Of a stretch of 64,000 bases of DNA, positions 1 to 64,000 are shown piece after piece (the first letter of the stretch is position 1; the number at the start of each line of letters is the position of its first letter). Under the pieces are notes generated by a model. That model did no database searches, had not been told where the DNA came from, and was given only the letters and a program-made list of their open reading frames with translations. The stretch spans positions 5,730 through 69,729 of the forward strand of contig JAZNSZ010000018.1 in NCBI GenBank assembly GCA_045591465.1, read 5' to 3'. This stretch comes from Acutalibacteraceae bacterium. Lineage in GTDB: Bacteria > Bacillota > Clostridia > Oscillospirales > Acutalibacteraceae. The translations under genes and the position numbers were made by a program.

Positions 1-23
1 ATACACTTTTTTTGTAGCCATAA
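1..23 (-). CDS. 5' end of an unknown gene running off the left edge (MATKKVY...)
   Basis: ATG at 23-21 on the minus strand, preceded by AGAGGTG at 4-nt spacing. Only 7 codons are visible. Confidence 0.3.
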
Positions 24-109
24 TGCACCTCTAAATTTAATATTCTGTATCTTCATTACCTATTATATCAAACGGTGGGTACAAACTCAAGCTTTAATTT
101 GAAAAAAGC

Positions 110-141
110 ATAAAAAAAATAGAGGGTGCTTCCGCACCCTC
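110..141 (-). terminator. Rho-independent terminator-like hairpin
   Basis: GAGGGTGC-ttcc-GCACCCTC (122-141), followed on the minus strand by a run of 8 T. Confidence 0.5.
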
Positions 142-397
142 GTTAGAGTAATATGTATCAAGGAGATCGTTAAGGCAATCTCCGAACGATTTACCTTGTT
201 CGAAAACGTCTTCGAACTCAATGGTAACCTTTCTCATAGGTTTGCCGCCTTTCCGATTAAAATAATTATTTAAGGCGGTAACGTTCTCACGTTACCCGAT
301 ATTAAATTGTATGTAGACTGAAATTGAAAAATGTCTATCTATCGCAAGTTTTAGGACTGCGTAGATAACTAACTTTACAACTGTAAATTTCAGCCTC

Positions 398-440
398 ATA
401 ATTATTATAGTTCGAGTATTTTTAGGGGCGGGGCGAAAAC
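398..440 (+). repeat. Copy 1 of a roughly 45-bp element-internal direct repeat (ATAATTATTATAGTT...GGGGCGAAAA)
   Basis: About 75 percent identical by eye to 3298-3342. Lies upstream of mob. Confidence 0.5.
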
Positions 441-490
441 CTATGAAGTGAAAAATTTTGCAAAAATTTTTATTGGGGAAGCTCACGGCA

Positions 491-534
491 GGGGTGCAAC
501 CCCATAGTGCGAAGTAGATTTGACGGTCGTCAAA
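491..534 (+). other. Candidate oriT for the MobV relaxase
   Basis: Hairpin GGGGT-gca-ACCCC (491-503) followed directly by ATAGTGCG (504-511). A second inverted repeat TTTGACG-gt-CGTCAAA lies at 519-534. The site is about 70 nt upstream of mob. Confidence 0.45.
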
Positions 535-602
535 TCATACTGAGTACTATCTGCCGAACCGCTTTTTAGAACTTCTATACTGAAGTAAAGGCGGTGATTA
601 TT

Positions 603-1889
603 ATGGCAAAAATGAAAGCAACAGTTAGAAATGGTCGGACAAATTCAGCAGGGCGCGTTTTCAACGCTAACCACAACACAAGGGCAGAAACACGAAATCT
701 TGAGGGGCATATCGACCACACCCGAACAGCGCAAAATCTAAATTTTAAGTTTTACGCCGACGGCAACATTGAAAGGTGCGACAGTTTTGATTCAAAGATT
801 TTTGAGTTATCTCAATATGAGATTTATTACGGCGAGGGGCAAAATGCCAAAAACGAACGCTACAAGGCAGACGGACACCCTGAACGCTGTAAAACGGTTT
901 CGGAGGTTTACGCTCACCCGAAAACCGCGCCACTCGAAACTATTTTACAGCTTGGCAATATGCACACCGATATTCCCCCTGAGGAAAGACGGCGCATTTT
1001 GACGGCTTCGGCATTTCAGCTAATAGACATTTTAAGGGCAAAGTATGGGGACAATTTAAAGATACTATCGTATTCGGGGCATCAGGATGAAAAATGCGAA
1101 CATGGACATCTGAGATATTGTTTTGTCAGTAGGGATAAATTTAATTATTCTGTTTGCAACCAATCTCAAGCGTTCAAACAAATGGGTATTGACCGCCCTG
1201 ACACAAGCAAAAAAGAGGGCAAATACAACAACCCCTTAATGACCTTTTCCGAAATGTTGAGAAGCACGTTTTACGACCTTTGCGAGAAAAACGGCGGTAT
1301 TGAGATTGACCGCGAGGTCAAAAACCCAAGCCAAAAGCACAGGGATATATTAGAGTATAAGTGCGAACAACTGCAAAAGAATGTTGCAGAATTGACGGCA
1401 GAGCGCAACACCCTGCGCGACCAAAACAACATTACAAAAACCATTCAGGCAAGTTTCGACGAGGTTGAAATCGACATTGAAGCCGAAGCGGTGCCACAAC
1501 GCACCCACAGGGGTCAGGTTGTCGAAGCCGAAAAGGTCAAAATCAAGAAAAGTGATTTGGATTGGCTGAAAGACCGTGCAAGGCTCGCTATCGGTATTAA
1601 AACGGCTTTTGACAAACTGCAGCGGTATGGCAAACAGCTTTGGCAAGATGTCAGTAGGGATAAAATTGTTGCCGATTTGACCGAGAGAGCCGAAAGAGCC
1701 GAGCGCAAAGCAAGGGAAAAAGAGGCAACCGCAAAACGCCTGACCGAAAATCTTGACCGAGCTTATGAACAGCTACAAGACCAAGAGGAATTTATGAAGC
1801 GCGTGGGAATTTGGCAAAGATTTTGCAATTTTATAAAAGAGAAATTCAGGGAACGTCAGGAAGCTGAACACTCCGACCGCACCCGATAA
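603..1889 (+). CDS. mob: MobV/Pre-family plasmid mobilisation relaxase
   Basis: N-terminal HN-x-R motif (NANHNTRAE) and an HxDE...H-x-H motif (GHQDEKCEHGH). Long charged coiled-coil C-terminus. The ATG at 603 has an AAAGGCGGTG RBS (the track ORF starts at a GTG at 594). Confidence 0.85.
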   Translation: MAKMKATVRNGRTNSAGRVFNANHNTRAETRNLEGHIDHTRTAQNLNFKFYADGNIERCDSFDSKIFELSQYEIYYGEGQNAKNERYKADGHPERCKTVSEVYAHPKTAPLETILQLGNMHTDIPPEERRRILTASAFQLIDILRAKYGDNLKILSYSGHQDEKCEHGHLRYCFVSRDKFNYSVCNQSQAFKQMGIDRPDTSKKEGKYNNPLMTFSEMLRSTFYDLCEKNGGIEIDREVKNPSQKHRDILEYKCEQLQKNVAELTAERNTLRDQNNITKTIQASFDEVEIDIEAEAVPQRTHRGQVVEAEKVKIKKSDLDWLKDRARLAIGIKTAFDKLQRYGKQLWQDVSRDKIVADLTERAERAERKAREKEATAKRLTENLDRAYEQLQDQEEFMKRVGIWQRFCNFIKEKFRERQEAEHSDRTR

Positions 1890-1903
1890 AAAGAGGTATT
1901 TAT

Positions 1904-2404
1904 ATGGAAAATTTAGACTTAAACAAGGTCATAGACTCAAATGAAAGCATTGAAAGTGCGGAAGCAAGGCTTGAAACCGTAAAAGCAGAGGTAAGCATAG
2001 AGGAAGCCATGCGCGAAGCCTTTTCAAAAGACCTTACACCCAAAATCTTGCGCCGTAAGGTGCGCTATAAAAGGGTAAACGGCGTAAAAGTGGAGTTTGC
2101 AGAGGTAACTGTTTACGAAACCGAGCTTAACGACTTGGTAGAAGCCGTTAAAACTCCTGCAAGGATAAAGCAAAATTACGAAAAATTGCAAACTCTCGGC
2201 GTACAGCTAAAGCGCGAAACCTCGCAAACCGAAATTTATAAACGCTGTATTGAGGCAGAGGCACAAATTAAACAGCTAAAAACCGAAATAATGCTTTTAG
2301 AGGCGAAAGTTAAGGAACGCGACCGCGAAATCGCAGAAATACAGACACAAGGCGCAGAGCCATATATTGACTATGAGGAACAAACCTTTGATTTAGAAAT
2401 TTAA
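1904..2404 (+). CDS. Hypothetical coiled-coil protein (element-borne)
   Basis: 166-aa ORF with an AAAGAGG RBS, 15 nt after mob. Glu/Lys-rich heptad-like sequence with no recognisable motif. Confidence 0.6.
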   Translation: MENLDLNKVIDSNESIESAEARLETVKAEVSIEEAMREAFSKDLTPKILRRKVRYKRVNGVKVEFAEVTVYETELNDLVEAVKTPARIKQNYEKLQTLGVQLKRETSQTEIYKRCIEAEAQIKQLKTEIMLLEAKVKERDREIAEIQTQGAEPYIDYEEQTFDLEI

Positions 2405-3196
2405 CCAATCAAGACTTGCCGTTTCGGGCAGGTCTTTTTTCGTCGGCACACGGCGTAAAAGCGCCGTCAGGTATAGACCGCCGTATGTGTCCTCAATAAA
2501 ATCAATGCTATTTTCGACCGTTTCAAAGCCGTTAAAATGGGTTTCGAGGTATATCGCGCTGTCGCTGTCCTTTTGGCAGAACGCCAACATTTTACGGTGT
2601 GAAATCCGCCCGTCGTGTTCGGTGGTCGTAGGCTTTTCAAGGCTACGGCTACCACACCACCGCTTGAACGTCGGGCGGTCGCCCTCGTCGTCATTGCCTT
2701 TGGTGAGATACACCGCAAGAGCCGTCAATCCGTCCTTTTCAAAACGCAAACGCTCGGCTGATACCGTCCCCTGTCCCCAAAGAGCAGAAAGCTCGTCCCT
2801 GCTCAAGCCGTCTGTGATAACAAGGTGGGCGTGTAGGCGTTGGTGTTCCTCGCCATACTCAATTATGTATATATATTTAGGCTCAAGCCCTGCGTTTGCA
2901 TACTTGCGTTTTACTCGGCGCAGAAAGTTTTGCACCGCCCTTTGACAGTCGGCGACCGTTTCGGGTAGGCGGTCATCTTCAAAGGTCAGCGTAACAAAAA
3001 GGTCTTTTTCGTTAAAATTGGTGTGCAAGAGCCTACGCAGACGGTCGGTGGCGTGTCGGTGGTTTAGCCTTTTTTGTATTTCGGTTGTCGGCTTCTTTCG
3101 TTTGCCTCGTCCTCTCTCTTGGGTGTAAACAGGGTAAATTGCTACCTCAATGTAGTCCCCACAAGTGTATTTTCTCTCTCGATATGTTCTTTGCAT
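2393..3196 (-). CDS. rep: HUH-superfamily rolling-circle replication initiator (Rep)
   Basis: Motif 1 FVTLTF, HUH motif LHAHLVIT, Tyr motif AVYLTKG. GAAAGGA RBS. Confidence 0.8.
   Translation of the reverse strand: MQRTYRERKYTCGDYIEVAIYPVYTQERGRGKRKKPTTEIQKRLNHRHATDRLRRLLHTNFNEKDLFVTLTFEDDRLPETVADCQRAVQNFLRRVKRKYANAGLEPKYIYIIEYGEEHQRLHAHLVITDGLSRDELSALWGQGTVSAERLRFEKDGLTALAVYLTKGNDDEGDRPTFKRWCGSRSLEKPTTTEHDGRISHRKMLAFCQKDSDSAIYLETHFNGFETVENSIDFIEDTYGGLYLTALLRRVPTKKDLPETASLDWLNF
2411..2440 (+). terminator. Terminator of the mob operon, embedded in the 3' end of the convergent rep gene
   Basis: AAGACTTGCC-gtttcg-GGCAGGTCTT followed by TTTTTT. Confidence 0.6.
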
Positions 3197-3297
3197 AATG
3201 TTGTCCTTTCTGTTTGTGGTTGTTGAGTTAATACCTTTTACAAGCTCGGCAAAACCGAAGCAGTCGGCAAGGGTTAGTATAGAATTTATAAAACTCT

Positions 3298-3342
3298 ATA
3301 ATAATTATAGTTTGATTACATTTTTGATCGAGGGGCGAAAAT
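3298..3342 (+). repeat. Copy 2 of the same direct repeat
   Basis: ATAATAATTATAGTTTGATTACATTTTTGATCGAGGGGCGAAAA, in the rep/cargo intergenic region. Confidence 0.5.
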
Positions 3343-3390
3343 AAGAAAAGGCGTGCATTTTTGCACACCTCAGTTGTAACACATTATGTA

Positions 3391-3419
3391 TTGATATTTG
3401 TCGTAAAATATGATATAAT
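3391..3419 (+). promoter_or_regulatory. Sigma-A type promoter of the cargo gene
   Basis: TTGATA, 17-nt spacer, TATAAT, with an extended -10 TG. Confidence 0.6.
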
Positions 3420-3459
3420 TAATTTGTTAATAAACTTGAATTTTAAAGGCGGTCGTCTT

Positions 3460-4038
3460 ATGAATAAAATTATCGATTTTATTGCCCGATGGAATAAATC
3501 AACAAAAATTCTAATTTCAATAATTTTAGCACTAATCATTCTTTTTATGTCTATTTTCATTCCAACCTATAAGCAATACTCATATTATAAAAATGAAATG
3601 GCAATTAAAAATTACAATAGTTGGTGTGAAATATTAAATATTGCTAATAAAGTATATAATATTCAAAATATTGATGATCTTAAATTGTGTCGCGGATATA
3701 TAAATGGTGTTATATATGCAACACACTCCGAATTATTGCCAAATTTTCACGGGCAACCCACCTATACTTATTTTTTAACATTAAATTATGACAGTTTTAT
3801 TGCAGATGTCGTTTCAAACAATAATTACGAAGAAGAAAAAAGAAACGAAGCATTTTTACTTTTGAAAGAAATTAGTTTAGAGTTACAGGAATTGTGTGAA
3901 AAAATACTTGATATTTCTGAAAACAATAAATCTGCACTAATTGAAAGGGATTCTAAAATTTATAAGGAAGCAGAAAAGCTTATACACGATTTTTGCTATG
4001 AACAGGGTAAAATAATTTATGATTTTAACCATTCTTAA
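3460..4038 (+). CDS. Hypothetical N-terminally membrane-anchored protein (AT-rich cargo)
   Basis: ATG at 3460 with an AAAGGCGG RBS; the track ORF from 3361 is an upstream extension. One predicted TM segment (ILISIILALIILFMSIFIP). About 25 percent GC. Confidence 0.6.
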   Translation: MNKIIDFIARWNKSTKILISIILALIILFMSIFIPTYKQYSYYKNEMAIKNYNSWCEILNIANKVYNIQNIDDLKLCRGYINGVIYATHSELLPNFHGQPTYTYFLTLNYDSFIADVVSNNNYEEEKRNEAFLLLKEISLELQELCEKILDISENNKSALIERDSKIYKEAEKLIHDFCYEQGKIIYDFNHS

Positions 4039-4052
4039 ATTCTACTTTATAG

Positions 4053-4089
4053 AAAATAGCAACTACTATTTTTAGTAGTTGCTATTTTT
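4053..4089 (+). terminator. Perfect 15-bp-stem terminator
   Basis: AAAATAGCAACTACT-attttt-AGTAGTTGCTATTTT, followed by a T-rich tail. Confidence 0.7.
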
Positions 4090-4097
4090 GTACCTTT

Positions 4098-4688
4098 TTG
4101 CTTTTGTCGTGGGGGAATGATGACACACAGGATTTAATCGATATTTTAAAGGAATATGATGTTCCTGCAACATTTTTTGTCGTGGGCGCTTGGGTGGATA
4201 AATATCCCGAATCGGTAAAGGCGCTGTCTGATGCGGGGCATCAAATACAAAACCACTCAAATACCCATCCGCACATGCCACAGCTTTCGCGTGAGCAAAT
4301 GAAAGACGAAATTGAAAGTTGCAACAAGAAAATCGAAGCGGTAACGGGCGTTTGCCCAACCCTTTTGCGCCCACCCTACGGCGATTATGATAACACCCTG
4401 ATAGAAACCATGACCGAACTTAATATGTATACAATTCAGTGGGATGTTGATAGCCTTGACTGGAAAGATAATGCAACACCCGATAGCATTTGCAAAAGGG
4501 TAACGAGCAAGGTCAAAAACGGCTCTATAGTGCTGTTCCATAACGATGCCGACCATACACCCGCAGCACTTCCCAATATTCTCAAATGCTTAAAAGACGA
4601 GGGGTACGAATTTGTGTTTATAAGCGACCTTATTTACACCGAAAATTACGAAATCAAACACGACGGAACGCAGTGCAAAATATCGTAA
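4098..4688 (+). CDS. Polysaccharide deacetylase (NodB/CE4, PdaB-like), apparently 5'-truncated
   Basis: SWGNDD at residues 4-9 corresponds to the first NodB motif (compare SWGEE of B. subtilis PdaB, from memory). HSNTHPH and LRPPYG motifs are present. There is no signal or TM region, only a TTG start directly after the terminator. Confidence 0.75.
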   Translation: MLLSWGNDDTQDLIDILKEYDVPATFFVVGAWVDKYPESVKALSDAGHQIQNHSNTHPHMPQLSREQMKDEIESCNKKIEAVTGVCPTLLRPPYGDYDNTLIETMTELNMYTIQWDVDSLDWKDNATPDSICKRVTSKVKNGSIVLFHNDADHTPAALPNILKCLKDEGYEFVFISDLIYTENYEIKHDGTQCKIS

Positions 4689-4771
4689 AAAAAGACGGCT
4701 AATGCCGCCCTTTAAAGATTACAAATAATGGTGATGGAATTGTAGACCTACGAACGATTTGTCGAATTGTC

Positions 4772-4800
4772 TTGACAAATTACCGTATGTGATATATAAT
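4772..4800 (+). promoter_or_regulatory. Consensus promoter of the candidate antisense sRNA
   Basis: TTGACA (4772-4777), 17-nt spacer, TATAAT (4795-4800). Confidence 0.65.
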
Positions 4801-4805
4801 ACAAG

Positions 4806-4894
4806 TGAAATAAGGCACACCGTATAGACGGCTAACCTATTTTTGTAGTTAAAAAGATAACCGCAACTTTTGGTCGAGGGCGGTTATTTTTTTA
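4806..4894 (+). ncRNA. Candidate type I antitoxin sRNA (about 88 nt)
   Basis: Runs from the consensus promoter to the hairpin plus T-run at 4857-4894. No ORF. Overlaps the toxin 3' end antisense and carries ACCGTATAG, complementary to the toxin 5' UTR. Confidence 0.5.
4857..4894. terminator. Bidirectional terminator shared by the convergent toxin and sRNA transcripts
   Basis: ATAACCGC...GCGGTTAT stem, flanked by an A-run upstream and a T-run downstream. Confidence 0.65.
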
Positions 4895-4955
4895 TGCTTA
4901 AAATGTACCCAATCACAAGCACCATAAGAATTATGATAAATGCTTCTTGTTCCAT
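4884..4955 (-). CDS. Candidate type I toxin, 23-aa hydrophobic peptide MEQEAFIIILMVLVIGYILSIKK
   Basis: AAGGGGGTGA RBS 5 nt before the ATG. A single TM-like helix with a KK tail. Too short for the ORF track. Confidence 0.55.
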   Translation of the reverse strand: MEQEAFIIILMVLVIGYILSIKK

Positions 4956-5049
4956 AGCATCACCCCCTTATATTTCAAGGGGGCATATACCCCTTGAAAC
5001 ATCAAAGGGTTAACCGCCTACCGTATAGGCATACCTTATTCCGTTTGCT

Positions 5050-5078
5050 ATTATAACATATATCGACAATATCTGCAA
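5050..5078 (-). promoter_or_regulatory. Promoter of the toxin mRNA
   Basis: On the minus strand: TTGCAG (5078-5073), 17-nt spacer, TATAAT (5055-5050). Confidence 0.55.
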
Positions 5079-5126
5079 CAGTAATCTTTTTAAACTTTTT
5101 ATAAAAAAGTCTTTACTTTTTTATAG

Positions 5127-5381
5127 AATGATGATTCTCTTGACTGGAGAGAAAATGCTACGCCAGAAAATATTGCCAAACGGGTAACAAGCAAGGTTAA
5201 AAACGGCTCTATAGTCCTTTTCCACAATGACGCCGACCATACACCCGCCGCTCTCCCCAATATTCTCAAATGCTTAAAAGACGAGGGTTATGAGTTTGCG
5301 TTTATAAGTGATTTGATATTAAAGGATAATTACGAAATCAAACACGACGGAACGCAATGTAAAAAAGACGGCGCTGAATAG
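5127..5381 (+). pseudogene. 3' remnant (84 codons) of a second PdaB-like deacetylase copy
   Basis: No start codon; there is an in-frame TAG at 5124-5126. About 88 percent aa identity by eye to the C-terminus of 4098-4688 (DSLDW...KHDGTQC). Confidence 0.8.
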
Positions 5382-5394
5382 CACCGTCTTTTTT
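5367..5394 (+). terminator. Terminator after the deacetylase remnant
   Basis: GACGGCGC-tgaata-GCACCGTC followed by TTTTTT. Confidence 0.6.
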
Positions 5395-5424
5395 AGTGAA
5401 GAGTGAAAAGTGAATAGTGAAGAG
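5395..5424 (+). repeat. Heptamer array, AGTGAAN x4
   Basis: AGTGAAG AGTGAAA AGTGAAT AGTGAAG AG, read directly from the sequence. Confidence 0.7.
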
Positions 5425-5630
5425 TTTCGGTGTGCCTTCGGCACGGATATAAATTGGAAAAGCAGTGGCACTGCGACACAATGACTTGGGGGTTAATGTG
5501 TGTGTTTTCTTGTGTGTGATTTTCAAAGATATAAAATATTCCTCCTTCGTTTATTTCATTTTTAAATTCCTCTTACATTGTATTATCTAAATACAATATT
5601 AGTATTATAGAAAAATATTTAAAAAGCAAG

Positions 5631-5663
5631 AAAAAAAGACGGCGATTTTTCGCCGTCTTTTTT
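5631..5663. terminator. Bidirectional terminator downstream of the phosphatase gene
   Basis: A7-GACGGCG-attttt-CGCCGTC-T6. Confidence 0.7.
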
Positions 5664-5691
5664 CTATTTTTTGATATGTTAGTGTTGGGAA

Positions 5692-7155
5692 TTAACCACA
5701 GATAGCATCTATTGCGATTTTAGCAAAATCGGTGTTATCAATTTTGCCATTGAGTTTTTCAGAGCCAACACCTACACCAAATGTTCTTACATCAACACTG
5801 GAATGTACGTTAGATGTGAATAAAGAATTATCAAGTGCGTAGTTGCCACTTGGAAGTGTCACACCGCCGGTTTCGTGGTCGGAAGTGATAATAAGTAATG
5901 TATCAGGATTTTCTTTCATGAACTTAAGAATTACTGCAACTGTGCGGTCAACGGTAATAACATTATTGACTTTACCATTGATATTTTGCTTATGGCCCCA
6001 AGTATCACCAGCGGTGCTTTCCACCATAAGGAAGAAGCCGGTGCCTTTATTCTTTAAGCGGTTAAGAGCAACTTCTGTGCAACGTGCAAGAGTATTAGAT
6101 ACTTCGAGAACGCCTTCTTTAAAGAAACCGAAGAAGGGTTTTTGACGAAGCGGGTCTTCGTTAAGGGCGTTATTAAATTTGCCAAACTCGGTTGCAACAA
6201 GGAATTTTGATAAATCTACTTTTGAGAAATCGGCATCGCCCTTATAACCTTGACCGATTATAACATCGGGTTTAAATTGTGCATAAGCTTGTGCAATTTC
6301 CAGATAGTTGCTTCTAGAAGAATTGTGAGCAACGAAGGCTGCCGGTGTAGCGCCGGCAATATCATCGGTGGTAACAATACCAATCATTTTGCCCTTTTTT
6401 CTTGCCTTTTCTGAAATATTCTCTAAAATTTTACCGTCTAGGGTTATACCGAGGTGTTTGTTGTTTGTCTTAACACCGGTAGCTAAGGCTGTACCTGCAG
6501 CCGCAGAGTCGGTAGCAGAAGCAACCCCACTTAAAGTGCTCAAAGAACTAGTAACACATGTGCCGTTATTCTGGAATTGATTTAATATTGTGCCGGAATC
6601 GAGTAATAAATCCTTACTAAACTTTTCAGCCAATACAATATCATTTGGACCCATACCGTCGCAAATCATCATGATAACGTTTTTTGGTTTTTTGTATGTC
6701 ATTGAAAGTATTTGTTGAACTTCCGATTTAGTAATGGTGATTTCGCCGTCGGTGTACCAATCGGTATAACTAGGGTCAATAGCGCCACAACTTTGGCACT
6801 TTCCGTTTACATATTTATGACCCAAAGCTCTGGCAACTGTGATTCCGCAGAGTTTACATACAGAAGCCTTAACGCAAGTAGCGGCATTGTAAGAGTGTTT
6901 GCAGTCTTTTGCGTTTGCGGTAACATTAGAACTGGTTTTATCGTTTGCAGTGTTCTTGTTACTTGAAGTGGTTTTGTCGCTCGAAGTGGTACTGTTTGTA
7001 CCGGTTTGAACAGAGGAATTACCTGTAGAAGAATTTGTACTAGAGATAATTTGGTCGCCCTCTTCATAGAACGATTCATAGGTTGCGCCTGAGTTACAGG
7101 AACAAAGGGTAAAGAGCATTACTATAATACAAAGTACGGATAAAATCTTCTTCAT
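5692..7155 (-). CDS. Alkaline phosphatase family lipoprotein with Ser/Thr-rich linker and Cys-rich insert
   Basis: Signal peptide plus Cys (LFTLCSC). DGMGP metal-site motif, TDSAAAGTA (Ser nucleophile motif) and SDHETGG. Confidence 0.85.
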   Translation of the reverse strand: MKKILSVLCIIVMLFTLCSCNSGATYESFYEEGDQIISSTNSSTGNSSVQTGTNSTTSSDKTTSSNKNTANDKTSSNVTANAKDCKHSYNAATCVKASVCKLCGITVARALGHKYVNGKCQSCGAIDPSYTDWYTDGEITITKSEVQQILSMTYKKPKNVIMMICDGMGPNDIVLAEKFSKDLLLDSGTILNQFQNNGTCVTSSLSTLSGVASATDSAAAGTALATGVKTNNKHLGITLDGKILENISEKARKKGKMIGIVTTDDIAGATPAAFVAHNSSRSNYLEIAQAYAQFKPDVIIGQGYKGDADFSKVDLSKFLVATEFGKFNNALNEDPLRQKPFFGFFKEGVLEVSNTLARCTEVALNRLKNKGTGFFLMVESTAGDTWGHKQNINGKVNNVITVDRTVAVILKFMKENPDTLLIITSDHETGGVTLPSGNYALDNSLFTSNVHSSVDVRTFGVGVGSEKLNGKIDNTDFAKIAIDAICG

Positions 7156-7483
7156 TTGTTTTTCACCTTTCTGTTATTAATGTTCATTCAATTTTAACAT
7201 GTAGTATAAATTCAATCAATAAACAAAACAAATTAAAACCTTTCAAAAACAAATATTTTTAATTATACTTACTGCGTAACTGCGAAATGGTAATCGTGAT
7301 TTTAAATATAGATGCTATTGGTGTGAAAAGTTTACCAATTTGTCGAATAAAAAAATATATATTCTTAATTTGTATAAAATGCATTTTTACGACTTGACTT
7401 TAATATAAAACCGCATTACAATCAATAGTACAAATAAACGAAAAAACTTTTCAAAATAAATATTTATACAAAGGTATTTTTAT

Positions 7484-8332
7484 ATGAGATTGGAAAATAT
7501 TAACCCTTTTGTTCGCAGAGCATTTTTTCGCAATGTTGCTCCGGAAGTGAAAATGGTGAAAAATGTAGATTGCAGGTTGTTTTATATATTAGAAGGCAGC
7601 GGTAAAATCACTGTGAATGGCGTTGCTTATGAATTCAATAAGGGCGCTTTGGGAATCTGGAAATCGGGGAGCAAATACTGCTGGGATTTTAAAAAAAGCA
7701 ATAAATGCAAATTGGCAATAATTCACTTTGATTATACTCAAAATCACAGAGAAAAAACTGAAAAACAGATGCTTATAACAGAGCCTTTTTTAGACGAAGA
7801 CTTAATTTTTCATACGGATTCATTGGTCGATTCGGAAATTCTTAATGAACCGATTTTTCTAAATAATATGCACATCTTTAAACCGAAACTGATGAATATA
7901 ATAAACGAGTATGATGAAAAAAGGCTATATTATGGTGAAATGTGTTCGGGAATGCTTAAACAATTCATAATAGAAATAGTTAGATATGTATCAGCTAATG
8001 TTGAAATTCAAACAAAAATCGAACCGATTTTAGAGTATATAAGAACACATTACAATGAAGATATTTCAAATGCTTCATTAGGGAAAATGGCCAATTATCA
8101 TCCGCATTATATCAATTCGCTTGCGAAAAAATATATGGGCACAACGCTTCATTCGTATCTTAATGAAATAAGATTGGGAGAGGCGCTTAAACTTATTATA
8201 AATACAAGTGAAAGTATTGAAAATATAGCGTTTCGTGTTGGTTATAAAAATCCCACTCATTTCTGTACTTCGTTTAAGAAAAAAAACGGGTTAAGTCCTG
8301 CGGCATATCGCAAATCATCTAAAATAATTTAA
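7484..8332 (+). CDS. AraC-family transcriptional regulator
   Basis: C-terminal double HTH (IAFRVGYKNPTHFCTSFKKKNGLSPAAYR) and an N-terminal cupin-like region. Confidence 0.85.
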   Translation: MRLENINPFVRRAFFRNVAPEVKMVKNVDCRLFYILEGSGKITVNGVAYEFNKGALGIWKSGSKYCWDFKKSNKCKLAIIHFDYTQNHREKTEKQMLITEPFLDEDLIFHTDSLVDSEILNEPIFLNNMHIFKPKLMNIINEYDEKRLYYGEMCSGMLKQFIIEIVRYVSANVEIQTKIEPILEYIRTHYNEDISNASLGKMANYHPHYINSLAKKYMGTTLHSYLNEIRLGEALKLIINTSESIENIAFRVGYKNPTHFCTSFKKKNGLSPAAYRKSSKII

Positions 8333-8410
8333 AATTCTTTAATTGCATAAAATAAAGCGGCTCCATAACCTTTATAGGAATGAAGCCGCTTTGTGTAAGA
8401 CTTAGTTATA

Positions 8411-8488
8411 AATACCGAAAAATCGAACCATTTGGCCGAAAGAAAGGGATTATATTTTGTTTACGAAGTTATATAAATGTGTTATGAT
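8411..8488 (+). promoter_or_regulatory. hppA promoter region with a conserved upstream module
   Basis: TTTACG (8460-8465), 17-nt spacer, TATGAT (8483-8488) with an extended -10 TG. The upstream block 8411-8465 resembles 15978-16037. Confidence 0.45.
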
Positions 8489-8539
8489 GTAAGTTACAAA
8501 ATAAATCACAAAAATGTAGAAAGGTATAAGGTTTGTTTT

Positions 8540-10651
8540 ATGTTTGAATTTTTTAGTGAAAACTTTGTATTCATATCATTAACAAGTGCACTGGTAGCTT
8601 TGCTATTTGCTTTTTTAACAGCAAAAAGGGTGCTTGGTTTCGATGAGGGAACGGATAAAATGAAAAAAATCTCGGTTTCCATAAGAAAGGGTGCGTCTGC
8701 ATTTCTTAAGAGACAGTACAAAGTTGTTGCGGTATTCTTTTCAGTAATGTTTGTTGTATTGCTCGCTATGTCTTTTGGCGGACTTATAACGCGTTTTGTT
8801 CCATTTGCCTTTGTTTCCGGCGGGGTATTTTCGGCGCTCTCCGGATTTGTTGGTATGAAAATAGCAACATCGGCAAACTGCAGAACTGCCAACGCTTGTG
8901 TTTACTCTTTAAACAAAGGGTTAAAGGTTGCATTTTCTGCGGGTTCTGTAATGGGATTCACCGTTGTAGGTCTTGGACTTCTTGATATATCTCTTTGGAT
9001 ATTCTTACTTAAGTTTGTCTTTAAACTAACCGCTTCCGAGATGACATCTTCGATGCTTATGTTTGGTATGGGTGCTTCTTCGATGGCTTTGTTTGCGCGT
9101 GTGGGCGGCGGTATCTTTACCAAAGCGGCTGACGTTGGCGCAGACTTGGTGGGCAAGGTTGAAATCGGTATCCCTGAAGATGATCCACGTAACCCTGCTG
9201 TTATTGCCGATAATGTAGGTGATAATGTAGGCGACGTAGCAGGTATGGGTGCCGACTTATATGAATCCTATGTAGGTTCAATCATCTCGGCTATGGCACT
9301 TGGCGCTTCAGCATTTAAGGATATGACTTTGGCTGCTATTGCAGTACCTGTTCTTATTGCGGTAGTTGGAATAATGGGCTCTTTGTTAGGTACTTTATTT
9401 GTAAAAACAAAGGAAAACGCAACACAAAAGCAGTTGCTTTCTTCATTGAGTGCCGGTACAAACTGCAGCGCTATTACAGTTGTTTTACTCTCCTTCCCGA
9501 TTGTTTGGTTCATGTTGGGCGGAAAGCAAAACATAGGGCTTTATTTTGCTGTTTTAGTAGGTTTGCTTGGCGGTGTATTGATAGGTAAGATTACCGAGTA
9601 CTATACATCTGATTCTTACAATCCCACAAAGCATCTCGCATCAAAATCAAAAACAGGAAGCGCCACCGTTATCATCGGCGGATTGGGTCTTGGCATGTTT
9701 TCAACCGTAATTCCTGTTGTTATAATCGCGTCTTGTATTTTAATCGCTTTCTTCGTATCGGGCGGTGCTAACGGTGCTTCGCGCGGACTTTACGGAATTG
9801 CTCTTTCGGCGGTTGGTATGTTATCTACACTTGGTATAACACTTGCAACCGATGCATACGGTCCTGTTGCAGACAATGCGGGTGGCATTGCGGAAATGGC
9901 AGGGCTTGATAAAGTTGTACGCGAAAGAACCGATGCGCTCGATTCTCTCGGCAACACAACCGCGGCTATAGGAAAAGGTTTTGCTATAGGTTCTGCGGCT
10001 CTTACGGCACTTGCACTCATGGCTTCCTATGTGGATAAAATTAAGGAAGTTGCATTTGCTTCAGGAAAGGAAATTGAGACGGTATTCAATTTGACCGACC
10101 CAACAGTTCTTGCAGGTTTGCTTATAGGCTGTTGCTTACCTTTTGTATTTGCAGCTCTTACTATGGAATCAGTGGGCAAAGCAGCGCAGTCGGTTGTAGT
10201 AGAAGTACGACGCCAGTTTAATGAAATCAAAGGTCTTTTTGAAGGAAAAGCCGACCCCGATTACACTTCGTGCGTAGACCTATGCACAAAGTCGAGTCTT
10301 AATGAAATGGTATTACCGACCATTGTAGCTGTAGCAGTACCTGTTGTTTTGGGTATAGTTTTAGGTTATAAGGGTGTTGTTGGTATGCTCGCCGGCGCTA
10401 CCGCTTGTGGATTTTTGATTGCTATATTTATGTCTAATTCCGGCGGTGCCTGGGACAATGCTAAAAAATACATAGAAACAGGTTACATGGGCGGTAAAGG
10501 CAGTGAATCGCATAAAGCTGCTGTTGTTGGTGATACCGTAGGAGACCCATTTAAAGATACTGCCGGACCTGCTATAAATATCTTGATAAAACTACTCTCG
10601 ATGGTTTCTATCGTGTTTGCCGGTTTAGTTGTTAATTATAGCATTTTTTAA
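8540..10651 (+). CDS. hppA: Membrane-bound ion-translocating pyrophosphatase
   Basis: [29 protein letters not shown] and [14 protein letters not shown] motifs in a polytopic protein. The ATG at 8540 is preferred over the track start at 8477. Confidence 0.9.
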
Positions 10652-10699
10652 GCATCCACTGTTTTAAAAGACTCTGGTTTTAATAACGGAGATGATATT

Positions 10700-11416
10700 G
10701 TGAGTTTTGCTAAAAGCAATATTTTAAAGAATGAACTCATTTCGAAAAAATCTCTTCGAATAAAATTATTGGGAGATTCTATAACTCATGGTTTTGGCGG
10801 AACAGGTTATTCGCCGACGGATGAGCATATTGTTGATGAGTTTTATCGTAATAACAAGGGCTATTGCTGGGCTAATTCTTTCAGGGACTATATGAAAGAT
10901 AAATTCAATTGCACCGTTATTAACAACGGTTGTTCGGGCACTACGATTGAATTTATTATCGATAATTTTGATATATTAGTTGACGATGAAGATGATTTTA
11001 TAATCTGCACCATAGGAACAAATAACCGTCATTTTTATTTCAGTGCCGGTGAAAAACCCGAACGCGAAGCTTTTGGCACCAATATTTATAACAACATTAT
11101 TAAACTCTACGATAAATTCAAATCTGCAAACAAGCAGGTAGTGTTTATTGCAAATATCCCCGCAGCTGCGGATAGAGAACTTGACAGTGATGAATTTTGG
11201 CGAATATTACATATGGATGATATCAACAATATTTACAAAAAAGCATCCGAAAACTGTGGTTTGCCGCTTATAAGCCTCTATGATCTGTTTTCGCAATATT
11301 GTCAAACGAACAACATAATCGTGGACTCGCTTTTATCTGATGGTTTGCATCCGAACGATGACGGATACGATGTTATGTTTAAGTTGATAACAGAAGCGTT
11401 GGAACTAGAACAGTAA
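10700..11416 (+). CDS. SGNH/GDSL-family hydrolase (esterase), paralog 1
   Basis: Block I LGDSITHG, block II NNGCSG, block III GTNN, block V DGLHPN. GTG start with a GGAG RBS. Confidence 0.8.
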   Translation: MSFAKSNILKNELISKKSLRIKLLGDSITHGFGGTGYSPTDEHIVDEFYRNNKGYCWANSFRDYMKDKFNCTVINNGCSGTTIEFIIDNFDILVDDEDDFIICTIGTNNRHFYFSAGEKPEREAFGTNIYNNIIKLYDKFKSANKQVVFIANIPAAADRELDSDEFWRILHMDDINNIYKKASENCGLPLISLYDLFSQYCQTNNIIVDSLLSDGLHPNDDGYDVMFKLITEALELEQ

Positions 11417-11460
11417 GCCTTAATTATGTACTGTTATAAAATTATAGGAGATAAATAGGT

Positions 11461-13638
11461 ATGGATATAAAGAAGTGGAGCATAGAAGAAACTAGTTTTC
11501 TTAAGGAAAACATAGAAATAAACGGAAGCCGTTTTTTAATAGGAAACGGTTATATGGGTTACCGCGGAACATTAGAAGAATTTGGTAAAGAGCAGTTGGT
11601 ATCGCTTAATATGGCGGGATTGTTCGACAAAAACGGCGATAATTGGAGAGAGTCGGTTAACGCTCCCAACCCCTTTTATATAAACGTGTTGGCAAATGGC
11701 ACTGAACTTAGTGTGCTTAGTTGTGATGTTGTTTCGCATTCTCAGGTTTTGGATATTAGTTGCGGACTTCACACAAGAAAAACAGTTTTCAATGTGGACG
11801 GCGCAAATGTAACTGTCGAAGCAGAGCGCTTTTTGAGTCTCGACAATGAACATATTGCCGCAATTAAATACAAAATTTCTTCCGATAAAGATGCAAAAAT
11901 TTCTGTTATCACAAAGCCTGATACAGATGTTTGGAATATCAGTGGTGAGCATTTTAAAGTACTTAACGAGACCACTAATCAAGGTATTACAACACTTGAT
12001 ATTGAGACTCTTGAAACCAAAACACCTATGCGGGTTTTAGAGTATGTAAAGTGCAAAGAGAATTTAATTGCATTCGATATTACTGCAAATAGTGAAGTTG
12101 TTTTTGAAAAACTTACAGGTGTTTATTGGGGCGATTTGTGCGCCGATGCTACAAGTGACTTTAAAAACGCTATTTCTAATGATTATGATACTTTGCTTTC
12201 TAAGCAAAAGGAATGCTGGGCAAAGTTCTGGGATACATCCGATGTTGTAATTGAGGGTGATGAGGAAGCGCAGTTTGCTTTGCGTTACAGTTTGTATCAC
12301 CTTAATTCGATTGTTCCGCGCAACACCGATAAATGCGGTATTCCTGCGCGTGGACTTTCGGGTCAGGTATATAAGGGAGCGGCTTTTTGGGACACCGAAA
12401 TGTTTATGATGCCGTTCTTCTCCTTTACCGATAAAAAACTTTGCGAAAACCTTGTAAAATATCGTGTTAACACCCTTGATGGCGCTAAAAGAAAGGCGAA
12501 AGAATTCGGTTTTGAAGGCGCATTTTATGCTTGGGAATGTCAAGAAACAGGTGACGATGCTTGTACACTTTTCAATGTTACCGATATTATTACAAATCGT
12601 CCTTTGAGAACGCATTTTAAGGATGGACAAATACATATAAGTGCCGATATGGTTTACGGATTATGGAATTATTGTATAGTAAATGACGACTATTCCATTT
12701 TGGGTGAGGGCGGCATGCAGATGATATATGAGTGCCTGTATTTTTATTATAGCCACTCTGTGTTTAAGCCGCTTAAAAACCGCTTTGAGCTTCATAGCGT
12801 TGTAGGCCCTGACGAATATCACGAATTAGTTAATAACAATGCATTTACAAACAAAGTGGTACAATGCACTGCTAAAATTTTCGTTAAAGCGCTTGAGTAT
12901 ATGAAGCAAAATATGAACGGTAAATACCAAGAATTTATCGAGAATAATGATGTTTCTTGGGTTGCAGATTTTGTAGGAAAACTTTATGTTCCGCAACCTA
13001 ATGAAAATGGCGTTATAGAGCAGTTTGACGGCTATTTTGGTCTTGAAGATATAAGTCTTCCAAAGCTTAAAGAGCGCATTATTATGCCTAACGAATATTT
13101 GGGCGGTGGTGCCGGTCTTGCGACTACCACAAGAATAATTAAACAAGCAGACGTTATTATGATGCTCAATGTTTTCAGAAACGAATATTCCAAGGAAATC
13201 AAGAAAGCTAACTGGGAGTTTTATGAACCATATACCGAACACGGTTCTTCTTTGAGCGCGTGTGCATACGGTATAGTTGCGGCTCAAATCGGTATGGCTG
13301 ATTGGGCATATAAATACTTCATGAAAACTGCAACAGTAGACCTTACGGGCGACTCGAAACAGTATGTCGGAAACCTTTATATAGGCGGAACACATCCTGC
13401 GGCAAATGGCGGCAGTTGGAATACGGCAATATTCGGGTTTGGCGGCGTAAGTTATACTGATGATGCGCTTGATATTTCACCAAGCCTTCCTGAAAAATGG
13501 AACAAACTTTCCTTTAAGCTTAATTGGAAAGGCGTATGGCTAACAGTGAATGTTACAAAGGATGGAGTAACAGTACAAGCCGAAGGTGATACGAGCGGAA
13601 TAAATGTCACAGTAAACAAAGAAAAATATGTATTTTGA
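11461..13638 (+). CDS. GH65-family glycoside phosphorylase (maltose/kojibiose/nigerose/trehalose phosphorylase type)
   Basis: GNGYMGYRG, LSGQVYKGAAFWDTEMFMMPFF and EQFDGY motifs. 725 aa, immediately followed by pgmB. Confidence 0.85.
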   Translation: MDIKKWSIEETSFLKENIEINGSRFLIGNGYMGYRGTLEEFGKEQLVSLNMAGLFDKNGDNWRESVNAPNPFYINVLANGTELSVLSCDVVSHSQVLDISCGLHTRKTVFNVDGANVTVEAERFLSLDNEHIAAIKYKISSDKDAKISVITKPDTDVWNISGEHFKVLNETTNQGITTLDIETLETKTPMRVLEYVKCKENLIAFDITANSEVVFEKLTGVYWGDLCADATSDFKNAISNDYDTLLSKQKECWAKFWDTSDVVIEGDEEAQFALRYSLYHLNSIVPRNTDKCGIPARGLSGQVYKGAAFWDTEMFMMPFFSFTDKKLCENLVKYRVNTLDGAKRKAKEFGFEGAFYAWECQETGDDACTLFNVTDIITNRPLRTHFKDGQIHISADMVYGLWNYCIVNDDYSILGEGGMQMIYECLYFYYSHSVFKPLKNRFELHSVVGPDEYHELVNNNAFTNKVVQCTAKIFVKALEYMKQNMNGKYQEFIENNDVSWVADFVGKLYVPQPNENGVIEQFDGYFGLEDISLPKLKERIIMPNEYLGGGAGLATTTRIIKQADVIMMLNVFRNEYSKEIKKANWEFYEPYTEHGSSLSACAYGIVAAQIGMADWAYKYFMKTATVDLTGDSKQYVGNLYIGGTHPAANGGSWNTAIFGFGGVSYTDDALDISPSLPEKWNKLSFKLNWKGVWLTVNVTKDGVTVQAEGDTSGINVTVNKEKYVF

Positions 13639-13646
13639 GGTGTAAT

Positions 13647-14267
13647 ATGAAGGGCGCAATATTTGATTTGGACGGCGTAATTGTAGATACTGCCAAATAT
13701 CATTATTTAGCTTGGAAAGAATTGGCTGAGCGACTTGGGTTTTTCTTTTCGGAAGAAGATAATGAACGCCTTAAGGGCGTGAGCCGTATGCGTTCACTTG
13801 AAATTTTGCTTGAAGTGGGCAATATTACTGCTACTGAAGAAGAAAAACTTCAAATGGCGGACGAGAAAAACAAAAGATATGTTGATATGCTTGCTACTTT
13901 AGATAAAAGCGAACTTTTAGAAGGTGCGGAAGAATATCTTAAAAAACTCAAAAGCGAAGGCGTTTTAATATCTTTAGGCTCGGCAAGTAAAAATGCACCG
14001 ATAATATTGGAAAAACTTGGGATTTACGACTTGTTTGATGCTATTGTCGACGGCAATAATGTATCAAAGGCAAAGCCTGACCCCGAAGTATTTTTAAAGG
14101 GCGCCGAGATGTTAAATCTTGACCCTAAAGACTGCTGCGTTTTTGAAGATTCACAAGCGGGTATTGAGGCCGCTCGTGCGGCAGGTTGCTCGGTTATTGC
14201 TATCGATAAATCTCACATTTTAACCGATGCTGACAAATATGTAACCTGTCTGGGTGATTTGTTATAA
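13647..14267 (+). CDS. pgmB: Beta-phosphoglucomutase (HAD superfamily)
   Basis: FDLDGVIVDT nucleophile motif, LKGVSR, SASKNA, KAKPDPEVF and FEDSQAGIEAARAAG motifs. GAGGTG RBS before the ATG at 13647. Confidence 0.85.
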   Translation: MKGAIFDLDGVIVDTAKYHYLAWKELAERLGFFFSEEDNERLKGVSRMRSLEILLEVGNITATEEEKLQMADEKNKRYVDMLATLDKSELLEGAEEYLKKLKSEGVLISLGSASKNAPIILEKLGIYDLFDAIVDGNNVSKAKPDPEVFLKGAEMLNLDPKDCCVFEDSQAGIEAARAAGCSVIAIDKSHILTDADKYVTCLGDLL

Positions 14268-14291
14268 TTATTTTTTTAAGAAGGTATCAAT

Positions 14292-15002
14292 ATGAAATAT
14301 ACTAAAACTGATATTTTGAAAAACGAACTAAATTCCAAGAAACCTTTAAGAATAAAATTGCTTGGTGACTCTATTACTCACGGTTTCGGCGGCACTGATT
14401 ATTCTCCCAACGAGGAACATATTGCGGATAGATTCCACCGCAATAACAAAGGTCATTGCTGGGCCAATTCTTTTAGGGATTATATGAAGGAAAAATATGA
14501 CTGCACCGTTATTAATAATGGTTGTTCCGGCACTAAAGTCGAGTTTATTATTAAGCATTTTGATACCTTGGTAGAAGATTCTGATGATTTTATAATATGC
14601 ACCATCGGAACCAATAATCGTCGACAGTTGTTTACAACCGGCGAAAAGTGCACACGCGAAGCTTTTGGTAAGAGATTTTATAACAATCTCATTAAGGTAT
14701 ATAATATGTGCAAAGAAGCAAATAAAAAGGTTTTATTTGTTGCGAATATACCCGCGGCCGCTTGTAATGAGCAGGATAAAGAAACTTTTTGGCGTATTTT
14801 GTACATGAATGATATAAACGAAATTCATAAAAGGGCTTCCGAAAAATGCGGTTTCCCGCTTATAAGCCTTTACGACCTTTTCACAAAGTATTGCAGTGAC
14901 AATAATGTGACTGTTGAATCTCTTTTGTGCGACGAGGTTCATCCAAATGATGCAGGATATGACGTTATGTTCAACCTGATGGTAGAGGCATTAGAAGTAT
15001 AA
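14292..15002 (+). CDS. SGNH/GDSL-family hydrolase, paralog 2
   Basis: About 65-70 percent aa identity by eye to 10700-11416. All four SGNH blocks are retained (block V is DEVHPN). Confidence 0.8.
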   Translation: MKYTKTDILKNELNSKKPLRIKLLGDSITHGFGGTDYSPNEEHIADRFHRNNKGHCWANSFRDYMKEKYDCTVINNGCSGTKVEFIIKHFDTLVEDSDDFIICTIGTNNRRQLFTTGEKCTREAFGKRFYNNLIKVYNMCKEANKKVLFVANIPAAACNEQDKETFWRILYMNDINEIHKRASEKCGFPLISLYDLFTKYCSDNNVTVESLLCDEVHPNDAGYDVMFNLMVEALEV

Positions 15003-15010
15003 TATAAAAC

Positions 15011-15050
15011 AAAAACACACCTAAAACGTTTGATTTTAGGTGTGTTTTTT
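15011..15050. terminator. Bidirectional terminator between the SGNH paralog and the convergent AraC gene
   Basis: CACACCTAAAA-cgtttga-TTTTAGGTGTG, flanked by A and T runs. Confidence 0.65.
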
Positions 15051-15053
15051 ATT

Positions 15054-15908
15054 TTATTGTTGGTGTTTTTTACGGAATTCGGCAGGAAGTGTATTTGTGT
15101 TCTTTTTAAAAAACAATTCAAACCCGCGCGAAGAAGAAAAACCGCATTTGTATGAGATTTCAGCAATACTCAGTTCTGAAATTTCCAAGTATTTTTTAGC
15201 AGCATTTAGTCGTGTTTCTGCGAGATTTTGGGAAAAAGATTTATTGGTGTATTTAAGCAACAACCTGTTGACATGGGTTTTGCTGTAATTGAGCGTTTGC
15301 GCCAAGTCGTCAATAGTTACATGCCTTGAAAAATTGTCGTAAAAAAAGCGGTCTATCAATACGCGTTGAGTCAAGGTGTCGCTTCTTTCTACGGTGAAAA
15401 AATTGTCCAAAGACTCATGCGGCAAAATTTGTTCGGCTATATAACTTATGATAGTTCCAAAACAGTTTTTAATTCTAAAACTATTGAGTTTGTGATTTTT
15501 GTCGTTAAAGTGAAAATGTATTGACAAAATATTTCTGTATATTTCGTTTTTTGTTTTTTTATCAGGCTTGTAAAGTTGATATAGTTTTTTGTTGTTTAAA
15601 TCGAGTATGTCTCTGAATAAAAAGCGGAATGAAAAACGTTTTAAATTTTCGCTGTACGAAACGATTCTATGTTCAGTATTTGGGAATATAACTAAAATAT
15701 CATGTTCCTTTAATTCGACTTCATCCATACCGCATTGAAGAACAAGGGAGCCACTTTCGATAAAATAAACCTCGAACATTGTATGAAAATGGGAGATACA
15801 TGAATCTTTTTTAATATTTTTTAACATGTTTAAGTAATCTATTCTAGCATCAATAGTAGTGCTGGCTAACTTGAATGTAAACTCAAGATGATCAATCTTC
15901 ATAAGCAT
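15054..15908 (-). CDS. AraC-family transcriptional regulator (cupin + HTH), divergent from the GRE operon
   Basis: C-terminal AraC HTH (IAEISYKCGFSSSRGFELFFKKNTNTLPAEFR) and an N-terminal cupin-like region. Confidence 0.85.
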   Translation of the reverse strand: MLMKIDHLEFTFKLASTTIDARIDYLNMLKNIKKDSCISHFHTMFEVYFIESGSLVLQCGMDEVELKEHDILVIFPNTEHRIVSYSENLKRFSFRFLFRDILDLNNKKLYQLYKPDKKTKNEIYRNILSIHFHFNDKNHKLNSFRIKNCFGTIISYIAEQILPHESLDNFFTVERSDTLTQRVLIDRFFYDNFSRHVTIDDLAQTLNYSKTHVNRLLLKYTNKSFSQNLAETRLNAAKKYLEISELSIAEISYKCGFSSSRGFELFFKKNTNTLPAEFRKKHQQ

Positions 15909-15977
15909 GATTTATACCCCAATTCCCATATATTGTGTATGCTGTAAAACCATTCTACCATACAAAAAAAATAAAAT

Positions 15978-16067
15978 CAATACCAACCGAAAAAACGAAC
16001 CAAATGTTCGTAAAAAGGAGTATATAGTTTGTTTACAAAAAACGTGTATTTGTGGTAGAATTATAAT
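15978..16067 (+). promoter_or_regulatory. Regulatory region of the GRE operon with the palindrome ACGAAC-N5-GTTCGT
   Basis: Palindrome at 15995-16011. TTTACA at 16032-16037 and TATAAT at 16062-16067 are 24 nt apart, so this is not a standalone consensus promoter. The block resembles 8411-8465. Confidence 0.4.
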
Positions 16068-16093
16068 GCAAAAATAGCCTGGGGGGCTTATAC

Positions 16094-17089
16094 ATGTTAG
16101 AAAAATATTTAGCAGACTCGAATATCGTTGGCGCTACCGTGATAGAAACTCTTGATGGCGGATTGATGGCTTCGTATGGCACCGATTCCGGAAAACACTT
16201 TCTTAAAAGTTATGACAAGTTTAGAACTATTGCTGAAAGTTGGATAGTTCCGGTTGGAGGGTCGACCGCATGTGCAAATCTTTTACGTTTAAACGACGGA
16301 AGATTGATGATGGTTGTGCGTGAGGTTAGCGAAAATGAAAAAATAGCCGCAATAGGTGGCGCTAACTTTTACGCGGTGTATTCTGAAGATGACGGTAAGA
16401 CATTCGGTGAGTATCAAAGAATCAACAAAGAAGAAAATTGTTATTACATCATGAACAACCGAATAATAAGAACCCAGACTGGCCGAGTGCTAATTCCTGT
16501 ATGTTACGTTCCCGATAAACACACTGCAAAGGAATACCAAGAGAAAGCAGGTTGTGCAGGTTGTTTTTATAGCGACGACGATTGTAAAACCTGGAATGTC
16601 GGCGAGTGGTTAGAAAATATAAACGTTGACCAATTAGCAGAACCTATGATAGCGCAGGGCAAGGATGGCACCATCCACATGTATGCGCGTACTGGATATG
16701 GCTACTTGTATCGTTCAACTTCGACTGATGACGGCATCACGTGGGAACCTGCTCAAGCTTCAATGCTTCGTTCTCCCTGTGCTCCGTTCTGTATAAATTA
16801 CGATAAATACTCAAATAAATTTTTCGCAATATGGGATAACACTTTCCCCGCTGAAGCTCATGGCGGTCCCAGAACACCGATTTGCTTAGCAGTAAGTGAT
16901 GATTGTGTTAACTGGAAAGTACTTTTCGAACTTGATAACGATCCGTTTTATCAATACGGTTATCCGATGATGTATTTTGATGAGAAAGAAATACTTATAA
17001 CATACTACGAAAACCCCTCAAGAAGATATAACGTAGAAAACCATAAATTGAAAATGAAATTGTTCTCAAGAGAAGAAATTATTCTATGA
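16094..17089 (+). CDS. Cytoplasmic BNR/Asp-box beta-propeller protein (sialidase/GH33-like fold)
   Basis: Four Asp-boxes: SEDDGKTF, SDDDCKTW, STDDGITW, SDDCVNW. C-terminal YGYP...YYE resembles the sialidase Tyr region. No signal peptide and no FRIP motif seen. Confidence 0.7.
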   Translation: MLEKYLADSNIVGATVIETLDGGLMASYGTDSGKHFLKSYDKFRTIAESWIVPVGGSTACANLLRLNDGRLMMVVREVSENEKIAAIGGANFYAVYSEDDGKTFGEYQRINKEENCYYIMNNRIIRTQTGRVLIPVCYVPDKHTAKEYQEKAGCAGCFYSDDDCKTWNVGEWLENINVDQLAEPMIAQGKDGTIHMYARTGYGYLYRSTSTDDGITWEPAQASMLRSPCAPFCINYDKYSNKFFAIWDNTFPAEAHGGPRTPICLAVSDDCVNWKVLFELDNDPFYQYGYPMMYFDEKEILITYYENPSRRYNVENHKLKMKLFSREEIIL

Positions 17090-17868
17090 GTGTTACGGCG
17101 TGTGTAGCTGATATTCAACGCGCTTCTATCCATGACGGACCGGGCATAAGGACGACTGTGTTTTTTAAAGGCTGTCCGCTAAACTGTGCTTGGTGTCATA
17201 ATCCGGAATGCATAAGCAGAGAACCGCAAATACTTTTTTATCCCGAAAAATGTATCGGTTGCGGAATGTGTGATAAAGGATGCTATGCAGGTGCAAGGAT
17301 AGTATGTGGCAAAGAAATGACTGCCGAAGAAATTTTTAAGGAAATTTTGTTAGATAGGGCATATTACTCTACGGACGGCGGTGTTACTTTTTCCGGTGGC
17401 GAACCTATGATACACCCGGAAGTAATAAAAGAGTTGATTTGTCTTTGCAAAAAAGAGAAAATACATACTGCTATTGAAACTTCGCTTATTATTTTCGATG
17501 AGGAAATATTGGGGAATGTAGACTATGTTATGGCTGACTTTAAAATTTGGGATAGCCAAAAGCATAAAAGGTTTACGGGAGTTTCAAATGAAACTATAAA
17601 AGAAAATTTCAAAAAACTTGATTCTTTGAATGTTCCGTTCATCGTTAGAACGCCGATAATTCCCGGCATCAATGATACGGCAGAAGAAATAGAAAATATT
17701 AGAAATTTTATCAAACAATTCAAAAACATTAAAAATTATGAGCTTTTGCCATATCATCCGTTGGGTGTAGAAAAGCAAAAAGCATTGGGAATGGAAAAAA
17801 CCGAATTTTCTATTCCTGACAGAGTTCAAATGGAGGCGTTGCAAAGGTATGCTAACCTACAAGGATAG
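17086..17868 (+). CDS. Glycyl-radical enzyme activating protein (radical SAM)
   Basis: CPLNCAWC (CX3CX2C) near the N-terminus after DGPGIR. One ferredoxin-like CIGCGMCDKGC motif, then GGEP. The start overlaps the upstream stop (ATGA). Confidence 0.9.
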   Translation: MSVTACVADIQRASIHDGPGIRTTVFFKGCPLNCAWCHNPECISREPQILFYPEKCIGCGMCDKGCYAGARIVCGKEMTAEEIFKEILLDRAYYSTDGGVTFSGGEPMIHPEVIKELICLCKKEKIHTAIETSLIIFDEEILGNVDYVMADFKIWDSQKHKRFTGVSNETIKENFKKLDSLNVPFIVRTPIIPGINDTAEEIENIRNFIKQFKNIKNYELLPYHPLGVEKQKALGMEKTEFSIPDRVQMEALQRYANLQG

Positions 17869-20071
17869 GCTTAACGCTATTAGAGAAACCAAGATACAAC
17901 ACACTTTGCAAAAGCGTGAGCAAAACGGCTATACCGACCTTGATGATTTCGGCACGGTACCGCTACCTGAAAATTACAAAGTAGAGCCTTGGTATAACAG
18001 TGAAAACGGTAGTTTTTACGGTATCGATGGAATGAGCGAGAATTTTTGCAGAGTAATGGATGCGCATCCTGCTTATGTAGACCCAATGGAAATGCTTTGC
18101 GGAAGATGGCGCGACATGCTGGTTAATTATCGTGGCGACTTGCATTACATGCCAAAATGGCGTAAGGCGCAAATGGTAAATGACGATTTGTCACAGGTTA
18201 CTAATCAGTGGAGCAAACGTTGGGACGAAATAAGATTCCCGTACGATGATTTAAAACCGTTGCAAAAAAAATACAACATAACATCGGGTATTGACGCAGA
18301 CGCTCACCTTGCTTGTGATTACTCGATAGGTTTAAACTTAGGGTTTGGCGGTTTTCTTGATAAAATAGAAAAATACCGCAAAATCAATCCCCAAAAAGCT
18401 GATTTTTATGACGCTGAAGAAAAGTGCGTAAAGGCTATTGTTCGTTTTATAGACCGCAACATTGCCGAAATAGAAAAGCTTTTATTAACAGAGAATAGAC
18501 CTGAGATTATCGAAAGTTTAAACGAAATGTTACAGGTAAATAAAAATATACGACTAAATAAACCTGAAACTTTTTATGAAGCTTGTCAATGGGTTGCTTA
18601 TTTCAACTGTGCGGCGCGTATTTATACACGCGACGGTGCAGGTTTCCAACTTGATACATTGCTTTATCCCTATTATTTAAATGATAAGCAAAACGGAATA
18701 CTTGATGACGAAAAGGCTAAGTTCTTAATTGCGAATCTTTTAGTAATAGACCCGCATTATTATCAGGTATCGGGTGTAGATGTAAATGATAACGACATTA
18801 CGAATGAACTTTCATTTCTTATTTTAGATGCTTGTGATGCGATAAACATATCGGCGAATATAACAGTAAGGTATCACGAAAAATGCAATAAAGAATTTTT
18901 CGATAAAGCTGTTTATTATTTGCTAAAGAATAAGAATGGTTGGCCGCGTTTCTGCAGTGATAAAAATTTATCAGCAGGCTATATGAGAAATATCGGTGTA
19001 ACCAAAGAGATAGCACGAAAAAGAATTGCGGTTGGTTGCAACTGGATGTGCGTCCCCGGTATAGAGTTCCCTATGAACGATACCGTTAAGATAAATATAG
19101 CGAAGGTGTTCGAGTGGGCACTTATAGATATGAAAAGCGAAGAGAATAAATCGACAGAAAGACTGTTCACGCTTTTCGCATCGCACCTTGAAAAAGCAGT
19201 TGATATAACTGCTAAGGGAATAAATTTCCATATAGACCACCAAGCAGAAGTAACTCCTGAACTTATAATGAATCTTATGATGGAGGATACGATAGAAAAA
19301 GGTCTTGACATTTCGCAATGTGCGAAACTTTATACCGTAGGTATAGATGGTGCCGGTCTTGCCGTCGTGGCGGATTCGTTTGGCGCACTTGAACAAAGAG
19401 TTGAAGATGAGAAAATACTCACCTGGGATGAGATTTATGAAAATCTTGAAAACAACTTTGAAGATGTTTCAGGTGAACGCGTAAGACTTATTTTAAACTC
19501 AAGCCCCAAATACTGCGGCGGAGATACGGCGGCTGATAAATGGGCAAAACGATTAACTGAATGTTGGGTTGAAAAAGTCAAAGGACAGGAAATGCCCGAA
19601 AACAGACAGTTAATACCGGGCTGGTTCAGTTGGTCCAGAAGCATTGAGTACGGCTCCGTGGTAGGCGCTACGCCAAATGGCAGAAAAAGCGGCGAACCTA
19701 TTTCGCACGGCGCTAATCCTAATCCTCATTTCAGAACCGACGGCGCTGTTACAGCGCAGTCTAACGGAATAGCCGCTGTGCAATGCGGTTGGGGTAATAC
19801 GGCTCCGTTACAAATTGAATTTGACCCACAAATTTCCGATGATGAAAAAGGTGTATCTATTATAGGTAACCTTGTTAAGAGTCATTTTGAGCAAGGCGGA
19901 ACACTCATTAATATAAATGTTCTAGATGCTCAAAAATTAAAAGAAGCACATGAGAATCCAGATTTACATCCGGACCTGGTTGTTAGAGTTACAGGCTTTA
20001 CAGCTTATTTTGCTTCTTTGTCACCGCAATTCCGTGAATTAGTGGTACAAAGATTTTTGGAGGGGATGTAA
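17849..20071 (+). CDS. Glycyl radical enzyme, PFL2/dehydratase-like fold, unknown substrate
   Basis: C-terminal glycyl radical motif VVRVTGFTAYF (Gly716, codon 19994-19996). GATPNGRKSGEPISHGANP. Cys loop AVGCNWMCVPG (Cys397, codon 19037-19039). Confidence 0.9.
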   Translation: MLTYKDRLNAIRETKIQHTLQKREQNGYTDLDDFGTVPLPENYKVEPWYNSENGSFYGIDGMSENFCRVMDAHPAYVDPMEMLCGRWRDMLVNYRGDLHYMPKWRKAQMVNDDLSQVTNQWSKRWDEIRFPYDDLKPLQKKYNITSGIDADAHLACDYSIGLNLGFGGFLDKIEKYRKINPQKADFYDAEEKCVKAIVRFIDRNIAEIEKLLLTENRPEIIESLNEMLQVNKNIRLNKPETFYEACQWVAYFNCAARIYTRDGAGFQLDTLLYPYYLNDKQNGILDDEKAKFLIANLLVIDPHYYQVSGVDVNDNDITNELSFLILDACDAINISANITVRYHEKCNKEFFDKAVYYLLKNKNGWPRFCSDKNLSAGYMRNIGVTKEIARKRIAVGCNWMCVPGIEFPMNDTVKINIAKVFEWALIDMKSEENKSTERLFTLFASHLEKAVDITAKGINFHIDHQAEVTPELIMNLMMEDTIEKGLDISQCAKLYTVGIDGAGLAVVADSFGALEQRVEDEKILTWDEIYENLENNFEDVSGERVRLILNSSPKYCGGDTAADKWAKRLTECWVEKVKGQEMPENRQLIPGWFSWSRSIEYGSVVGATPNGRKSGEPISHGANPNPHFRTDGAVTAQSNGIAAVQCGWGNTAPLQIEFDPQISDDEKGVSIIGNLVKSHFEQGGTLININVLDAQKLKEAHENPDLHPDLVVRVTGFTAYFASLSPQFRELVVQRFLEGM

Positions 20072-21243
20072 TGAATAATTGTGAAACTGTTTTAAAAGGC
20101 TCCTATGACGTTATAGTTGTAGGCGGCGGTATAGCCGGTGTTGCGGCTTCTGTCTCAGCTGCGAGACAAGGCATGTCGGTTTTACTGATTGAAAAAGGCG
20201 TCAACCTTGGCGGTCTTGCAACATCGGGATTGATTTCTTGGTACGAACCGCTTTGTGATGGCTTAGGAAATCAAACAACATACGGAATCGCCGAAGAGCT
20301 CATAAAGTTATGTTGCAAATACAACTTTGAGAACCTACCGGTAAAATGGGGCGGCGACGGGCATAACAAGTCGAACAACGAACGTTATGCTACATATTTT
20401 TCACCAACTGTTTTCACCTTGGCGCTTGACGAATATGTTTTGGCGAACGGTGTTAAACTTTGTTTCGATGGTTTGGCAACATATCCTGTTATGGACGGTA
20501 ATATTTGTACCGGCGTTATAGTTGAGACCGTAAGCGGCAGAGAACAATTTAATGCAAAATTTGTAATCGATGCTACGGGTACTGCTTCTATAATGGATCG
20601 CGCAGGAGTACCTACCGTATGCGGCGAAAACTATATGACCTATGTGGTTCATTGGTTTGATGTCGAAGGTGCCGAAAAATTAGTTGATGATAAGAATATA
20701 TGTAAATTCAGGCGTTGGATGAATGCCGGCAGTGATATGATGGGCAAAGGTCATCCTGAAAATATGGGTATGTTATCGGGAGTTTCTTCCGAAGATGTTA
20801 CAAATTATATGATTGCGGGAAAAGCAAGACTGTTAAATAAACTTCGTGATAAGGATAAAAACAGTTTTGATGTAATGACCTTACCAAATATGCCACAGTT
20901 CAGAAAAATAAGACGAATTGTAGGCAAGACCGACTTCAACGCAATAGACGGCGAGAAGTATGAAGATTCCATAGGAAATTGCAGTGACTTTAGACCGAAC
21001 GGTAAAGGTAAACATTACCAAATACCCGGCACTTCACTTTTCAATGAAAACTTTGGCAATTTAATTGCCGCGGGAAGAATCATATCGGCGCCGGATGTAG
21101 ACGGTTGGGAAGTAGCACGAGTTATTCCAAACTGTGCGCTTACCGGTGAAGCGGCTGGTAAAATGGCTGCTTTGTGTATTAAAGAAAATAAACAACTAAA
21201 TCAACTTGATAAAGATGACTTTAGTAGAATAAAAATCAATTAG
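20071..21243 (+). CDS. FAD-dependent oxidoreductase
   Basis: N-terminal Rossmann motif DVIVVGGGIAGVAASVSAARQGMSVLLIEK. The start overlaps the GRE stop (TAATG). Confidence 0.8.
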   Translation: MNNCETVLKGSYDVIVVGGGIAGVAASVSAARQGMSVLLIEKGVNLGGLATSGLISWYEPLCDGLGNQTTYGIAEELIKLCCKYNFENLPVKWGGDGHNKSNNERYATYFSPTVFTLALDEYVLANGVKLCFDGLATYPVMDGNICTGVIVETVSGREQFNAKFVIDATGTASIMDRAGVPTVCGENYMTYVVHWFDVEGAEKLVDDKNICKFRRWMNAGSDMMGKGHPENMGMLSGVSSEDVTNYMIAGKARLLNKLRDKDKNSFDVMTLPNMPQFRKIRRIVGKTDFNAIDGEKYEDSIGNCSDFRPNGKGKHYQIPGTSLFNENFGNLIAAGRIISAPDVDGWEVARVIPNCALTGEAAGKMAALCIKENKQLNQLDKDDFSRIKIN

Positions 21244-21254
21244 GAGAGAAAAAT

Positions 21255-22178
21255 ATGGCTTTAGAAAATTTTAAGTATGTAATACCGGCTTTTAACACAC
21301 CATTTGATAAGGACGGCAACTATTCTGAAGAACGCGCTAAGCAAATGTTAGAATGGCAATTAAGCAAAGGCGTAGGCGGTTTTTATTTGTTAGGTAGTAA
21401 CGGTTTCGGCCCTGCTATTGAGAAAAAGGAACGCATGGAAGCGTTGGAGTCAATTTGCTCAATCGTTAATAACCGCGTTGAAACAGTAGCTCACGTTGCC
21501 GCAGTTTCAACCAATGATACTATTGCGATGGCTAAACATGCACAGTCAGTAGGATGCGCTGCTATATCTGCTGTACCTTCTTATTACTACAAGTTAAGAC
21601 CCGAAGAAATGTATAGATACTATGCAGAAGTAGCAGAAGCAGTTGATATTCCTTTGATTGTATATGCAAAAACTGCTGACTATGCTCCTTCAGTAGAAAT
21701 GTTCCAAAAGTTAGCTGAAATCCCGAATGTTAAGGGCGTAAAATTCACCGGTCCTAACCACTACATGATGGGTAGAATTAAAGAACATTTAGGAAAAGAC
21801 TTTAAGGTATATTCAGGTTATGACGAAATGTGCTTATCAGGTATTATGTCCGGCGCAGATGCAGTTATCGGTGGTACATATAACCTTTATCCTGATTTGA
21901 TTATTCGTTCAATCGATAAATTGTTAGCAGGCGATGTAGCCGGTGCTCAAAAGGATTACTTAGCAAGTAATGCAATAATCGAAGTATTGTTCAAATACGG
22001 CAACCTTACTTCAGTAATGCGTGCTGCTATGTCATTCATGGGAATTGATGCAGGTTATAATCCGTCACCATACACTGAAATGGATCCCGCTAAGTTACCA
22101 CAACTCAAGGCTGAGTTAAAAGAACTCAAAGCAAAACTTGATATAGAAGATATCGATTTGTTAAAGGCTGTTGAGTAA
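21255..22178 (+). CDS. DapA/NanA-family class I (pyruvate-dependent) aldolase, divergent
   Basis: PSYYYK motif and the Schiff-base Lys context VKGVKFTG (NanA-like). The usual GTTGE/GSTGE motif is replaced by GSNGFG. Confidence 0.75.
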   Translation: MALENFKYVIPAFNTPFDKDGNYSEERAKQMLEWQLSKGVGGFYLLGSNGFGPAIEKKERMEALESICSIVNNRVETVAHVAAVSTNDTIAMAKHAQSVGCAAISAVPSYYYKLRPEEMYRYYAEVAEAVDIPLIVYAKTADYAPSVEMFQKLAEIPNVKGVKFTGPNHYMMGRIKEHLGKDFKVYSGYDEMCLSGIMSGADAVIGGTYNLYPDLIIRSIDKLLAGDVAGAQKDYLASNAIIEVLFKYGNLTSVMRAAMSFMGIDAGYNPSPYTEMDPAKLPQLKAELKELKAKLDIEDIDLLKAVE

Positions 22179-22326
22179 AATAGGCAAATAACCGATAATA
22201 CATATCGGGGCATAAATCAGGAAATATTTACTTGTTGATATATTTCGAATTTATGTGTTACCTTATTTATATGTATTTAGTATATATCTATTTATATATA
22301 TATAGAATAGGAGGTAGAGCGGAATC

Positions 22327-24873
22327 GTGAATAAAAATAAAATCGGCATTTGGCAAATGGATATGGGCCAGAATGTATCGATTGGTGATTTTAACAACGT
22401 TACCGACGTTGAGAAATACGGTGTAACACCGGGTCAAAAAGGTGACCATCCACAAGAGATTATAAATCCCGATGCTCGTCCGATAGTTTACCGAGAATTC
22501 AATCCGGAAGAATATCAATATTACTTCTTAGGTAAAGATTATTTTTACGGTATTTTAAAAGATGGTGCCGAAGTTATTTCTGCAGTAGACGATAAAGGCC
22601 GTTTGCTTGATGTTTATGACTGTGCCGGTAAGTTTAAATTAGCTGTCAGAGGTAACGATATAAAATTTTTAATGACCGATATCGCTTCTTTTGAAGAAGT
22701 TACGGTTGATGGTTATAAAGGTGTTAAAATTTGGTACAATTGTGAAACAACTTGCCGTTTCGTTGATGAAGCAGCTGCTACATACTTGTTCAAGGAAACA
22801 GGAATTTCGGTTAAACTACACGCTGCATGGCAGGGCTTAGAAGATGAAGTTCTTAAAGGCGGATGCTCGGTTGTTAGAAAAGCGTTAAACGATACACCGA
22901 TAACAAAGAAGCGAATTTCGTACAACTGGAATTATCCGGAAGATAACGACTTTACTCATTTGGTTGGCGAATCGGTTGCTATTTCGGGTGAGTATGACGG
23001 TATTGCGGTTTATACATTCTGCCGCGACACTACACCGGATAAGAGATTTAATCTTAAGGTTTGCGATTGCGAACGTTTTCAGTTAGATGTCGGAACGAAC
23101 ACAAAGGATGTCGACCATACATATTATATAGATATCGTCTTCGTGAAGGCATCCGAAAAAGAAAGTTATGAAGCGCTCTTCAAGGGCCGTCATATGAACT
23201 TTGCGGCAGGTATTGCTGCAGTAGAAGATAATGAATCTACTACATTCTTTATGGGCAAAGATGTTTTACTTAACATCAATGTTACCAATATTTCAAATTC
23301 TGATATAGAGTTTGGTGTAAGATACAATGTAATTAACCATTATAATGAAGTTGTATCAAGCGGGACATTCTATCACAACAAATTGGCAGTAGGAGAACAG
23401 GCAAACCGTAATCTTGATTTAAAACTTGATAACTACGGTATGCATTATCTCAACTTGTATGTTACCGATGGTGTTAGTGAGTACCGCGAGTGTTACCACT
23501 TTGCAATGCTTGAAGAGTTTGACTTTAAGTATAGAACAAAGAGCCAGTTTGGTATCTGCGCTCCCCATACCGACAACGCGGGTGAGAGCGAAGTTACCGC
23601 AAAGCTACTCAAAAAGATGGGTATTAGCGCAACAAGACTTGGTGTAAGTTTAGACCATTATTTGTCTGACTGTCTTGAAGAAAACGGAATTGATAGATTA
23701 GTTGGTATATACGGAAACAAGGGTGTACCTGCTGATGAATATGCCAAAGCGGTAAAAGACCGCGCTGATGAGTGGATGGATGAAATCGAGTGTTTCCTAA
23801 TTGGTAATGAAATGGATAAGTTTACTAAGGGCAACTACGATAAGAGTAAGCGCCTTTTGGAAACTAACTATATTCCAAACACAATTAACCCGGTTTACGA
23901 TTACCTTACTACTAAATATCCTGATAAGGATATAGTTTGGGAAAGTAACTGCCACGGATCGCTTGAATGGTTAGAAGCCTTCTACGAAACGGGACTTTGG
24001 GACAAATCGAAAATCATTGATGTCCATTCATATAGTAGTCCATCGGGACCTGACAAGTGTTTCTCCAATCAATGGGCGAGTATGCAAGCAAGTCTATTCT
24101 CTAACGAATATGCTGCGGTACGCTGGAAACGTATTACAAGACGTTACGGCGATAAGCGACTTATGATAGGCGAGACAGGTTATCCCACCCCTTACGACGA
24201 CAGAAGGGAAATTGACATCCGTACACAAGCGGACTTCAATACAAGAATAGCGTTATTCTTCCTTGAAGTAAAAGCGGAACTTATCAATTTCTATTGCTTG
24301 TTTGACCGTATAAGTTGGGCAGAGGGTACAGGCACCGGTAAAAATGTTCAAATGTTCTTTGGCGCGTGCTATAACCACGACTATTACGGCATATATATGC
24401 CGAAGCCTTGGGCGGCAGCATACGCTAACCTTACAAGACGACTCGACGGTGTTGATACTTGTAAATTCTTCGATGATTACGAAGAAGACGAGTGGGGAAC
24501 ACTTCGTGCCTTTAAGGTTACTAAAAAGGACGGTACCGAGTTAGCGGTTCTTTGGTCGAATATTTATATGCAACCTAATACAACCGCTGAAGGCCGTATG
24601 AACAATGTCGAGCGTATACCTTTCCCTGCTTGGGAAAACCACTGGTTAGAAACCGAAACTCGTACCTTTGCTGCTGTCGGTGATACGGTAGAAGTTATCG
24701 ATATAATGGGTAACAAAAAGGTATATACCGCAAAAGACGGCAAGGTTGATATTGAAGTTAGCGGTTCGCCAATATTCGTTTATGGCATTAAGGGCAATTC
24801 TGAAATTGATCCCGAAAAAGCGAATAATCGTGACAGTGATATTCCGGTTGTAGGCACTGCCGGTATCTGTTAG
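22327..24873 (+). CDS. Putative cytoplasmic glycoside hydrolase, clan GH-A-like TIM barrel in the C-terminal half; paralog of 45360-48113
   Basis: LIGNEMD (acid/base NE) and MIGETGYP (nucleophile E) motifs, conserved in the paralog as ENGNES and ITEVGYA. No signal peptide. GTG start 12 nt after AGGAGG. Confidence 0.55.
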   Translation: MNKNKIGIWQMDMGQNVSIGDFNNVTDVEKYGVTPGQKGDHPQEIINPDARPIVYREFNPEEYQYYFLGKDYFYGILKDGAEVISAVDDKGRLLDVYDCAGKFKLAVRGNDIKFLMTDIASFEEVTVDGYKGVKIWYNCETTCRFVDEAAATYLFKETGISVKLHAAWQGLEDEVLKGGCSVVRKALNDTPITKKRISYNWNYPEDNDFTHLVGESVAISGEYDGIAVYTFCRDTTPDKRFNLKVCDCERFQLDVGTNTKDVDHTYYIDIVFVKASEKESYEALFKGRHMNFAAGIAAVEDNESTTFFMGKDVLLNINVTNISNSDIEFGVRYNVINHYNEVVSSGTFYHNKLAVGEQANRNLDLKLDNYGMHYLNLYVTDGVSEYRECYHFAMLEEFDFKYRTKSQFGICAPHTDNAGESEVTAKLLKKMGISATRLGVSLDHYLSDCLEENGIDRLVGIYGNKGVPADEYAKAVKDRADEWMDEIECFLIGNEMDKFTKGNYDKSKRLLETNYIPNTINPVYDYLTTKYPDKDIVWESNCHGSLEWLEAFYETGLWDKSKIIDVHSYSSPSGPDKCFSNQWASMQASLFSNEYAAVRWKRITRRYGDKRLMIGETGYPTPYDDRREIDIRTQADFNTRIALFFLEVKAELINFYCLFDRISWAEGTGTGKNVQMFFGACYNHDYYGIYMPKPWAAAYANLTRRLDGVDTCKFFDDYEEDEWGTLRAFKVTKKDGTELAVLWSNIYMQPNTTAEGRMNNVERIPFPAWENHWLETETRTFAAVGDTVEVIDIMGNKKVYTAKDGKVDIEVSGSPIFVYGIKGNSEIDPEKANNRDSDIPVVGTAGIC

Positions 24874-24938
24874 TGCTTTATGTGGTGATAATACCACTTT
24901 AATATATATAAATAAATTATTTAAAGGAGTGTCTAATT

Positions 24939-26957
24939 ATGAAAAAATTTACCTTTGGTAAAAACATTTCCCATGTGGGAAAAATATTTTTCTCTTTGGT
25001 TTTAACCTTGGCACTATTACTTAGCACTGTAGTATTTTCTTCTGCAGATGGTGAAACCGCTGCTGATTTCGGCGGTTATGCTACAAAGTATACCCACGTG
25101 TATTCACCTATGGATTTGATTACAGCAGCAAACACATCACCAAAATTTGTTGGTTATGATAGTACTACTAAAGATTACGGTTCTTCAGTTTGGAAGTTTG
25201 ATGCTATTGAAAATGACGTAAAGCACACCATGATAACCACAAATAAATTTTCAGTTAATGAAACTAGCCCTAATAAAGGTTATATTCAGTTATCTAATAC
25301 TGGTGCAAGTTTAAAAGCGGTATATAAATTCTATGCTTCAACTTTAGCATATGAAAATACAGCTCAAGAATACATGCACAGAACTATTCAGTATGAAAGT
25401 ACTAAAGGCGAACACATGGCTTTTGGTTTTACTGCTCCCGTATCAGGAACCTATGAAATAGCAGCTCCTATTCAAAAGGTTTCAGGAACAACTCTTGTTA
25501 ATTTCGGTGTTACTAAGACAGATGCTTTAGGCAGTGAAACTGAACTTCAAGCATTAGCTGAACTTGTAGACCAAGATAGATTCTGCGATTTAATTGTAGA
25601 CCTCGCAGCAGGTGAAACAGTATGGCTTAATGCAAGATTTGCAGGCGTTGTAACTTTAGATATCGGTATTCCACAGGCTATTCTTCTTAACAATGCAATC
25701 GTCGAGACAGAAACTGCAAAAACCTACAAATTCCGTGCAATCGACTATCTTGAAAATACAAACACAAATGATATTACATACGACGGCAATTCTACCACTT
25801 CAAATACAAAGGCAGCTTGGGAAACAGGATATATTAGTGATACTGTACAAGCAAAAAACGTAGCTGGTTTTACTGGCAAAATTTTTAAATTTGATAATAT
25901 TACTATGCCTTTATTAGCCTCTGACGAAGGAACTGAAGTAGACGCAAGTGTACTTAATGCAATGAAGCGTTACGAGATACTTTCTGCCGGTAAAGCATAT
26001 GTAGGTTTGCCTCTTAGAGAAATAAAAGAGGGCGGAGCACTCGCTTCTAGCTCCGGCGTAGGTGCGTTATGGCCTGTAAGTGGTAAGTTGTTTGAAAACC
26101 CCGGCACTATTCATCTCGGCGGCACCGATGCAAATATTGCTGGAACAAACACAGCAGTGTTTAACGGATACCCTGATACTGGCAAGAATTTATCCACCAG
26201 TATCACTTCTAGTGCTCATTACTATCGCTTTACTGCTCCTGTTTCAGGTTCTGCAACCGTAAATCTTAATAGCGATAATGCAGAAGATGCAACTAATCCA
26301 TTTAATGGCACAACAAAGTTAATTGTTTTACAAGGCAATACCATTAAGCGTGTTTTAGACGATTTAAGCCAGCCTACCTTTGAGATTGAAAATCTTGAAA
26401 AAGGCGAACAAATCACCTTAATATACTATGGTTATAAAGCAGCTTCAGAACAAGTTAACATCGGTTCTCCGTTAGTTGAAATATCTGTAAGTAAACCGGT
26501 ATACGCTACTGTAACTTATGATTTAGACGGCGGTACAATTGAAGGCGAAACCAAAGTACAAGTTGAACTTGTTCCTACAACAAATGAAGAAGGCGGAACC
26601 GATTACATCGGAACCATCACACCTCCGAGAGCAACTAAGAAAAATGCTATACATAAAGCTTGGTATATTGGTGAAGAAGGAAAGACATTAGGCAAAGAGT
26701 TTACAATAACAGGCGATGTAACAGTAAAAGCTGTTTACAACTATTTAGGTGACTATACCGGTGACAGAGTACTTGACGAAAAAGATATTGCAGAATATAA
26801 ATTGGTACTTTTAGGTTTAGTTGAGCCTTATGACTTGGCATTTTCTGAGCCTAACGCTAACGGCGATAAAGATGAAGAAGGTAATGATATAATCGATATT
26901 TGCGACCTTGTTTGCGCTTACGAATTTTTACAGGAGCAAAATCAGTCTTTTTCTTAA
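24939..26957 (+). CDS. Secreted protein with two copies of the F-x-AP-x-SG module, a Listeria-Bacteroides-type repeat and a C-terminal dockerin-like module
   Basis: Signal peptide. FGFTAPVSGTYE and YRFTAPVSGSATV. VTYDLDGG repeat. Two EF-hand-like segments, DYTGDRVLDEKD and DEEGNDIIDICD. Confidence 0.6.
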   Translation: MKKFTFGKNISHVGKIFFSLVLTLALLLSTVVFSSADGETAADFGGYATKYTHVYSPMDLITAANTSPKFVGYDSTTKDYGSSVWKFDAIENDVKHTMITTNKFSVNETSPNKGYIQLSNTGASLKAVYKFYASTLAYENTAQEYMHRTIQYESTKGEHMAFGFTAPVSGTYEIAAPIQKVSGTTLVNFGVTKTDALGSETELQALAELVDQDRFCDLIVDLAAGETVWLNARFAGVVTLDIGIPQAILLNNAIVETETAKTYKFRAIDYLENTNTNDITYDGNSTTSNTKAAWETGYISDTVQAKNVAGFTGKIFKFDNITMPLLASDEGTEVDASVLNAMKRYEILSAGKAYVGLPLREIKEGGALASSSGVGALWPVSGKLFENPGTIHLGGTDANIAGTNTAVFNGYPDTGKNLSTSITSSAHYYRFTAPVSGSATVNLNSDNAEDATNPFNGTTKLIVLQGNTIKRVLDDLSQPTFEIENLEKGEQITLIYYGYKAASEQVNIGSPLVEISVSKPVYATVTYDLDGGTIEGETKVQVELVPTTNEEGGTDYIGTITPPRATKKNAIHKAWYIGEEGKTLGKEFTITGDVTVKAVYNYLGDYTGDRVLDEKDIAEYKLVLLGLVEPYDLAFSEPNANGDKDEEGNDIIDICDLVCAYEFLQEQNQSFS

Positions 26958-27096
26958 TGTGAATTTATTGTAAAATAAGCAAATTAAAGAGTATAGAAAC
27001 GCAGGTTATAATTTCTTTTTATCCCGTTAATCCTGCGTTTATGACAAAGTAAATTTTTCCTGGTTTCTTGACTGGGGATATCATTGTGGAGATGTT

Positions 27097-30000
27097 ATGA
27101 AAAAGTTAAAAATATTTTTAAATGACTTAGACCGAAAAAAATTCAATAATATTTCAAAAAGAATTATTTCGGTAGTGCTCGCTGCAACGGTTGTTATTTC
27201 AATATTTGGGCTTTCCAATATTTTTTCTTCAGCGGAAGGCACTATTCCAAATTACCCGTTGCTAAAGTACTTTGAAGATGGCAGTGCGCCTTCTTCAGAA
27301 AGCCCTTGGAAGTTTGGTATTAAGGATTATGGCGTAAAGCCCTTTTTTGCCGAAATAACCGACGGCTACAAAGCGCCTATTGCTGTTTGGGACGCTAACG
27401 ACAGCAAGGCTAATATTAGTTGGGATGCATACACCGATGCTACCGGTTATACCCTTAACATTTACGAAGGCACTACACTTTTACATACCGAAGACCTTAC
27501 AGCCACCACTTGGTCTTCAGGGGCAGACGGTAAAATCGAGGGCGGAAAAACCTACGATATTCAGGTTTTAGCGCTTGATTCTTCTAATAAAGTGATTGCC
27601 GCAACAGCTATTTGCACATTTAATGTGATACAAGCGGCTGGTAATACTACAAGTATTATACAAAATTTTAGTGATGCTACTGTTGTTGATAGCATTACTT
27701 TGGCTAAACATTATCCCAGAAAGTCAATTAACTCTGACGGACAGTTGGTTATTGGCACCACGGCAAATGGTACTTGGGGTGCAGCTACTATACCCGGTGA
27801 TATCAGATGCGATAACGCAAAGGCTGTTACTTTCTTTGTAAAGGCACAAGAAGGTTTAGCATATCAATTTAAGATTGGTTTCGATACTGATTACGCGGGT
27901 AGCGGCAAGTCGGCAGATGCTTATGTTGTGTCTGCAGCAAATCCAAACAATTATATTAGTTCAACCGTTACTTCAACTACAAGTTCAAAAGGTTTTAATG
28001 TAGCGTTTACTGATAAAACTTACGCGGAATACACTGATGGATATTATGTTATAATCCCGTTAAGTATTTACGCGGACGCTACTTTTGGAAAAATCGCAAG
28101 CGGCGGTTATTCTAATTTCTATTTGTCAATTCGAGAGCCTTTTGCTAAGGATGGCAGCGGTCAGTATACTACTTCCGTTTTCGATGGTTCTGACATAATT
28201 GTTGACGATATCGCATTTATTTCCGATATTGATTTATTTATCGAAGATTTGCAAAAAGCAAACAACCCTGGTGGTGGAAGTTCGGATGAAGACGATGAAT
28301 CAACTTCTACCGTAAATAAAAACGAAGTAATCGGTGTAGTTTATGCTGATAAGTTTGAAAACAATAAACTTACAAATGAAGTAGCAGGAACCGGATATAA
28401 CTTTTATGATGAGAATTCTTCGCGTCAAGTAACATTTAATGCTACTTCCGAAGGTTCAAAAGATATCGGCGCACAACTTCGTTTTGTTGCACCTGAAAAA
28501 GGGCTTTATGATTTATCCGGCGCGTTGAGAGTTAAGGATAACGGCGGTGCTACCGATGCTACTGTAAAATACCGCGTTATTAAGATCGATTCTAAAGGTC
28601 AAGAAACTGTTGTATGGGCTAATAATTCAGGCAACTGGGCTACCGGTGATATTACATCCGAAAACCTTACCCCTGCTTTTGCATTCCCTGCAGCTCAGGT
28701 TAGTCTTAATAAGGATGAAGTATTAGCGATAGAAACCTATGTGCACTCAAATGACGGCACAGCCGCTAATGTTGAGTTATCTTTCGGTAACCCAACAACC
28801 ACAGTGGTTGAAGGAACTGTAACATACAAGGGATCTTCTGTTACATATCCGTTTGGCAATTATGCTATAGCAGCGATAAGTGATGGAACTTGGGAGTACA
28901 AGCAACAAACTTCTCGTTGGGAATCGGTTATGTTACATAACGATAACGGCATAGTTACTCATTCTGAATTTGGTGCATTTAAAGTAGATAATGCCAATTA
29001 TGTATTCAACAACGCTCCTACCGGAAAGATAGGTTATTACTACACACCAAAAACAACTGCTTCTCAAATGAAGTTTGATTTAGGTCGTGGCAATTATGGT
29101 GTAGCATTAAAATTCTCTGCACCAACAAGCGGTAATGCTACTATTTTAGTACCAATGCGTGGATATAGCGGAGGCACAATTAAATATCGCGTTACTAAAA
29201 ACGGCGCAACAATTCATCCGGCTGATGCTGCTTGGGCTCCCGTATCTAATAATGATATTGACTTAGCGGTAGATTGTGGTGTAAAAGCTAATGATGTTAT
29301 TGCTATTGAGTTTTACAGTACCAGCAGTGCCAAAGAAGAATTTACATTATCGGATGCTCCGTCAGTTGCAATTTCGGATGGCAGCAGTGCAAACGCACTT
29401 GGAGATAAAACCTTCTCGCCTTTGTGGGAAAGACCGTATAACGGAAATAATTATAGTGGAGAAATTGCTGTTCCTGTAGGTGCGGTATGGAATTTTGGTC
29501 TTTATAATGTTTCAAGCAAAACCGTTGAAGCAGTTGATTTCTATAATTCTAGCAAAAAGATGCTCTATAAAGACGGCATTGCTGATGTTGGATATGTATT
29601 TGAAGATGAACAGCTGAAATTTATTTCCAACGATAGTTACGGTTTATCGCTTTCATATGCTGCCCTCACAAGCGGTTATTATGATTTCAGTACCGCGCTT
29701 AATATCTTGCAAGGAAGCGGAACACTTTATGCAAGGGTTATGGTTGGCGGCAAGAAAGTATGGCCCGAAAGTGAGGATTGGTTCACCGCTGAAAACGCAA
29801 ATGGCACATTCGATGCTATTGAAGTAGGCGTTGAAGCGGGACAGGAAATTGTTCTTCAAGCGTATACTAAGCTTACTGCGGGAGAACAAAATACATCGGG
29901 ACAACCAGCAGACCCAATGGTAATAGGTTTGGGTGCACCTGTTGTTCAGTGTCTTGAAAACCGTGTATTTACCGAAACTGGTAATACGACAGATTATATC

Positions 30001-32721
30001 CCTGCTGATTATACCGCTTTCGAAGATGGTTATAACGGCGAATATATTAAACTTAATTCTCGTTTTATGTATAGCATCAATGGTAGCGATATTTCGTCTA
30101 TCGATGCTAAAAACAAAAAACTTTCTGTAGATAGTGATAATTATTTTAAATTTACAGATGATGTTTTGACAGTAAATCTAGCTGCCGGAAGCAATGCTAA
30201 AATAGTATTCACTTCCCCTATGGTTGGAAACGGAACTTTGGCACTTGCTAAAAGCTTGGTTTCAGGTAATGCCGAATTCAAACTTTTAAAAGGAACAAAT
30301 ACTTTATTCGATTGGACATCTACTTTACCTGAAACAACCGAAATTTCAGCACAAAAAAATGATGTATTCACTTTAGAAATTCGTACTGAAAACGGTGCAG
30401 AAGTTAAGTTTGATACATTTAGCGTTTTAATGTTAGGTAAACATAATAACGCTAATGCTGCAACCGACGATGGATTCTATGCTATACATGCTAATCCTTA
30501 CGGTGATCAGCTGTATGAAGGTAAGTATAAGAAGACCGATGCAAGTTTCTGGAATTTTGATTTCTACAATGTAGAAGATGATGAAATTGTAAATTCTAAC
30601 TACTATAATTCAAAAAACAAATCTCTCTCCTATTCAAAAGTTGAAGATTTAGCCTACTATTTCGGCACGAAAGAGCTTACTGCTGACATTAATTTTGCTG
30701 AAAAGCATGGTTTAGCGCTTGGCTTTACTGCACCACGTAGGGATGTATTTAATGCCCGCATGGGACTTCGACTTACTACAGCAGGTGCTACTGCTAAGGT
30801 TGCTGTTAGAATAAATATAATTTCTGCTTCGGACGGAAAAACCAATCAAATTTGGCCTGCTGACGGTTCATGGTATGAACAGGAACTTAAAACAAATAAC
30901 GATATTGCAATTCCTTATGTAGAGTATGATCTTGAAAAAGGTGATACTGTATATGTTGAAATTTATGCTAAAGATAGCGATGTTAATGTTCTTAATTTCA
31001 ACCTTGTTTCACCGGCGTTCTTCAAAGAAAATACTATGCAATTTTCACATGTAGATGTCTCTGCTAAGCTTTATCCTGCAGCTAGTTATAGTCCGGGTGG
31101 ACGCATAGGTAACTATAGCGGTGTTCATATTCCAATGCAAAACCGTTGGAATTTCCAAGTTGCTGAAGTTGAAGTTGAAAATGAAGAAATTTCCTTCAAT
31201 TTGTTTGATTTTGATTCTGTAAATAGTGGCGTTAAACAAGATATTCTCTACTATTCTCCTAATGGAAACAGCCATAGGTATGTTTTCCTTTCAAAATCAT
31301 TTACAGTTGCTTCTTGCTTAACACCAGAAAAGAACTTCGGTGCGGTTTATGATTTCATTGCGCCTTCAACAAATACATTTAACATTAATGCACCGATATC
31401 TATTAGTGCTGTTCCTATTGAAAATGCAGCGCTTAAGTATAGTATTGTTAAGGTAAGTGCTATTGACGGCACTGAGACTATAGTATGGCCTAATGATGGC
31501 GAAAATGAGTGGGAAGTACTTGATAATACTAAATTGGGTTCTGAATGTACAGATATTAATGTGGATGCTAATGTTGGCGATAAATTTGTATTTAGGACCT
31601 ATTGGGATGTAGATGAAGATTCTTTAAATCAGTATTTTGCTGAAAAAACAGATAAAAAATGGTTCCCAGTGTACACTGCAACCCCCACTATCACTATGAT
31701 TGAGTCTATAAACGATACGAGAACGAACTTCTCGTCCTCAGCGCAGTTCATTAACGAATATCTTATAAGTCCTTTCTGGCGTGTTGAATATTCAATGGAT
31801 TCTGATAATATTGTATGGAAACCCGCAACTTTATACTCGAGCAATCATTGGAGACCGGCGGAAGATACCAATATGGGTATTAGTAATAAAGGACGTTATA
31901 TGATTAATAACCCTGGCGGTGTACGCGGTGATATGAAACCGGCTCTTGCACTTAAGTTTACCCCGCTAAAAAGCGGTAATATTATTTTAACAAACAAAGA
32001 AGCTTCAATTTACGAAAAATCTTCATCTGAAGGATGCGATGTTGAAATTAGAATTACCCATAATGGCGCCAATATATATCCTGAGCAAGGTTGGCTTAGA
32101 CTTACAATGGGAGATAAAGCAGAGTTTAACAATATTGATTTCGAGGTTAGCGAAGGTGACGAAGTTCGCTTTGAAATGAGATTAGTTGAACCTTTGCCCA
32201 CTGATAATATAGTATATCTCTCTTGGGAACCTACTTTTTCTATGGGTGGATATAAGAATATTTATACTTCTACTACTGATATTTACAATTTGCTTGATGC
32301 AGATACCTATGCTATGTTCAAGGAAATGGGTAATAACGGCGAGTTTGACCAAGACCTTGCGGCAAATAAGATTCTTTCAGAAAAGATTAAGGTCGAAATG
32401 GAAAATCTCGGTAAATTTGATAGTGAAACTGACGACGAGCAACAAATACAAGATATTCCGTCTGATGAGATAATTGATGATTCTGGCGATGAATATTTTG
32501 AAGAGGATTTTGATGAGAGCGTTACCGACGAGTATACCGAATGGACGGAAGAAGTTGTTACACCTGGTGGTAAATGGCGTAAGGTGATTCGTCGTTATGT
32601 TACTGCATGGTGGGTATATGCTCTTATTATAGCAGGTGCTGTGCTCATAGTAGCTGCTGTTGTTGTTACTTTGATTATACTTCGCAAAAAGGGTAAAATT
32701 GGAAAAAGTAGACATAAATAA
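27097..32721 (+). CDS. Giant (1874 aa) cell-surface protein: signal peptide, Fn3-like region, seven 175-210-aa repeat modules, acidic stalk, C-terminal TM anchor
   Basis: The motif F-x-(A/S)P-x-SG recurs at about aa 462, 672, 853, 1036, 1209, 1419 and 1620. The C-terminus is WWVYALIIAGAVLIVAAVVVTLIILRKKGK. Confidence 0.7.
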   Translation: MKKLKIFLNDLDRKKFNNISKRIISVVLAATVVISIFGLSNIFSSAEGTIPNYPLLKYFEDGSAPSSESPWKFGIKDYGVKPFFAEITDGYKAPIAVWDANDSKANISWDAYTDATGYTLNIYEGTTLLHTEDLTATTWSSGADGKIEGGKTYDIQVLALDSSNKVIAATAICTFNVIQAAGNTTSIIQNFSDATVVDSITLAKHYPRKSINSDGQLVIGTTANGTWGAATIPGDIRCDNAKAVTFFVKAQEGLAYQFKIGFDTDYAGSGKSADAYVVSAANPNNYISSTVTSTTSSKGFNVAFTDKTYAEYTDGYYVIIPLSIYADATFGKIASGGYSNFYLSIREPFAKDGSGQYTTSVFDGSDIIVDDIAFISDIDLFIEDLQKANNPGGGSSDEDDESTSTVNKNEVIGVVYADKFENNKLTNEVAGTGYNFYDENSSRQVTFNATSEGSKDIGAQLRFVAPEKGLYDLSGALRVKDNGGATDATVKYRVIKIDSKGQETVVWANNSGNWATGDITSENLTPAFAFPAAQVSLNKDEVLAIETYVHSNDGTAANVELSFGNPTTTVVEGTVTYKGSSVTYPFGNYAIAAISDGTWEYKQQTSRWESVMLHNDNGIVTHSEFGAFKVDNANYVFNNAPTGKIGYYYTPKTTASQMKFDLGRGNYGVALKFSAPTSGNATILVPMRGYSGGTIKYRVTKNGATIHPADAAWAPVSNNDIDLAVDCGVKANDVIAIEFYSTSSAKEEFTLSDAPSVAISDGSSANALGDKTFSPLWERPYNGNNYSGEIAVPVGAVWNFGLYNVSSKTVEAVDFYNSSKKMLYKDGIADVGYVFEDEQLKFISNDSYGLSLSYAALTSGYYDFSTALNILQGSGTLYARVMVGGKKVWPESEDWFTAENANGTFDAIEVGVEAGQEIVLQAYTKLTAGEQNTSGQPADPMVIGLGAPVVQCLENRVFTETGNTTDYIPADYTAFEDGYNGEYIKLNSRFMYSINGSDISSIDAKNKKLSVDSDNYFKFTDDVLTVNLAAGSNAKIVFTSPMVGNGTLALAKSLVSGNAEFKLLKGTNTLFDWTSTLPETTEISAQKNDVFTLEIRTENGAEVKFDTFSVLMLGKHNNANAATDDGFYAIHANPYGDQLYEGKYKKTDASFWNFDFYNVEDDEIVNSNYYNSKNKSLSYSKVEDLAYYFGTKELTADINFAEKHGLALGFTAPRRDVFNARMGLRLTTAGATAKVAVRINIISASDGKTNQIWPADGSWYEQELKTNNDIAIPYVEYDLEKGDTVYVEIYAKDSDVNVLNFNLVSPAFFKENTMQFSHVDVSAKLYPAASYSPGGRIGNYSGVHIPMQNRWNFQVAEVEVENEEISFNLFDFDSVNSGVKQDILYYSPNGNSHRYVFLSKSFTVASCLTPEKNFGAVYDFIAPSTNTFNINAPISISAVPIENAALKYSIVKVSAIDGTETIVWPNDGENEWEVLDNTKLGSECTDINVDANVGDKFVFRTYWDVDEDSLNQYFAEKTDKKWFPVYTATPTITMIESINDTRTNFSSSAQFINEYLISPFWRVEYSMDSDNIVWKPATLYSSNHWRPAEDTNMGISNKGRYMINNPGGVRGDMKPALALKFTPLKSGNIILTNKEASIYEKSSSEGCDVEIRITHNGANIYPEQGWLRLTMGDKAEFNNIDFEVSEGDEVRFEMRLVEPLPTDNIVYLSWEPTFSMGGYKNIYTSTTDIYNLLDADTYAMFKEMGNNGEFDQDLAANKILSEKIKVEMENLGKFDSETDDEQQIQDIPSDEIIDDSGDEYFEEDFDESVTDEYTEWTEEVVTPGGKWRKVIRRYVTAWWVYALIIAGAVLIVAAVVVTLIILRKKGKIGKSRHK

Positions 32722-32745
32722 AAAGGTTTTAGGAGGAACAGAATA

Positions 32746-34221
32746 ATGAAAAAAACATTTAGCAGAGCTTTTGCCGTTGTTATTGCGCTTGCGCTCACAT
32801 TAACTGCTGCAGGATGCGGTACTCGTGTTGAAGAACAGAGTGTTTGGGTTGAGGGTGAAGATACCGTACAAACCATTACCCATTCAAGCGGTACAAATTC
32901 TGGCGGTACAAATTCCGGCGGTACAAATTCCGGTGATAAAAATTCCGGTAGTTCTAAAAAAGAAACGGTTTCTACCAACTCTGACGGTATAACCAATGTT
33001 GAAGGTATAGATAAAACTAATGACAAAAAATACAATCTCAAAGGTGCTACTGTTACGATTGGTTACTACAAAGCAGGTGATGGCGGTAAGCCAAATCCTT
33101 CTACCAGCACATATCAAGATGAAGTTAAACTTATAAGTGAAATTGAAAAGAAGTATAATTGTAAAATAGAATTTAAAGATGCTGGCGCTACTGGTTCAAC
33201 TCAATTTTATGGTCTTTGGACCGCAGCTGCTCAGGCAGGTACAAAATTCTGTGATATACTTCAGATTTCAACAGCTGTTGTTTTCCCGACACATATGAAG
33301 GCGGGTTACTTGACAAAGCTTGATGGTTATCTTGATTTGGATAGCGTTATTTATAATCAAACTGCTATGAAACAAACTGCAATCAAAGGTAAACATTATA
33401 TAACAGTTATGTCTAACCGTTTGTATGATACTTTTGGATTCTATTATAACCGTAAGATTTTTGATGCTTTTGGTGTTGATTACCCTGACAAGTATGTAAA
33501 AGCTAACAAGTGGACTTGGGATACATTCGTTGAAATAGCTAAGATAATGACCAATTCTAAGAACGGTGTTCAATACTATGGTTATGCATATCAGAAGAGT
33601 GACGGCGGCAGATGGGCAACTTCTAACGGCACACAAAGAATCATAGAGAAAAACGGAAAATATATATTCAATATGGGTTCCGAAAGCTATCTTAAGGCTC
33701 TCGATTTCACATATGATCTATACAACGTGCATAAGGTTGTCGGAGGTAACTGGGAAGAAGGTAGCGCAGCTATGGTATTCGGTCGACCGAACTTTGGCGC
33801 AGGTTACATGGAATCCTTAGGTGCTAACAACGTTGGCTTTACCTATGCACCAAAGGGCCCAGATGCTAAAGATTTTAATGTAGCAGTTACTGAAACAACT
33901 TCTTGGGCTATCCCATCAACAGTTAAGAATCCTGAAGTTATGGCTAAAATCTTGTACGATTTGACCTATCCTTACAAATGGCGTCGTACACTCTTAGAAC
34001 AACAGGAAGGTAACTTCAACGATTCAACCTCTTTGGAGGTAGCAATGGATATTTGCGTAAAGGGTAATGAAAATATCCGTCTCGAACCTTTGTATTCTTA
34101 TATTCGTGAAATTTCACTTTCCGGTTTCGGTATCGAAGCAGGATTAGAAAGACCCCGCGGATATATTGAAAGTGTTGCAAGTGAAGCACAGGCAGAACTT
34201 GATTCTATTTGGGGTCAGTAA
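32746..34221 (+). CDS. ABC transporter substrate-binding lipoprotein (family 1 type)
   Basis: Lipobox LTAAGC, a Gly/Ser/Asn linker, and an overall SBP-like sequence. Confidence 0.75.
   Translation: MKKTFSRAFAVVIALALTLTAAGCGTRVEEQSVWVEGEDTVQTITHSSGTNSGGTNSGGTNSGDKNSGSSKKETVSTNSDGITNVEGIDKTNDKKYNLKGATVTIGYYKAGDGGKPNPSTSTYQDEVKLISEIEKKYNCKIEFKDAGATGSTQFYGLWTAAAQAGTKFCDILQISTAVVFPTHMKAGYLTKLDGYLDLDSVIYNQTAMKQTAIKGKHYITVMSNRLYDTFGFYYNRKIFDAFGVDYPDKYVKANKWTWDTFVEIAKIMTNSKNGVQYYGYAYQKSDGGRWATSNGTQRIIEKNGKYIFNMGSESYLKALDFTYDLYNVHKVVGGNWEEGSAAMVFGRPNFGAGYMESLGANNVGFTYAPKGPDAKDFNVAVTETTSWAIPSTVKNPEVMAKILYDLTYPYKWRRTLLEQQEGNFNDSTSLEVAMDICVKGNENIRLEPLYSYIREISLSGFGIEAGLERPRGYIESVASEAQAELDSIWGQ
32888..32950 (+). 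repeat. In-frame 15-bp tandem repeat encoding (GTNSG)n in the SBP linker
   Basis: GGCGGTACAAATTCC x3, plus degenerate flanking copies. Confidence 0.8.
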
Positions 34222-34246
34222 ATCAGTAAAGTAAAGAGGTCTTGTT

Positions 34247-37009
34247 ATGAGGGACAATAAAACGATAAGATTGACGGCGTTATTTATAGCGGTAGTGATG
34301 CTTTTTAGTATCGCTTTGCCTTGCAGTGCTGAAAAAATTACAACTGTGGGTGACTCACAGGAAAATAATACTAACTCAACCCATGGTGATATCGTTTTCA
34401 TAGATTATATTTCATCATATTCTGATGCGGAATATCCCGAAAAATCTATAACGGTCCTCAATGATGAGAAATCTTTAAAAGAAAATCAAACCCTTGAAAT
34501 CCAATTTGATATTAACCAAAGCGGCTTATACGCCGCTTTGGTGGAATATCGTATTCCAAAAGCGTATGCTTTTACACCGGTTATTTCCTTAGCAATTGAT
34601 GGAGAATTTCCGTATTATGAGGCATCACAAATAGGATTGCCCCAAATTTTTAAAGATACAAAACCTGTTGATAAAAATCAGGTAGAATTGCCTGAACAGG
34701 AAGCGGTATTAGAATATCAAACTCGTTATCTCTTTGATACCGTTGGTTATTATGGTGGATTATTAGAGTTTTACCTCGAAAAAGGCACACATAAACTTAC
34801 TATCGGTGTTGATACAGGTTCGATTGATATTAAATCAATCGTATTTGAAAAATATGATTCCCCAGAAGAATACAAAGCTCCTGAGGGAACCAAATATTCA
34901 GGGGAACCAATTTACATAGAGGCAGAAACACCGACATATAAATCAGATTCTTCGGTTTTTGCAGTGCATGATGCATCATCGCCTGCTGTTAGCCCTTCTT
35001 CCCCATATTCAAAATATCTTAATTCCATTGGAGGAACTTCATGGAAGAATATAGGACAGTATGTTGAATGGGAATTTACTGTTCCTAGCGACGGACTTTA
35101 TAGTCTCGCAATTAAATACCGTCAGAATGAAAATGTCGGTTTAAACAGTTATCGCCGTATACTTATTGACGGTGCGGTTCCATACAAGGAACTTGAAGAA
35201 TATAAATTTGAATACACCAGTACCTTTGTAAATGAAACGCTTTCAGCCAATGGCGAAGCAATGTTATTCCCGCTTAAAAAGGGTAAGCACACAATTCGCA
35301 TGGAGGTTGTTATTGGCGAAAATTCATCGGTACTTCCTTATATAAATGGTATTATAAATACCCTTACTAATGACTATAGACGCATTGTAATGATCGTTGG
35401 TACTTCACCTGATTCTTTGCGTGATTATCAATTAGAAAGCACAATTCCCGAAACACTTGAATCTTTGCAAGAACAATGTAAACTTTTAGAGCAATTAAGA
35501 GACAAGTTGGAAGGTATTTCAGGCAGTAGTTCTGCCGGAACAAAGGCCATGTCAGCCTTAATAGAGCAGTTGAAGGGATTTGCTGTAGATTCCTACTATA
35601 TAACAAAAGGACTTTCTTCCTTTAAATCAAATATTTCTACTCTTAGCACATGGATGTTAAACGCAAAATCACAACCGCTTAAAATCGATTATTCTGTTGT
35701 TTGTGCTGATGAGTCTGATATAAAAGATGCAGAATCAGGATTTTTCGAATCAATGTTGTTTAACATAAAAGCGTTTTTCTTCACTTTTTCGAGTGATTAT
35801 TTGCAAAACACTTTGAGCACAAACAAGAAAAATTCAATTTCGCTTTGGATTACGGGAAGTGCTACCGGTTACGATATTACACAACAGTTAATTCGTGATT
35901 CGTTTAATAAGGAACATCCTGAAATCGAAGTAAATGTACGTCTTGTTGCAGATAGTATTACTCATGGTATTCTTTCGGGTAAAGGCCCAGACCTTAATTT
36001 AGGCGGCTCACCAAGTGAAATCATGAACTATGCTTTCCGTAAACAAGTTGTTGATTTGACAAGATTCGATGATTTTGAAGAGGTGCTTAAACAGTTCCCC
36101 GCATGTTCGATTGACGGTATGCGTTGGGAAGATGCTGTTTATGGTCTTCCGGAAACACAAACCATGCCGATGATCTTCTACCGTAAAGATATTTTAGAAG
36201 AAATGAATCTTGATATACCTGAAACATGGGACGACATTGTTTACTTAATGTCTATGCTTAAAAAGAGCAATCTTGAGTTCGGTATCCCGTATGGTAGCGG
36301 TACATTTATAACTATGATGTATCAACTCGGCGGCACACTTTATAACGAAAAAAATACCGCTACTGCGCTTACCACCTCGGCAGCTATAGAGGCATTTACT
36401 AAATATACAAGTTTTTATACTGATTATAGCGCACCGCTCGCTTATAATGAACAAAACCGTTTCAGGGCAGGCGAAATGCCAATATTATTAGCAAACTTGG
36501 CGTTTTATAATACACTTGAAACATTAGCACCTGAAATTAATGGCAAATGGGGCATAGCTCCATATCCTTGTACCAAACGTGCGGACGGTACACTTGACGG
36601 CACACTCGCTATAGATGTTACAGGTAACTATATACTTAACGAAGAAAAGGCAGATCTCTGTTGGGAATTCTTAAAATGGTGGGTTAGCACTGAAACACAA
36701 TATACATACAGTAATAGACTTGAAATGGCCATTGGTCGTTCAGCACGTCGTATACCTGCCAATACCGAAGCATTAAAGAAACTCGGATGGAACGAAGAAG
36801 TTATCAAAATGATAGATCTTTATCAAGATAGATTTTATGAGTTGCCAAACCTCCCCGGTAGTTACTTCACCGGTCGTCATTTAACAAATGCTTTGGCACG
36901 TGTTGTATATAGCGGAGATGTTCCCGGTGATGCTCTTATGCAGTATGCTGCTATAATCGATGCAGAACTTGAATACCGCCGTGAATATTTCGGTTTCGGT
37001 AAAGAATAG
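34247..37009 (+). CDS. Large secreted protein: CBM6/35-like modules fused to a C-terminal ABC substrate-binding domain
   Basis: Signal peptide. GQYVEWEFTVPSDGLYSLAIKYRQ...ILIDG is typical of CBM6/35. The C-terminal 400 aa resemble a family 1 SBP. Confidence 0.65.
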   Translation: MRDNKTIRLTALFIAVVMLFSIALPCSAEKITTVGDSQENNTNSTHGDIVFIDYISSYSDAEYPEKSITVLNDEKSLKENQTLEIQFDINQSGLYAALVEYRIPKAYAFTPVISLAIDGEFPYYEASQIGLPQIFKDTKPVDKNQVELPEQEAVLEYQTRYLFDTVGYYGGLLEFYLEKGTHKLTIGVDTGSIDIKSIVFEKYDSPEEYKAPEGTKYSGEPIYIEAETPTYKSDSSVFAVHDASSPAVSPSSPYSKYLNSIGGTSWKNIGQYVEWEFTVPSDGLYSLAIKYRQNENVGLNSYRRILIDGAVPYKELEEYKFEYTSTFVNETLSANGEAMLFPLKKGKHTIRMEVVIGENSSVLPYINGIINTLTNDYRRIVMIVGTSPDSLRDYQLESTIPETLESLQEQCKLLEQLRDKLEGISGSSSAGTKAMSALIEQLKGFAVDSYYITKGLSSFKSNISTLSTWMLNAKSQPLKIDYSVVCADESDIKDAESGFFESMLFNIKAFFFTFSSDYLQNTLSTNKKNSISLWITGSATGYDITQQLIRDSFNKEHPEIEVNVRLVADSITHGILSGKGPDLNLGGSPSEIMNYAFRKQVVDLTRFDDFEEVLKQFPACSIDGMRWEDAVYGLPETQTMPMIFYRKDILEEMNLDIPETWDDIVYLMSMLKKSNLEFGIPYGSGTFITMMYQLGGTLYNEKNTATALTTSAAIEAFTKYTSFYTDYSAPLAYNEQNRFRAGEMPILLANLAFYNTLETLAPEINGKWGIAPYPCTKRADGTLDGTLAIDVTGNYILNEEKADLCWEFLKWWVSTETQYTYSNRLEMAIGRSARRIPANTEALKKLGWNEEVIKMIDLYQDRFYELPNLPGSYFTGRHLTNALARVVYSGDVPGDALMQYAAIIDAELEYRREYFGFGKE

Positions 37010-37019
37010 AAAGGAGTGA

Positions 37020-37922
37020 ATGGAATTGTATACTAAATTGAAAAAAGGCTTTAAAAAACATAGAATGTCAATTCTATTTGCTTTACCTTTTTTAACATTG
37101 TTTTTCATATTTACTGTTGTTCCTGTGCTTATGGCGTTGGGATTAAGTTTCACAAAATACGACGTGTTACAACCGCCGGAATTTGTAGGCATAAAGAATT
37201 ATCTTATGCTTTTCCTTGAAGATGATGTATTTATTACAGCGGTTAAGAACACAGTTCTGTTTGCTTGTATATATGCACCGCTTTCCATGATTGCATGTAT
37301 GGGTGTTGCGTGGATAATTAACGATTATTCGCATAAGACCAGAACTGTTCTTACCTTTGTTTTCTATGCCCCCTCACTTTCGGGTGGTATGATGGCTATA
37401 TGGGGAATTTTGCTTAGCGGCGACGCTTATGGTGTTGTTAATAATGTGTTGATGAGTCTTGGACTAATATCTTCACCGAACCAATGGCTTACAAACCCCA
37501 AATATATGTTTACAATACTTATTATCGTATCCCTTTGGGGATGCCTGGGAACAGGATTTTTGTCCTTCGTTGCAGCGTTTAAGGGACTTGATGTTTCTCT
37601 TTACGAAGCTGCTGCTATGGACGGTATAAAAAATCGTGTTCAGGAACTTTGGTATATTACATTACCTGCACTTAAACCACAACTTATATTTACAGCGCTT
37701 ACTTCTATTACAGGTGGTTTTGGCGTAGGTGGTGTTAGTAGCGCACTCTTTGGGAACCCCAGTACTAACTACGCAGCACATACTATTGCTTTGCATATGC
37801 AAGATTATGCAGGAACAAGAATGGACCACGGTGTAGCTTGCGTTATGGCGGTTATATTATTCTTTATGATGGTTGGTTCAAATAATCTTTTCCGTAAGTT
37901 TGTCGGAAGAATAGGAAGGTAA
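37020..37922 (+). CDS. Sugar ABC transporter permease (MalF/LplB type)
   Basis: Six TM segments and an EAA-like loop (YEAAAMDGIKNRVQELWYITLP). Confidence 0.9.
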   Translation: MELYTKLKKGFKKHRMSILFALPFLTLFFIFTVVPVLMALGLSFTKYDVLQPPEFVGIKNYLMLFLEDDVFITAVKNTVLFACIYAPLSMIACMGVAWIINDYSHKTRTVLTFVFYAPSLSGGMMAIWGILLSGDAYGVVNNVLMSLGLISSPNQWLTNPKYMFTILIIVSLWGCLGTGFLSFVAAFKGLDVSLYEAAAMDGIKNRVQELWYITLPALKPQLIFTALTSITGGFGVGGVSSALFGNPSTNYAAHTIALHMQDYAGTRMDHGVACVMAVILFFMMVGSNNLFRKFVGRIGR

Positions 37923-37926
37923 CGGT

Positions 37927-38784
37927 ATGGCAAAGGATAAAAGAAACCGTCTTAACCGAAGTTTAGGTGGTAATGCAGTTACATTTTTTGTAATTATCAT
38001 TCTAGGCCTTTTCATGCTTGTTCCGATGATATATGTTGTCGGAAATGCATTTAAACCTATTGAAGAACTTTACCGTTTCCCGCCTACTTTGTTTGTTCAA
38101 ACCCCCACAACAAAGAACTTTACTAACATGTTCAATTTGCTTAATGAAACAACAATGCCGTTTATGCGTTATTTCTTTAATACAATTTTGCAGACAGCGG
38201 TAGCAAGTGTGGGACAAATAGTATTTGCTTCGCTTTGTGCATATTCACTTGCAAAAATCCCATTCCCTGGTAGTAATGCAATATTTAAAGTTATTGTTTT
38301 TTCACTTATGTTTTCGGGTACAGTTACTTCGGTACCAACATACATAATCTATGTAAAACTTGGACTTATAGATACATATGCAGGTATGCTTTTACCAACT
38401 TTGGTAAGCACTATGGGATTTTATCTTATTAAGCAGTTTATGCATACTAATGTTCCAAACGAGTTGCTTGAAGCAGCGCGTATTGACGGTGCATCGGAAC
38501 TTAATGTTTTCTTTAAAATAGTAATGCCACTTTTGAAACCCGCGTGGTATACACTTGTAATTTTATCTATTCAAAACTTGTGGGGTGCCGGTGCGTCACA
38601 TACCTATCGCGAAGTTTTCAAAACATTGCCGCAAGCACTTTCTCAAATTTCGGCGGGTGGTATTGAAAGAACAGGTGTTAGTTCTGCTGCGACACTAATA
38701 ATGTTAGTAGTACCTATCGGCTGTTTCGTAATTATGCAGTCGAAAATTGTCGATACAATGAGTTCTGCGGGACTTAAAGGCTGA
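37927..38784 (+). CDS. Sugar ABC transporter permease (MalG/LplC type)
   Basis: EAARIDGASELNVFFKIVMPL EAA motif in a polytopic protein. Confidence 0.9.
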   Translation: MAKDKRNRLNRSLGGNAVTFFVIIILGLFMLVPMIYVVGNAFKPIEELYRFPPTLFVQTPTTKNFTNMFNLLNETTMPFMRYFFNTILQTAVASVGQIVFASLCAYSLAKIPFPGSNAIFKVIVFSLMFSGTVTSVPTYIIYVKLGLIDTYAGMLLPTLVSTMGFYLIKQFMHTNVPNELLEAARIDGASELNVFFKIVMPLLKPAWYTLVILSIQNLWGAGASHTYREVFKTLPQALSQISAGGIERTGVSSAATLIMLVVPIGCFVIMQSKIVDTMSSAGLKG

Positions 38785-40274
38785 TGGAAAGGAAATTATA
38801 TATGAAAAAAATATGTAGTATTTTGGCAGTTGTAGTTTTTGTTCTTTTATCAGCTTTGCCAGTATCGGCTTCGACAGCGGAGGTTCCGTACGAAAATTAT
38901 ATTTATTCCGAATCTGATAAAAGTGCAATTCCTTGCCCTCAGGCATATCTTCCAAGTGTTGAAATATTCGGCTCTTCTTTAGGAATAGGGGAAATGAAAT
39001 CTCCAACCGATTTGGATGCAGACGATAATGGCGACATTTATATACTTGATACGGGCAATAATCGCGTTGTAGTTTTAAACAGCGATTTGTCATTAAAGAA
39101 AACTTTCGATTGCACTGTAAAGTTGGAAGATGGCACAAAATCGTTACTTGATGGCGCACAGGGTATCGCTGTTACGGAAGACTGTTTCTATGTATGCGAT
39201 ACTAATAACAACCGTATTTTAATATTCAATAAAACAAATGGTGAGTATATAAAAAGCATTGGTGCGCCAACAGCAAGTTCGCTCGGTGAAGATTTTATAT
39301 TTAAACCAACAAGATTAGATGTTGATGAAAAGGGCAACCTTTATATAGTTGGTAATGGTGTATATGAAGGAATTCTCAATCTTAATGCTAACGGTGAATT
39401 TTTAGGATTCTTTGCTAGTAATAAGGTATCGACATCGGCATGGGATTTGTTTTGGAGAAACTTTTCTACTATAGAACAGCGTAAAAAGATGGTACAGTTG
39501 GTGCCACAAGATTTTTCCAGCATTGATATGGACGATGAAGGTTTTTTCTTTGTGACAACCTTTACCGCTGTTGGCGGCTCTATGGTTAAAAGAGTTAATC
39601 CCGGCGGAAATAACGTTATCAGACAAATGTCTTCCATAAATACCGCGGGAGATCCTGCTAAATATTATAGTGGTTCACTTGCAGGAAAAAGCAGTTTTTC
39701 TGACGTAGCTGCCGGTCGTTATAAAATCTATGCTTGTCTTGATAAAACTCGTGGTAGAATTTTCTGCTACAACAATGACGGGTATATGATATACAATTTT
39801 GGCATATTAAGTGACCGTACCGGTGGATTTTTAAATCCGGTTGCGGTGACATATCTTGATGATGAGAGAATTGCTGTTTTAGATACCGTAGCTAATTCGG
39901 TTACGGTTTTTGAACCCACTGAGTATGCAAAAAGCATTAATTTAGGCGTAAAATATCTCAACGAGCTTAATTATGATGCGGCACATGCCGAATGGGGAAA
40001 AGTGTTGACGCAGAACGGAAATTTTGAATTGGCACTTAACATGATAGGCCGTTCATATTTTAATAACGGTGAATATGAAAAAGCGATGGAATACTTTCAA
40101 AAATCAAGCAACAATGAGATGTATTCCAATGCAAAAAAGACTTTACGTTCAAAACGCATATATGAATATTCGTGGCTAATAGTAGCTGTTATTGTAGTTT
40201 TGATTTTAGTGCTTATTTGGCGTTTTATTATGCGCTTAATCAAAAAAAATAACAGACAATATGATTATGATTGA
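38784..40274 (+). CDS. Secreted NHL-repeat beta-propeller protein with TPR-like region and C-terminal TM anchor
   Basis: NHL motifs DIYILDTGNNRVVVL, FYVCDTNNNRILIF and IAVLDTVANSVTVF. C-terminal TM segment WLIVAVIVVLILVLIW. Alternative start at 38802. Confidence 0.7.
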   Translation: MERKLYMKKICSILAVVVFVLLSALPVSASTAEVPYENYIYSESDKSAIPCPQAYLPSVEIFGSSLGIGEMKSPTDLDADDNGDIYILDTGNNRVVVLNSDLSLKKTFDCTVKLEDGTKSLLDGAQGIAVTEDCFYVCDTNNNRILIFNKTNGEYIKSIGAPTASSLGEDFIFKPTRLDVDEKGNLYIVGNGVYEGILNLNANGEFLGFFASNKVSTSAWDLFWRNFSTIEQRKKMVQLVPQDFSSIDMDDEGFFFVTTFTAVGGSMVKRVNPGGNNVIRQMSSINTAGDPAKYYSGSLAGKSSFSDVAAGRYKIYACLDKTRGRIFCYNNDGYMIYNFGILSDRTGGFLNPVAVTYLDDERIAVLDTVANSVTVFEPTEYAKSINLGVKYLNELNYDAAHAEWGKVLTQNGNFELALNMIGRSYFNNGEYEKAMEYFQKSSNNEMYSNAKKTLRSKRIYEYSWLIVAVIVVLILVLIWRFIMRLIKKNNRQYDYD

Positions 40275-40289
40275 AAATAGGTGCTTTTT

Positions 40290-40916
40290 ATGCAAGAAAT
40301 GATTAAAGGTCTGCTTCATACCTTTTATATTCTTTCACATCCTTTTGATGGCTTTTGGACAATGAAAAGCGAAAAGAAAGGAAACTTAAGATCTGCATTT
40401 TTAATACTTTTGCTTTTGGTAATTACAACTGCTATTCGTATTTTGTTAAGCGGTTATCTTTTTACTTCGAAAACTCTTTTACAATTTTCAATATGGATAT
40501 TAGCATTGTTAATTGTGGTTTGTGTCTTGCTTTATTGTGTTGCCAACTGGGCGCTAACTACGCTTTTTGAAGGAAAAGGAAAAATTTCCGAAATATTTAT
40601 TGCTCTTATGTATTCGCTAACACCCATTATAATTGCAAACATTCCTATTACTGTTATGACACATATCGTTGTTGCAAATGAAGCAGCTTTTGTGTCTTTT
40701 GTAAATGTACTATCAGTAATTTGGGCAGTATTTTTATTGCTTGTCGGAAACCTGACGATACATGAATATACAATGATTAAAAGTATAATTTCAGTAGTAT
40801 TTACCGGTTGTGCGATGATTGCGATTGCTGTGTTGCTTATACTTGGCTGTAACCTTATACAACAGGTTTGGATATGGGTAGTCTCAATAATTAAGGAAAT
40901 AGTGTTAAGATTGTAA
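40290..40916 (+). CDS. Yip1-family integral membrane protein
   Basis: N-terminal HPFDGFW followed by 5 TM segments. AGGTG RBS before the ATG at 40290. Confidence 0.6.
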   Translation: MQEMIKGLLHTFYILSHPFDGFWTMKSEKKGNLRSAFLILLLLVITTAIRILLSGYLFTSKTLLQFSIWILALLIVVCVLLYCVANWALTTLFEGKGKISEIFIALMYSLTPIIIANIPITVMTHIVVANEAAFVSFVNVLSVIWAVFLLLVGNLTIHEYTMIKSIISVVFTGCAMIAIAVLLILGCNLIQQVWIWVVSIIKEIVLRL

Positions 40917-40941
40917 TGTAATGACTTTATGAAGGAGCCGT

Positions 40942-43458
40942 ATGATGAAAAATCATATACTAAAAGGGATAGTTGCTATACTGACGGCGTTGTTAATACC
41001 TGTAACATTATGTGCGAATGCACAACCCGCCGTACTTGATTCACAAAATACATCGAGCACATCCAAACCGACTGAAGGTTTTGAAGAGGTGCTTCAAAAC
41101 GATAATTATATCCTTTTTTTCAATAGTGCAACTGCTGATGCTGCACTTACCGATAAAAAGACAGGGCAGACTATATATACAACACCTATCGGTAAAGAAA
41201 GTGATGTATTAGCTGCCGGCGGAAATATAAATAATTTAAGAAGCCAGGTTGTAGTCTATTATTATAAAGATAAGACTGTTCTTTCAATGAATAGTTTTAT
41301 GGATTGTTTGCAACAGCAGGGTATAGAGTATGAAGTCGCTAATGATACCCTTTCTGTCACTTATAATATTGGCGATACCAGTTTTTCGGCAAATATACTT
41401 CCACGTGCTATCACTAAGAAAAGAATGGAAGAAAAAATTCTTTCAAAATTAAGTGAAGAAGATGCACAAAAAGTATTAAATCGTTATAAACTTTATTCAC
41501 GTGATGAACTTGATGCTGAAGCGCTCAAAAGTATACGTCTTAATTTCCCCGGAATCGATAAGGATGACCTCTATATCAGAGCAAAGATAGCTGATTATAT
41601 TGCTGAGGATTTATGGGGATTATTTGAAAGCGTAGGATATACTACTGAAGATTTGCAGATTGACTGCGATGAAGTTGGTATAGAAAATACATACGTAGAA
41701 AAGGCTAAATTTAAAATTACTCTTGAGTATAATCTTACCGATGATGGATTCTCGGTAAAGATGGATCCGAAAAAGGTAGAGTATCTTCAAGAGTATAAAC
41801 CTTTCCGTATCGAAATATTACCCTTCTTATGTGCGGCAGATAGTTCGCATGAGGGATTTATATTTGTTCCGGACGGCAGTGGCTCTATTATAAATTTCAA
41901 TAATGGAAAAACTTCGGCTAATGGTTATTGGAAAGACCTTTTTAATCACGATGCTGCTATAACTAAGGATGAAAATTTAAATGATGCACAGTTGTCGGTG
42001 TTGCCGGTATTTGCTTTATCATCAGATGATTACGGAATCCTAGCTACTATTGACAGTGGTTATGAGTCTGCGGGAATTGCGGCTGATATTTCGGGCAAGT
42101 TTAATTCCTACAATTATGTGTATCCGTTCTTTGGAATGGTAGCCGTTGATGAAGTTTCACTTACAAAGCAAGAATTAGATGCATTTATTCTAATGAGTGA
42201 AGACCTTATATCAACAGAAATAAAAGTATCATATCATCTTACTAAAGGTGGAGCTACTTATAGCGATTTGGCGCTTTTGTATCGTGATATTTTAAAGAAA
42301 AATGGAACACTTCCAAAAACCGCTAAGTCGGATAACTCCGACCTTAATATCGACTTTATTACAAGTGCTTATGTAACTAAGCGTTTCCTTGGAATCCCAT
42401 ATAGAACAATAACTTCTCTTACTACATATAATCAAGCAGCTGAAATACTTAATGGAATTTCTGATATTTCTGCGGATGTAACGCTTGTTAATGCGCTTTC
42501 CGGCGGTATAAATCAGTCTTCCAATAATAAGATTAAGTTTTTATCTTGTCTTGGTTCTAAGAAAGAAAGAGAAAACTTAAGTTCTATTGCAAATAATCTT
42601 TCAGTTTCTTATTATGCGCAACGAGCACGTAATATCAAAAATTCTCACAGAACAAAAGCTATCAATCGTAGTAACATAAATTCATTTATGTATAACATTG
42701 TAAGCAGATATTATGAAAAAACGAATGTTATGAGATTTTTGTCATCTTCAAAACTTACTGACTATGCTAAAAAAATCAATAAGTCTATTGCGGCAAATAA
42801 TCTTTCATCTGTGAATATTCTTGATTTAGGGTATGAGCTTAACAGTGATTTCAACGTTAAAAACCAATATGATAGGGTAGAAGCGCGTCAAGAAGTTGAA
42901 AAATATCTTGAAACTGTTTCTGAAAAAACACGCCTTACTGTTGATACAGGTTCATACTTCTCACTTAAATATGCTTCTAAAATTAAAAATATACCTACCA
43001 CACACAGTGGGTATAAAATTAATGATTACGCCGTTCCATTCTATCAAATTGTTATAAGCGGCAGTATTCCGTACACAGTACCTTCGATTAACCAAAGTCA
43101 TGATATGCAAACTGCGTTCTTAAAAGCAGTTGAAATCGGAGCGCAATTACAGTGTACTTGGATTTATGAGAATGCAGATAACATTATAGATACACGTGAA
43201 AAATATTACGGTGTTCTCTATGAAGGTTCGATAGAGCAAATTGCCGGATATGCTCGTGACTATCGTGATGTGTACGCTAAAATTTCAAAAAGTGCAATTT
43301 CGGAGCACAAAATATATTCCGAAACACTTACCAAAACCGAATATGAAAACGGTATTGCTGTATATGTAAACTATGGCGAAAAATCCGCATCGGTTGATGG
43401 TATAGTTGTAGAACCGAAAGACTTTTATGTAAAGGATGGTGGAAACAGTGTGGAATAA
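40942..43458 (+). CDS. Large secreted protein of unknown function (resembles proteins I recall being annotated DUF5696)
   Basis: Signal peptide and a FIFVPDGSGSII motif. The family assignment is from memory only. Confidence 0.5.
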   Translation: MMKNHILKGIVAILTALLIPVTLCANAQPAVLDSQNTSSTSKPTEGFEEVLQNDNYILFFNSATADAALTDKKTGQTIYTTPIGKESDVLAAGGNINNLRSQVVVYYYKDKTVLSMNSFMDCLQQQGIEYEVANDTLSVTYNIGDTSFSANILPRAITKKRMEEKILSKLSEEDAQKVLNRYKLYSRDELDAEALKSIRLNFPGIDKDDLYIRAKIADYIAEDLWGLFESVGYTTEDLQIDCDEVGIENTYVEKAKFKITLEYNLTDDGFSVKMDPKKVEYLQEYKPFRIEILPFLCAADSSHEGFIFVPDGSGSIINFNNGKTSANGYWKDLFNHDAAITKDENLNDAQLSVLPVFALSSDDYGILATIDSGYESAGIAADISGKFNSYNYVYPFFGMVAVDEVSLTKQELDAFILMSEDLISTEIKVSYHLTKGGATYSDLALLYRDILKKNGTLPKTAKSDNSDLNIDFITSAYVTKRFLGIPYRTITSLTTYNQAAEILNGISDISADVTLVNALSGGINQSSNNKIKFLSCLGSKKERENLSSIANNLSVSYYAQRARNIKNSHRTKAINRSNINSFMYNIVSRYYEKTNVMRFLSSSKLTDYAKKINKSIAANNLSSVNILDLGYELNSDFNVKNQYDRVEARQEVEKYLETVSEKTRLTVDTGSYFSLKYASKIKNIPTTHSGYKINDYAVPFYQIVISGSIPYTVPSINQSHDMQTAFLKAVEIGAQLQCTWIYENADNIIDTREKYYGVLYEGSIEQIAGYARDYRDVYAKISKSAISEHKIYSETLTKTEYENGIAVYVNYGEKSASVDGIVVEPKDFYVKDGGNSVE

Positions 43459-44368
43459 AATTAAACGTAATCCGTTTGAGGCCATGAGTCTTAAGGATAA
43501 GGAAGCAACAAAAAGCTACCTGTTTTTCATCCCTCTTATAATAGGTCTTATAATATTTTTCATTATTCCAACTGTTAAATCGTTCCTTTTTAGTATAAGT
43601 GATGTTACAAGCGGTGCAGGTGGATATAGTTTTTCTATTACAGGTATCGCCGCTTATAAAGAGGCGTTAATGTCGCACGGAAGTTATAGACAAACGGTTG
43701 TTAAGTCGGCAATGGAAGTTGTAACTCAAACACCATTGATTATACTTTTCAGTTTCTTTATGGCATCCGTTCTTAATCAAAACTTTAAGGGAAAGACTTT
43801 CTTTAGAGTAGTGTTTTTCCTGCCTGTTATTTTAACCGTTATGAATGTTCATACTAGTTCAATGGAAGATAATATGGGTGCATTTTCAAGTTATAAAAGC
43901 ACTGAAGAAACAGTGGTATCCTTTACTTCACAAATAACCGAGTTTTTAATACAGGCCGGTTTAGGAGAAGATATCGCGGGAAGTATCACAAGTATAGCGG
44001 ATAGTGTTTATGATGTTATTTCGCTATCTGCAATACAGATTCTTATTATGCTAATCGGTATGCAGGCAATATCTCCCTCACTTTATGAGGCTGCCAGAGT
44101 AGAAGGCGCTACTGGATGGGAAAGTTTTTGGAAGATTACTGTTCCCATGGTAAGCCCGATGATTATGACTTGTGTTATATACACTATCATCGATTCATTT
44201 ACGGCAACCGGAAATAAAGTTATGACGCTTATGTCAGATACCGCTTTTAATAATTTGAATTTCTCCTTAGGTTCGGCTATGGGTTGGATATACTTTGCAC
44301 TAATTGCAGTTATTTTGGCAATAGCGGCATGGTTATTCTCTAAAGTTGTTTTAAAATATGATTCGTGA
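43436..44368 (+). CDS. Sugar ABC transporter permease (second pair)
   Basis: YEAARVEGATGWESFWKITVPM EAA motif. The start is uncertain (ATG at 43436 or GTG at 43449). Confidence 0.85.
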   Translation: MVETVWNKIKRNPFEAMSLKDKEATKSYLFFIPLIIGLIIFFIIPTVKSFLFSISDVTSGAGGYSFSITGIAAYKEALMSHGSYRQTVVKSAMEVVTQTPLIILFSFFMASVLNQNFKGKTFFRVVFFLPVILTVMNVHTSSMEDNMGAFSSYKSTEETVVSFTSQITEFLIQAGLGEDIAGSITSIADSVYDVISLSAIQILIMLIGMQAISPSLYEAARVEGATGWESFWKITVPMVSPMIMTCVIYTIIDSFTATGNKVMTLMSDTAFNNLNFSLGSAMGWIYFALIAVILAIAAWLFSKVVLKYDS

Positions 44369-44380
44369 GGTGAATGAGTT

Positions 44381-45331
44381 ATGAAAAAATTAACACTGAA
44401 CGAACCGATGTTGAAAAAGAAAGCCGTGCCATTTTTATGGTCGGCGGTGCGATTGGTATTACTGATAGGTATAAGTTACACTATATTGTATCCATTATTT
44501 GCAAAAATGGCTCTTATGTTTATGGATGCAAAGGATTTAAGTGACTTCTCCGTAAAATGGATACCGCGTCATTTTACATTGGCAAACTTAAAAATCACCG
44601 TTACGATACTTGACTATTGGCAAGCATTGGCAAAAAGTATTGGCATAAGTTTTCTAATAGCATTGTTACAGGTTACGGTATGCACATTGTCGGCTTATGG
44701 TTTTTCGCGTTATCGTACAGCTGGTAAAAAGTTATTGTTTGGCGTAGTTATTGCAACACTTTTAATTCCGCCACAAACTTATATAGTAACACTTTATACT
44801 CAACTCCAACATTTTGATATATTTGGATTAGTTAAACTTTTCAATGGTAGTGGAATAAATTTACTTGATTCTGTATGGTCATTTATTATTCTTGCGGCAA
44901 CGGGTATGGGTATTAGAAGTGGACTTTATATCTATGTTGAGAAACAAACATTTTCGGCCTTGCCTAAAGAACTTGAGGAGGCAGCAAAGGTTGACGGCGC
45001 AGGAATGTTTAAAACCTTTACGTCAATAATGCTTCCTAACGCTATACCTACAATTGTTATGTGCTTTATACTTTCTTTTGTATGGCAATGGAATGATACG
45101 TTTTACACAACGTATTTTGCTCCAAAATTAGGCACTCTTTCTATGAAGATAGGTAGGATGCACGCGCTTGTAAGTGATTATCTTGGCGGATGGGAATTAC
45201 GGGTTTCTTCTGAATCTCAAATGCTTGCAAGTGTTGGTGTATTCTTGTGTGTGCTACCGCTTATTGTTCTTTTTATTTTCGGTCAGCGATATTTCGTTCA
45301 AGGTGTTGAACGTTCAGGCTTAGTAGGGTAA
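44381..45331 (+). CDS. Sugar ABC transporter permease (second pair)
   Basis: EEAAKVDGAGMFKTFTSIMLP EAA motif in a polytopic protein. Confidence 0.85.
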   Translation: MKKLTLNEPMLKKKAVPFLWSAVRLVLLIGISYTILYPLFAKMALMFMDAKDLSDFSVKWIPRHFTLANLKITVTILDYWQALAKSIGISFLIALLQVTVCTLSAYGFSRYRTAGKKLLFGVVIATLLIPPQTYIVTLYTQLQHFDIFGLVKLFNGSGINLLDSVWSFIILAATGMGIRSGLYIYVEKQTFSALPKELEEAAKVDGAGMFKTFTSIMLPNAIPTIVMCFILSFVWQWNDTFYTTYFAPKLGTLSMKIGRMHALVSDYLGGWELRVSSESQMLASVGVFLCVLPLIVLFIFGQRYFVQGVERSGLVG

Positions 45332-45359
45332 TACTTTAAATTAACGGAGGAAAAAAAAG

Positions 45360-48113
45360 ATGAAAAAATTGAAAATGACGTTAGCTTTGTTTTTGGCGAT
45401 TTGTCTGGGTTTTTGCAGTGTAGCCTGCAAGAAAAACGAATCGTCGGGCAATTCCGGTACCCAATCAGGTGTTAATGGCGGCTATTCTTCCAGCACAGAG
45501 GAAAATTATGATGATACCGTAAATGATTGGCAGGAAAACGGAAGCAATCAAGGAGATTTTGATAATACTGTCAATAACGATACTCCAACTCCTACACCCA
45601 CTCCAGGACAAACAGGTGATGATGAATTAATCAATCTTAACAAACCTCAAGAAGACGAACAGGAGGAAGAAGAGGAAGAAGAGGAAGAAGAGGAAGAAGA
45701 GGAAGAAGAACGCGTTTTCGAAGAATCGGCGCTCGCAGACCCTAATGCACTTAAGTATTATTATGAGGGTAGCTGTTATGCATATGGTATCGACGCAGAA
45801 GGCAGAGAATGTATAGCGTTTAAAAGTAAAGCCGGCGAATTGCTCGATGTACTTAGAGGCGCAGGAAAATTCAACTTAAAAACAAGTAGCGGTCTTTTAG
45901 TTGCAGGTACAGGGGAAATTGTATCGTTTAAGCAAACTATGAAAGATGCTTTTAACGGATTGATTATTGATTATGCAGTTGAGGGTTTAGATGCTGAAAC
46001 ATCTATAATTCAATATACTTATCTCTTTAAGGAAAATTGTATTTCTGTTTCGGCCCACATTAATGCTAATACAAATCGTACTATCGCAGCGAGCACATCA
46101 ACTTTCAACAGAATGTTCCTTACTGATTACTTAAATGAACAACATTTGTTAAATGCTGATTGGATATATCCAGCAAATGGTGACTATCCGTATCAAGAAT
46201 TTGAAAGTTTGTGTTTTAGAACACAACTTACAAAAGATGTTTATCTTTATTCTTTCCAACGCGGTGAACAAATAAGAACAGAGTATAGTGATGAAAAATG
46301 GAGTAGCGCTAAGATGCCGCTTACAATGGAAGATGCTCAAGGTCTGTTCTATACGCATGAATATGATATAACATTTGTTGATACTTTATACGAAAAAAAT
46401 GAAGGCGCTGATTATCGCGGACTTTTCAAAGGTCTTAATTCTGATTTTGCAGCTGGAATTGCTCCTATAAAAGCAACTGAAGATAACTCCACTTTGTTTA
46501 TCGGTAATTCAGTTGACCTTAATATCAATGTTACAAACCTTACCGATGACGACCTTACTTTTAGTCTTAGATATGATGTACGCGATTATTATGGTAATAT
46601 TGTATCAAAGGGATTGTTTATTAACAGCACGGCATATCAGTACGCAAGTGCGAATCGTACTATTAATGTATCCGGCAAATACGGAATATATTATCTAAAC
46701 CTTTATGTTATTTCAAAATATTCGACTTATGTTGAGTGTTATCCGTTTGCATTGCTTGAAGATTATACATATAAGTATAATGCTACAAGCCCATGGGGAT
46801 TAACTTCACCAAACACAAAAAATGATACAGAGGGTAGAAATACTGGAAGACTGTTTGCAAAAATCGGTGTTTCAAATTTCCGTATCAATCCTATTTATAG
46901 AGCTACATATGAAGAATGTATAAAGCTTGGAATAAACAGATTTAATACTCTTACACTTACGAACTTTGGTGAACAAACTGAAAAAGCATATATGAAAACC
47001 GTAATCGAAAGAATTGAGGATGAGGCAGATGTCACCTTAGCGGTTGAGAACGGAAACGAATCCAACCTTGCGGTTATAAGTGGAACAACCCAAGAAATAT
47101 ACGATAGGTATGTTGCCTTCTATAAGCACATGTTCTTACCGGTATATTCATATATGAGAAAAAATTATCCAAACCTTAAGTATATACCTTCTCCATTCTC
47201 AGCTGGTCAGCAGGAATGGATAGATTGTCTTGTTACAGGCGTTAAAGTAGATAATGATGGTGACGGAATAAAGGAAACCACTCTTGCTGAACCTATTTGG
47301 GATTTAGTTGATGCTGTATCTACTCACGTATATGGTACACCTTGGATGCCTGATAACTACGGAACATATAAACCGGCATACAAAGCAGGTTTATGGCATA
47401 TTGAACCCGCACTTCAGCGATTGCAGGAATGTCTTGGAAAGTATCTTCAAGCTGATGGAACAGAAAAGGATTTATATATAACTGAAGTAGGATATGCTAC
47501 TTATCCTGGTATAGAAACATCAATCGATCTTCGTACCCATGCTGATTATAACGTTCGTTCAGGAATTTTATGTTCGGCATACGGTGCTGATGTTATCCAG
47601 TATTACTGTACCTTTGATAAAAAGACTTGGGGTTCGGGATACGACCCTGTAGATAAAGAGTGGAACTTCGGTGCTTTTTATCAACATGATTATTACGGTC
47701 GTATTAAGCCAAAACCATGGGGCGTTGCATATGCAAGTATGACCCGTCTACTTGAAAGTATTGAAAAGAATTCGATGCATACTTATGACAAGTATGACGA
47801 AGGTTATGATAAAGCCGGCGTTCGTGCTTTCAAATGTAAAACTGCATTAAATGGCGATGTTGTAATTGCTTGGTCTAACTATGAAGTACTTTCAAACGGC
47901 AAAAAGGATGCCTCATCCCAGGTGGGTCTTAGAGTTCCTAATTTGCCTTGGAATAATCAATGGGAAAAGGTTGATGAAACTGTATTTGATGCCAAGGGTG
48001 ATACCGTTACCGTTATTGATATAATGGGTAATAAAACCACATATAAGGCAAAAGACGGTAAGGTAACAATACCGCTCTCAGGTTCACCTGTGTATCTTTT
48101 AGGTGTGAAATAA
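45360..48113 (+). CDS. Lipoprotein paralog of 22327-24873: putative extracellular clan GH-A-like glycoside hydrolase with PT and poly-Glu linker
   Basis: Lipobox CSVAC. Shares the FAAGIA...LNINVTN...YYLNLYV block, ENGNES and ITEVGYA motifs, and the C-terminal DTVTVIDIMGNK...GSPVY block with the paralog. Confidence 0.55.
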   Translation: MKKLKMTLALFLAICLGFCSVACKKNESSGNSGTQSGVNGGYSSSTEENYDDTVNDWQENGSNQGDFDNTVNNDTPTPTPTPGQTGDDELINLNKPQEDEQEEEEEEEEEEEEEEEERVFEESALADPNALKYYYEGSCYAYGIDAEGRECIAFKSKAGELLDVLRGAGKFNLKTSSGLLVAGTGEIVSFKQTMKDAFNGLIIDYAVEGLDAETSIIQYTYLFKENCISVSAHINANTNRTIAASTSTFNRMFLTDYLNEQHLLNADWIYPANGDYPYQEFESLCFRTQLTKDVYLYSFQRGEQIRTEYSDEKWSSAKMPLTMEDAQGLFYTHEYDITFVDTLYEKNEGADYRGLFKGLNSDFAAGIAPIKATEDNSTLFIGNSVDLNINVTNLTDDDLTFSLRYDVRDYYGNIVSKGLFINSTAYQYASANRTINVSGKYGIYYLNLYVISKYSTYVECYPFALLEDYTYKYNATSPWGLTSPNTKNDTEGRNTGRLFAKIGVSNFRINPIYRATYEECIKLGINRFNTLTLTNFGEQTEKAYMKTVIERIEDEADVTLAVENGNESNLAVISGTTQEIYDRYVAFYKHMFLPVYSYMRKNYPNLKYIPSPFSAGQQEWIDCLVTGVKVDNDGDGIKETTLAEPIWDLVDAVSTHVYGTPWMPDNYGTYKPAYKAGLWHIEPALQRLQECLGKYLQADGTEKDLYITEVGYATYPGIETSIDLRTHADYNVRSGILCSAYGADVIQYYCTFDKKTWGSGYDPVDKEWNFGAFYQHDYYGRIKPKPWGVAYASMTRLLESIEKNSMHTYDKYDEGYDKAGVRAFKCKTALNGDVVIAWSNYEVLSNGKKDASSQVGLRVPNLPWNNQWEKVDETVFDAKGDTVTVIDIMGNKTTYKAKDGKVTIPLSGSPVYLLGVK
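45658..45711 (+). repeat. In-frame 9-bp tandem repeat (GAGGAAGAA)n encoding a run of about 17 Glu
   Basis: Read directly at 45658-45711. Confidence 0.85.
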
Positions 48114-48187
48114 TTAACTTAACTACCTAATTAACTTTACTTCTAAGTAAAGCATATATTCTTAGCAGATAATAAGTCTATTATTGT

Positions 48188-48228
48188 TACCGTATTCATC
48201 AATCAAATTGCGTTTGATGAATACGGTA
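48188..48228. other. Perfect 15-bp inverted repeat with 11-nt spacer between the GH lipoprotein gene and thuA-like
   Basis: TACCGTATTCATCAA-tcaaattgcgt-TTGATGAATACGGTA. No T-run follows. Confidence 0.6.
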
Positions 48229-48275
48229 TTACAATATAAGGGCAATTTTAGGTTGATTTTCAAAGAAGGTACATT

Positions 48276-48995
48276 ATGATAAAAGTAACTATTTTTAACG
48301 AATTTATTCACGAAATTGAAAGAGAAGATATTAAAGCAGTTTATCCCGATGGTATTCATAATGCCATTAAACAGGGTATTGAATGCGAAGATATAGCAGT
48401 AAAAACCTTCACTTTGCAAAATGTTGAAGAAATCACCGATGAAGTATTGGAAGATACCGATGTTATCATTTGGTGGGGCCATAAGGGGCATAATCGCGTA
48501 CCTGATGAGGTTGCAACACGCGTTCAAACAGCAGTTCTTGATGGTATGGGCGCTATATTCTTACATTCAGGACACCACTCCAAGCCATTCAAGAAACTTA
48601 TGGGTACTACTTGTAATCTTACTTGGAGAGAAAACGGTGACTACGAATTGGTTTGGGCTATAAAGCCTTCTCATCCGATAGCGCAGGGGATTGACCGCTT
48701 TATCAAACTCCCGAATGTTGAAACTTACGGCGAACCTTTTGATATTCCTGAACCTGATGAACTTGTTTTTATTGGTTCATATGAAGGTGGCGAAGCATTT
48801 CGTTCGGGTTGTTGTTGGAAAAGAGGAAACGGTAAGATTTTCTATTTCCAACCCGGTCACGAATCATATCCAATCTTCTATAATGAAGAAATTTTAACAG
48901 TTATTAGAAATGCAGTTTGTTGGGCAAAATCGGATTATAGAACCCCTATTCGCTGTCCAAGAGCAAAGAAACCCCTAGAAGATAAAAGTTTATAA
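48276..48995 (+). CDS. ThuA-like protein (class I glutamine amidotransferase-like fold)
   Basis: MIKVTIFNEF...VYPDGIHNAI...IIWWGH...FLHSGH, typical of the ThuA family. 239 aa. Confidence 0.75.
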   Translation: MIKVTIFNEFIHEIEREDIKAVYPDGIHNAIKQGIECEDIAVKTFTLQNVEEITDEVLEDTDVIIWWGHKGHNRVPDEVATRVQTAVLDGMGAIFLHSGHHSKPFKKLMGTTCNLTWRENGDYELVWAIKPSHPIAQGIDRFIKLPNVETYGEPFDIPEPDELVFIGSYEGGEAFRSGCCWKRGNGKIFYFQPGHESYPIFYNEEILTVIRNAVCWAKSDYRTPIRCPRAKKPLEDKSL

Positions 48996-49041
48996 AAAAG
49001 TTGTCGATAATGGTAAAATATGAAAATCGAGGGAGAAGATT

Positions 49042-50208
49042 ATGACTAACGATAATATTTTAGACCGCTTTGATGCTACTATCACCGAGGAAGACAAGGT
49101 GGACACAAATAAGAAAATAAAAATCGGTATAATTGGTACTGGCTGGATAGCTGAAGCACACATACGTGAGTATAAAAAGATGCCCGATGTTGAGGTTGTA
49201 GCCTTAGCTGATATTGTTGACGGAAAGGCGAAAGCCTTTGCGGAAAAATTTGGCATTGAAAACTGTAAGTTTTACCCGTCACATAAGGAACTTATCGATG
49301 CGGGGGAAGTGGACGCAGTTTCTATATGTACATATAATAGCCAACATGCTGCGCCGACAATTTACGCTTTGAAGAATGGTGTTCACGTATTGCTTGAAAA
49401 ACCGTTCACTGTTACTTTAGACGAAGCCGTTGAAGTTATGAAGGCGGAAAAAGAATCGGGCAAGATTCTTTCTATCGGTTTCCAACCCAGAATGGCAGCT
49501 AATATGCAAATGATAAAGAAAATAGTTGATTCAGGGGAATTAGGTAAGATTTATTATCTTCAAGCCGGAGGCGGACGCCGTCACGGTATACCTACTCCTT
49601 ACGGCACTACCTTTATCGAGGCAGAAACCGGTGGCATAGGCGCTATGGGTGATATTGGATGCTATTCACTTGATATGCTCCTTAATGCAGTTGGTTACCC
49701 GAAGCCGTTAACCGTTACAGGCTACACATCGGACTTCTTTGGCAAGACCGCTGATTACTATACTTACGATGGCAAACCTGCAGAGTATGCTGAAAAATTT
49801 GGTGTTGATGATTTCGCAGCAGGTTTTATTCGTTTAGAAGGTGGCATTATTCTTGATTTCCGTATTTCATGGGCTATGAATATGGATACCTGCGGCGACG
49901 CGCTTATTTTAGGTACAAAGGGTGGTTTGCGCATTCCGTCAACAGAATGTTGGAATGGTGATTTTAATAAGCCGCTTACTGTATATCGTGATGTTGCAGG
50001 TAAAAGAACCGAGTATACTATTCCGTTGCTTGAAAACAAGGAACCATTATTTTATAAAAAGATACGCTCATTCCTTGACGCTGTTAAGGCGGGTAAATCG
50101 GCGCCTGTTCCTTCAAGTCAGATTATTTACAACCAGGCTATTATTGACGGTATTGTAAAGTCTAACGAATTGGGACGAGAAATCGAAGTAGAGATTCCGG
50201 AAATTTAA
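49042..50208 (+). CDS. Gfo/Idh/MocA-family NAD(P)-dependent oxidoreductase
   Basis: KIGIIGTGWIAEAH Rossmann motif and an EKP motif (VLLEKPF). Confidence 0.85.
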   Translation: MTNDNILDRFDATITEEDKVDTNKKIKIGIIGTGWIAEAHIREYKKMPDVEVVALADIVDGKAKAFAEKFGIENCKFYPSHKELIDAGEVDAVSICTYNSQHAAPTIYALKNGVHVLLEKPFTVTLDEAVEVMKAEKESGKILSIGFQPRMAANMQMIKKIVDSGELGKIYYLQAGGGRRHGIPTPYGTTFIEAETGGIGAMGDIGCYSLDMLLNAVGYPKPLTVTGYTSDFFGKTADYYTYDGKPAEYAEKFGVDDFAAGFIRLEGGIILDFRISWAMNMDTCGDALILGTKGGLRIPSTECWNGDFNKPLTVYRDVAGKRTEYTIPLLENKEPLFYKKIRSFLDAVKAGKSAPVPSSQIIYNQAIIDGIVKSNELGREIEVEIPEI

Positions 50209-50223
50209 GGGAGTTGTGTTAAT

Positions 50224-51036
50224 ATGAAAGATTTTCCTGTTGCGCTTCAACTTTATTCAGTGCGAGATGTGATGAGAACGGATTTTGAAGGCACCTTAAA
50301 AAAAGTAAAGGCATTAGGTTATGACGGGGTAGAATTTGCTGGTCTTTTTAATAAGACAGCAGGTGAAGTCAAGAAAATGTGCGACGAAATCGGTCTTGTT
50401 CCGATTTCCGCGCATGTACCTTTTGTTGATATGATTAATGACCCTTCAATATTAGAAACTTATAAAGAAATCGGTTGTGAATTTGTGGTGATCCCTTATC
50501 TAACCGAAGAATACCGCCCCGGCGCTGAGAAATTCCAAGAAGTTATTGACGGCGCTAAAATGCTTGGAGAAAAGGCAAATGCGCTTGGGATGAAACTTTG
50601 CTACCATAATCACGATTTTGAGTTTGTAAAACTCGACGGAGAATATGCTCTTGATATTCTTTATAAAGAGGTTCCCGCTGAACTTTTACAACCCGAACTT
50701 GATACTTGTTGGGTAAATATCGGCGGTGAAAATCCAAGTGATTATATCCGCAAATATTCAGGTCGTATTGAAATAGTGCATTTGAAGGACTTTGTAGGTT
50801 CGAGAAGCAATAATATGTATGCTCTTATTGGTATTGATGAAGATAAGAAAAAAGATACAGACGGCAAGTTTGAATTCCGCCCTGTAGGATCGGGTGTTCA
50901 AGATTTCGAGTCTATACTAGCCGCTTCTAAGCAAGTCGGTGCGCGATGGGTAGTTGTTGAGCAGGATAATCCGAGTATGGGTAAATCTTCGCTTGAATGC
51001 GCAGAAATCAGCATTAACTATCTTAATTCTTTGTAA
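50224..51036 (+). CDS. Sugar phosphate isomerase/epimerase (xylose isomerase-like TIM barrel)
   Basis: QLYSVRD...GYDGVEF...HNHDFEF...VVVEQD pattern. 270 aa. Confidence 0.85.
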   Translation: MKDFPVALQLYSVRDVMRTDFEGTLKKVKALGYDGVEFAGLFNKTAGEVKKMCDEIGLVPISAHVPFVDMINDPSILETYKEIGCEFVVIPYLTEEYRPGAEKFQEVIDGAKMLGEKANALGMKLCYHNHDFEFVKLDGEYALDILYKEVPAELLQPELDTCWVNIGGENPSDYIRKYSGRIEIVHLKDFVGSRSNNMYALIGIDEDKKKDTDGKFEFRPVGSGVQDFESILAASKQVGARWVVVEQDNPSMGKSSLECAEISINYLNSL

Positions 51037-51066
51037 AAATAATAATTTTTAAAAAAGGTGCTTTTG

Positions 51067-51519
51067 ATGCTATTATATTTTGTGCGTCACGGCGATCCAA
51101 TTTATAGGCCCGATTCTCTTACCGAATTAGGACATGAACAAGCAGAGGCTCTTGCTAAAAGATTAGCGTTACATGGCATGGATCAGATATATTCTTCATC
51201 AATGAACCGAGCAGTTTTAACAGCAACACCACTCGCAAAACTTTTGAAAAAAATTATACAGTTAGATTGGTGCCGTGAAAATCTTGCTTCTCAGGAATTT
51301 AGGTATACCTCTAATGATAAAACATTTTGGATGTTTGCTCTTCCGGATGTTAGAAAACTTTTAAATTCACCTGAGGTTTTGGCACTGGGCAAGGAATGGT
51401 ATCGTCATGAGGCTTTTCCCGAAAATATCGGTAACGGCGTAAAAAGAATTGATGCCGAAGCGGATAAATTCTTGGAGTCATTAGGATATGTTCACGATCG
51501 TGCAAACAATACCAAATAA
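51067..51519 (+). CDS. Histidine phosphatase family protein (short)
   Basis: N-terminal LYFVRHGD (RHG motif). AAGGTG RBS before the ATG at 51067. Confidence 0.65.
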   Translation: MLLYFVRHGDPIYRPDSLTELGHEQAEALAKRLALHGMDQIYSSSMNRAVLTATPLAKLLKKIIQLDWCRENLASQEFRYTSNDKTFWMFALPDVRKLLNSPEVLALGKEWYRHEAFPENIGNGVKRIDAEADKFLESLGYVHDRANNTK

Positions 51520-51523
51520 AATT

Positions 51524-51553
51524 AAGGTCTGTTAGATTAATCTAACAGACCTT
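51524..51553. terminator. Bidirectional terminator
   Basis: AAGGTCTGTTAGA-ttaa-TCTAACAGACCTT. Confidence 0.7.
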
Positions 51554-51563
51554 GTCTTTGTTC

Positions 51564-52022
51564 TTAAACCTTTACTTTAACAACTATTTTTTTAACCGGA
51601 GCCTTATTTCCACCCAGTGACATTCCGGGTTTATGTATATCGTGCGGGAAGAAGATTCCATATTCGCCATCTTCAATAACAGCAGTTGATGCTTTATCTA
51701 AGTTTTCGTAATTTTGCAAATCTCTTTCTGCGTTATATTCGGTATTTGGGGTCATTTTAGAAATATCAGCAAATCCCATAACTTCTACACCGCGAGCAAT
51801 AAACTGAATATCGATGTAATTTTGGTGACCTTCAAATTTGCAGTCGGCTTCGTCTCTTGTTATGTTTTCCATTACATTGGCATAAACATCGGCGCCGTCT
51901 ATTTCATACCTTCCGGGTTCATAATTTTCGCTTACCGCTTTTTTAAGAAAATCAAAAGCTTTTTCAAAATTCTTGTGAACAGAAAAGTATTTTTCGCAAT
52001 TTTTAATGTTATCAGCAATCAT
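51564..52022 (-). CDS. YhcH/YjgK/YiaL-family protein (DUF386)
   Basis: GRYEIDG...YANV...FEGHQNYIDIQ...FFPHDIHKP pattern. GAGGTG RBS before the ATG at 52022; the track ORF extends to 52085. Confidence 0.8.
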   Translation of the reverse strand: MIADNIKNCEKYFSVHKNFEKAFDFLKKAVSENYEPGRYEIDGADVYANVMENITRDEADCKFEGHQNYIDIQFIARGVEVMGFADISKMTPNTEYNAERDLQNYENLDKASTAVIEDGEYGIFFPHDIHKPGMSLGGNKAPVKKIVVKVKV

Positions 52023-52242
52023 TTTTTTACACCTCATTATAGATTTATAATAATTATACAACAAACGACAAAAAGAAACAAGCACAAATTTCTAACCGCC
52101 TGTAAAGCAGATTTAATTGGTCAGAAAGGGAATGCAACATGTTTTCGGTGGAAATATAACAAAAAAGACGGCATAACTATCGTCTTTTTTGAATATATAG
52201 TCCCTTTACATTAATTTTTTTGGGTGATATAATAATTGTTAT

Positions 52243-52291
52243 GGTTTGTCGAAACGCTAAAAAACGTGTTGACAAACCGCTTTTTAAGTGG
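52243..52291 (+). repeat. Copy 1 of a 49-bp hairpin element (GGTTTGTCGAAAC...GACAAACC GCTTTTTAAGTGG) in the sulP leader
   Basis: Near-identical, in inverted orientation, to 63436-63484. Confidence 0.75.
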
Positions 52292-52362
52292 TGAAACAAT
52301 CTGGTTTCACCTAACCTATATCATTTATAACATAAACTGCTGAAAATAAAAGGGGAAATGTT

Positions 52363-53634
52363 ATGTTGGCTTATCTTAAACCGAAGTTGTTTTCGGTCAT
52401 TAAGGATTATACGAAAACTCAGTTTTTAAAGGACTTAACAGCGGGATTGATCGTGGCTATTATTGCTTTGCCACTTTCAATCGCTTTGGCACTTGCATCA
52501 GGTGTGGAACCCGCTTGTGGTATTTATACCGCTATTGCCGCAGGATTTTTTGTGGCGCTTTTGGGTGGTAGCCGTGTGCAAATTGCAGGTCCTACCGCCG
52601 CCTTCGCAACCATTGTAGCGGGTGTTGTAGCATCTCAGGGCATGGACGGATTATTTATAGCCACAGTTATTGCGGGTATTATGCTCATTCTAATGGGTGT
52701 ATTAAAACTCGGCGGCTTGATTAAATTTATACCCCACGCAATTACTGTTGGGTTTACGGGCGGTATTGCTGTTACAATTTTGCTCGGTCAGATTAAAGAC
52801 TTTTTAGGTATTACATATGAGAGCGGTGTTCGTCCTATTGAAGCCATGGAGAAAATGGAAGCCAATATTGAGTTTATTGGAACATTTTCGTGGCAGGCGG
52901 CTGTTGTGGGGGTTATAAGCCTTGCAATACTTACTTTATATCCCAAAATAGAAAAACGTGTTCCGCCTTCACTCATTGCGGTTGTGGTTGGTGCTGTAAT
53001 TGTTGGTGTAATTCCTGCTTTTTCAAGTGGAGTATATACTATTGGTGACCTTTACACAATACCGTCAGGGTTACCGAAAATAGATTTTTCGGCAATGGAC
53101 TTTAGCGCAAGTAAAATTGTTGCGGTATTGCCCGACGCGGTTACAATAGCCGTTTTGGCGGCAATCGAATCTTTACTTTCTTGTGTTGTGGCAGATGGTA
53201 TGGTGGGTTCTAAGCATAATTCCAATGCGGAACTTGTAGCGCAGGGTGTTGGTAACATTGCAAGTGTTATGTTTGGTGGTATCGCCGCTACGGGCGCTAT
53301 TGCAAGAACGGCAGCCAACATCAAAAACGGTGGTAGAACACCCGTTGCCGCTATGGTGCACTCGATTGTGCTTTTGCTTGTGCTCTTGTTCCTTATGCCT
53401 TATGCCGAACTTATTCCAATGCCCGTTATTGCGGCAATATTGTTCGTTGTGGCTTATAATATGAGTGAGTGGCGCAAATTTGTTGCAATAGTAAAATCTA
53501 AAAATTATACAGATATTTTGATTCTTGCATTAACCTTTATTCTTACAGTTGTTTTCGATTTAGTCGTAGCAATCGCTGTTGGTATGGTTGTGTATTACTT
53601 GATTGTTGTTATAAAGAAGATTTCAAAGAAATAA
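52363..53634 (+). CDS. SulP-family anion transporter, no STAS domain
   Basis: Sulfate-transporter-type TM domain (LTAGLIVAIIALPLSIALALASGV...). 423 aa, followed by a terminator. Confidence 0.8.
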   Translation: MLAYLKPKLFSVIKDYTKTQFLKDLTAGLIVAIIALPLSIALALASGVEPACGIYTAIAAGFFVALLGGSRVQIAGPTAAFATIVAGVVASQGMDGLFIATVIAGIMLILMGVLKLGGLIKFIPHAITVGFTGGIAVTILLGQIKDFLGITYESGVRPIEAMEKMEANIEFIGTFSWQAAVVGVISLAILTLYPKIEKRVPPSLIAVVVGAVIVGVIPAFSSGVYTIGDLYTIPSGLPKIDFSAMDFSASKIVAVLPDAVTIAVLAAIESLLSCVVADGMVGSKHNSNAELVAQGVGNIASVMFGGIAATGAIARTAANIKNGGRTPVAAMVHSIVLLLVLLFLMPYAELIPMPVIAAILFVVAYNMSEWRKFVAIVKSKNYTDILILALTFILTVVFDLVVAIAVGMVVYYLIVVIKKISKK

Positions 53635-53802
53635 GTTTTAGCATGAATTATTATGTTTTAACGGTGTGGTTTACAAAGACCGCACCGTTTTTTATTTATA
53701 TAAAATTCCCCGCCCCTTATACAATAAAATACAAAGGACGGGGGAGTAGTGTTTTATATCGAAAACGACTAGCAATACATATTCGGATTTTTAGGGTGCT
53801 TA

Positions 53803-54552
53803 TTATTCGTAATCTACAACATCAACCCAAGTCAGCAAGAATTCGCGTTCTTTTATCTGGCCCTTTACTGACTGAGAAGCGGCAACGATGGGCATCCATT
53901 TTTGAACATACTGTTTAGCAGTATTGCTCTTTTTGCAGAACAAATCAAGGTAATTTTTAGCGCCTTCAATATCGCCGTTAAGACAGAACAACAAGTAAGT
54001 ACGAGCGGCATCGGCAGAAGCGTTACCTTGGGTTGCGTGAGACCAGTCAAGTATATAAGGAGTACCGTCTTCAGCGATGATAACGTTGGAAGGATTAAAG
54101 TCGCCGTGACAAACCTTGTTATGCTTGGGCATACCTTCAAGGCGGGTATGGAGTTCGTAACGGGTTGTAGCATCAAGTTCGGTAGCCGAAATTTTGCGGT
54201 TCATTTTGTCCTTGAGTTTATTAAGAAGGGGACTCTTTTTATCGTGAACTGAAAGTTGCAAATCAACAAGCAATTCAAGATATTCTTGGCTTTTCTCGGT
54301 ATTTTCTTCCATAAGTTGAGCCAGGGTCTTACCCTTGATATACTCAGATACGATTGCCCATTTGCCATCAACCATAGTTACTTCTAAAATCTTGGGGATA
54401 TTAAGACCGGTTTCTTCAATACGAGCCTGATTTAATGCTTCGTTGAGAACATCGGCTTTTGAATAATTTTCGTCGAATACTTTTATGCATCTTTCGCCAT
54501 CGCGATAAATTGTTTTATTATTTCTAACTGCAATTACTTTATCAAATTTCAT
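53803..54552 (-). CDS. APH/choline-kinase-like phosphotransferase family protein
   Basis: Brenner-type motif VCHGDFNPSNVII and a downstream ILDWS. Confidence 0.7.
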   Translation of the reverse strand: MKFDKVIAVRNNKTIYRDGERCIKVFDENYSKADVLNEALNQARIEETGLNIPKILEVTMVDGKWAIVSEYIKGKTLAQLMEENTEKSQEYLELLVDLQLSVHDKKSPLLNKLKDKMNRKISATELDATTRYELHTRLEGMPKHNKVCHGDFNPSNVIIAEDGTPYILDWSHATQGNASADAARTYLLFCLNGDIEGAKNYLDLFCKKSNTAKQYVQKWMPIVAASQSVKGQIKEREFLLTWVDVVDYE

Positions 54553-54570
54553 TTGTTATTTCTCCCTTAA

Positions 54571-57228
54571 TTATGCTTTTTTACCTTTGCTTAATGCGGT
54601 TGGTTTTTCGGTTTCAACGAAATGTTTGCCATAATAAGCGTTCAAGTACATTTGCTTTATTTCGCTCATAAGCGGATAACGGGGGTTTGCGCCTGTGCAC
54701 TGGTCGTCAAATGCCTGCTCAACCATATCGTCAAGACGAGCAAGGAAGTCTTCTTCATCAATGCCGTAATCTTTAATGGTTTCCTTAATGCCAACCTTTG
54801 CCTTAAGTTCGTTAATAGCCTTAATAAGATTTTCAAGTTTTTCTTCATCAGTCTTACCGCCAAGTCCGAGATAATCAGCGATTTCAGCATAACGAGCAAG
54901 AGTATGAGGATGGTCGTATTGAGAGAATGTACCCATTTTTGTAGGCGCTTCACTTGCATTGAAGCGGATAACTTCTTCAATCATGAGAGCGTTAGCAACA
55001 CCGTGAGGGAGATGGTGGAAAGCACCGAGTTTATGAGCCATAGAGTGACAAATTCCAAGGAAAGCATTAGCAAATGCCATACCAGCCATGGTAGCCGCAT
55101 TAGCCATCTTTTCACGTGCTTCTACATCGGTTTGACCGTTATCGTAAGCACGGGGGAGATACTTAAAGATGTTCTTAAGAGCCTGGAGCGCTAGAACATC
55201 TGTATAATCGGTAGCGAGCATAGCCGCATAAGCTTCAACGGCGTGAGTTACAGCATCTATACCTGAAGCCGCAGTCAATCCCTTAGGAGCGCTCATGTGG
55301 AAATCGGTATCAATGATTGCCATGTTGGGAAGTAATTCATAGTCGGCAAGGGGATATTTTACGCCGGTATCGCCATCGGTGATAACTGCAAAAGGAGTAA
55401 CTTCAGAACCGGTACCTGCAGAAGTAGGAATTGCAATGAAGTAAGCCTTTTCACCCATTTTTGGGAATGTGTAAACACGTTTGCGGATATCGATAAAGCG
55501 CATTGCCATATCCAAAAAGTCGGCTTCGGGATGCTCATAGAGAACCCACATGATCTTAGCAGCGTCCATTGCAGAACCACCGCCGAGAGCAATAATGGTA
55601 TCGGGCTTAAAGGCAGCCATTTGTTTTGCGCCGTCCTGAGCGTTCTTCAAAGTCGGGTCGGGTTGAACGTCAAAGAATGTGGTATGTGCAATACCCATTT
55701 CGTCGAGTTTATCAGTAATAGGCTTTGTGTAGCCGTTTTCGTAAAGGAAGGTATCGGTTACGATAAATGCTCTCTTACAACCGCGTACAGTTCTAAGCTC
55801 ATCGAGAGCTACCGGCAAACATCCTTTCTTGATATATACCTTTTCAGGTGCGCGGAACCAAAGCATATTTTCCCTTCTTTCTGCTACTGTTTTAATATTC
55901 AAAAGGTGTTTAACACCTACGTTGTCGGATACAGAGTTGCCACCCCAAGAACCACATCCGAGTGTGAGCGAAGGGGCGAGTTTGAAGTTGTAAAGGTCAC
56001 CGATACCGCCGTGTGAAGAAGGAGTATTTACGAGAATACGGCAGGTCTTCATTCTTGCGGCAAAAGCGTTTAATTTTTCTTGTTCGGTAACTTCGTTAAG
56101 GTAGACTGAAGAAGTATGACCAAAACCGCCGTCTTCAACGAGTTTTTCTGCCTTGTCGAGTGCTTCACCGAAGTCTTTTGCCTTATACATTGCAAGAACA
56201 GGAGAAAGTTTTTCGTGAGCAAATTCTTCGGTTATTTCTACGCTTTCAACTTCGCCGATAAGGATTTTTGTACCTTCGGGTACGGTAACGCCCGCAAGTT
56301 CAGCAATCTTTGCAGCACTCTGACCAACTATTTTTGCATTAAGTGCGCCGTTGATGATAATAGTTTTGCGAACCTTTTCGGTTTCGGCTTCGTCTAAGAA
56401 GTAGCAACCGCGTGTTGCAAATTCTTCTTTAACAGCGTCATAAATGCTTTCAAGTACAATAACAGATTGTTCAGAAGCACAAATCATACCGTTATCGAAT
56501 GTTTTAGAATGAATAATAGAGTTTACTGCTAAAAGAATATCAGCGCTGTCGTCAATGATAGCAGGAGTATTACCCGCTCCAACGCCCAATGCGGGTTTAC
56601 CGCTTGAATAAGCCGCCTTAACCATTCCGGGACCACCGGTAGCAAGGATAATATCCGCTTCTTTCATAACAGTATTGGTCATATCAAGGGAAGGAACGTC
56701 AATCCAGTCGATAATACCTTCAGGAGCACCTGCTTTGACAGCGGCTTCAAGAATTAATTTTGCAGCAGCAATAGTGCTGTTTTTTGCACGAGGATGTGGG
56801 CTGATGATAATAGCGTTACGAGTTTTAAGAGCAAGTAAGCATTTGAAAATTGCGGTAGAAGTGGGGTTGGTGGTTGGGATAACTGCCGCAACAACACCAA
56901 TCGGTTCTGCTATTTTTTTGGTGCCAAAGGCTTTGTCTTCTTCAATAATACCGCAGGTTTTGGTTTCTTTATAAGCATTGTAAATGTATTCTGCGGCGTA
57001 GTTGTTTTTAATAACCTTATCTTCTACAATACCCATGCCTGTTTCTTCTACTGCCATTTTTGCCAGACTGATTCTTGCTTTGTTAGCGGCAGAAGCGGCG
57101 GCTAAAAAGATTTTATCTACCTGTTCTTGTGTATAAGTAGCAAATATCTTTTGCGCCTCTCTTGTGCGAACAATAGCTTCTTCGAGCTTTTCAACGCTGT
57201 CTACGATTAAATAATTTTTGGTATCCAT
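54571..57228 (-). CDS. adhE: Bifunctional acetaldehyde-CoA/alcohol dehydrogenase
   Basis: 885 aa. N-terminal ALDH domain (catalytic Cys context FDNGMICASEQ) and a C-terminal iron-ADH domain (GGGSAMDAAK). Confidence 0.95.
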   Translation of the reverse strand: MDTKNYLIVDSVEKLEEAIVRTREAQKIFATYTQEQVDKIFLAAASAANKARISLAKMAVEETGMGIVEDKVIKNNYAAEYIYNAYKETKTCGIIEEDKAFGTKKIAEPIGVVAAVIPTTNPTSTAIFKCLLALKTRNAIIISPHPRAKNSTIAAAKLILEAAVKAGAPEGIIDWIDVPSLDMTNTVMKEADIILATGGPGMVKAAYSSGKPALGVGAGNTPAIIDDSADILLAVNSIIHSKTFDNGMICASEQSVIVLESIYDAVKEEFATRGCYFLDEAETEKVRKTIIINGALNAKIVGQSAAKIAELAGVTVPEGTKILIGEVESVEITEEFAHEKLSPVLAMYKAKDFGEALDKAEKLVEDGGFGHTSSVYLNEVTEQEKLNAFAARMKTCRILVNTPSSHGGIGDLYNFKLAPSLTLGCGSWGGNSVSDNVGVKHLLNIKTVAERRENMLWFRAPEKVYIKKGCLPVALDELRTVRGCKRAFIVTDTFLYENGYTKPITDKLDEMGIAHTTFFDVQPDPTLKNAQDGAKQMAAFKPDTIIALGGGSAMDAAKIMWVLYEHPEADFLDMAMRFIDIRKRVYTFPKMGEKAYFIAIPTSAGTGSEVTPFAVITDGDTGVKYPLADYELLPNMAIIDTDFHMSAPKGLTAASGIDAVTHAVEAYAAMLATDYTDVLALQALKNIFKYLPRAYDNGQTDVEAREKMANAATMAGMAFANAFLGICHSMAHKLGAFHHLPHGVANALMIEEVIRFNASEAPTKMGTFSQYDHPHTLARYAEIADYLGLGGKTDEEKLENLIKAINELKAKVGIKETIKDYGIDEEDFLARLDDMVEQAFDDQCTGANPRYPLMSEIKQMYLNAYYGKHFVETEKPTALSKGKKA

Positions 57229-57457
57229 TATATATCCTCCCGGTTTGAATTATATGATTAATTATTATAGTATGCGAGTAAACGCGCTAAATTTTCGAAA
57301 CATCATATTTTTCGAGTTCGTTATTATTTTAACAAACAAAAAATGAATTGAAAATTCTTAAAATAGATAATTGGTATTATCAATATAGATAACAACCGTA
57401 GCCAATACAAAAATTAATCCCGACTTCTCTTAAGAAATCGGGATTGAAATCACGTTA

Positions 57458-58378
57458 TTATAGGTATTTTTTCTTGGTTTCGCATAGTTCGTTAATAAAC
57501 TGCTTGTCTAAATTTGATAATTTATACCCATTTTTATAAATCAGCATATCCTTATAGACTTTTTTATTATCGTTGCATTTTCTCAAAACCAAGTTATAGC
57601 GGTCGAGCAGAGTTTGGGGAGCGGGGGAAACCCACATAAATGTTTCCGGATTCATGGATAATAAATCAAATTGACTTGCGCGTTCAAATATAAATATTCT
57701 TCTGTTAATATTATCGGGCAGTTCTTCTTTTACCACCTTTGCAAGTGGCATAGAAGGGACATAGGGGTCGGCATGGGCGATTTCTATATAATCAACCAAA
57801 TCGTCAAAAGTAATTTCCGGCTTGTTAGCCAATGGATTATCGGCGCTCATAATCAGCGAATATGTAAACTCGGTAACCAATTCATAATGAAAACCTTTTT
57901 CTTCAAGCATTGACTTAAAGTATATATCGTAATTTTCGGCGTACCGAATAATTCCAAGTTTATAGTCATGGTTAAGCATGTTATGAATTGTGCGTTGCGA
58001 ATTTGTTTCTTTGTAAAAAATTTCCGTCGCATCGGTGGATAAGCATTTAGAAAATTTAGCAAATGCTTCCGAAATATAAGACGCGCGCGGTACCGAGATA
58101 GAAAACTTTTGCTTTTTTGGGGAACCGTCTTTATAAAATTTTTCGATTTCGTTTATTTGGTCCAAAACACCCTTAGCAAAATTCACAAATTCTTCACCGT
58201 CGGGGGTAAGTTTCATACCGTTTTGTGTGCGGTCGAAAATTGTTATGCCAAGGTCACTTTCCAATTCTTTTATAGAACGGCTTATGTTTGGCGCGGCTAT
58301 TAAAAGCGTTTCTGAAGCCTTGCTAAGCGAACCTGCTTTAGCAACTTCAAGAGCATGTTTCATATGTAATAGGTTCAA
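57458..58378 (-). CDS. LysR-family transcriptional regulator
   Basis: N-terminal HTH (NLLHMKHALEVAKAGSLSKASETLLIAAPNISRSIKELE). A TTG at 58378 with an AGGGGTGGG RBS is preferred over the track start at 58429. Confidence 0.85.
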   Translation of the reverse strand: MNLLHMKHALEVAKAGSLSKASETLLIAAPNISRSIKELESDLGITIFDRTQNGMKLTPDGEEFVNFAKGVLDQINEIEKFYKDGSPKKQKFSISVPRASYISEAFAKFSKCLSTDATEIFYKETNSQRTIHNMLNHDYKLGIIRYAENYDIYFKSMLEEKGFHYELVTEFTYSLIMSADNPLANKPEITFDDLVDYIEIAHADPYVPSMPLAKVVKEELPDNINRRIFIFERASQFDLLSMNPETFMWVSPAPQTLLDRYNLVLRKCNDNKKVYKDMLIYKNGYKLSNLDKQFINELCETKKKYL

Positions 58379-58622
58379 CAATCCCACCCCTAAAAGTACT
58401 TTTACTGTATTATAACATTTTTCACTCACAAAATCAATTAGTATAAATCCTTATGTCCTGCGGTAATTGTGGAATTTGATGATTTGCCCATTCAATAATA
58501 TCGACAGGGAATTGTATAGACAGTTCACAAAGTTTATTTATTTAGTTTTATATGAAATATTGTTTATATTCAGGTTGTGATTTTAAATCTTTCATTAAGC
58601 CTTCTTCATTATTTGAAGTAGG

Positions 58623-58650
58623 AGTGAAGAGTGAAGAGGTAAAAAGTAAA
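58623..58650 (+). repeat. Heptamer array AGTGAAG AGTGAAG AGGTAAA AAGTAAA
   Basis: Read directly; the same unit as at 5395-5424. Confidence 0.6.
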
Positions 58651-58682
58651 ATCGACAAACCTCTGTCGAGATTTGTCGATTT
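58647..58682 (-). terminator. Terminator downstream of the tRNA
   Basis: AATCGACAAA...TTTGTCGATT stem, followed by a T-rich run on the minus strand. Confidence 0.55.
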
Positions 58683-58759
58683 TGGCCCGCCCGAAGGGAT
58701 TCGAACCCCCGATCTTCAGAATCGGAATCTGCTGCGTTATCCAGCTGCGCCACGGGCGG
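58683..58759 (-). tRNA. tRNA-Arg (anticodon CCG) with encoded CCA
   Basis: Folded by hand. Acceptor CCGCCCG/CGGGCGG, D arm GCGC...ACGC, anticodon arm GCAGA-UUCCGAU-UCUGA, T arm GGGGG-UUCGAAU-CCCUU, discriminator G, CCA. Confidence 0.75.
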
Positions 58760-58780
58760 AAATATTAAGTTATAGGCAAT

Positions 58781-58801
58781 AAGTAATAGTGAATAGGCAA
58801 G
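58781..58801 (+). repeat. Heptamer array AAGTAAT AGTGAAT AGGCAAG
   Basis: Read directly. The block AGTGAATAGGCAAGGAGTTTCG closely matches AGTGAATAGTGAAGAGTTTCG at 5409-5429. Confidence 0.6.
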
Positions 58802-58850
58802 GAGTTTCGCTTTGCAAAACTCCTTACTTCTTGACTTTTAAATCTCACTT

Positions 58851-59864
58851 TTATTTTGAATATCCCTGTGGGTTATTTTTTTGCCATTTCCAAGTATCAC
58901 GGCACATTTCATCTATACCGAACCTTGCGCTCCAACCAAGAATATCACGCGCTTTATCCGCATTAGCGTAAACTTCGTCAGGGTCGCCGGGGCGGCGGGG
59001 GTCTATAACATAAGGCACATCAATTCCACTTGCCTTTACGAAGGCTTCGCGAAGTTGCAATACGCTGGTGCCGTTACCGGTACCCAAGTTAAATGCTTCG
59101 CAGCCTGTATTTGAAAGTGCCCAATCAACAGCCTTAACATGACCGTCCGCAAGGTCTACTACATGGATATAGTCGCGCACACCGGTACCGTCAACGGTTT
59201 TATAATCATCACCAAAAACATGCAACTTTTCAAGTTTTCCGACAGCAACCTGTGAAATATAGGGCATAAGGTTATTAGGAATACCTTTAGGGTCTTCACC
59301 GATAGTTCCGCTTTCGTGTGCGCCGATTGGGTTAAAGTAACGAAGCAGGGCAATACACCAATCTTTATCTGCAACATAAAGGTCCCTAAGTATTTCTTCA
59401 ATGAAATATTTTGTTCTGCCGTAAGGATTAATAGCGCCAAGCGGCATACCTTCTATAAGCGGCATCTCGGTAGCAACACCATAAACGGTAGCCGAAGAAG
59501 AAAAAACAATCTTCTTTACATTAAACTCGTTCATAACTTCAAGTAAAACAAGAGTACTTACAAGATTATTATCGTAGTACATAATCGGTTCTCTTACAGA
59601 TTCGCCAACAGCTTTAAGACCGGCAAAGTGGATAACCGCTTCAATCTTATTTTCATTAAAAATTTTGCGCAAGGCATCTTTATTTCTAACGTCTTCTTGA
59701 TAGAATTTAACAGCCTTACCTGTAATTTTTTCTACTCTTTTTAAGGATTCGCTGCTACTGTTATCCAGATTATCTACAACGATAACATCGTATCCTGCAT
59801 TTTGCATTTCAACACAGGTATGGCTACCTATGTAACCTGCACCGCCTGTTACTAAGATTGACAT
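58851..59864 (-). CDS. galE: UDP-glucose 4-epimerase
   Basis: ILVTGGAGYIGSH Rossmann motif, a YGRTK (YxxxK) motif, and GalE-like sequence throughout. Confidence 0.9.
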   Translation of the reverse strand: MSILVTGGAGYIGSHTCVEMQNAGYDVIVVDNLDNSSSESLKRVEKITGKAVKFYQEDVRNKDALRKIFNENKIEAVIHFAGLKAVGESVREPIMYYDNNLVSTLVLLEVMNEFNVKKIVFSSSATVYGVATEMPLIEGMPLGAINPYGRTKYFIEEILRDLYVADKDWCIALLRYFNPIGAHESGTIGEDPKGIPNNLMPYISQVAVGKLEKLHVFGDDYKTVDGTGVRDYIHVVDLADGHVKAVDWALSNTGCEAFNLGTGNGTSVLQLREAFVKASGIDVPYVIDPRRPGDPDEVYANADKARDILGWSARFGIDEMCRDTWKWQKNNPQGYSK

Positions 59865-60005
59865 AAAAAAACCCCTTTCGGTTTGATTTTAACTACACTC
59901 ATTTTATATTATATGCAATATTTTGTCAAGGAATAGAGCGCCTAAAATTTTCAAAACAAAAACGGCTTGGATTTAATCCAAGCCATTTTTGCGTTGAGGT
60001 AAAGA

Positions 60006-61313
60006 TTAAAGTTTCTTCATTTTCATTTTACGAGCTAACAAGGTTAAAACAAGTAAAACAATGTAAAGACAACCTATTGTTATGAAAATAGCACTCCAAC
60101 CGAAACTTTCTTTAACAAAACCGAATACAGAAGCCTGAATAGCGGCACCCATATATACAGCCCAGTCAAGAACACCAACAACGGTAGAAGAAAGAGCACG
60201 ACCGCCCATATCACCTGCGATTGCCCAGATAACGCCTGTTACCATGGAGAATACGCCAACTACAAACAACATAATTGTTGCAGGTAATTGTGTTTTGAAG
60301 AATGGGAAGCATACAAGACCTGCACAAGCAACAATAGCGGCTAAAGCAAGCATTGGTTCGCGTTTGCCTTTGAAAATTTTATCGGTAATGAAGGGGAAAA
60401 CGAACATTGCAAAAGCCTGACCTAAAGGAAGAACGATGTATGTGAACATATCGTTCTTAAGGGTAAGACCTAATTCTTCAGTGAAGTAGGTAGGAATCCA
60501 GGTGAGAAGACCGTAACGGCCGATACCTGCGATAGCAGATATTAAGCAAAAAATGATAACTTTGGGTTCGCTAAAGAGAAGCTTATAAGGATAGAAGAAT
60601 CCTCTTTTTGCAATTTCAGCTTCCATAGCAGCATTGCTATTGTCGAGTTCTTTATCTGCTTCCTCGAATGCGGGAAGACCAACATCTTCGGGTTTTTCCT
60701 TAAAGAATGCGATGAACGCGATAAGGATAAGAACCATTGGGATAATCGGGAAACGGAAACCTGCGCGCCATGTCCATTCAGGGTTAAGAATTAAGCACCA
60801 GTTAACTGTTAAATAGGTAACTGCCTGTGCAACACCTGAGAAAGCGGTAGCAAGACCTGAAGCGAAACCACGCTTCTCTTTTGGCCACCATTTGTTAATA
60901 ACGCCAACACCGTTTGACCAAACCATAGCCTGAACAAAACCATTAAGACCCCAAAGAACTGCGATGATAGCAAGGTTACTTTGGAAAGAAATCAAAACAT
61001 TAAGAATGGCAGAAGCTACAACGCCGAAAACCATAAGTTTCTTGTAGCCGAAGAAAGAACCTAAGCGTCCGCTAACCAACTGGCCAAAAGCATAGCACCA
61101 GAAAAGTGCAGATGAAACAACACCGATGGTGCCAAGGTCGGAAGCGAAGTATTCCTTCATGAGCGGCATAACCAAGTTAATGTTTTGGCGGCCGTTGTAG
61201 AAGAACAAGTAGGTAAAACCGAAGCTTAAAAGCATAAGCCAAGCGTATTTCTTAAACTTCTTGTATTGCTCATTGTTGTAGCCGTACATGAACTTTTCTT
61301 TTAAATTTGACAT
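60006..61313 (-). CDS. MFS transporter, organophosphate:phosphate antiporter (GlpT/UhpC)-like
   Basis: 12 TM segments. N-terminal YNGRQNINLVMP and a GRLGSFFGYKK loop typical of the OPA family. Confidence 0.75.
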   Translation of the reverse strand: MSNLKEKFMYGYNNEQYKKFKKYAWLMLLSFGFTYLFFYNGRQNINLVMPLMKEYFASDLGTIGVVSSALFWCYAFGQLVSGRLGSFFGYKKLMVFGVVASAILNVLISFQSNLAIIAVLWGLNGFVQAMVWSNGVGVINKWWPKEKRGFASGLATAFSGVAQAVTYLTVNWCLILNPEWTWRAGFRFPIIPMVLILIAFIAFFKEKPEDVGLPAFEEADKELDNSNAAMEAEIAKRGFFYPYKLLFSEPKVIIFCLISAIAGIGRYGLLTWIPTYFTEELGLTLKNDMFTYIVLPLGQAFAMFVFPFITDKIFKGKREPMLALAAIVACAGLVCFPFFKTQLPATIMLFVVGVFSMVTGVIWAIAGDMGGRALSSTVVGVLDWAVYMGAAIQASVFGFVKESFGWSAIFITIGCLYIVLLVLTLLARKMKMKKL

Positions 61314-61335
61314 TGTTTTTTTCTCCTATTATTAA

Positions 61336-62076
61336 TTAACCGAAGATTTTAGCATCTGCTTCGTCGTATGCAAGAATTTCTGCAGTAACGCGAGCGTGAT
61401 CTTCAAGATTATCGATTTCGTCGATGAAGTAGTCTTCGTAAGAGAATGCGCGAACATTCAAAGCGGGGAAGATTTCGTTAAGTGCGTTTTCAGCATAGCA
61501 CTTGTCTTCGCCCTTGTGAATGAATTCTACAACCTTGCCTATCCAAGCAGAAGCGGTTGCTTTTTCCATCTTGTAGAAAGGTTGGAAAGCAAAGCAGTCT
61601 TCATCGAAGATATTGATAGAAACTTCTACAACCTTACCGTCTTTAACTCTGCCCTTGAAATCCTTTTCAGGAAGAGCTTTTTTGAAGTTAACGGTAGCGG
61701 TGTTCTTTTCTTCACTTGCAAGTACATCGTGGAGTAACTTGCGGTTAAATACTAAGTCACCGTGGAAGAAGAGAAGGTCGTCGTCCATAAGGTCACGTGC
61801 TAAATACATAGAATAGATGTAGTTAGTCTTGTCATAAATATCATTGCGAACAAAACTGAAGTTAAGTTCCGGGAATTCTGCAGCAACACCTTTTAATTGG
61901 TCTTCGAAAGGACCGGTGGTGATGATGAAATCTTTAATGCCTTCTGCGCTCAAAAGACGGATTTGACGGTGGAAAATTGTTTCACCATTCTTTAATTGTG
62001 CCATAGATTTGTGATTATTCTTGGTAAATTCGCCCATGCGGTTACCAAGACCAGAGTTGAAGATAACAGCTTTCAT
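61336..62076 (-). CDS. LicC-like sugar/alcohol-phosphate nucleotidyltransferase
   Basis: N-terminal MKAVIFNSGLGNRMG (G-x-G-x-R NTP-transferase signature). GAAAGGGG RBS before the ATG at 62076; the track ORF extends to 62166. Confidence 0.7.
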   Translation of the reverse strand: MKAVIFNSGLGNRMGEFTKNNHKSMAQLKNGETIFHRQIRLLSAEGIKDFIITTGPFEDQLKGVAAEFPELNFSFVRNDIYDKTNYIYSMYLARDLMDDDLLFFHGDLVFNRKLLHDVLASEEKNTATVNFKKALPEKDFKGRVKDGKVVEVSINIFDEDCFAFQPFYKMEKATASAWIGKVVEFIHKGEDKCYAENALNEIFPALNVRAFSYEDYFIDEIDNLEDHARVTAEILAYDEADAKIFG

Positions 62077-62183
62077 AACTGTACCCCTTTCAAAAAATAT
62101 TAAGTTATTGTTTTTCAACGTTGATATTATATTAAAAATCACCATAAAAGTCAATAAATTTATCAAAATTTTAAATTTTGCTC

Positions 62184-62218
62184 TTGAAAATCACTTCGTG
62201 TTGATTTATAATAATCAA
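62184..62218 (+). promoter_or_regulatory. Promoter with a palindromic operator overlapping the -10 box
   Basis: TTGAAA (62184-62189), 17-nt spacer, TATAAT (62207-62212). TTGATT-TATAAT-AATCAA forms a perfect palindrome at 62201-62218. Confidence 0.55.
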
Positions 62219-62241
62219 AAAGGTGTTAAAAGGGTGATTTT

Positions 62242-63180
62242 ATGTCAGTAGGTTCCAATATTAAAAAACGTAGATATGAACTTAGAATGTCGCAACAGGA
62301 ACTTGCCGATGCAATGGGATACAGAACCAGGTCGACTATTGCTAAAATTGAATCGGGAGAAAACGACGTTTCTCAAAAAAAACTGCAAAAATTTGCCGAA
62401 GTACTTGATACAACTGTAGAGGCATTGATTTCGGGTTATGCTAATGCATATCAACCCGCGACTACGCAAGAGCCTTCGGTTTTCAAGAAAAATAAAAATG
62501 TTGCAATTATTCTTGCCGGTGGTAAAACGGGGCGTAACAGTAGGAATATACCAAATCAGTTTATTGATGTTCACGGCAAACCGATTATTGTGCATTGTAT
62601 GGATGCTTATCAATCACACCCATCAATTGATGATATATATGTAGTATGTCTCAAAGGGTGGGAAGATATTGTAACTGCTTATGCAAAACAATTTGGAATT
62701 ACAAAATTAAAGGGACTTGTACCTGCGGGAAACTTTGGTGTTGTTTCGCTCAAGAATGGATACACATATATAAAAGATAGATATTCTTCCGATGATGTGG
62801 TTATAGTTCAAGAGTCTACAAGGCCGATGGTAAATACCGAAACGATCTCCAAACTGTTACTTGCTTGTTCAGAGATGGGTAGTGCTACAATTTGCCATTA
62901 TATGAAGGATTATGTGCAGTTTGATATGTCGGGCGGTTATCCCGAATATTTGGACCGCGATAAAATCGTGGCGGTTCAGTCACCGGAAGCGCATCGCATA
63001 GAAATTTTGGATAATGTTTTTAAAATGGCGGAAAGTAACGGTCACAATTTAACCGAGTCTAACTGCACAATGTTAATGTATAATTTGGGTTATGATATAA
63101 ACTTTATTGAAGGCGATATTAATAATATTAAGGTAGAACGTGAAGAAGATATTATAAAATTCAGCGCGTTATGTAAATAA
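62242..63180 (+). CDS. XRE-family HTH domain fused to an IspD/TarI-like cytidylyltransferase domain
   Basis: N-terminus IKKRRYELRMSQQELADAMGYRTRSTIAKIESGEN (XRE HTH). From about aa 85, VAIILAGGKTGRNSRNIPNQF matches the IspD/TarI P-loop-like signature. Confidence 0.75.
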   Translation: MSVGSNIKKRRYELRMSQQELADAMGYRTRSTIAKIESGENDVSQKKLQKFAEVLDTTVEALISGYANAYQPATTQEPSVFKKNKNVAIILAGGKTGRNSRNIPNQFIDVHGKPIIVHCMDAYQSHPSIDDIYVVCLKGWEDIVTAYAKQFGITKLKGLVPAGNFGVVSLKNGYTYIKDRYSSDDVVIVQESTRPMVNTETISKLLLACSEMGSATICHYMKDYVQFDMSGGYPEYLDRDKIVAVQSPEAHRIEILDNVFKMAESNGHNLTESNCTMLMYNLGYDINFIEGDINNIKVEREEDIIKFSALCK

Positions 63181-63212
63181 ATTTAAAGGCGCTAACCTTT
63201 AGGTTTTAGATT

Positions 63213-63247
63213 AAAAAAGAACAAGGCGGATTGCCTTGTTCTTTTTG
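63213..63247 (+). terminator. Rho-independent terminator
   Basis: AACAAGGC-ggatt-GCCTTGTT followed by CTTTTT. Confidence 0.7.
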
Positions 63248-63311
63248 TGTAGTAGTATTGTTATATTAAATAGGTATTTTTCATATGCTTAAATGATAAT
63301 GGTATAGGTTA

Positions 63312-63484
63312 GGCGAAACGATCATGTTTCGCCACAAAATCTTTGATTTTGCGACAAATTTTAAGAAAAATTTGTCCTATCCCATTGCAATGAGTGTTGT
63401 GCAAAATTAAATATTAGAATTTAATTTTGCTTAAGCCACTTAAAAAGCGGCTTGTCGAAGCACTTTTTAGTGTTTCGACAAACC
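63312..63484. repeat. Array of back-to-back perfect hairpins, ending with copy 2 (inverted) of the 49-bp element
   Basis: Hairpins at 63312-63333, 63335-63351, 63353-63376, 63401-63430 (12-bp stem) and 63436-63484. Confidence 0.7.
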
Positions 63485-63509
63485 ACAATCATTATAGAAG
63501 GGTTTAGGG

Positions 63510-63692
63510 GTGAGCGTTTTGAAAAAACACCATATAGCAGTTTGGCAAATAGCCTTGCTTTTAATAGTATCCATGGTTTCGGCGGTTGTTGTAACGGGGA
63601 AACCGGGATATGCCGCATCTGCTGACGCAGCATCAACCAAAACGGTTATTTTGGACGCCGGTCACGGCGGGTTAACTAATACTATAGATTAG
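63510..63692 (+). pseudogene. N-terminal fragment of a CwlD/Amidase_3-like N-acetylmuramoyl-L-alanine amidase, interrupted after GHGG
   Basis: Signal/TM segment followed by KTVILDAGHGG, then unrelated sequence and a stop. The rest of the amidase domain is absent in all frames up to the window end. Confidence 0.6.
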
Positions 63693-63847
63693 GTCCAAAA
63701 CTGCCGTGAAAATTCAATATTAAACACACCGAAAACCCGCTTAAATAGCGGGTTTTCTCCATTTTGCGACAACACAAGTATCAAAAATTGAATTAACATA
63801 CAAATTTGATTAAATTTGTAGAGCGTAGGATAAAAATAAAATTTTGG

Positions 63848-63876
63848 TTGACAAATTTTCCAACAAATGATATACT
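63848..63876 (+). promoter_or_regulatory. Near-consensus promoter inside the putative insert
   Basis: TTGACA, 17-nt spacer, TATACT. Confidence 0.5.
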
Positions 63877-63912
63877 GATACAAACTGATACTATTAAATA
63901 TTGGAGAGGATT

Positions 63913-64000
63913 ATGGATATAAAGCTATTTACGAAAATGCTAAAGGATAAGCATTTTACAGATTATCAAAAAATGCAGTATAAATACGGCGAGGATTTTA
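63913..64000 (+). CDS. 5' end of an unknown gene (MDIKLFTKMLKDKHFTDYQKMQYKYGEDF...), continues off-window
   Basis: GGAGAGG RBS 4 nt before the ATG at 63913. The reading frame is open to the window end. Confidence 0.4.
   Translation, partial: MDIKLFTKMLKDKHFTDYQKMQYKYGEDF

Follow-up and report, generated by a model that had tools for sequence, protein, structure and literature searches.

The window, a stretch of 64,000 nucleotides from a member of the Acutalibacteraceae, contains a compact run of sugar importer genes that makes up a full copy of a nine-gene "twin importer" cassette conserved in Bacillota. In order, the cassette genes in the window are those for a small SBP, a giant SBP, two permeases (permA and permB), an NHL-TPR protein, a Yip1 protein, a DUF5696 protein and two further permeases (permC and permD). 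The name "twin-importer DUF5696 cassette" is a definition of the present analysis, not of the literature, and is applied to the order giant SBP, permA, permB, NHL-TPR(-Yip1), DUF5696, permC, permD, which is found intact in the window.

A fixed gene order around the DUF5696 gene

Ten open reading frames on the forward (+) strand were confirmed, the nine of the cassette and one for a 917-aa lipoprotein, with the order, single orientation and tight spacing that an earlier sequence-only reading had described. Intergenic gaps range from -23 to +28 nt (24, 25, 10, 4, -1, 6, 25, -23, 12 and 28 nt along the run), the start of permC overlapping the stop of the DUF5696 gene by 23 nt. A promoter and terminator scan of positions 30000-49500 gave no signal above shuffled expectation. 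The genes for the NHL-TPR (38784..40274), Yip1 (40281..40916) and DUF5696 (40942..43458) proteins are flanked by pairs of BPD_transp_1 permeases at 37020-38784 and 43436-45331.

Gene order was compared across 43 related loci, which represent at least 20 families and comprise a first set of 41 and two added later. The gene directly 5' of DUF5696 encoded an NHL-TPR(-Yip1) protein in all 43, and permC was directly 3' of it in 42, the remaining locus being cut by a contig end. Both permC and permD followed directly in 40 of the first 41 loci (the other was cut by a contig end), and in both later-added loci permC still came after DUF5696 while permD had moved or was missing. Of the first 41 loci, 31 showed the full window order (32 if a locus with permB split into two ORFs is counted), as did one of the two added later. 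The block of giant SBP, permA and permB was located downstream instead in three loci, and was not found in five within the approximately 20 kb fetched. Recurrence of this order in 43 loci is far beyond chance.

Genome-wide counts gave a matching picture. Among 41 related genomes, 28 contained both DUF5696 (counted above the Pfam cut-off) and the permD type (counted at E <= 1e-25) and 13 contained neither; copy numbers of the two were nearly equal, with up to 13 each in one 2.3-Mb genome. Gene order ties the trio to the downstream permC/permD pair, and the copy number of DUF5696 follows that of the permD type. The earlier description of a trio wedged between two permease pairs is accurate for the order in the window, but the two pairs are not equal, since the trio is bound to permC/permD while the other block moves or is not found. 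The same reading had placed Yip1 and DUF5696 genes beside sugar ABC genes in Paenibacillus and Clostridia, and synteny with ABC permease pairs was seen in every related locus examined, in both of these groups. It had also named a lack of synteny in related genomes as an outcome that would speak against it; in the co-occurrence comparison with permease pairs the genes were syntenic in 43 loci. Alternatively, the three genes might be unrelated passengers in an operon of two ordinary ABC importers. This reading is disfavoured, and we consider it very improbable, as it has to contend with an order fixed in 43 loci and at least 20 families, with the fusion of two of the three genes in most loci and with a presence and absence perfectly matched to that of the permD type genome-wide.

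In an even sample of the phylum, the cassette occurs at a frequency of about 8% (32 of 401 genomes, 18 of 277 genera), and the DUF5696 family comprises more than 4,000 clusters at 50% identity. Weak matches to the DUF5696 model in ORFs of 600-690 aa across the genus were considered and rejected as family members; the copy in this genome is, by sequence, a GH13 branching enzyme.

Importer components and neighbouring enzymes

The first gene of the run (32746..34221) encodes a small sugar-binding protein, the 491-aa lipoprotein SBP491 (lipobox LTAAGC). It has no match in Pfam, but matches to solved sugar SBPs (4rk2, E 8e-5; AbnE, 6rjy, E 4e-4) agree with its earlier identification as an SBP. In 21 of the first 41 loci a relative of SBP491 is encoded either directly behind permD or in front of the giant SBP, and SBP491 is probably the partner of permC/permD. 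The 920-aa giant SBP (34247..37009) had been called a CBM-SBP fusion. Its SBP domain was recovered (SBP_bac_8, E 2.3e-18, residues 551-828), but the CBM label was not, as the N-terminal half matched no CBM family in Pfam at E <= 5. This half, about 520 aa ahead of the SBP domain, is conserved; orthologues align over residues ~80-917 in the relatives' loci that were checked.

All four permeases contain a BPD_transp_1 domain and the EAA loop associated with ATPase docking. In the first pair these are permA (37020..37922; E 2.3e-9; loop YEAAAMDG) and permB (37927..38784; E 1.9e-6; loop at residue 182), and in the second pair permC (43436..44368; E 3.1e-8; loop at residue 218) and permD (44381..45331; E 6.9e-16; loop at residue 200). 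Median identity to orthologues is 45% for permA and 43-45% for permA/B, compared with 25% for DUF5696 and 24.5% for the small SBP, the fastest-diverging parts, and the fast divergence of these two fits contact with substrate.

The absence of a nearby ATPase gene, noted from the sequence at the outset, extends to the whole 75-kb contig, on which no ABC ATPase was found. An orphan MalK/MsmX-type ATPase (ABC_tran, OB_MalK, TOBE_2) is encoded on contig C37 between unrelated genes, and a second, more distant relative is found on contig C32. With EAA-loop permease pairs, two SBPs and a MalK-type ATPase outside the operon, the system has the features of a CUT1-like type I ABC sugar importer. CUT1-type (TC 3.A.1.1) importers that share an orphan MsmX/MalK ATPase likewise have lipoprotein or otherwise anchored SBPs, two BPD_transp_1 permeases per translocator with an EAA loop in each, and operons without an ATPase gene, one orphan MalK-type ATPase being encoded elsewhere in the genome. 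In contrast, the cassette has two translocators in one operon and adds a 920-aa SBP with an extra conserved N-terminal half, a propeller/TPR/Yip1 protein and an ectoprotein of predicted GH129 fold. No described CUT1 system with such additions is known to us. Nor did a literature search on DUF5696/PF18952 and on combinations of Yip1, NHL, permease and glycoside hydrolase find a description of the cassette, and the suggestion of a so far uncharacterised system that assists glycan uptake in Gram-positive bacteria holds up.

Downstream of permD, the 917-aa lipoprotein (45360..48113; lipobox FCSVAC) is a neighbour and not a fixed part of the cassette. It contains the motifs VENGNESN and YITEVGY; in an alignment of its family E709 is invariant and N566-E567 nearly so, and a weak match to PslG (E 0.055) covers the YITEVGY nucleophile motif. 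It is probably a clan GH-A-type glycosidase. For the earlier label of a GH-like lipoprotein, the analysis gave only this weak clan-level match, in a family that has no Pfam model. A paralogue is encoded at 22327-24873 (E 2e-105), and Pfam at E <= 5 returned nothing for the 917-aa or the 848-aa lipoprotein. The enzymes encoded beside cassettes vary by locus and include GH3, GH26, GH2, GH106, GH78, GH38 and GH35, as judged by a Pfam scan of the 43 largest among 144 flanking ORFs. AraC-type regulators are also located near some cassettes.

The scaffold and the DUF5696 ectoprotein

The 496-aa NHL-TPR protein (NHL PF01436, E 1.2e-15; TPR_2, E 2.7e-7) has an N-terminal signal and a C-terminal TM helix at residues 465-483. 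The 211-aa Yip1 protein, encoded by the single Yip1 gene found in the genome assembly, contains about five hydrophobic helices and belongs to PF04893 (E 2.8e-12; 47.3 bits, threshold 28.6; covering 2-172 of 173 model positions). The two are fused in one scaffold gene in 32 of the 43 loci and split in 10; one locus gave no match to a Yip1 part. What had been termed a trio is therefore three genes here and a duo in most genomes. Residues 1-492 of the NHL-TPR protein align with 1-495 of a fused homologue, P0347 (E 4e-85), and residues 16-211 of the Yip1 protein with 506-701 of the same homologue (E 3e-36), which identifies the two genes of the window, by alignment, as split halves of one protein. 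NHL-TPR is the extracellular half of this scaffold and Yip1 the membrane half.

The fold of the scaffold was modelled on P0347, which is 34% identical, and not on the window's own NHL-TPR protein. In the AF2 model (pLDDT 88) one long helix runs from the TPR region into the membrane and is followed by five further TM helices, and the NHL domain has six blades (TMt 0.80 to the TRIM71 NHL). The scaffold is accordingly modelled with three parts: a six-bladed propeller outside the cell, a stretch of TPR helices and a membrane domain of six helices. Across the NHL domains of TRIM71, Brat and PknD the propeller gave TMt values of 0.76-0.81; it is a plain NHL domain of the binding type, and the fold search with the P0347 model gave no enzyme-like match. 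The extracellular sensor domain of the PknD kinase (1rwl, E 5e-11) is among the propeller's structural neighbours, and this resemblance to binding or sensor NHL domains, together with the AraC-type regulators near some cassettes, would suit a surface sensor or regulator in which NHL-TPR-Yip1 and DUF5696 report glycan availability or gate the importer. We regard such a role as unlikely, because a cytoplasmic signalling domain is lacking in all three proteins, whose cytoplasmic parts are short linkers, and because a one-to-one copy number with the permease pair suits a structural subunit better than a regulator.

The 838-aa DUF5696 protein is a full-length member of PF18952 (E 2.3e-137; 459.5 bits, threshold 25.6; covering 2-612 of 612 model positions). 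It contains one N-terminal hydrophobic helix, and its FVPDGSGS motif is at residues 308-315. Among family representatives an N-terminal hydrophobic segment was found in 140 of 150 and any other TM segment in 0 of 150, and the protein is predicted to be N-terminally anchored or exported. Its AF2 model (pLDDT 90.9, pTM 0.87) has the three-domain fold of GH129 with a central (beta/alpha)8 barrel. In Foldseek the model matched 5opq (DagB; E 7e-28, TMt 0.68) and 5wzn (NagBb; E 7e-23, TMt 0.71), at only 11-13% identity. NagBb is a GH129 alpha-N-acetylgalactosaminidase (5WZN), and DagB/ZgGH129 a GH129-like 3,6-anhydro-D-galactosidase (5OPQ, 8RZK).

At the sequence level, a DUF5696 profile searched against the PDB found DagB (E 7e-12) and NagBb (E 2e-5) with collinear matches. 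These are confined to about 130 residues where the barrel begins and, for DagB, to both flanking domains as well. A single-sequence search of the PDB gave no match, a profile of the catalytic half (residues 596-750) gave chance matches only, and a broader profile of 148 sequences aligned the same three stretches, the catalytic region not being reached. Family-level similarity to GH129 across the catalytic domain was not found. Taken together, profile and model comparisons place DUF5696 as a remote relative of the GH129/GH101 fold and not as a member of a known GH family. Plain membership of a known GH family had been named by the earlier reading as part of an outcome that would speak against it, and the fold search that it proposed gave this remote relationship instead. 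The layout of N-terminal beta-sandwich, (beta/alpha)8 barrel and C-terminal beta-sandwich is shared with NagBb and DagB, whereas DUF5696 is longer by about 180 residues, a helical insert at ~156-250 among them, and has an N-terminal membrane anchor. In NagBb and DagB the acid/base Glu is E478 and E517/E531, respectively (PMC5698469), and no DUF5696 residue was matched to it.

D628 lies two residues after strand beta4 (623-626), the position expected for the nucleophile by topology and spacing, and may correspond to the nucleophiles D486 of DagB and D435 of NagBb, a correspondence drawn from strand position and sequence spacing alone. As Asp is present in 62 of 66 close homologues, D628 was considered as a family-wide nucleophile; this was rejected, as a set of 191 family members showed no family-wide conservation. 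Unlike in NagBb and DagB, the beta4-end Asp is present in only 43% of these members (83 of 191), the residue at the nucleophile place is non-acidic (T, S, N, Y or other) in 106 of 191, and the Asp/non-Asp state switches at least 17 times on the family tree. With D628 kept in so few members and changed so often, the shared function of the cassette does not need it. The window protein lies within a well-supported clade of 40 in which D628 is kept in 38, and its conserved polar set is complete (D311, D337, D636, R645, D695, N717, E731, H789), which is the commonest pattern (50 of 191 members). Among the carriers of a cassette that is likewise split and Asp-keeping is a soil Paenibacillus; locus L004 comes from P. 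montanisoli. Each of D636, D695, E731, R645, N717 and H789 is found in 84-97% of members. D668, at the end of beta5 and 40 residues after D628, is an acid/base candidate in a column that is acidic in only 82 of 191; D695, kept in 161 of 191, is another. Coupling between D628 and an acidic residue at 668 was not observed (acidic in 26 of 83 members with Asp and 56 of 108 without).

DUF5696 could on this account be a pseudo-enzyme here too, a glycosidase-shaped glycan holder that positions chains without cutting them. The frequent non-acidic residue at the nucleophile place and its repeated changes on the tree suit this reading, as does the retention of the full cassette in some clades (L049-L052) that have also lost D311, D695 and H789; in addition, neighbouring enzymes for many linkages are hard to square with one conserved chemistry. 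Against it stand the near-complete retention of D628 in the clade of the window protein and the intact polar set of this copy. The six polar residues at 84-97% also look more like an active or ligand site than a scaffold, although a binding site would match them equally. We consider non-catalytic holding possible, with a probability clearly short of even.

Proposed role in glycan import

Our preferred reading is that the three proteins form a membrane-tethered unit for glycan processing or glycan holding that is dedicated to the downstream importer, with the orphan MsmX-type ATPase as the power source; we judge this to be about equally likely to be right or wrong. Complex formation and hand-over of substrate are suggested by the gene fusion, fixed order, matched copy number and topology. 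The Yip1 membrane domain would dock on the permC/permD translocator, by analogy with YknW on YknYZ, and would hold the propeller/TPR arm and the DUF5696 ectodomain above it. DUF5696 would bind an incoming oligosaccharide, and this copy probably also trims it, given that D628 and the whole conserved polar set are kept. The product would then pass to the small SBP and on to permC/permD, while the giant SBP with permA/permB would form a second import route, one that is better conserved and usually accompanies the first.

According to published work (PMC4887032), YknW, a Yip1-family protein of the Bacillus YknWXYZ system, modulates how the transporter complex assembles. Like the cassette protein, it is a polytopic Yip1-domain protein encoded in an ABC transporter operon. 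However, YknWXYZ belongs to the MacB-type exporters and includes a membrane fusion protein, whereas the cassette partner is a type I importer, and the Yip1 domain of the cassette has a large extracellular propeller/TPR arm, either attached or as a separate partner.

A more far-reaching version holds that all nine products form one cytoplasmic-membrane super-complex, in which the scaffold bridges the two importers with the GH129-fold ectoprotein above, and capture, trimming and import of glycan are mechanically coupled. We regard this version as doubtful. If it were true, the cassette would be a Gram-positive counterpart, built from unrelated parts, of the SusC/SusD "utilisome" of Bacteroidota, in which glycan binding, surface processing and import are co-encoded and many copies per genome stand beside different enzymes, and DUF5696 would be a new glycoside hydrolase family in which some lineages are active and others inactive. 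The likeness is a functional analogy only, as the proteins are unrelated and Sus is an outer-membrane TonB-dependent transporter while the cassette is a cytoplasmic-membrane ABC importer.

The usual view of Gram-positive bacteria that degrade fibre in the gut and rumen is that they import oligosaccharides via simple three- or four-part ABC importers. To these the cassette adds three conserved surface and membrane parts of which no description was found in the searchable literature. If these parts form a processing-and-import machine, models of glycan uptake in Bacillota and the annotation of polysaccharide loci would change, and a glycoside hydrolase family might be added. The lineages that keep or have lost Asp at the nucleophile place offer a ready-made natural experiment. 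Within a sugar-import operon that is widespread among Gram-positive bacteria of gut and soil, the three genes make up the invariant core.

Gene order and linkage to the downstream permeases

The genes discussed here fall within an unbroken run on the + strand (27097-48113, from ORF calls in the window), with intergenic gaps of -23 to +28 nt. All three ORFs named in the sequence-only reading are real, with the same coordinates and with domains matched by Pfam. The first encodes a 496-aa NHL-TPR protein (38784-40274, +; NHL repeats E 1.2e-15, TPR repeats E 2.7e-7) with a signal-like N-terminus and, at the C-terminus, a single TM helix leading into a basic tail. The product of the second is a Yip1-domain protein of 211 aa with some five TM helices (40281-40916, +; E 2.8e-12), and that of the third an 838-aa protein with one N-terminal hydrophobic helix that matches Pfam DUF5696 (PF18952) end to end (40942-43458, +; E 2.3e-137). 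On their 5' side are a 491-aa lipoprotein (small SBP), which matches solved sugar-binding proteins though it has no Pfam match, a 920-aa protein (giant SBP) and two permeases (permA and permB). Two further permeases (permC and permD) and a 917-aa lipoprotein (45360-48113) follow on the 3' side. Conservation of the giant SBP spans almost the full length, N-terminal half included, with the SBP domain confined to the C-terminal third; Pfam gave no CBM family match in the N-terminal half, so the earlier CBM label finds no support there. The gene at 27097-32721 on the same strand ends 24 nt 5' of the small SBP and is probably co-transcribed with the cassette; its product, of 1874 aa, has a signal at the N-terminus and a TM helix at the C-terminus. 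The source assembly (1.32 Mb, 91% complete) belongs to a small-genome member of Clostridia, and the closest named homologues originate from Acutalibacteraceae MAGs.

To check synteny, regions surrounding DUF5696 genes were taken from 20 genomes within the same genus and order, from Paenibacillus montanisoli, and from 17 others representing 14 families in an even sample of the phylum, and their ORFs were classed using the window's own proteins. The predicted synteny with permeases was recovered: an NHL-TPR gene lies immediately 5' of DUF5696 in 41/41 loci, and permC-permD immediately 3' in 40/41, the remaining locus stopping at a contig edge. In 31 loci, and in one more whose permB is split, the giant SBP-permA-permB block immediately precedes these genes; it comes after permD in three and was not found in the fetched DNA of five. 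Four of these five are reduced to NHL-TPR-Yip1, DUF5696, permC and permD, with the small SBP also present in three of the four. Because permC-permD adjoins in 40/41 loci while the upstream block moves or is not found, the accessory genes belong primarily with the downstream pair. The order once described as a trio wedged between two permease pairs is seen in the window, but the tie is mainly to permC/permD (40/41 versus 31/41 loci). Two additional loci are rearranged: L076 (G005:C107) has permD at the operon front, ahead of the giant SBP, with permC alone following DUF5696, and L077 (G002:C43) has permC without an adjoining permD.

Of 41 related genomes, 28 contain both DUF5696 (scoring above the Pfam cut-off) and permD-type genes (E <= 1e-25), and the other 13 contain neither; the genomes are mutually related, and this co-presence count, which has no exceptions, is not a statistical test. 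Copy numbers agree at 13/13 in G014 and 6/6 in both G009 and G026, with near-agreement elsewhere and a few mismatches, all within fragmented assemblies. Mere co-location of the accessory genes with importers is a less likely explanation. Elsewhere in the window's own genome are one ordinary sugar permease pair (contig C40) and a second DUF5696 cassette, broken over two contigs (C20:237-1682 and C24:1-1718): one, 2 kb long, bears a DUF5696 fragment with an internal TGA, and the other begins with permC/permD.

A split membrane protein and an orphan ATPase

NHL-TPR and Yip1 form a single gene of about 700 aa in 30/41 loci and in both additional rearranged loci (2/2), and are split as in the window in 10/41. 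A single fused homologue aligns with both window proteins: its residues 1-495 with NHL-TPR residues 1-492 (E 4e-85) and its residues 506-701 with Yip1 residues 16-211 (E 3e-36). The split falls in a short cytoplasmic linker past the first TM helix, and the window genes are 6 nt apart. The accessory set is therefore three separate genes in the window, as first described, but a duo in most loci. Modelled with AF2 (pLDDT 88, pTM 0.76), the fused homologue has a propeller (32-379), TPR helices (381-441) and a long helix entering the membrane (445-491) ahead of two short cytoplasmic helices and five TM helices. In structure the propeller lies closest to ordinary NHL domains (TRIM71, Brat and the PknD sensor), with no carbohydrate-active enzyme among its neighbours. 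A sensor role for the accessory proteins is less likely than one in import.

All four permeases contain the EAA loop, which docks an ABC ATPase. No ABC ATPase was found across the whole 75-kb contig, which extends the earlier remark that the locus has no ATPase gene. An orphan ATPase gene, encoding ABC_tran, OB_MalK and TOBE_2 domains, is flanked on contig C37 by a peptidase gene and a pseudouridine synthase gene.

Fold and candidate catalytic residues of DUF5696

The DUF5696 family comprises 4,124 clusters at 50% identity (E <= 1e-3). A hydrophobic N-terminal segment was present in 140/150 representatives and a further one in 0/150; the protein is therefore surface-exposed, anchored or exported via its N-terminus. 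A fold search for a hidden GH or lyase domain, suggested earlier, found a glycosidase-like fold. The confident AF2 model of the window protein (pLDDT 90.9, pTM 0.87) best matches DagB of Zobellia (E 7e-28, TMt 0.68), then the GH129 enzyme NagBb (E 7e-23, TMt 0.71), with GH101, then GH36 and GH31, ranked lower. A 66-sequence profile likewise matched DagB (5opq/8rzg; E 7e-12, three collinear stretches) and NagBb (5wzn; E 2e-5). Within the genus, several genomes also have ORFs of 600-690 aa to which the DUF5696 model gives a weak match (E about 1e-4). One of these, L003 (own genome, C47), is by sequence a GH13 glycogen-branching enzyme, and the match covers its GH13 beta3 motif, which fits a distant link between DUF5696 and GH13 barrels.

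DagB requires D202, D486, E517 and E531, and the catalytic pair of NagBb is D435 and E478 (PMC5698469). Profile searches gave no residue-by-residue mapping of DUF5696 conserved positions onto either enzyme. Strand beta4 (623-626 in the model) puts D628, by topology, at the nucleophile place for the enzyme type, and spacing counted from the aligned stretch also indicates approximately position 628. Asp occupies this position in 62/66 close homologues. Among 191 sequences this well-aligned column holds D in 83, T in 34, S in 30, N in 14 and Y in 10, and a FastTree tree needs at least 17 changes between Asp and non-Asp. Asp is retained in some clades, including the window's supported clade (38/40), and lost in others; in the same genus, T, S or N takes its place in most of the other cassettes. 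We read any shared family role as independent of D628. The main alternative to a glycosidase is a glycan holder that does not cut.

Eight other positions are kept in most of the 191 sequences: D311 (of the FVPDGSGS motif; 170), D337 (176), D636 (174, plus 14 Asn), R645 (178), D695 (161), N717 (185), E731 (181) and H789 (173). The window copy carries all eight, the commonest pattern, and by its residues would rank with the likeliest active members. D636 and D695 may be alternative catalytic candidates; they are 59 residues apart, a spacing shared with GH36 and GH31 enzymes. Four loci of the same genus (L049-L052) have jointly lost D311 (to S), D695 (to Y/I) and H789 (to N/S/Y) with the whole cassette retained, and are likely non-catalytic lineages.

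Proposed mechanism and substrate range

The searched literature yielded no mention of DUF5696 or PF18952 and no paper pairing Yip1 with NHL and permeases. YknW, a Yip1 protein, docks on the YknYZ transporter (PMC4887032). Around the gene order, fusion, topology, fold, EAA loops and orphan ATPase established here, we propose that the Yip1 bundle would dock on permC/permD, by analogy with YknW, positioning the propeller/TPR arm and DUF5696 ectodomain above the translocator. DUF5696 would bind oligosaccharide and, in the window copy, probably also trim it, and the small SBP would hand the product to permC/permD.

Median identity of window proteins to their counterparts in other loci was 45% for permA, 43% for permB, 34.5% for permC, 35.5% for permD and 30-31% for the giant SBP, NHL-TPR and Yip1. 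It was 25% for DUF5696 and 24.5% for the small SBP, and DUF5696 thus diverges at the pace of the classical specificity element. The 917-aa lipoprotein is a non-fixed neighbour whose family has no Pfam model, and has a paralogue of 848 aa (22327-24873; E 2e-105). The family's motifs are clan GH-A-like: the Glu of YITEVGY is invariant and an Asn-Glu pair nearly so. Its profile gave a weak match (E 0.055) to PslG, an enzyme of clan GH-A, across the nucleophile motif. These lipoproteins may represent an unclassified glycosidase family. Among the genes flanking the phylum loci (alignment A5), one cassette neighbour bears an Omp85 domain; a two-membrane (diderm) member of the phylum may therefore be among the carriers. 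Large ORFs flanking the cassettes include GH3 (three), GH26, GH2 and GH106 (two each), as well as GH78, GH38, GH35, apiosidase-like, CBM35 and CBM4_9 domains. Given this variety, the cassette is a general chassis serving many glycans.
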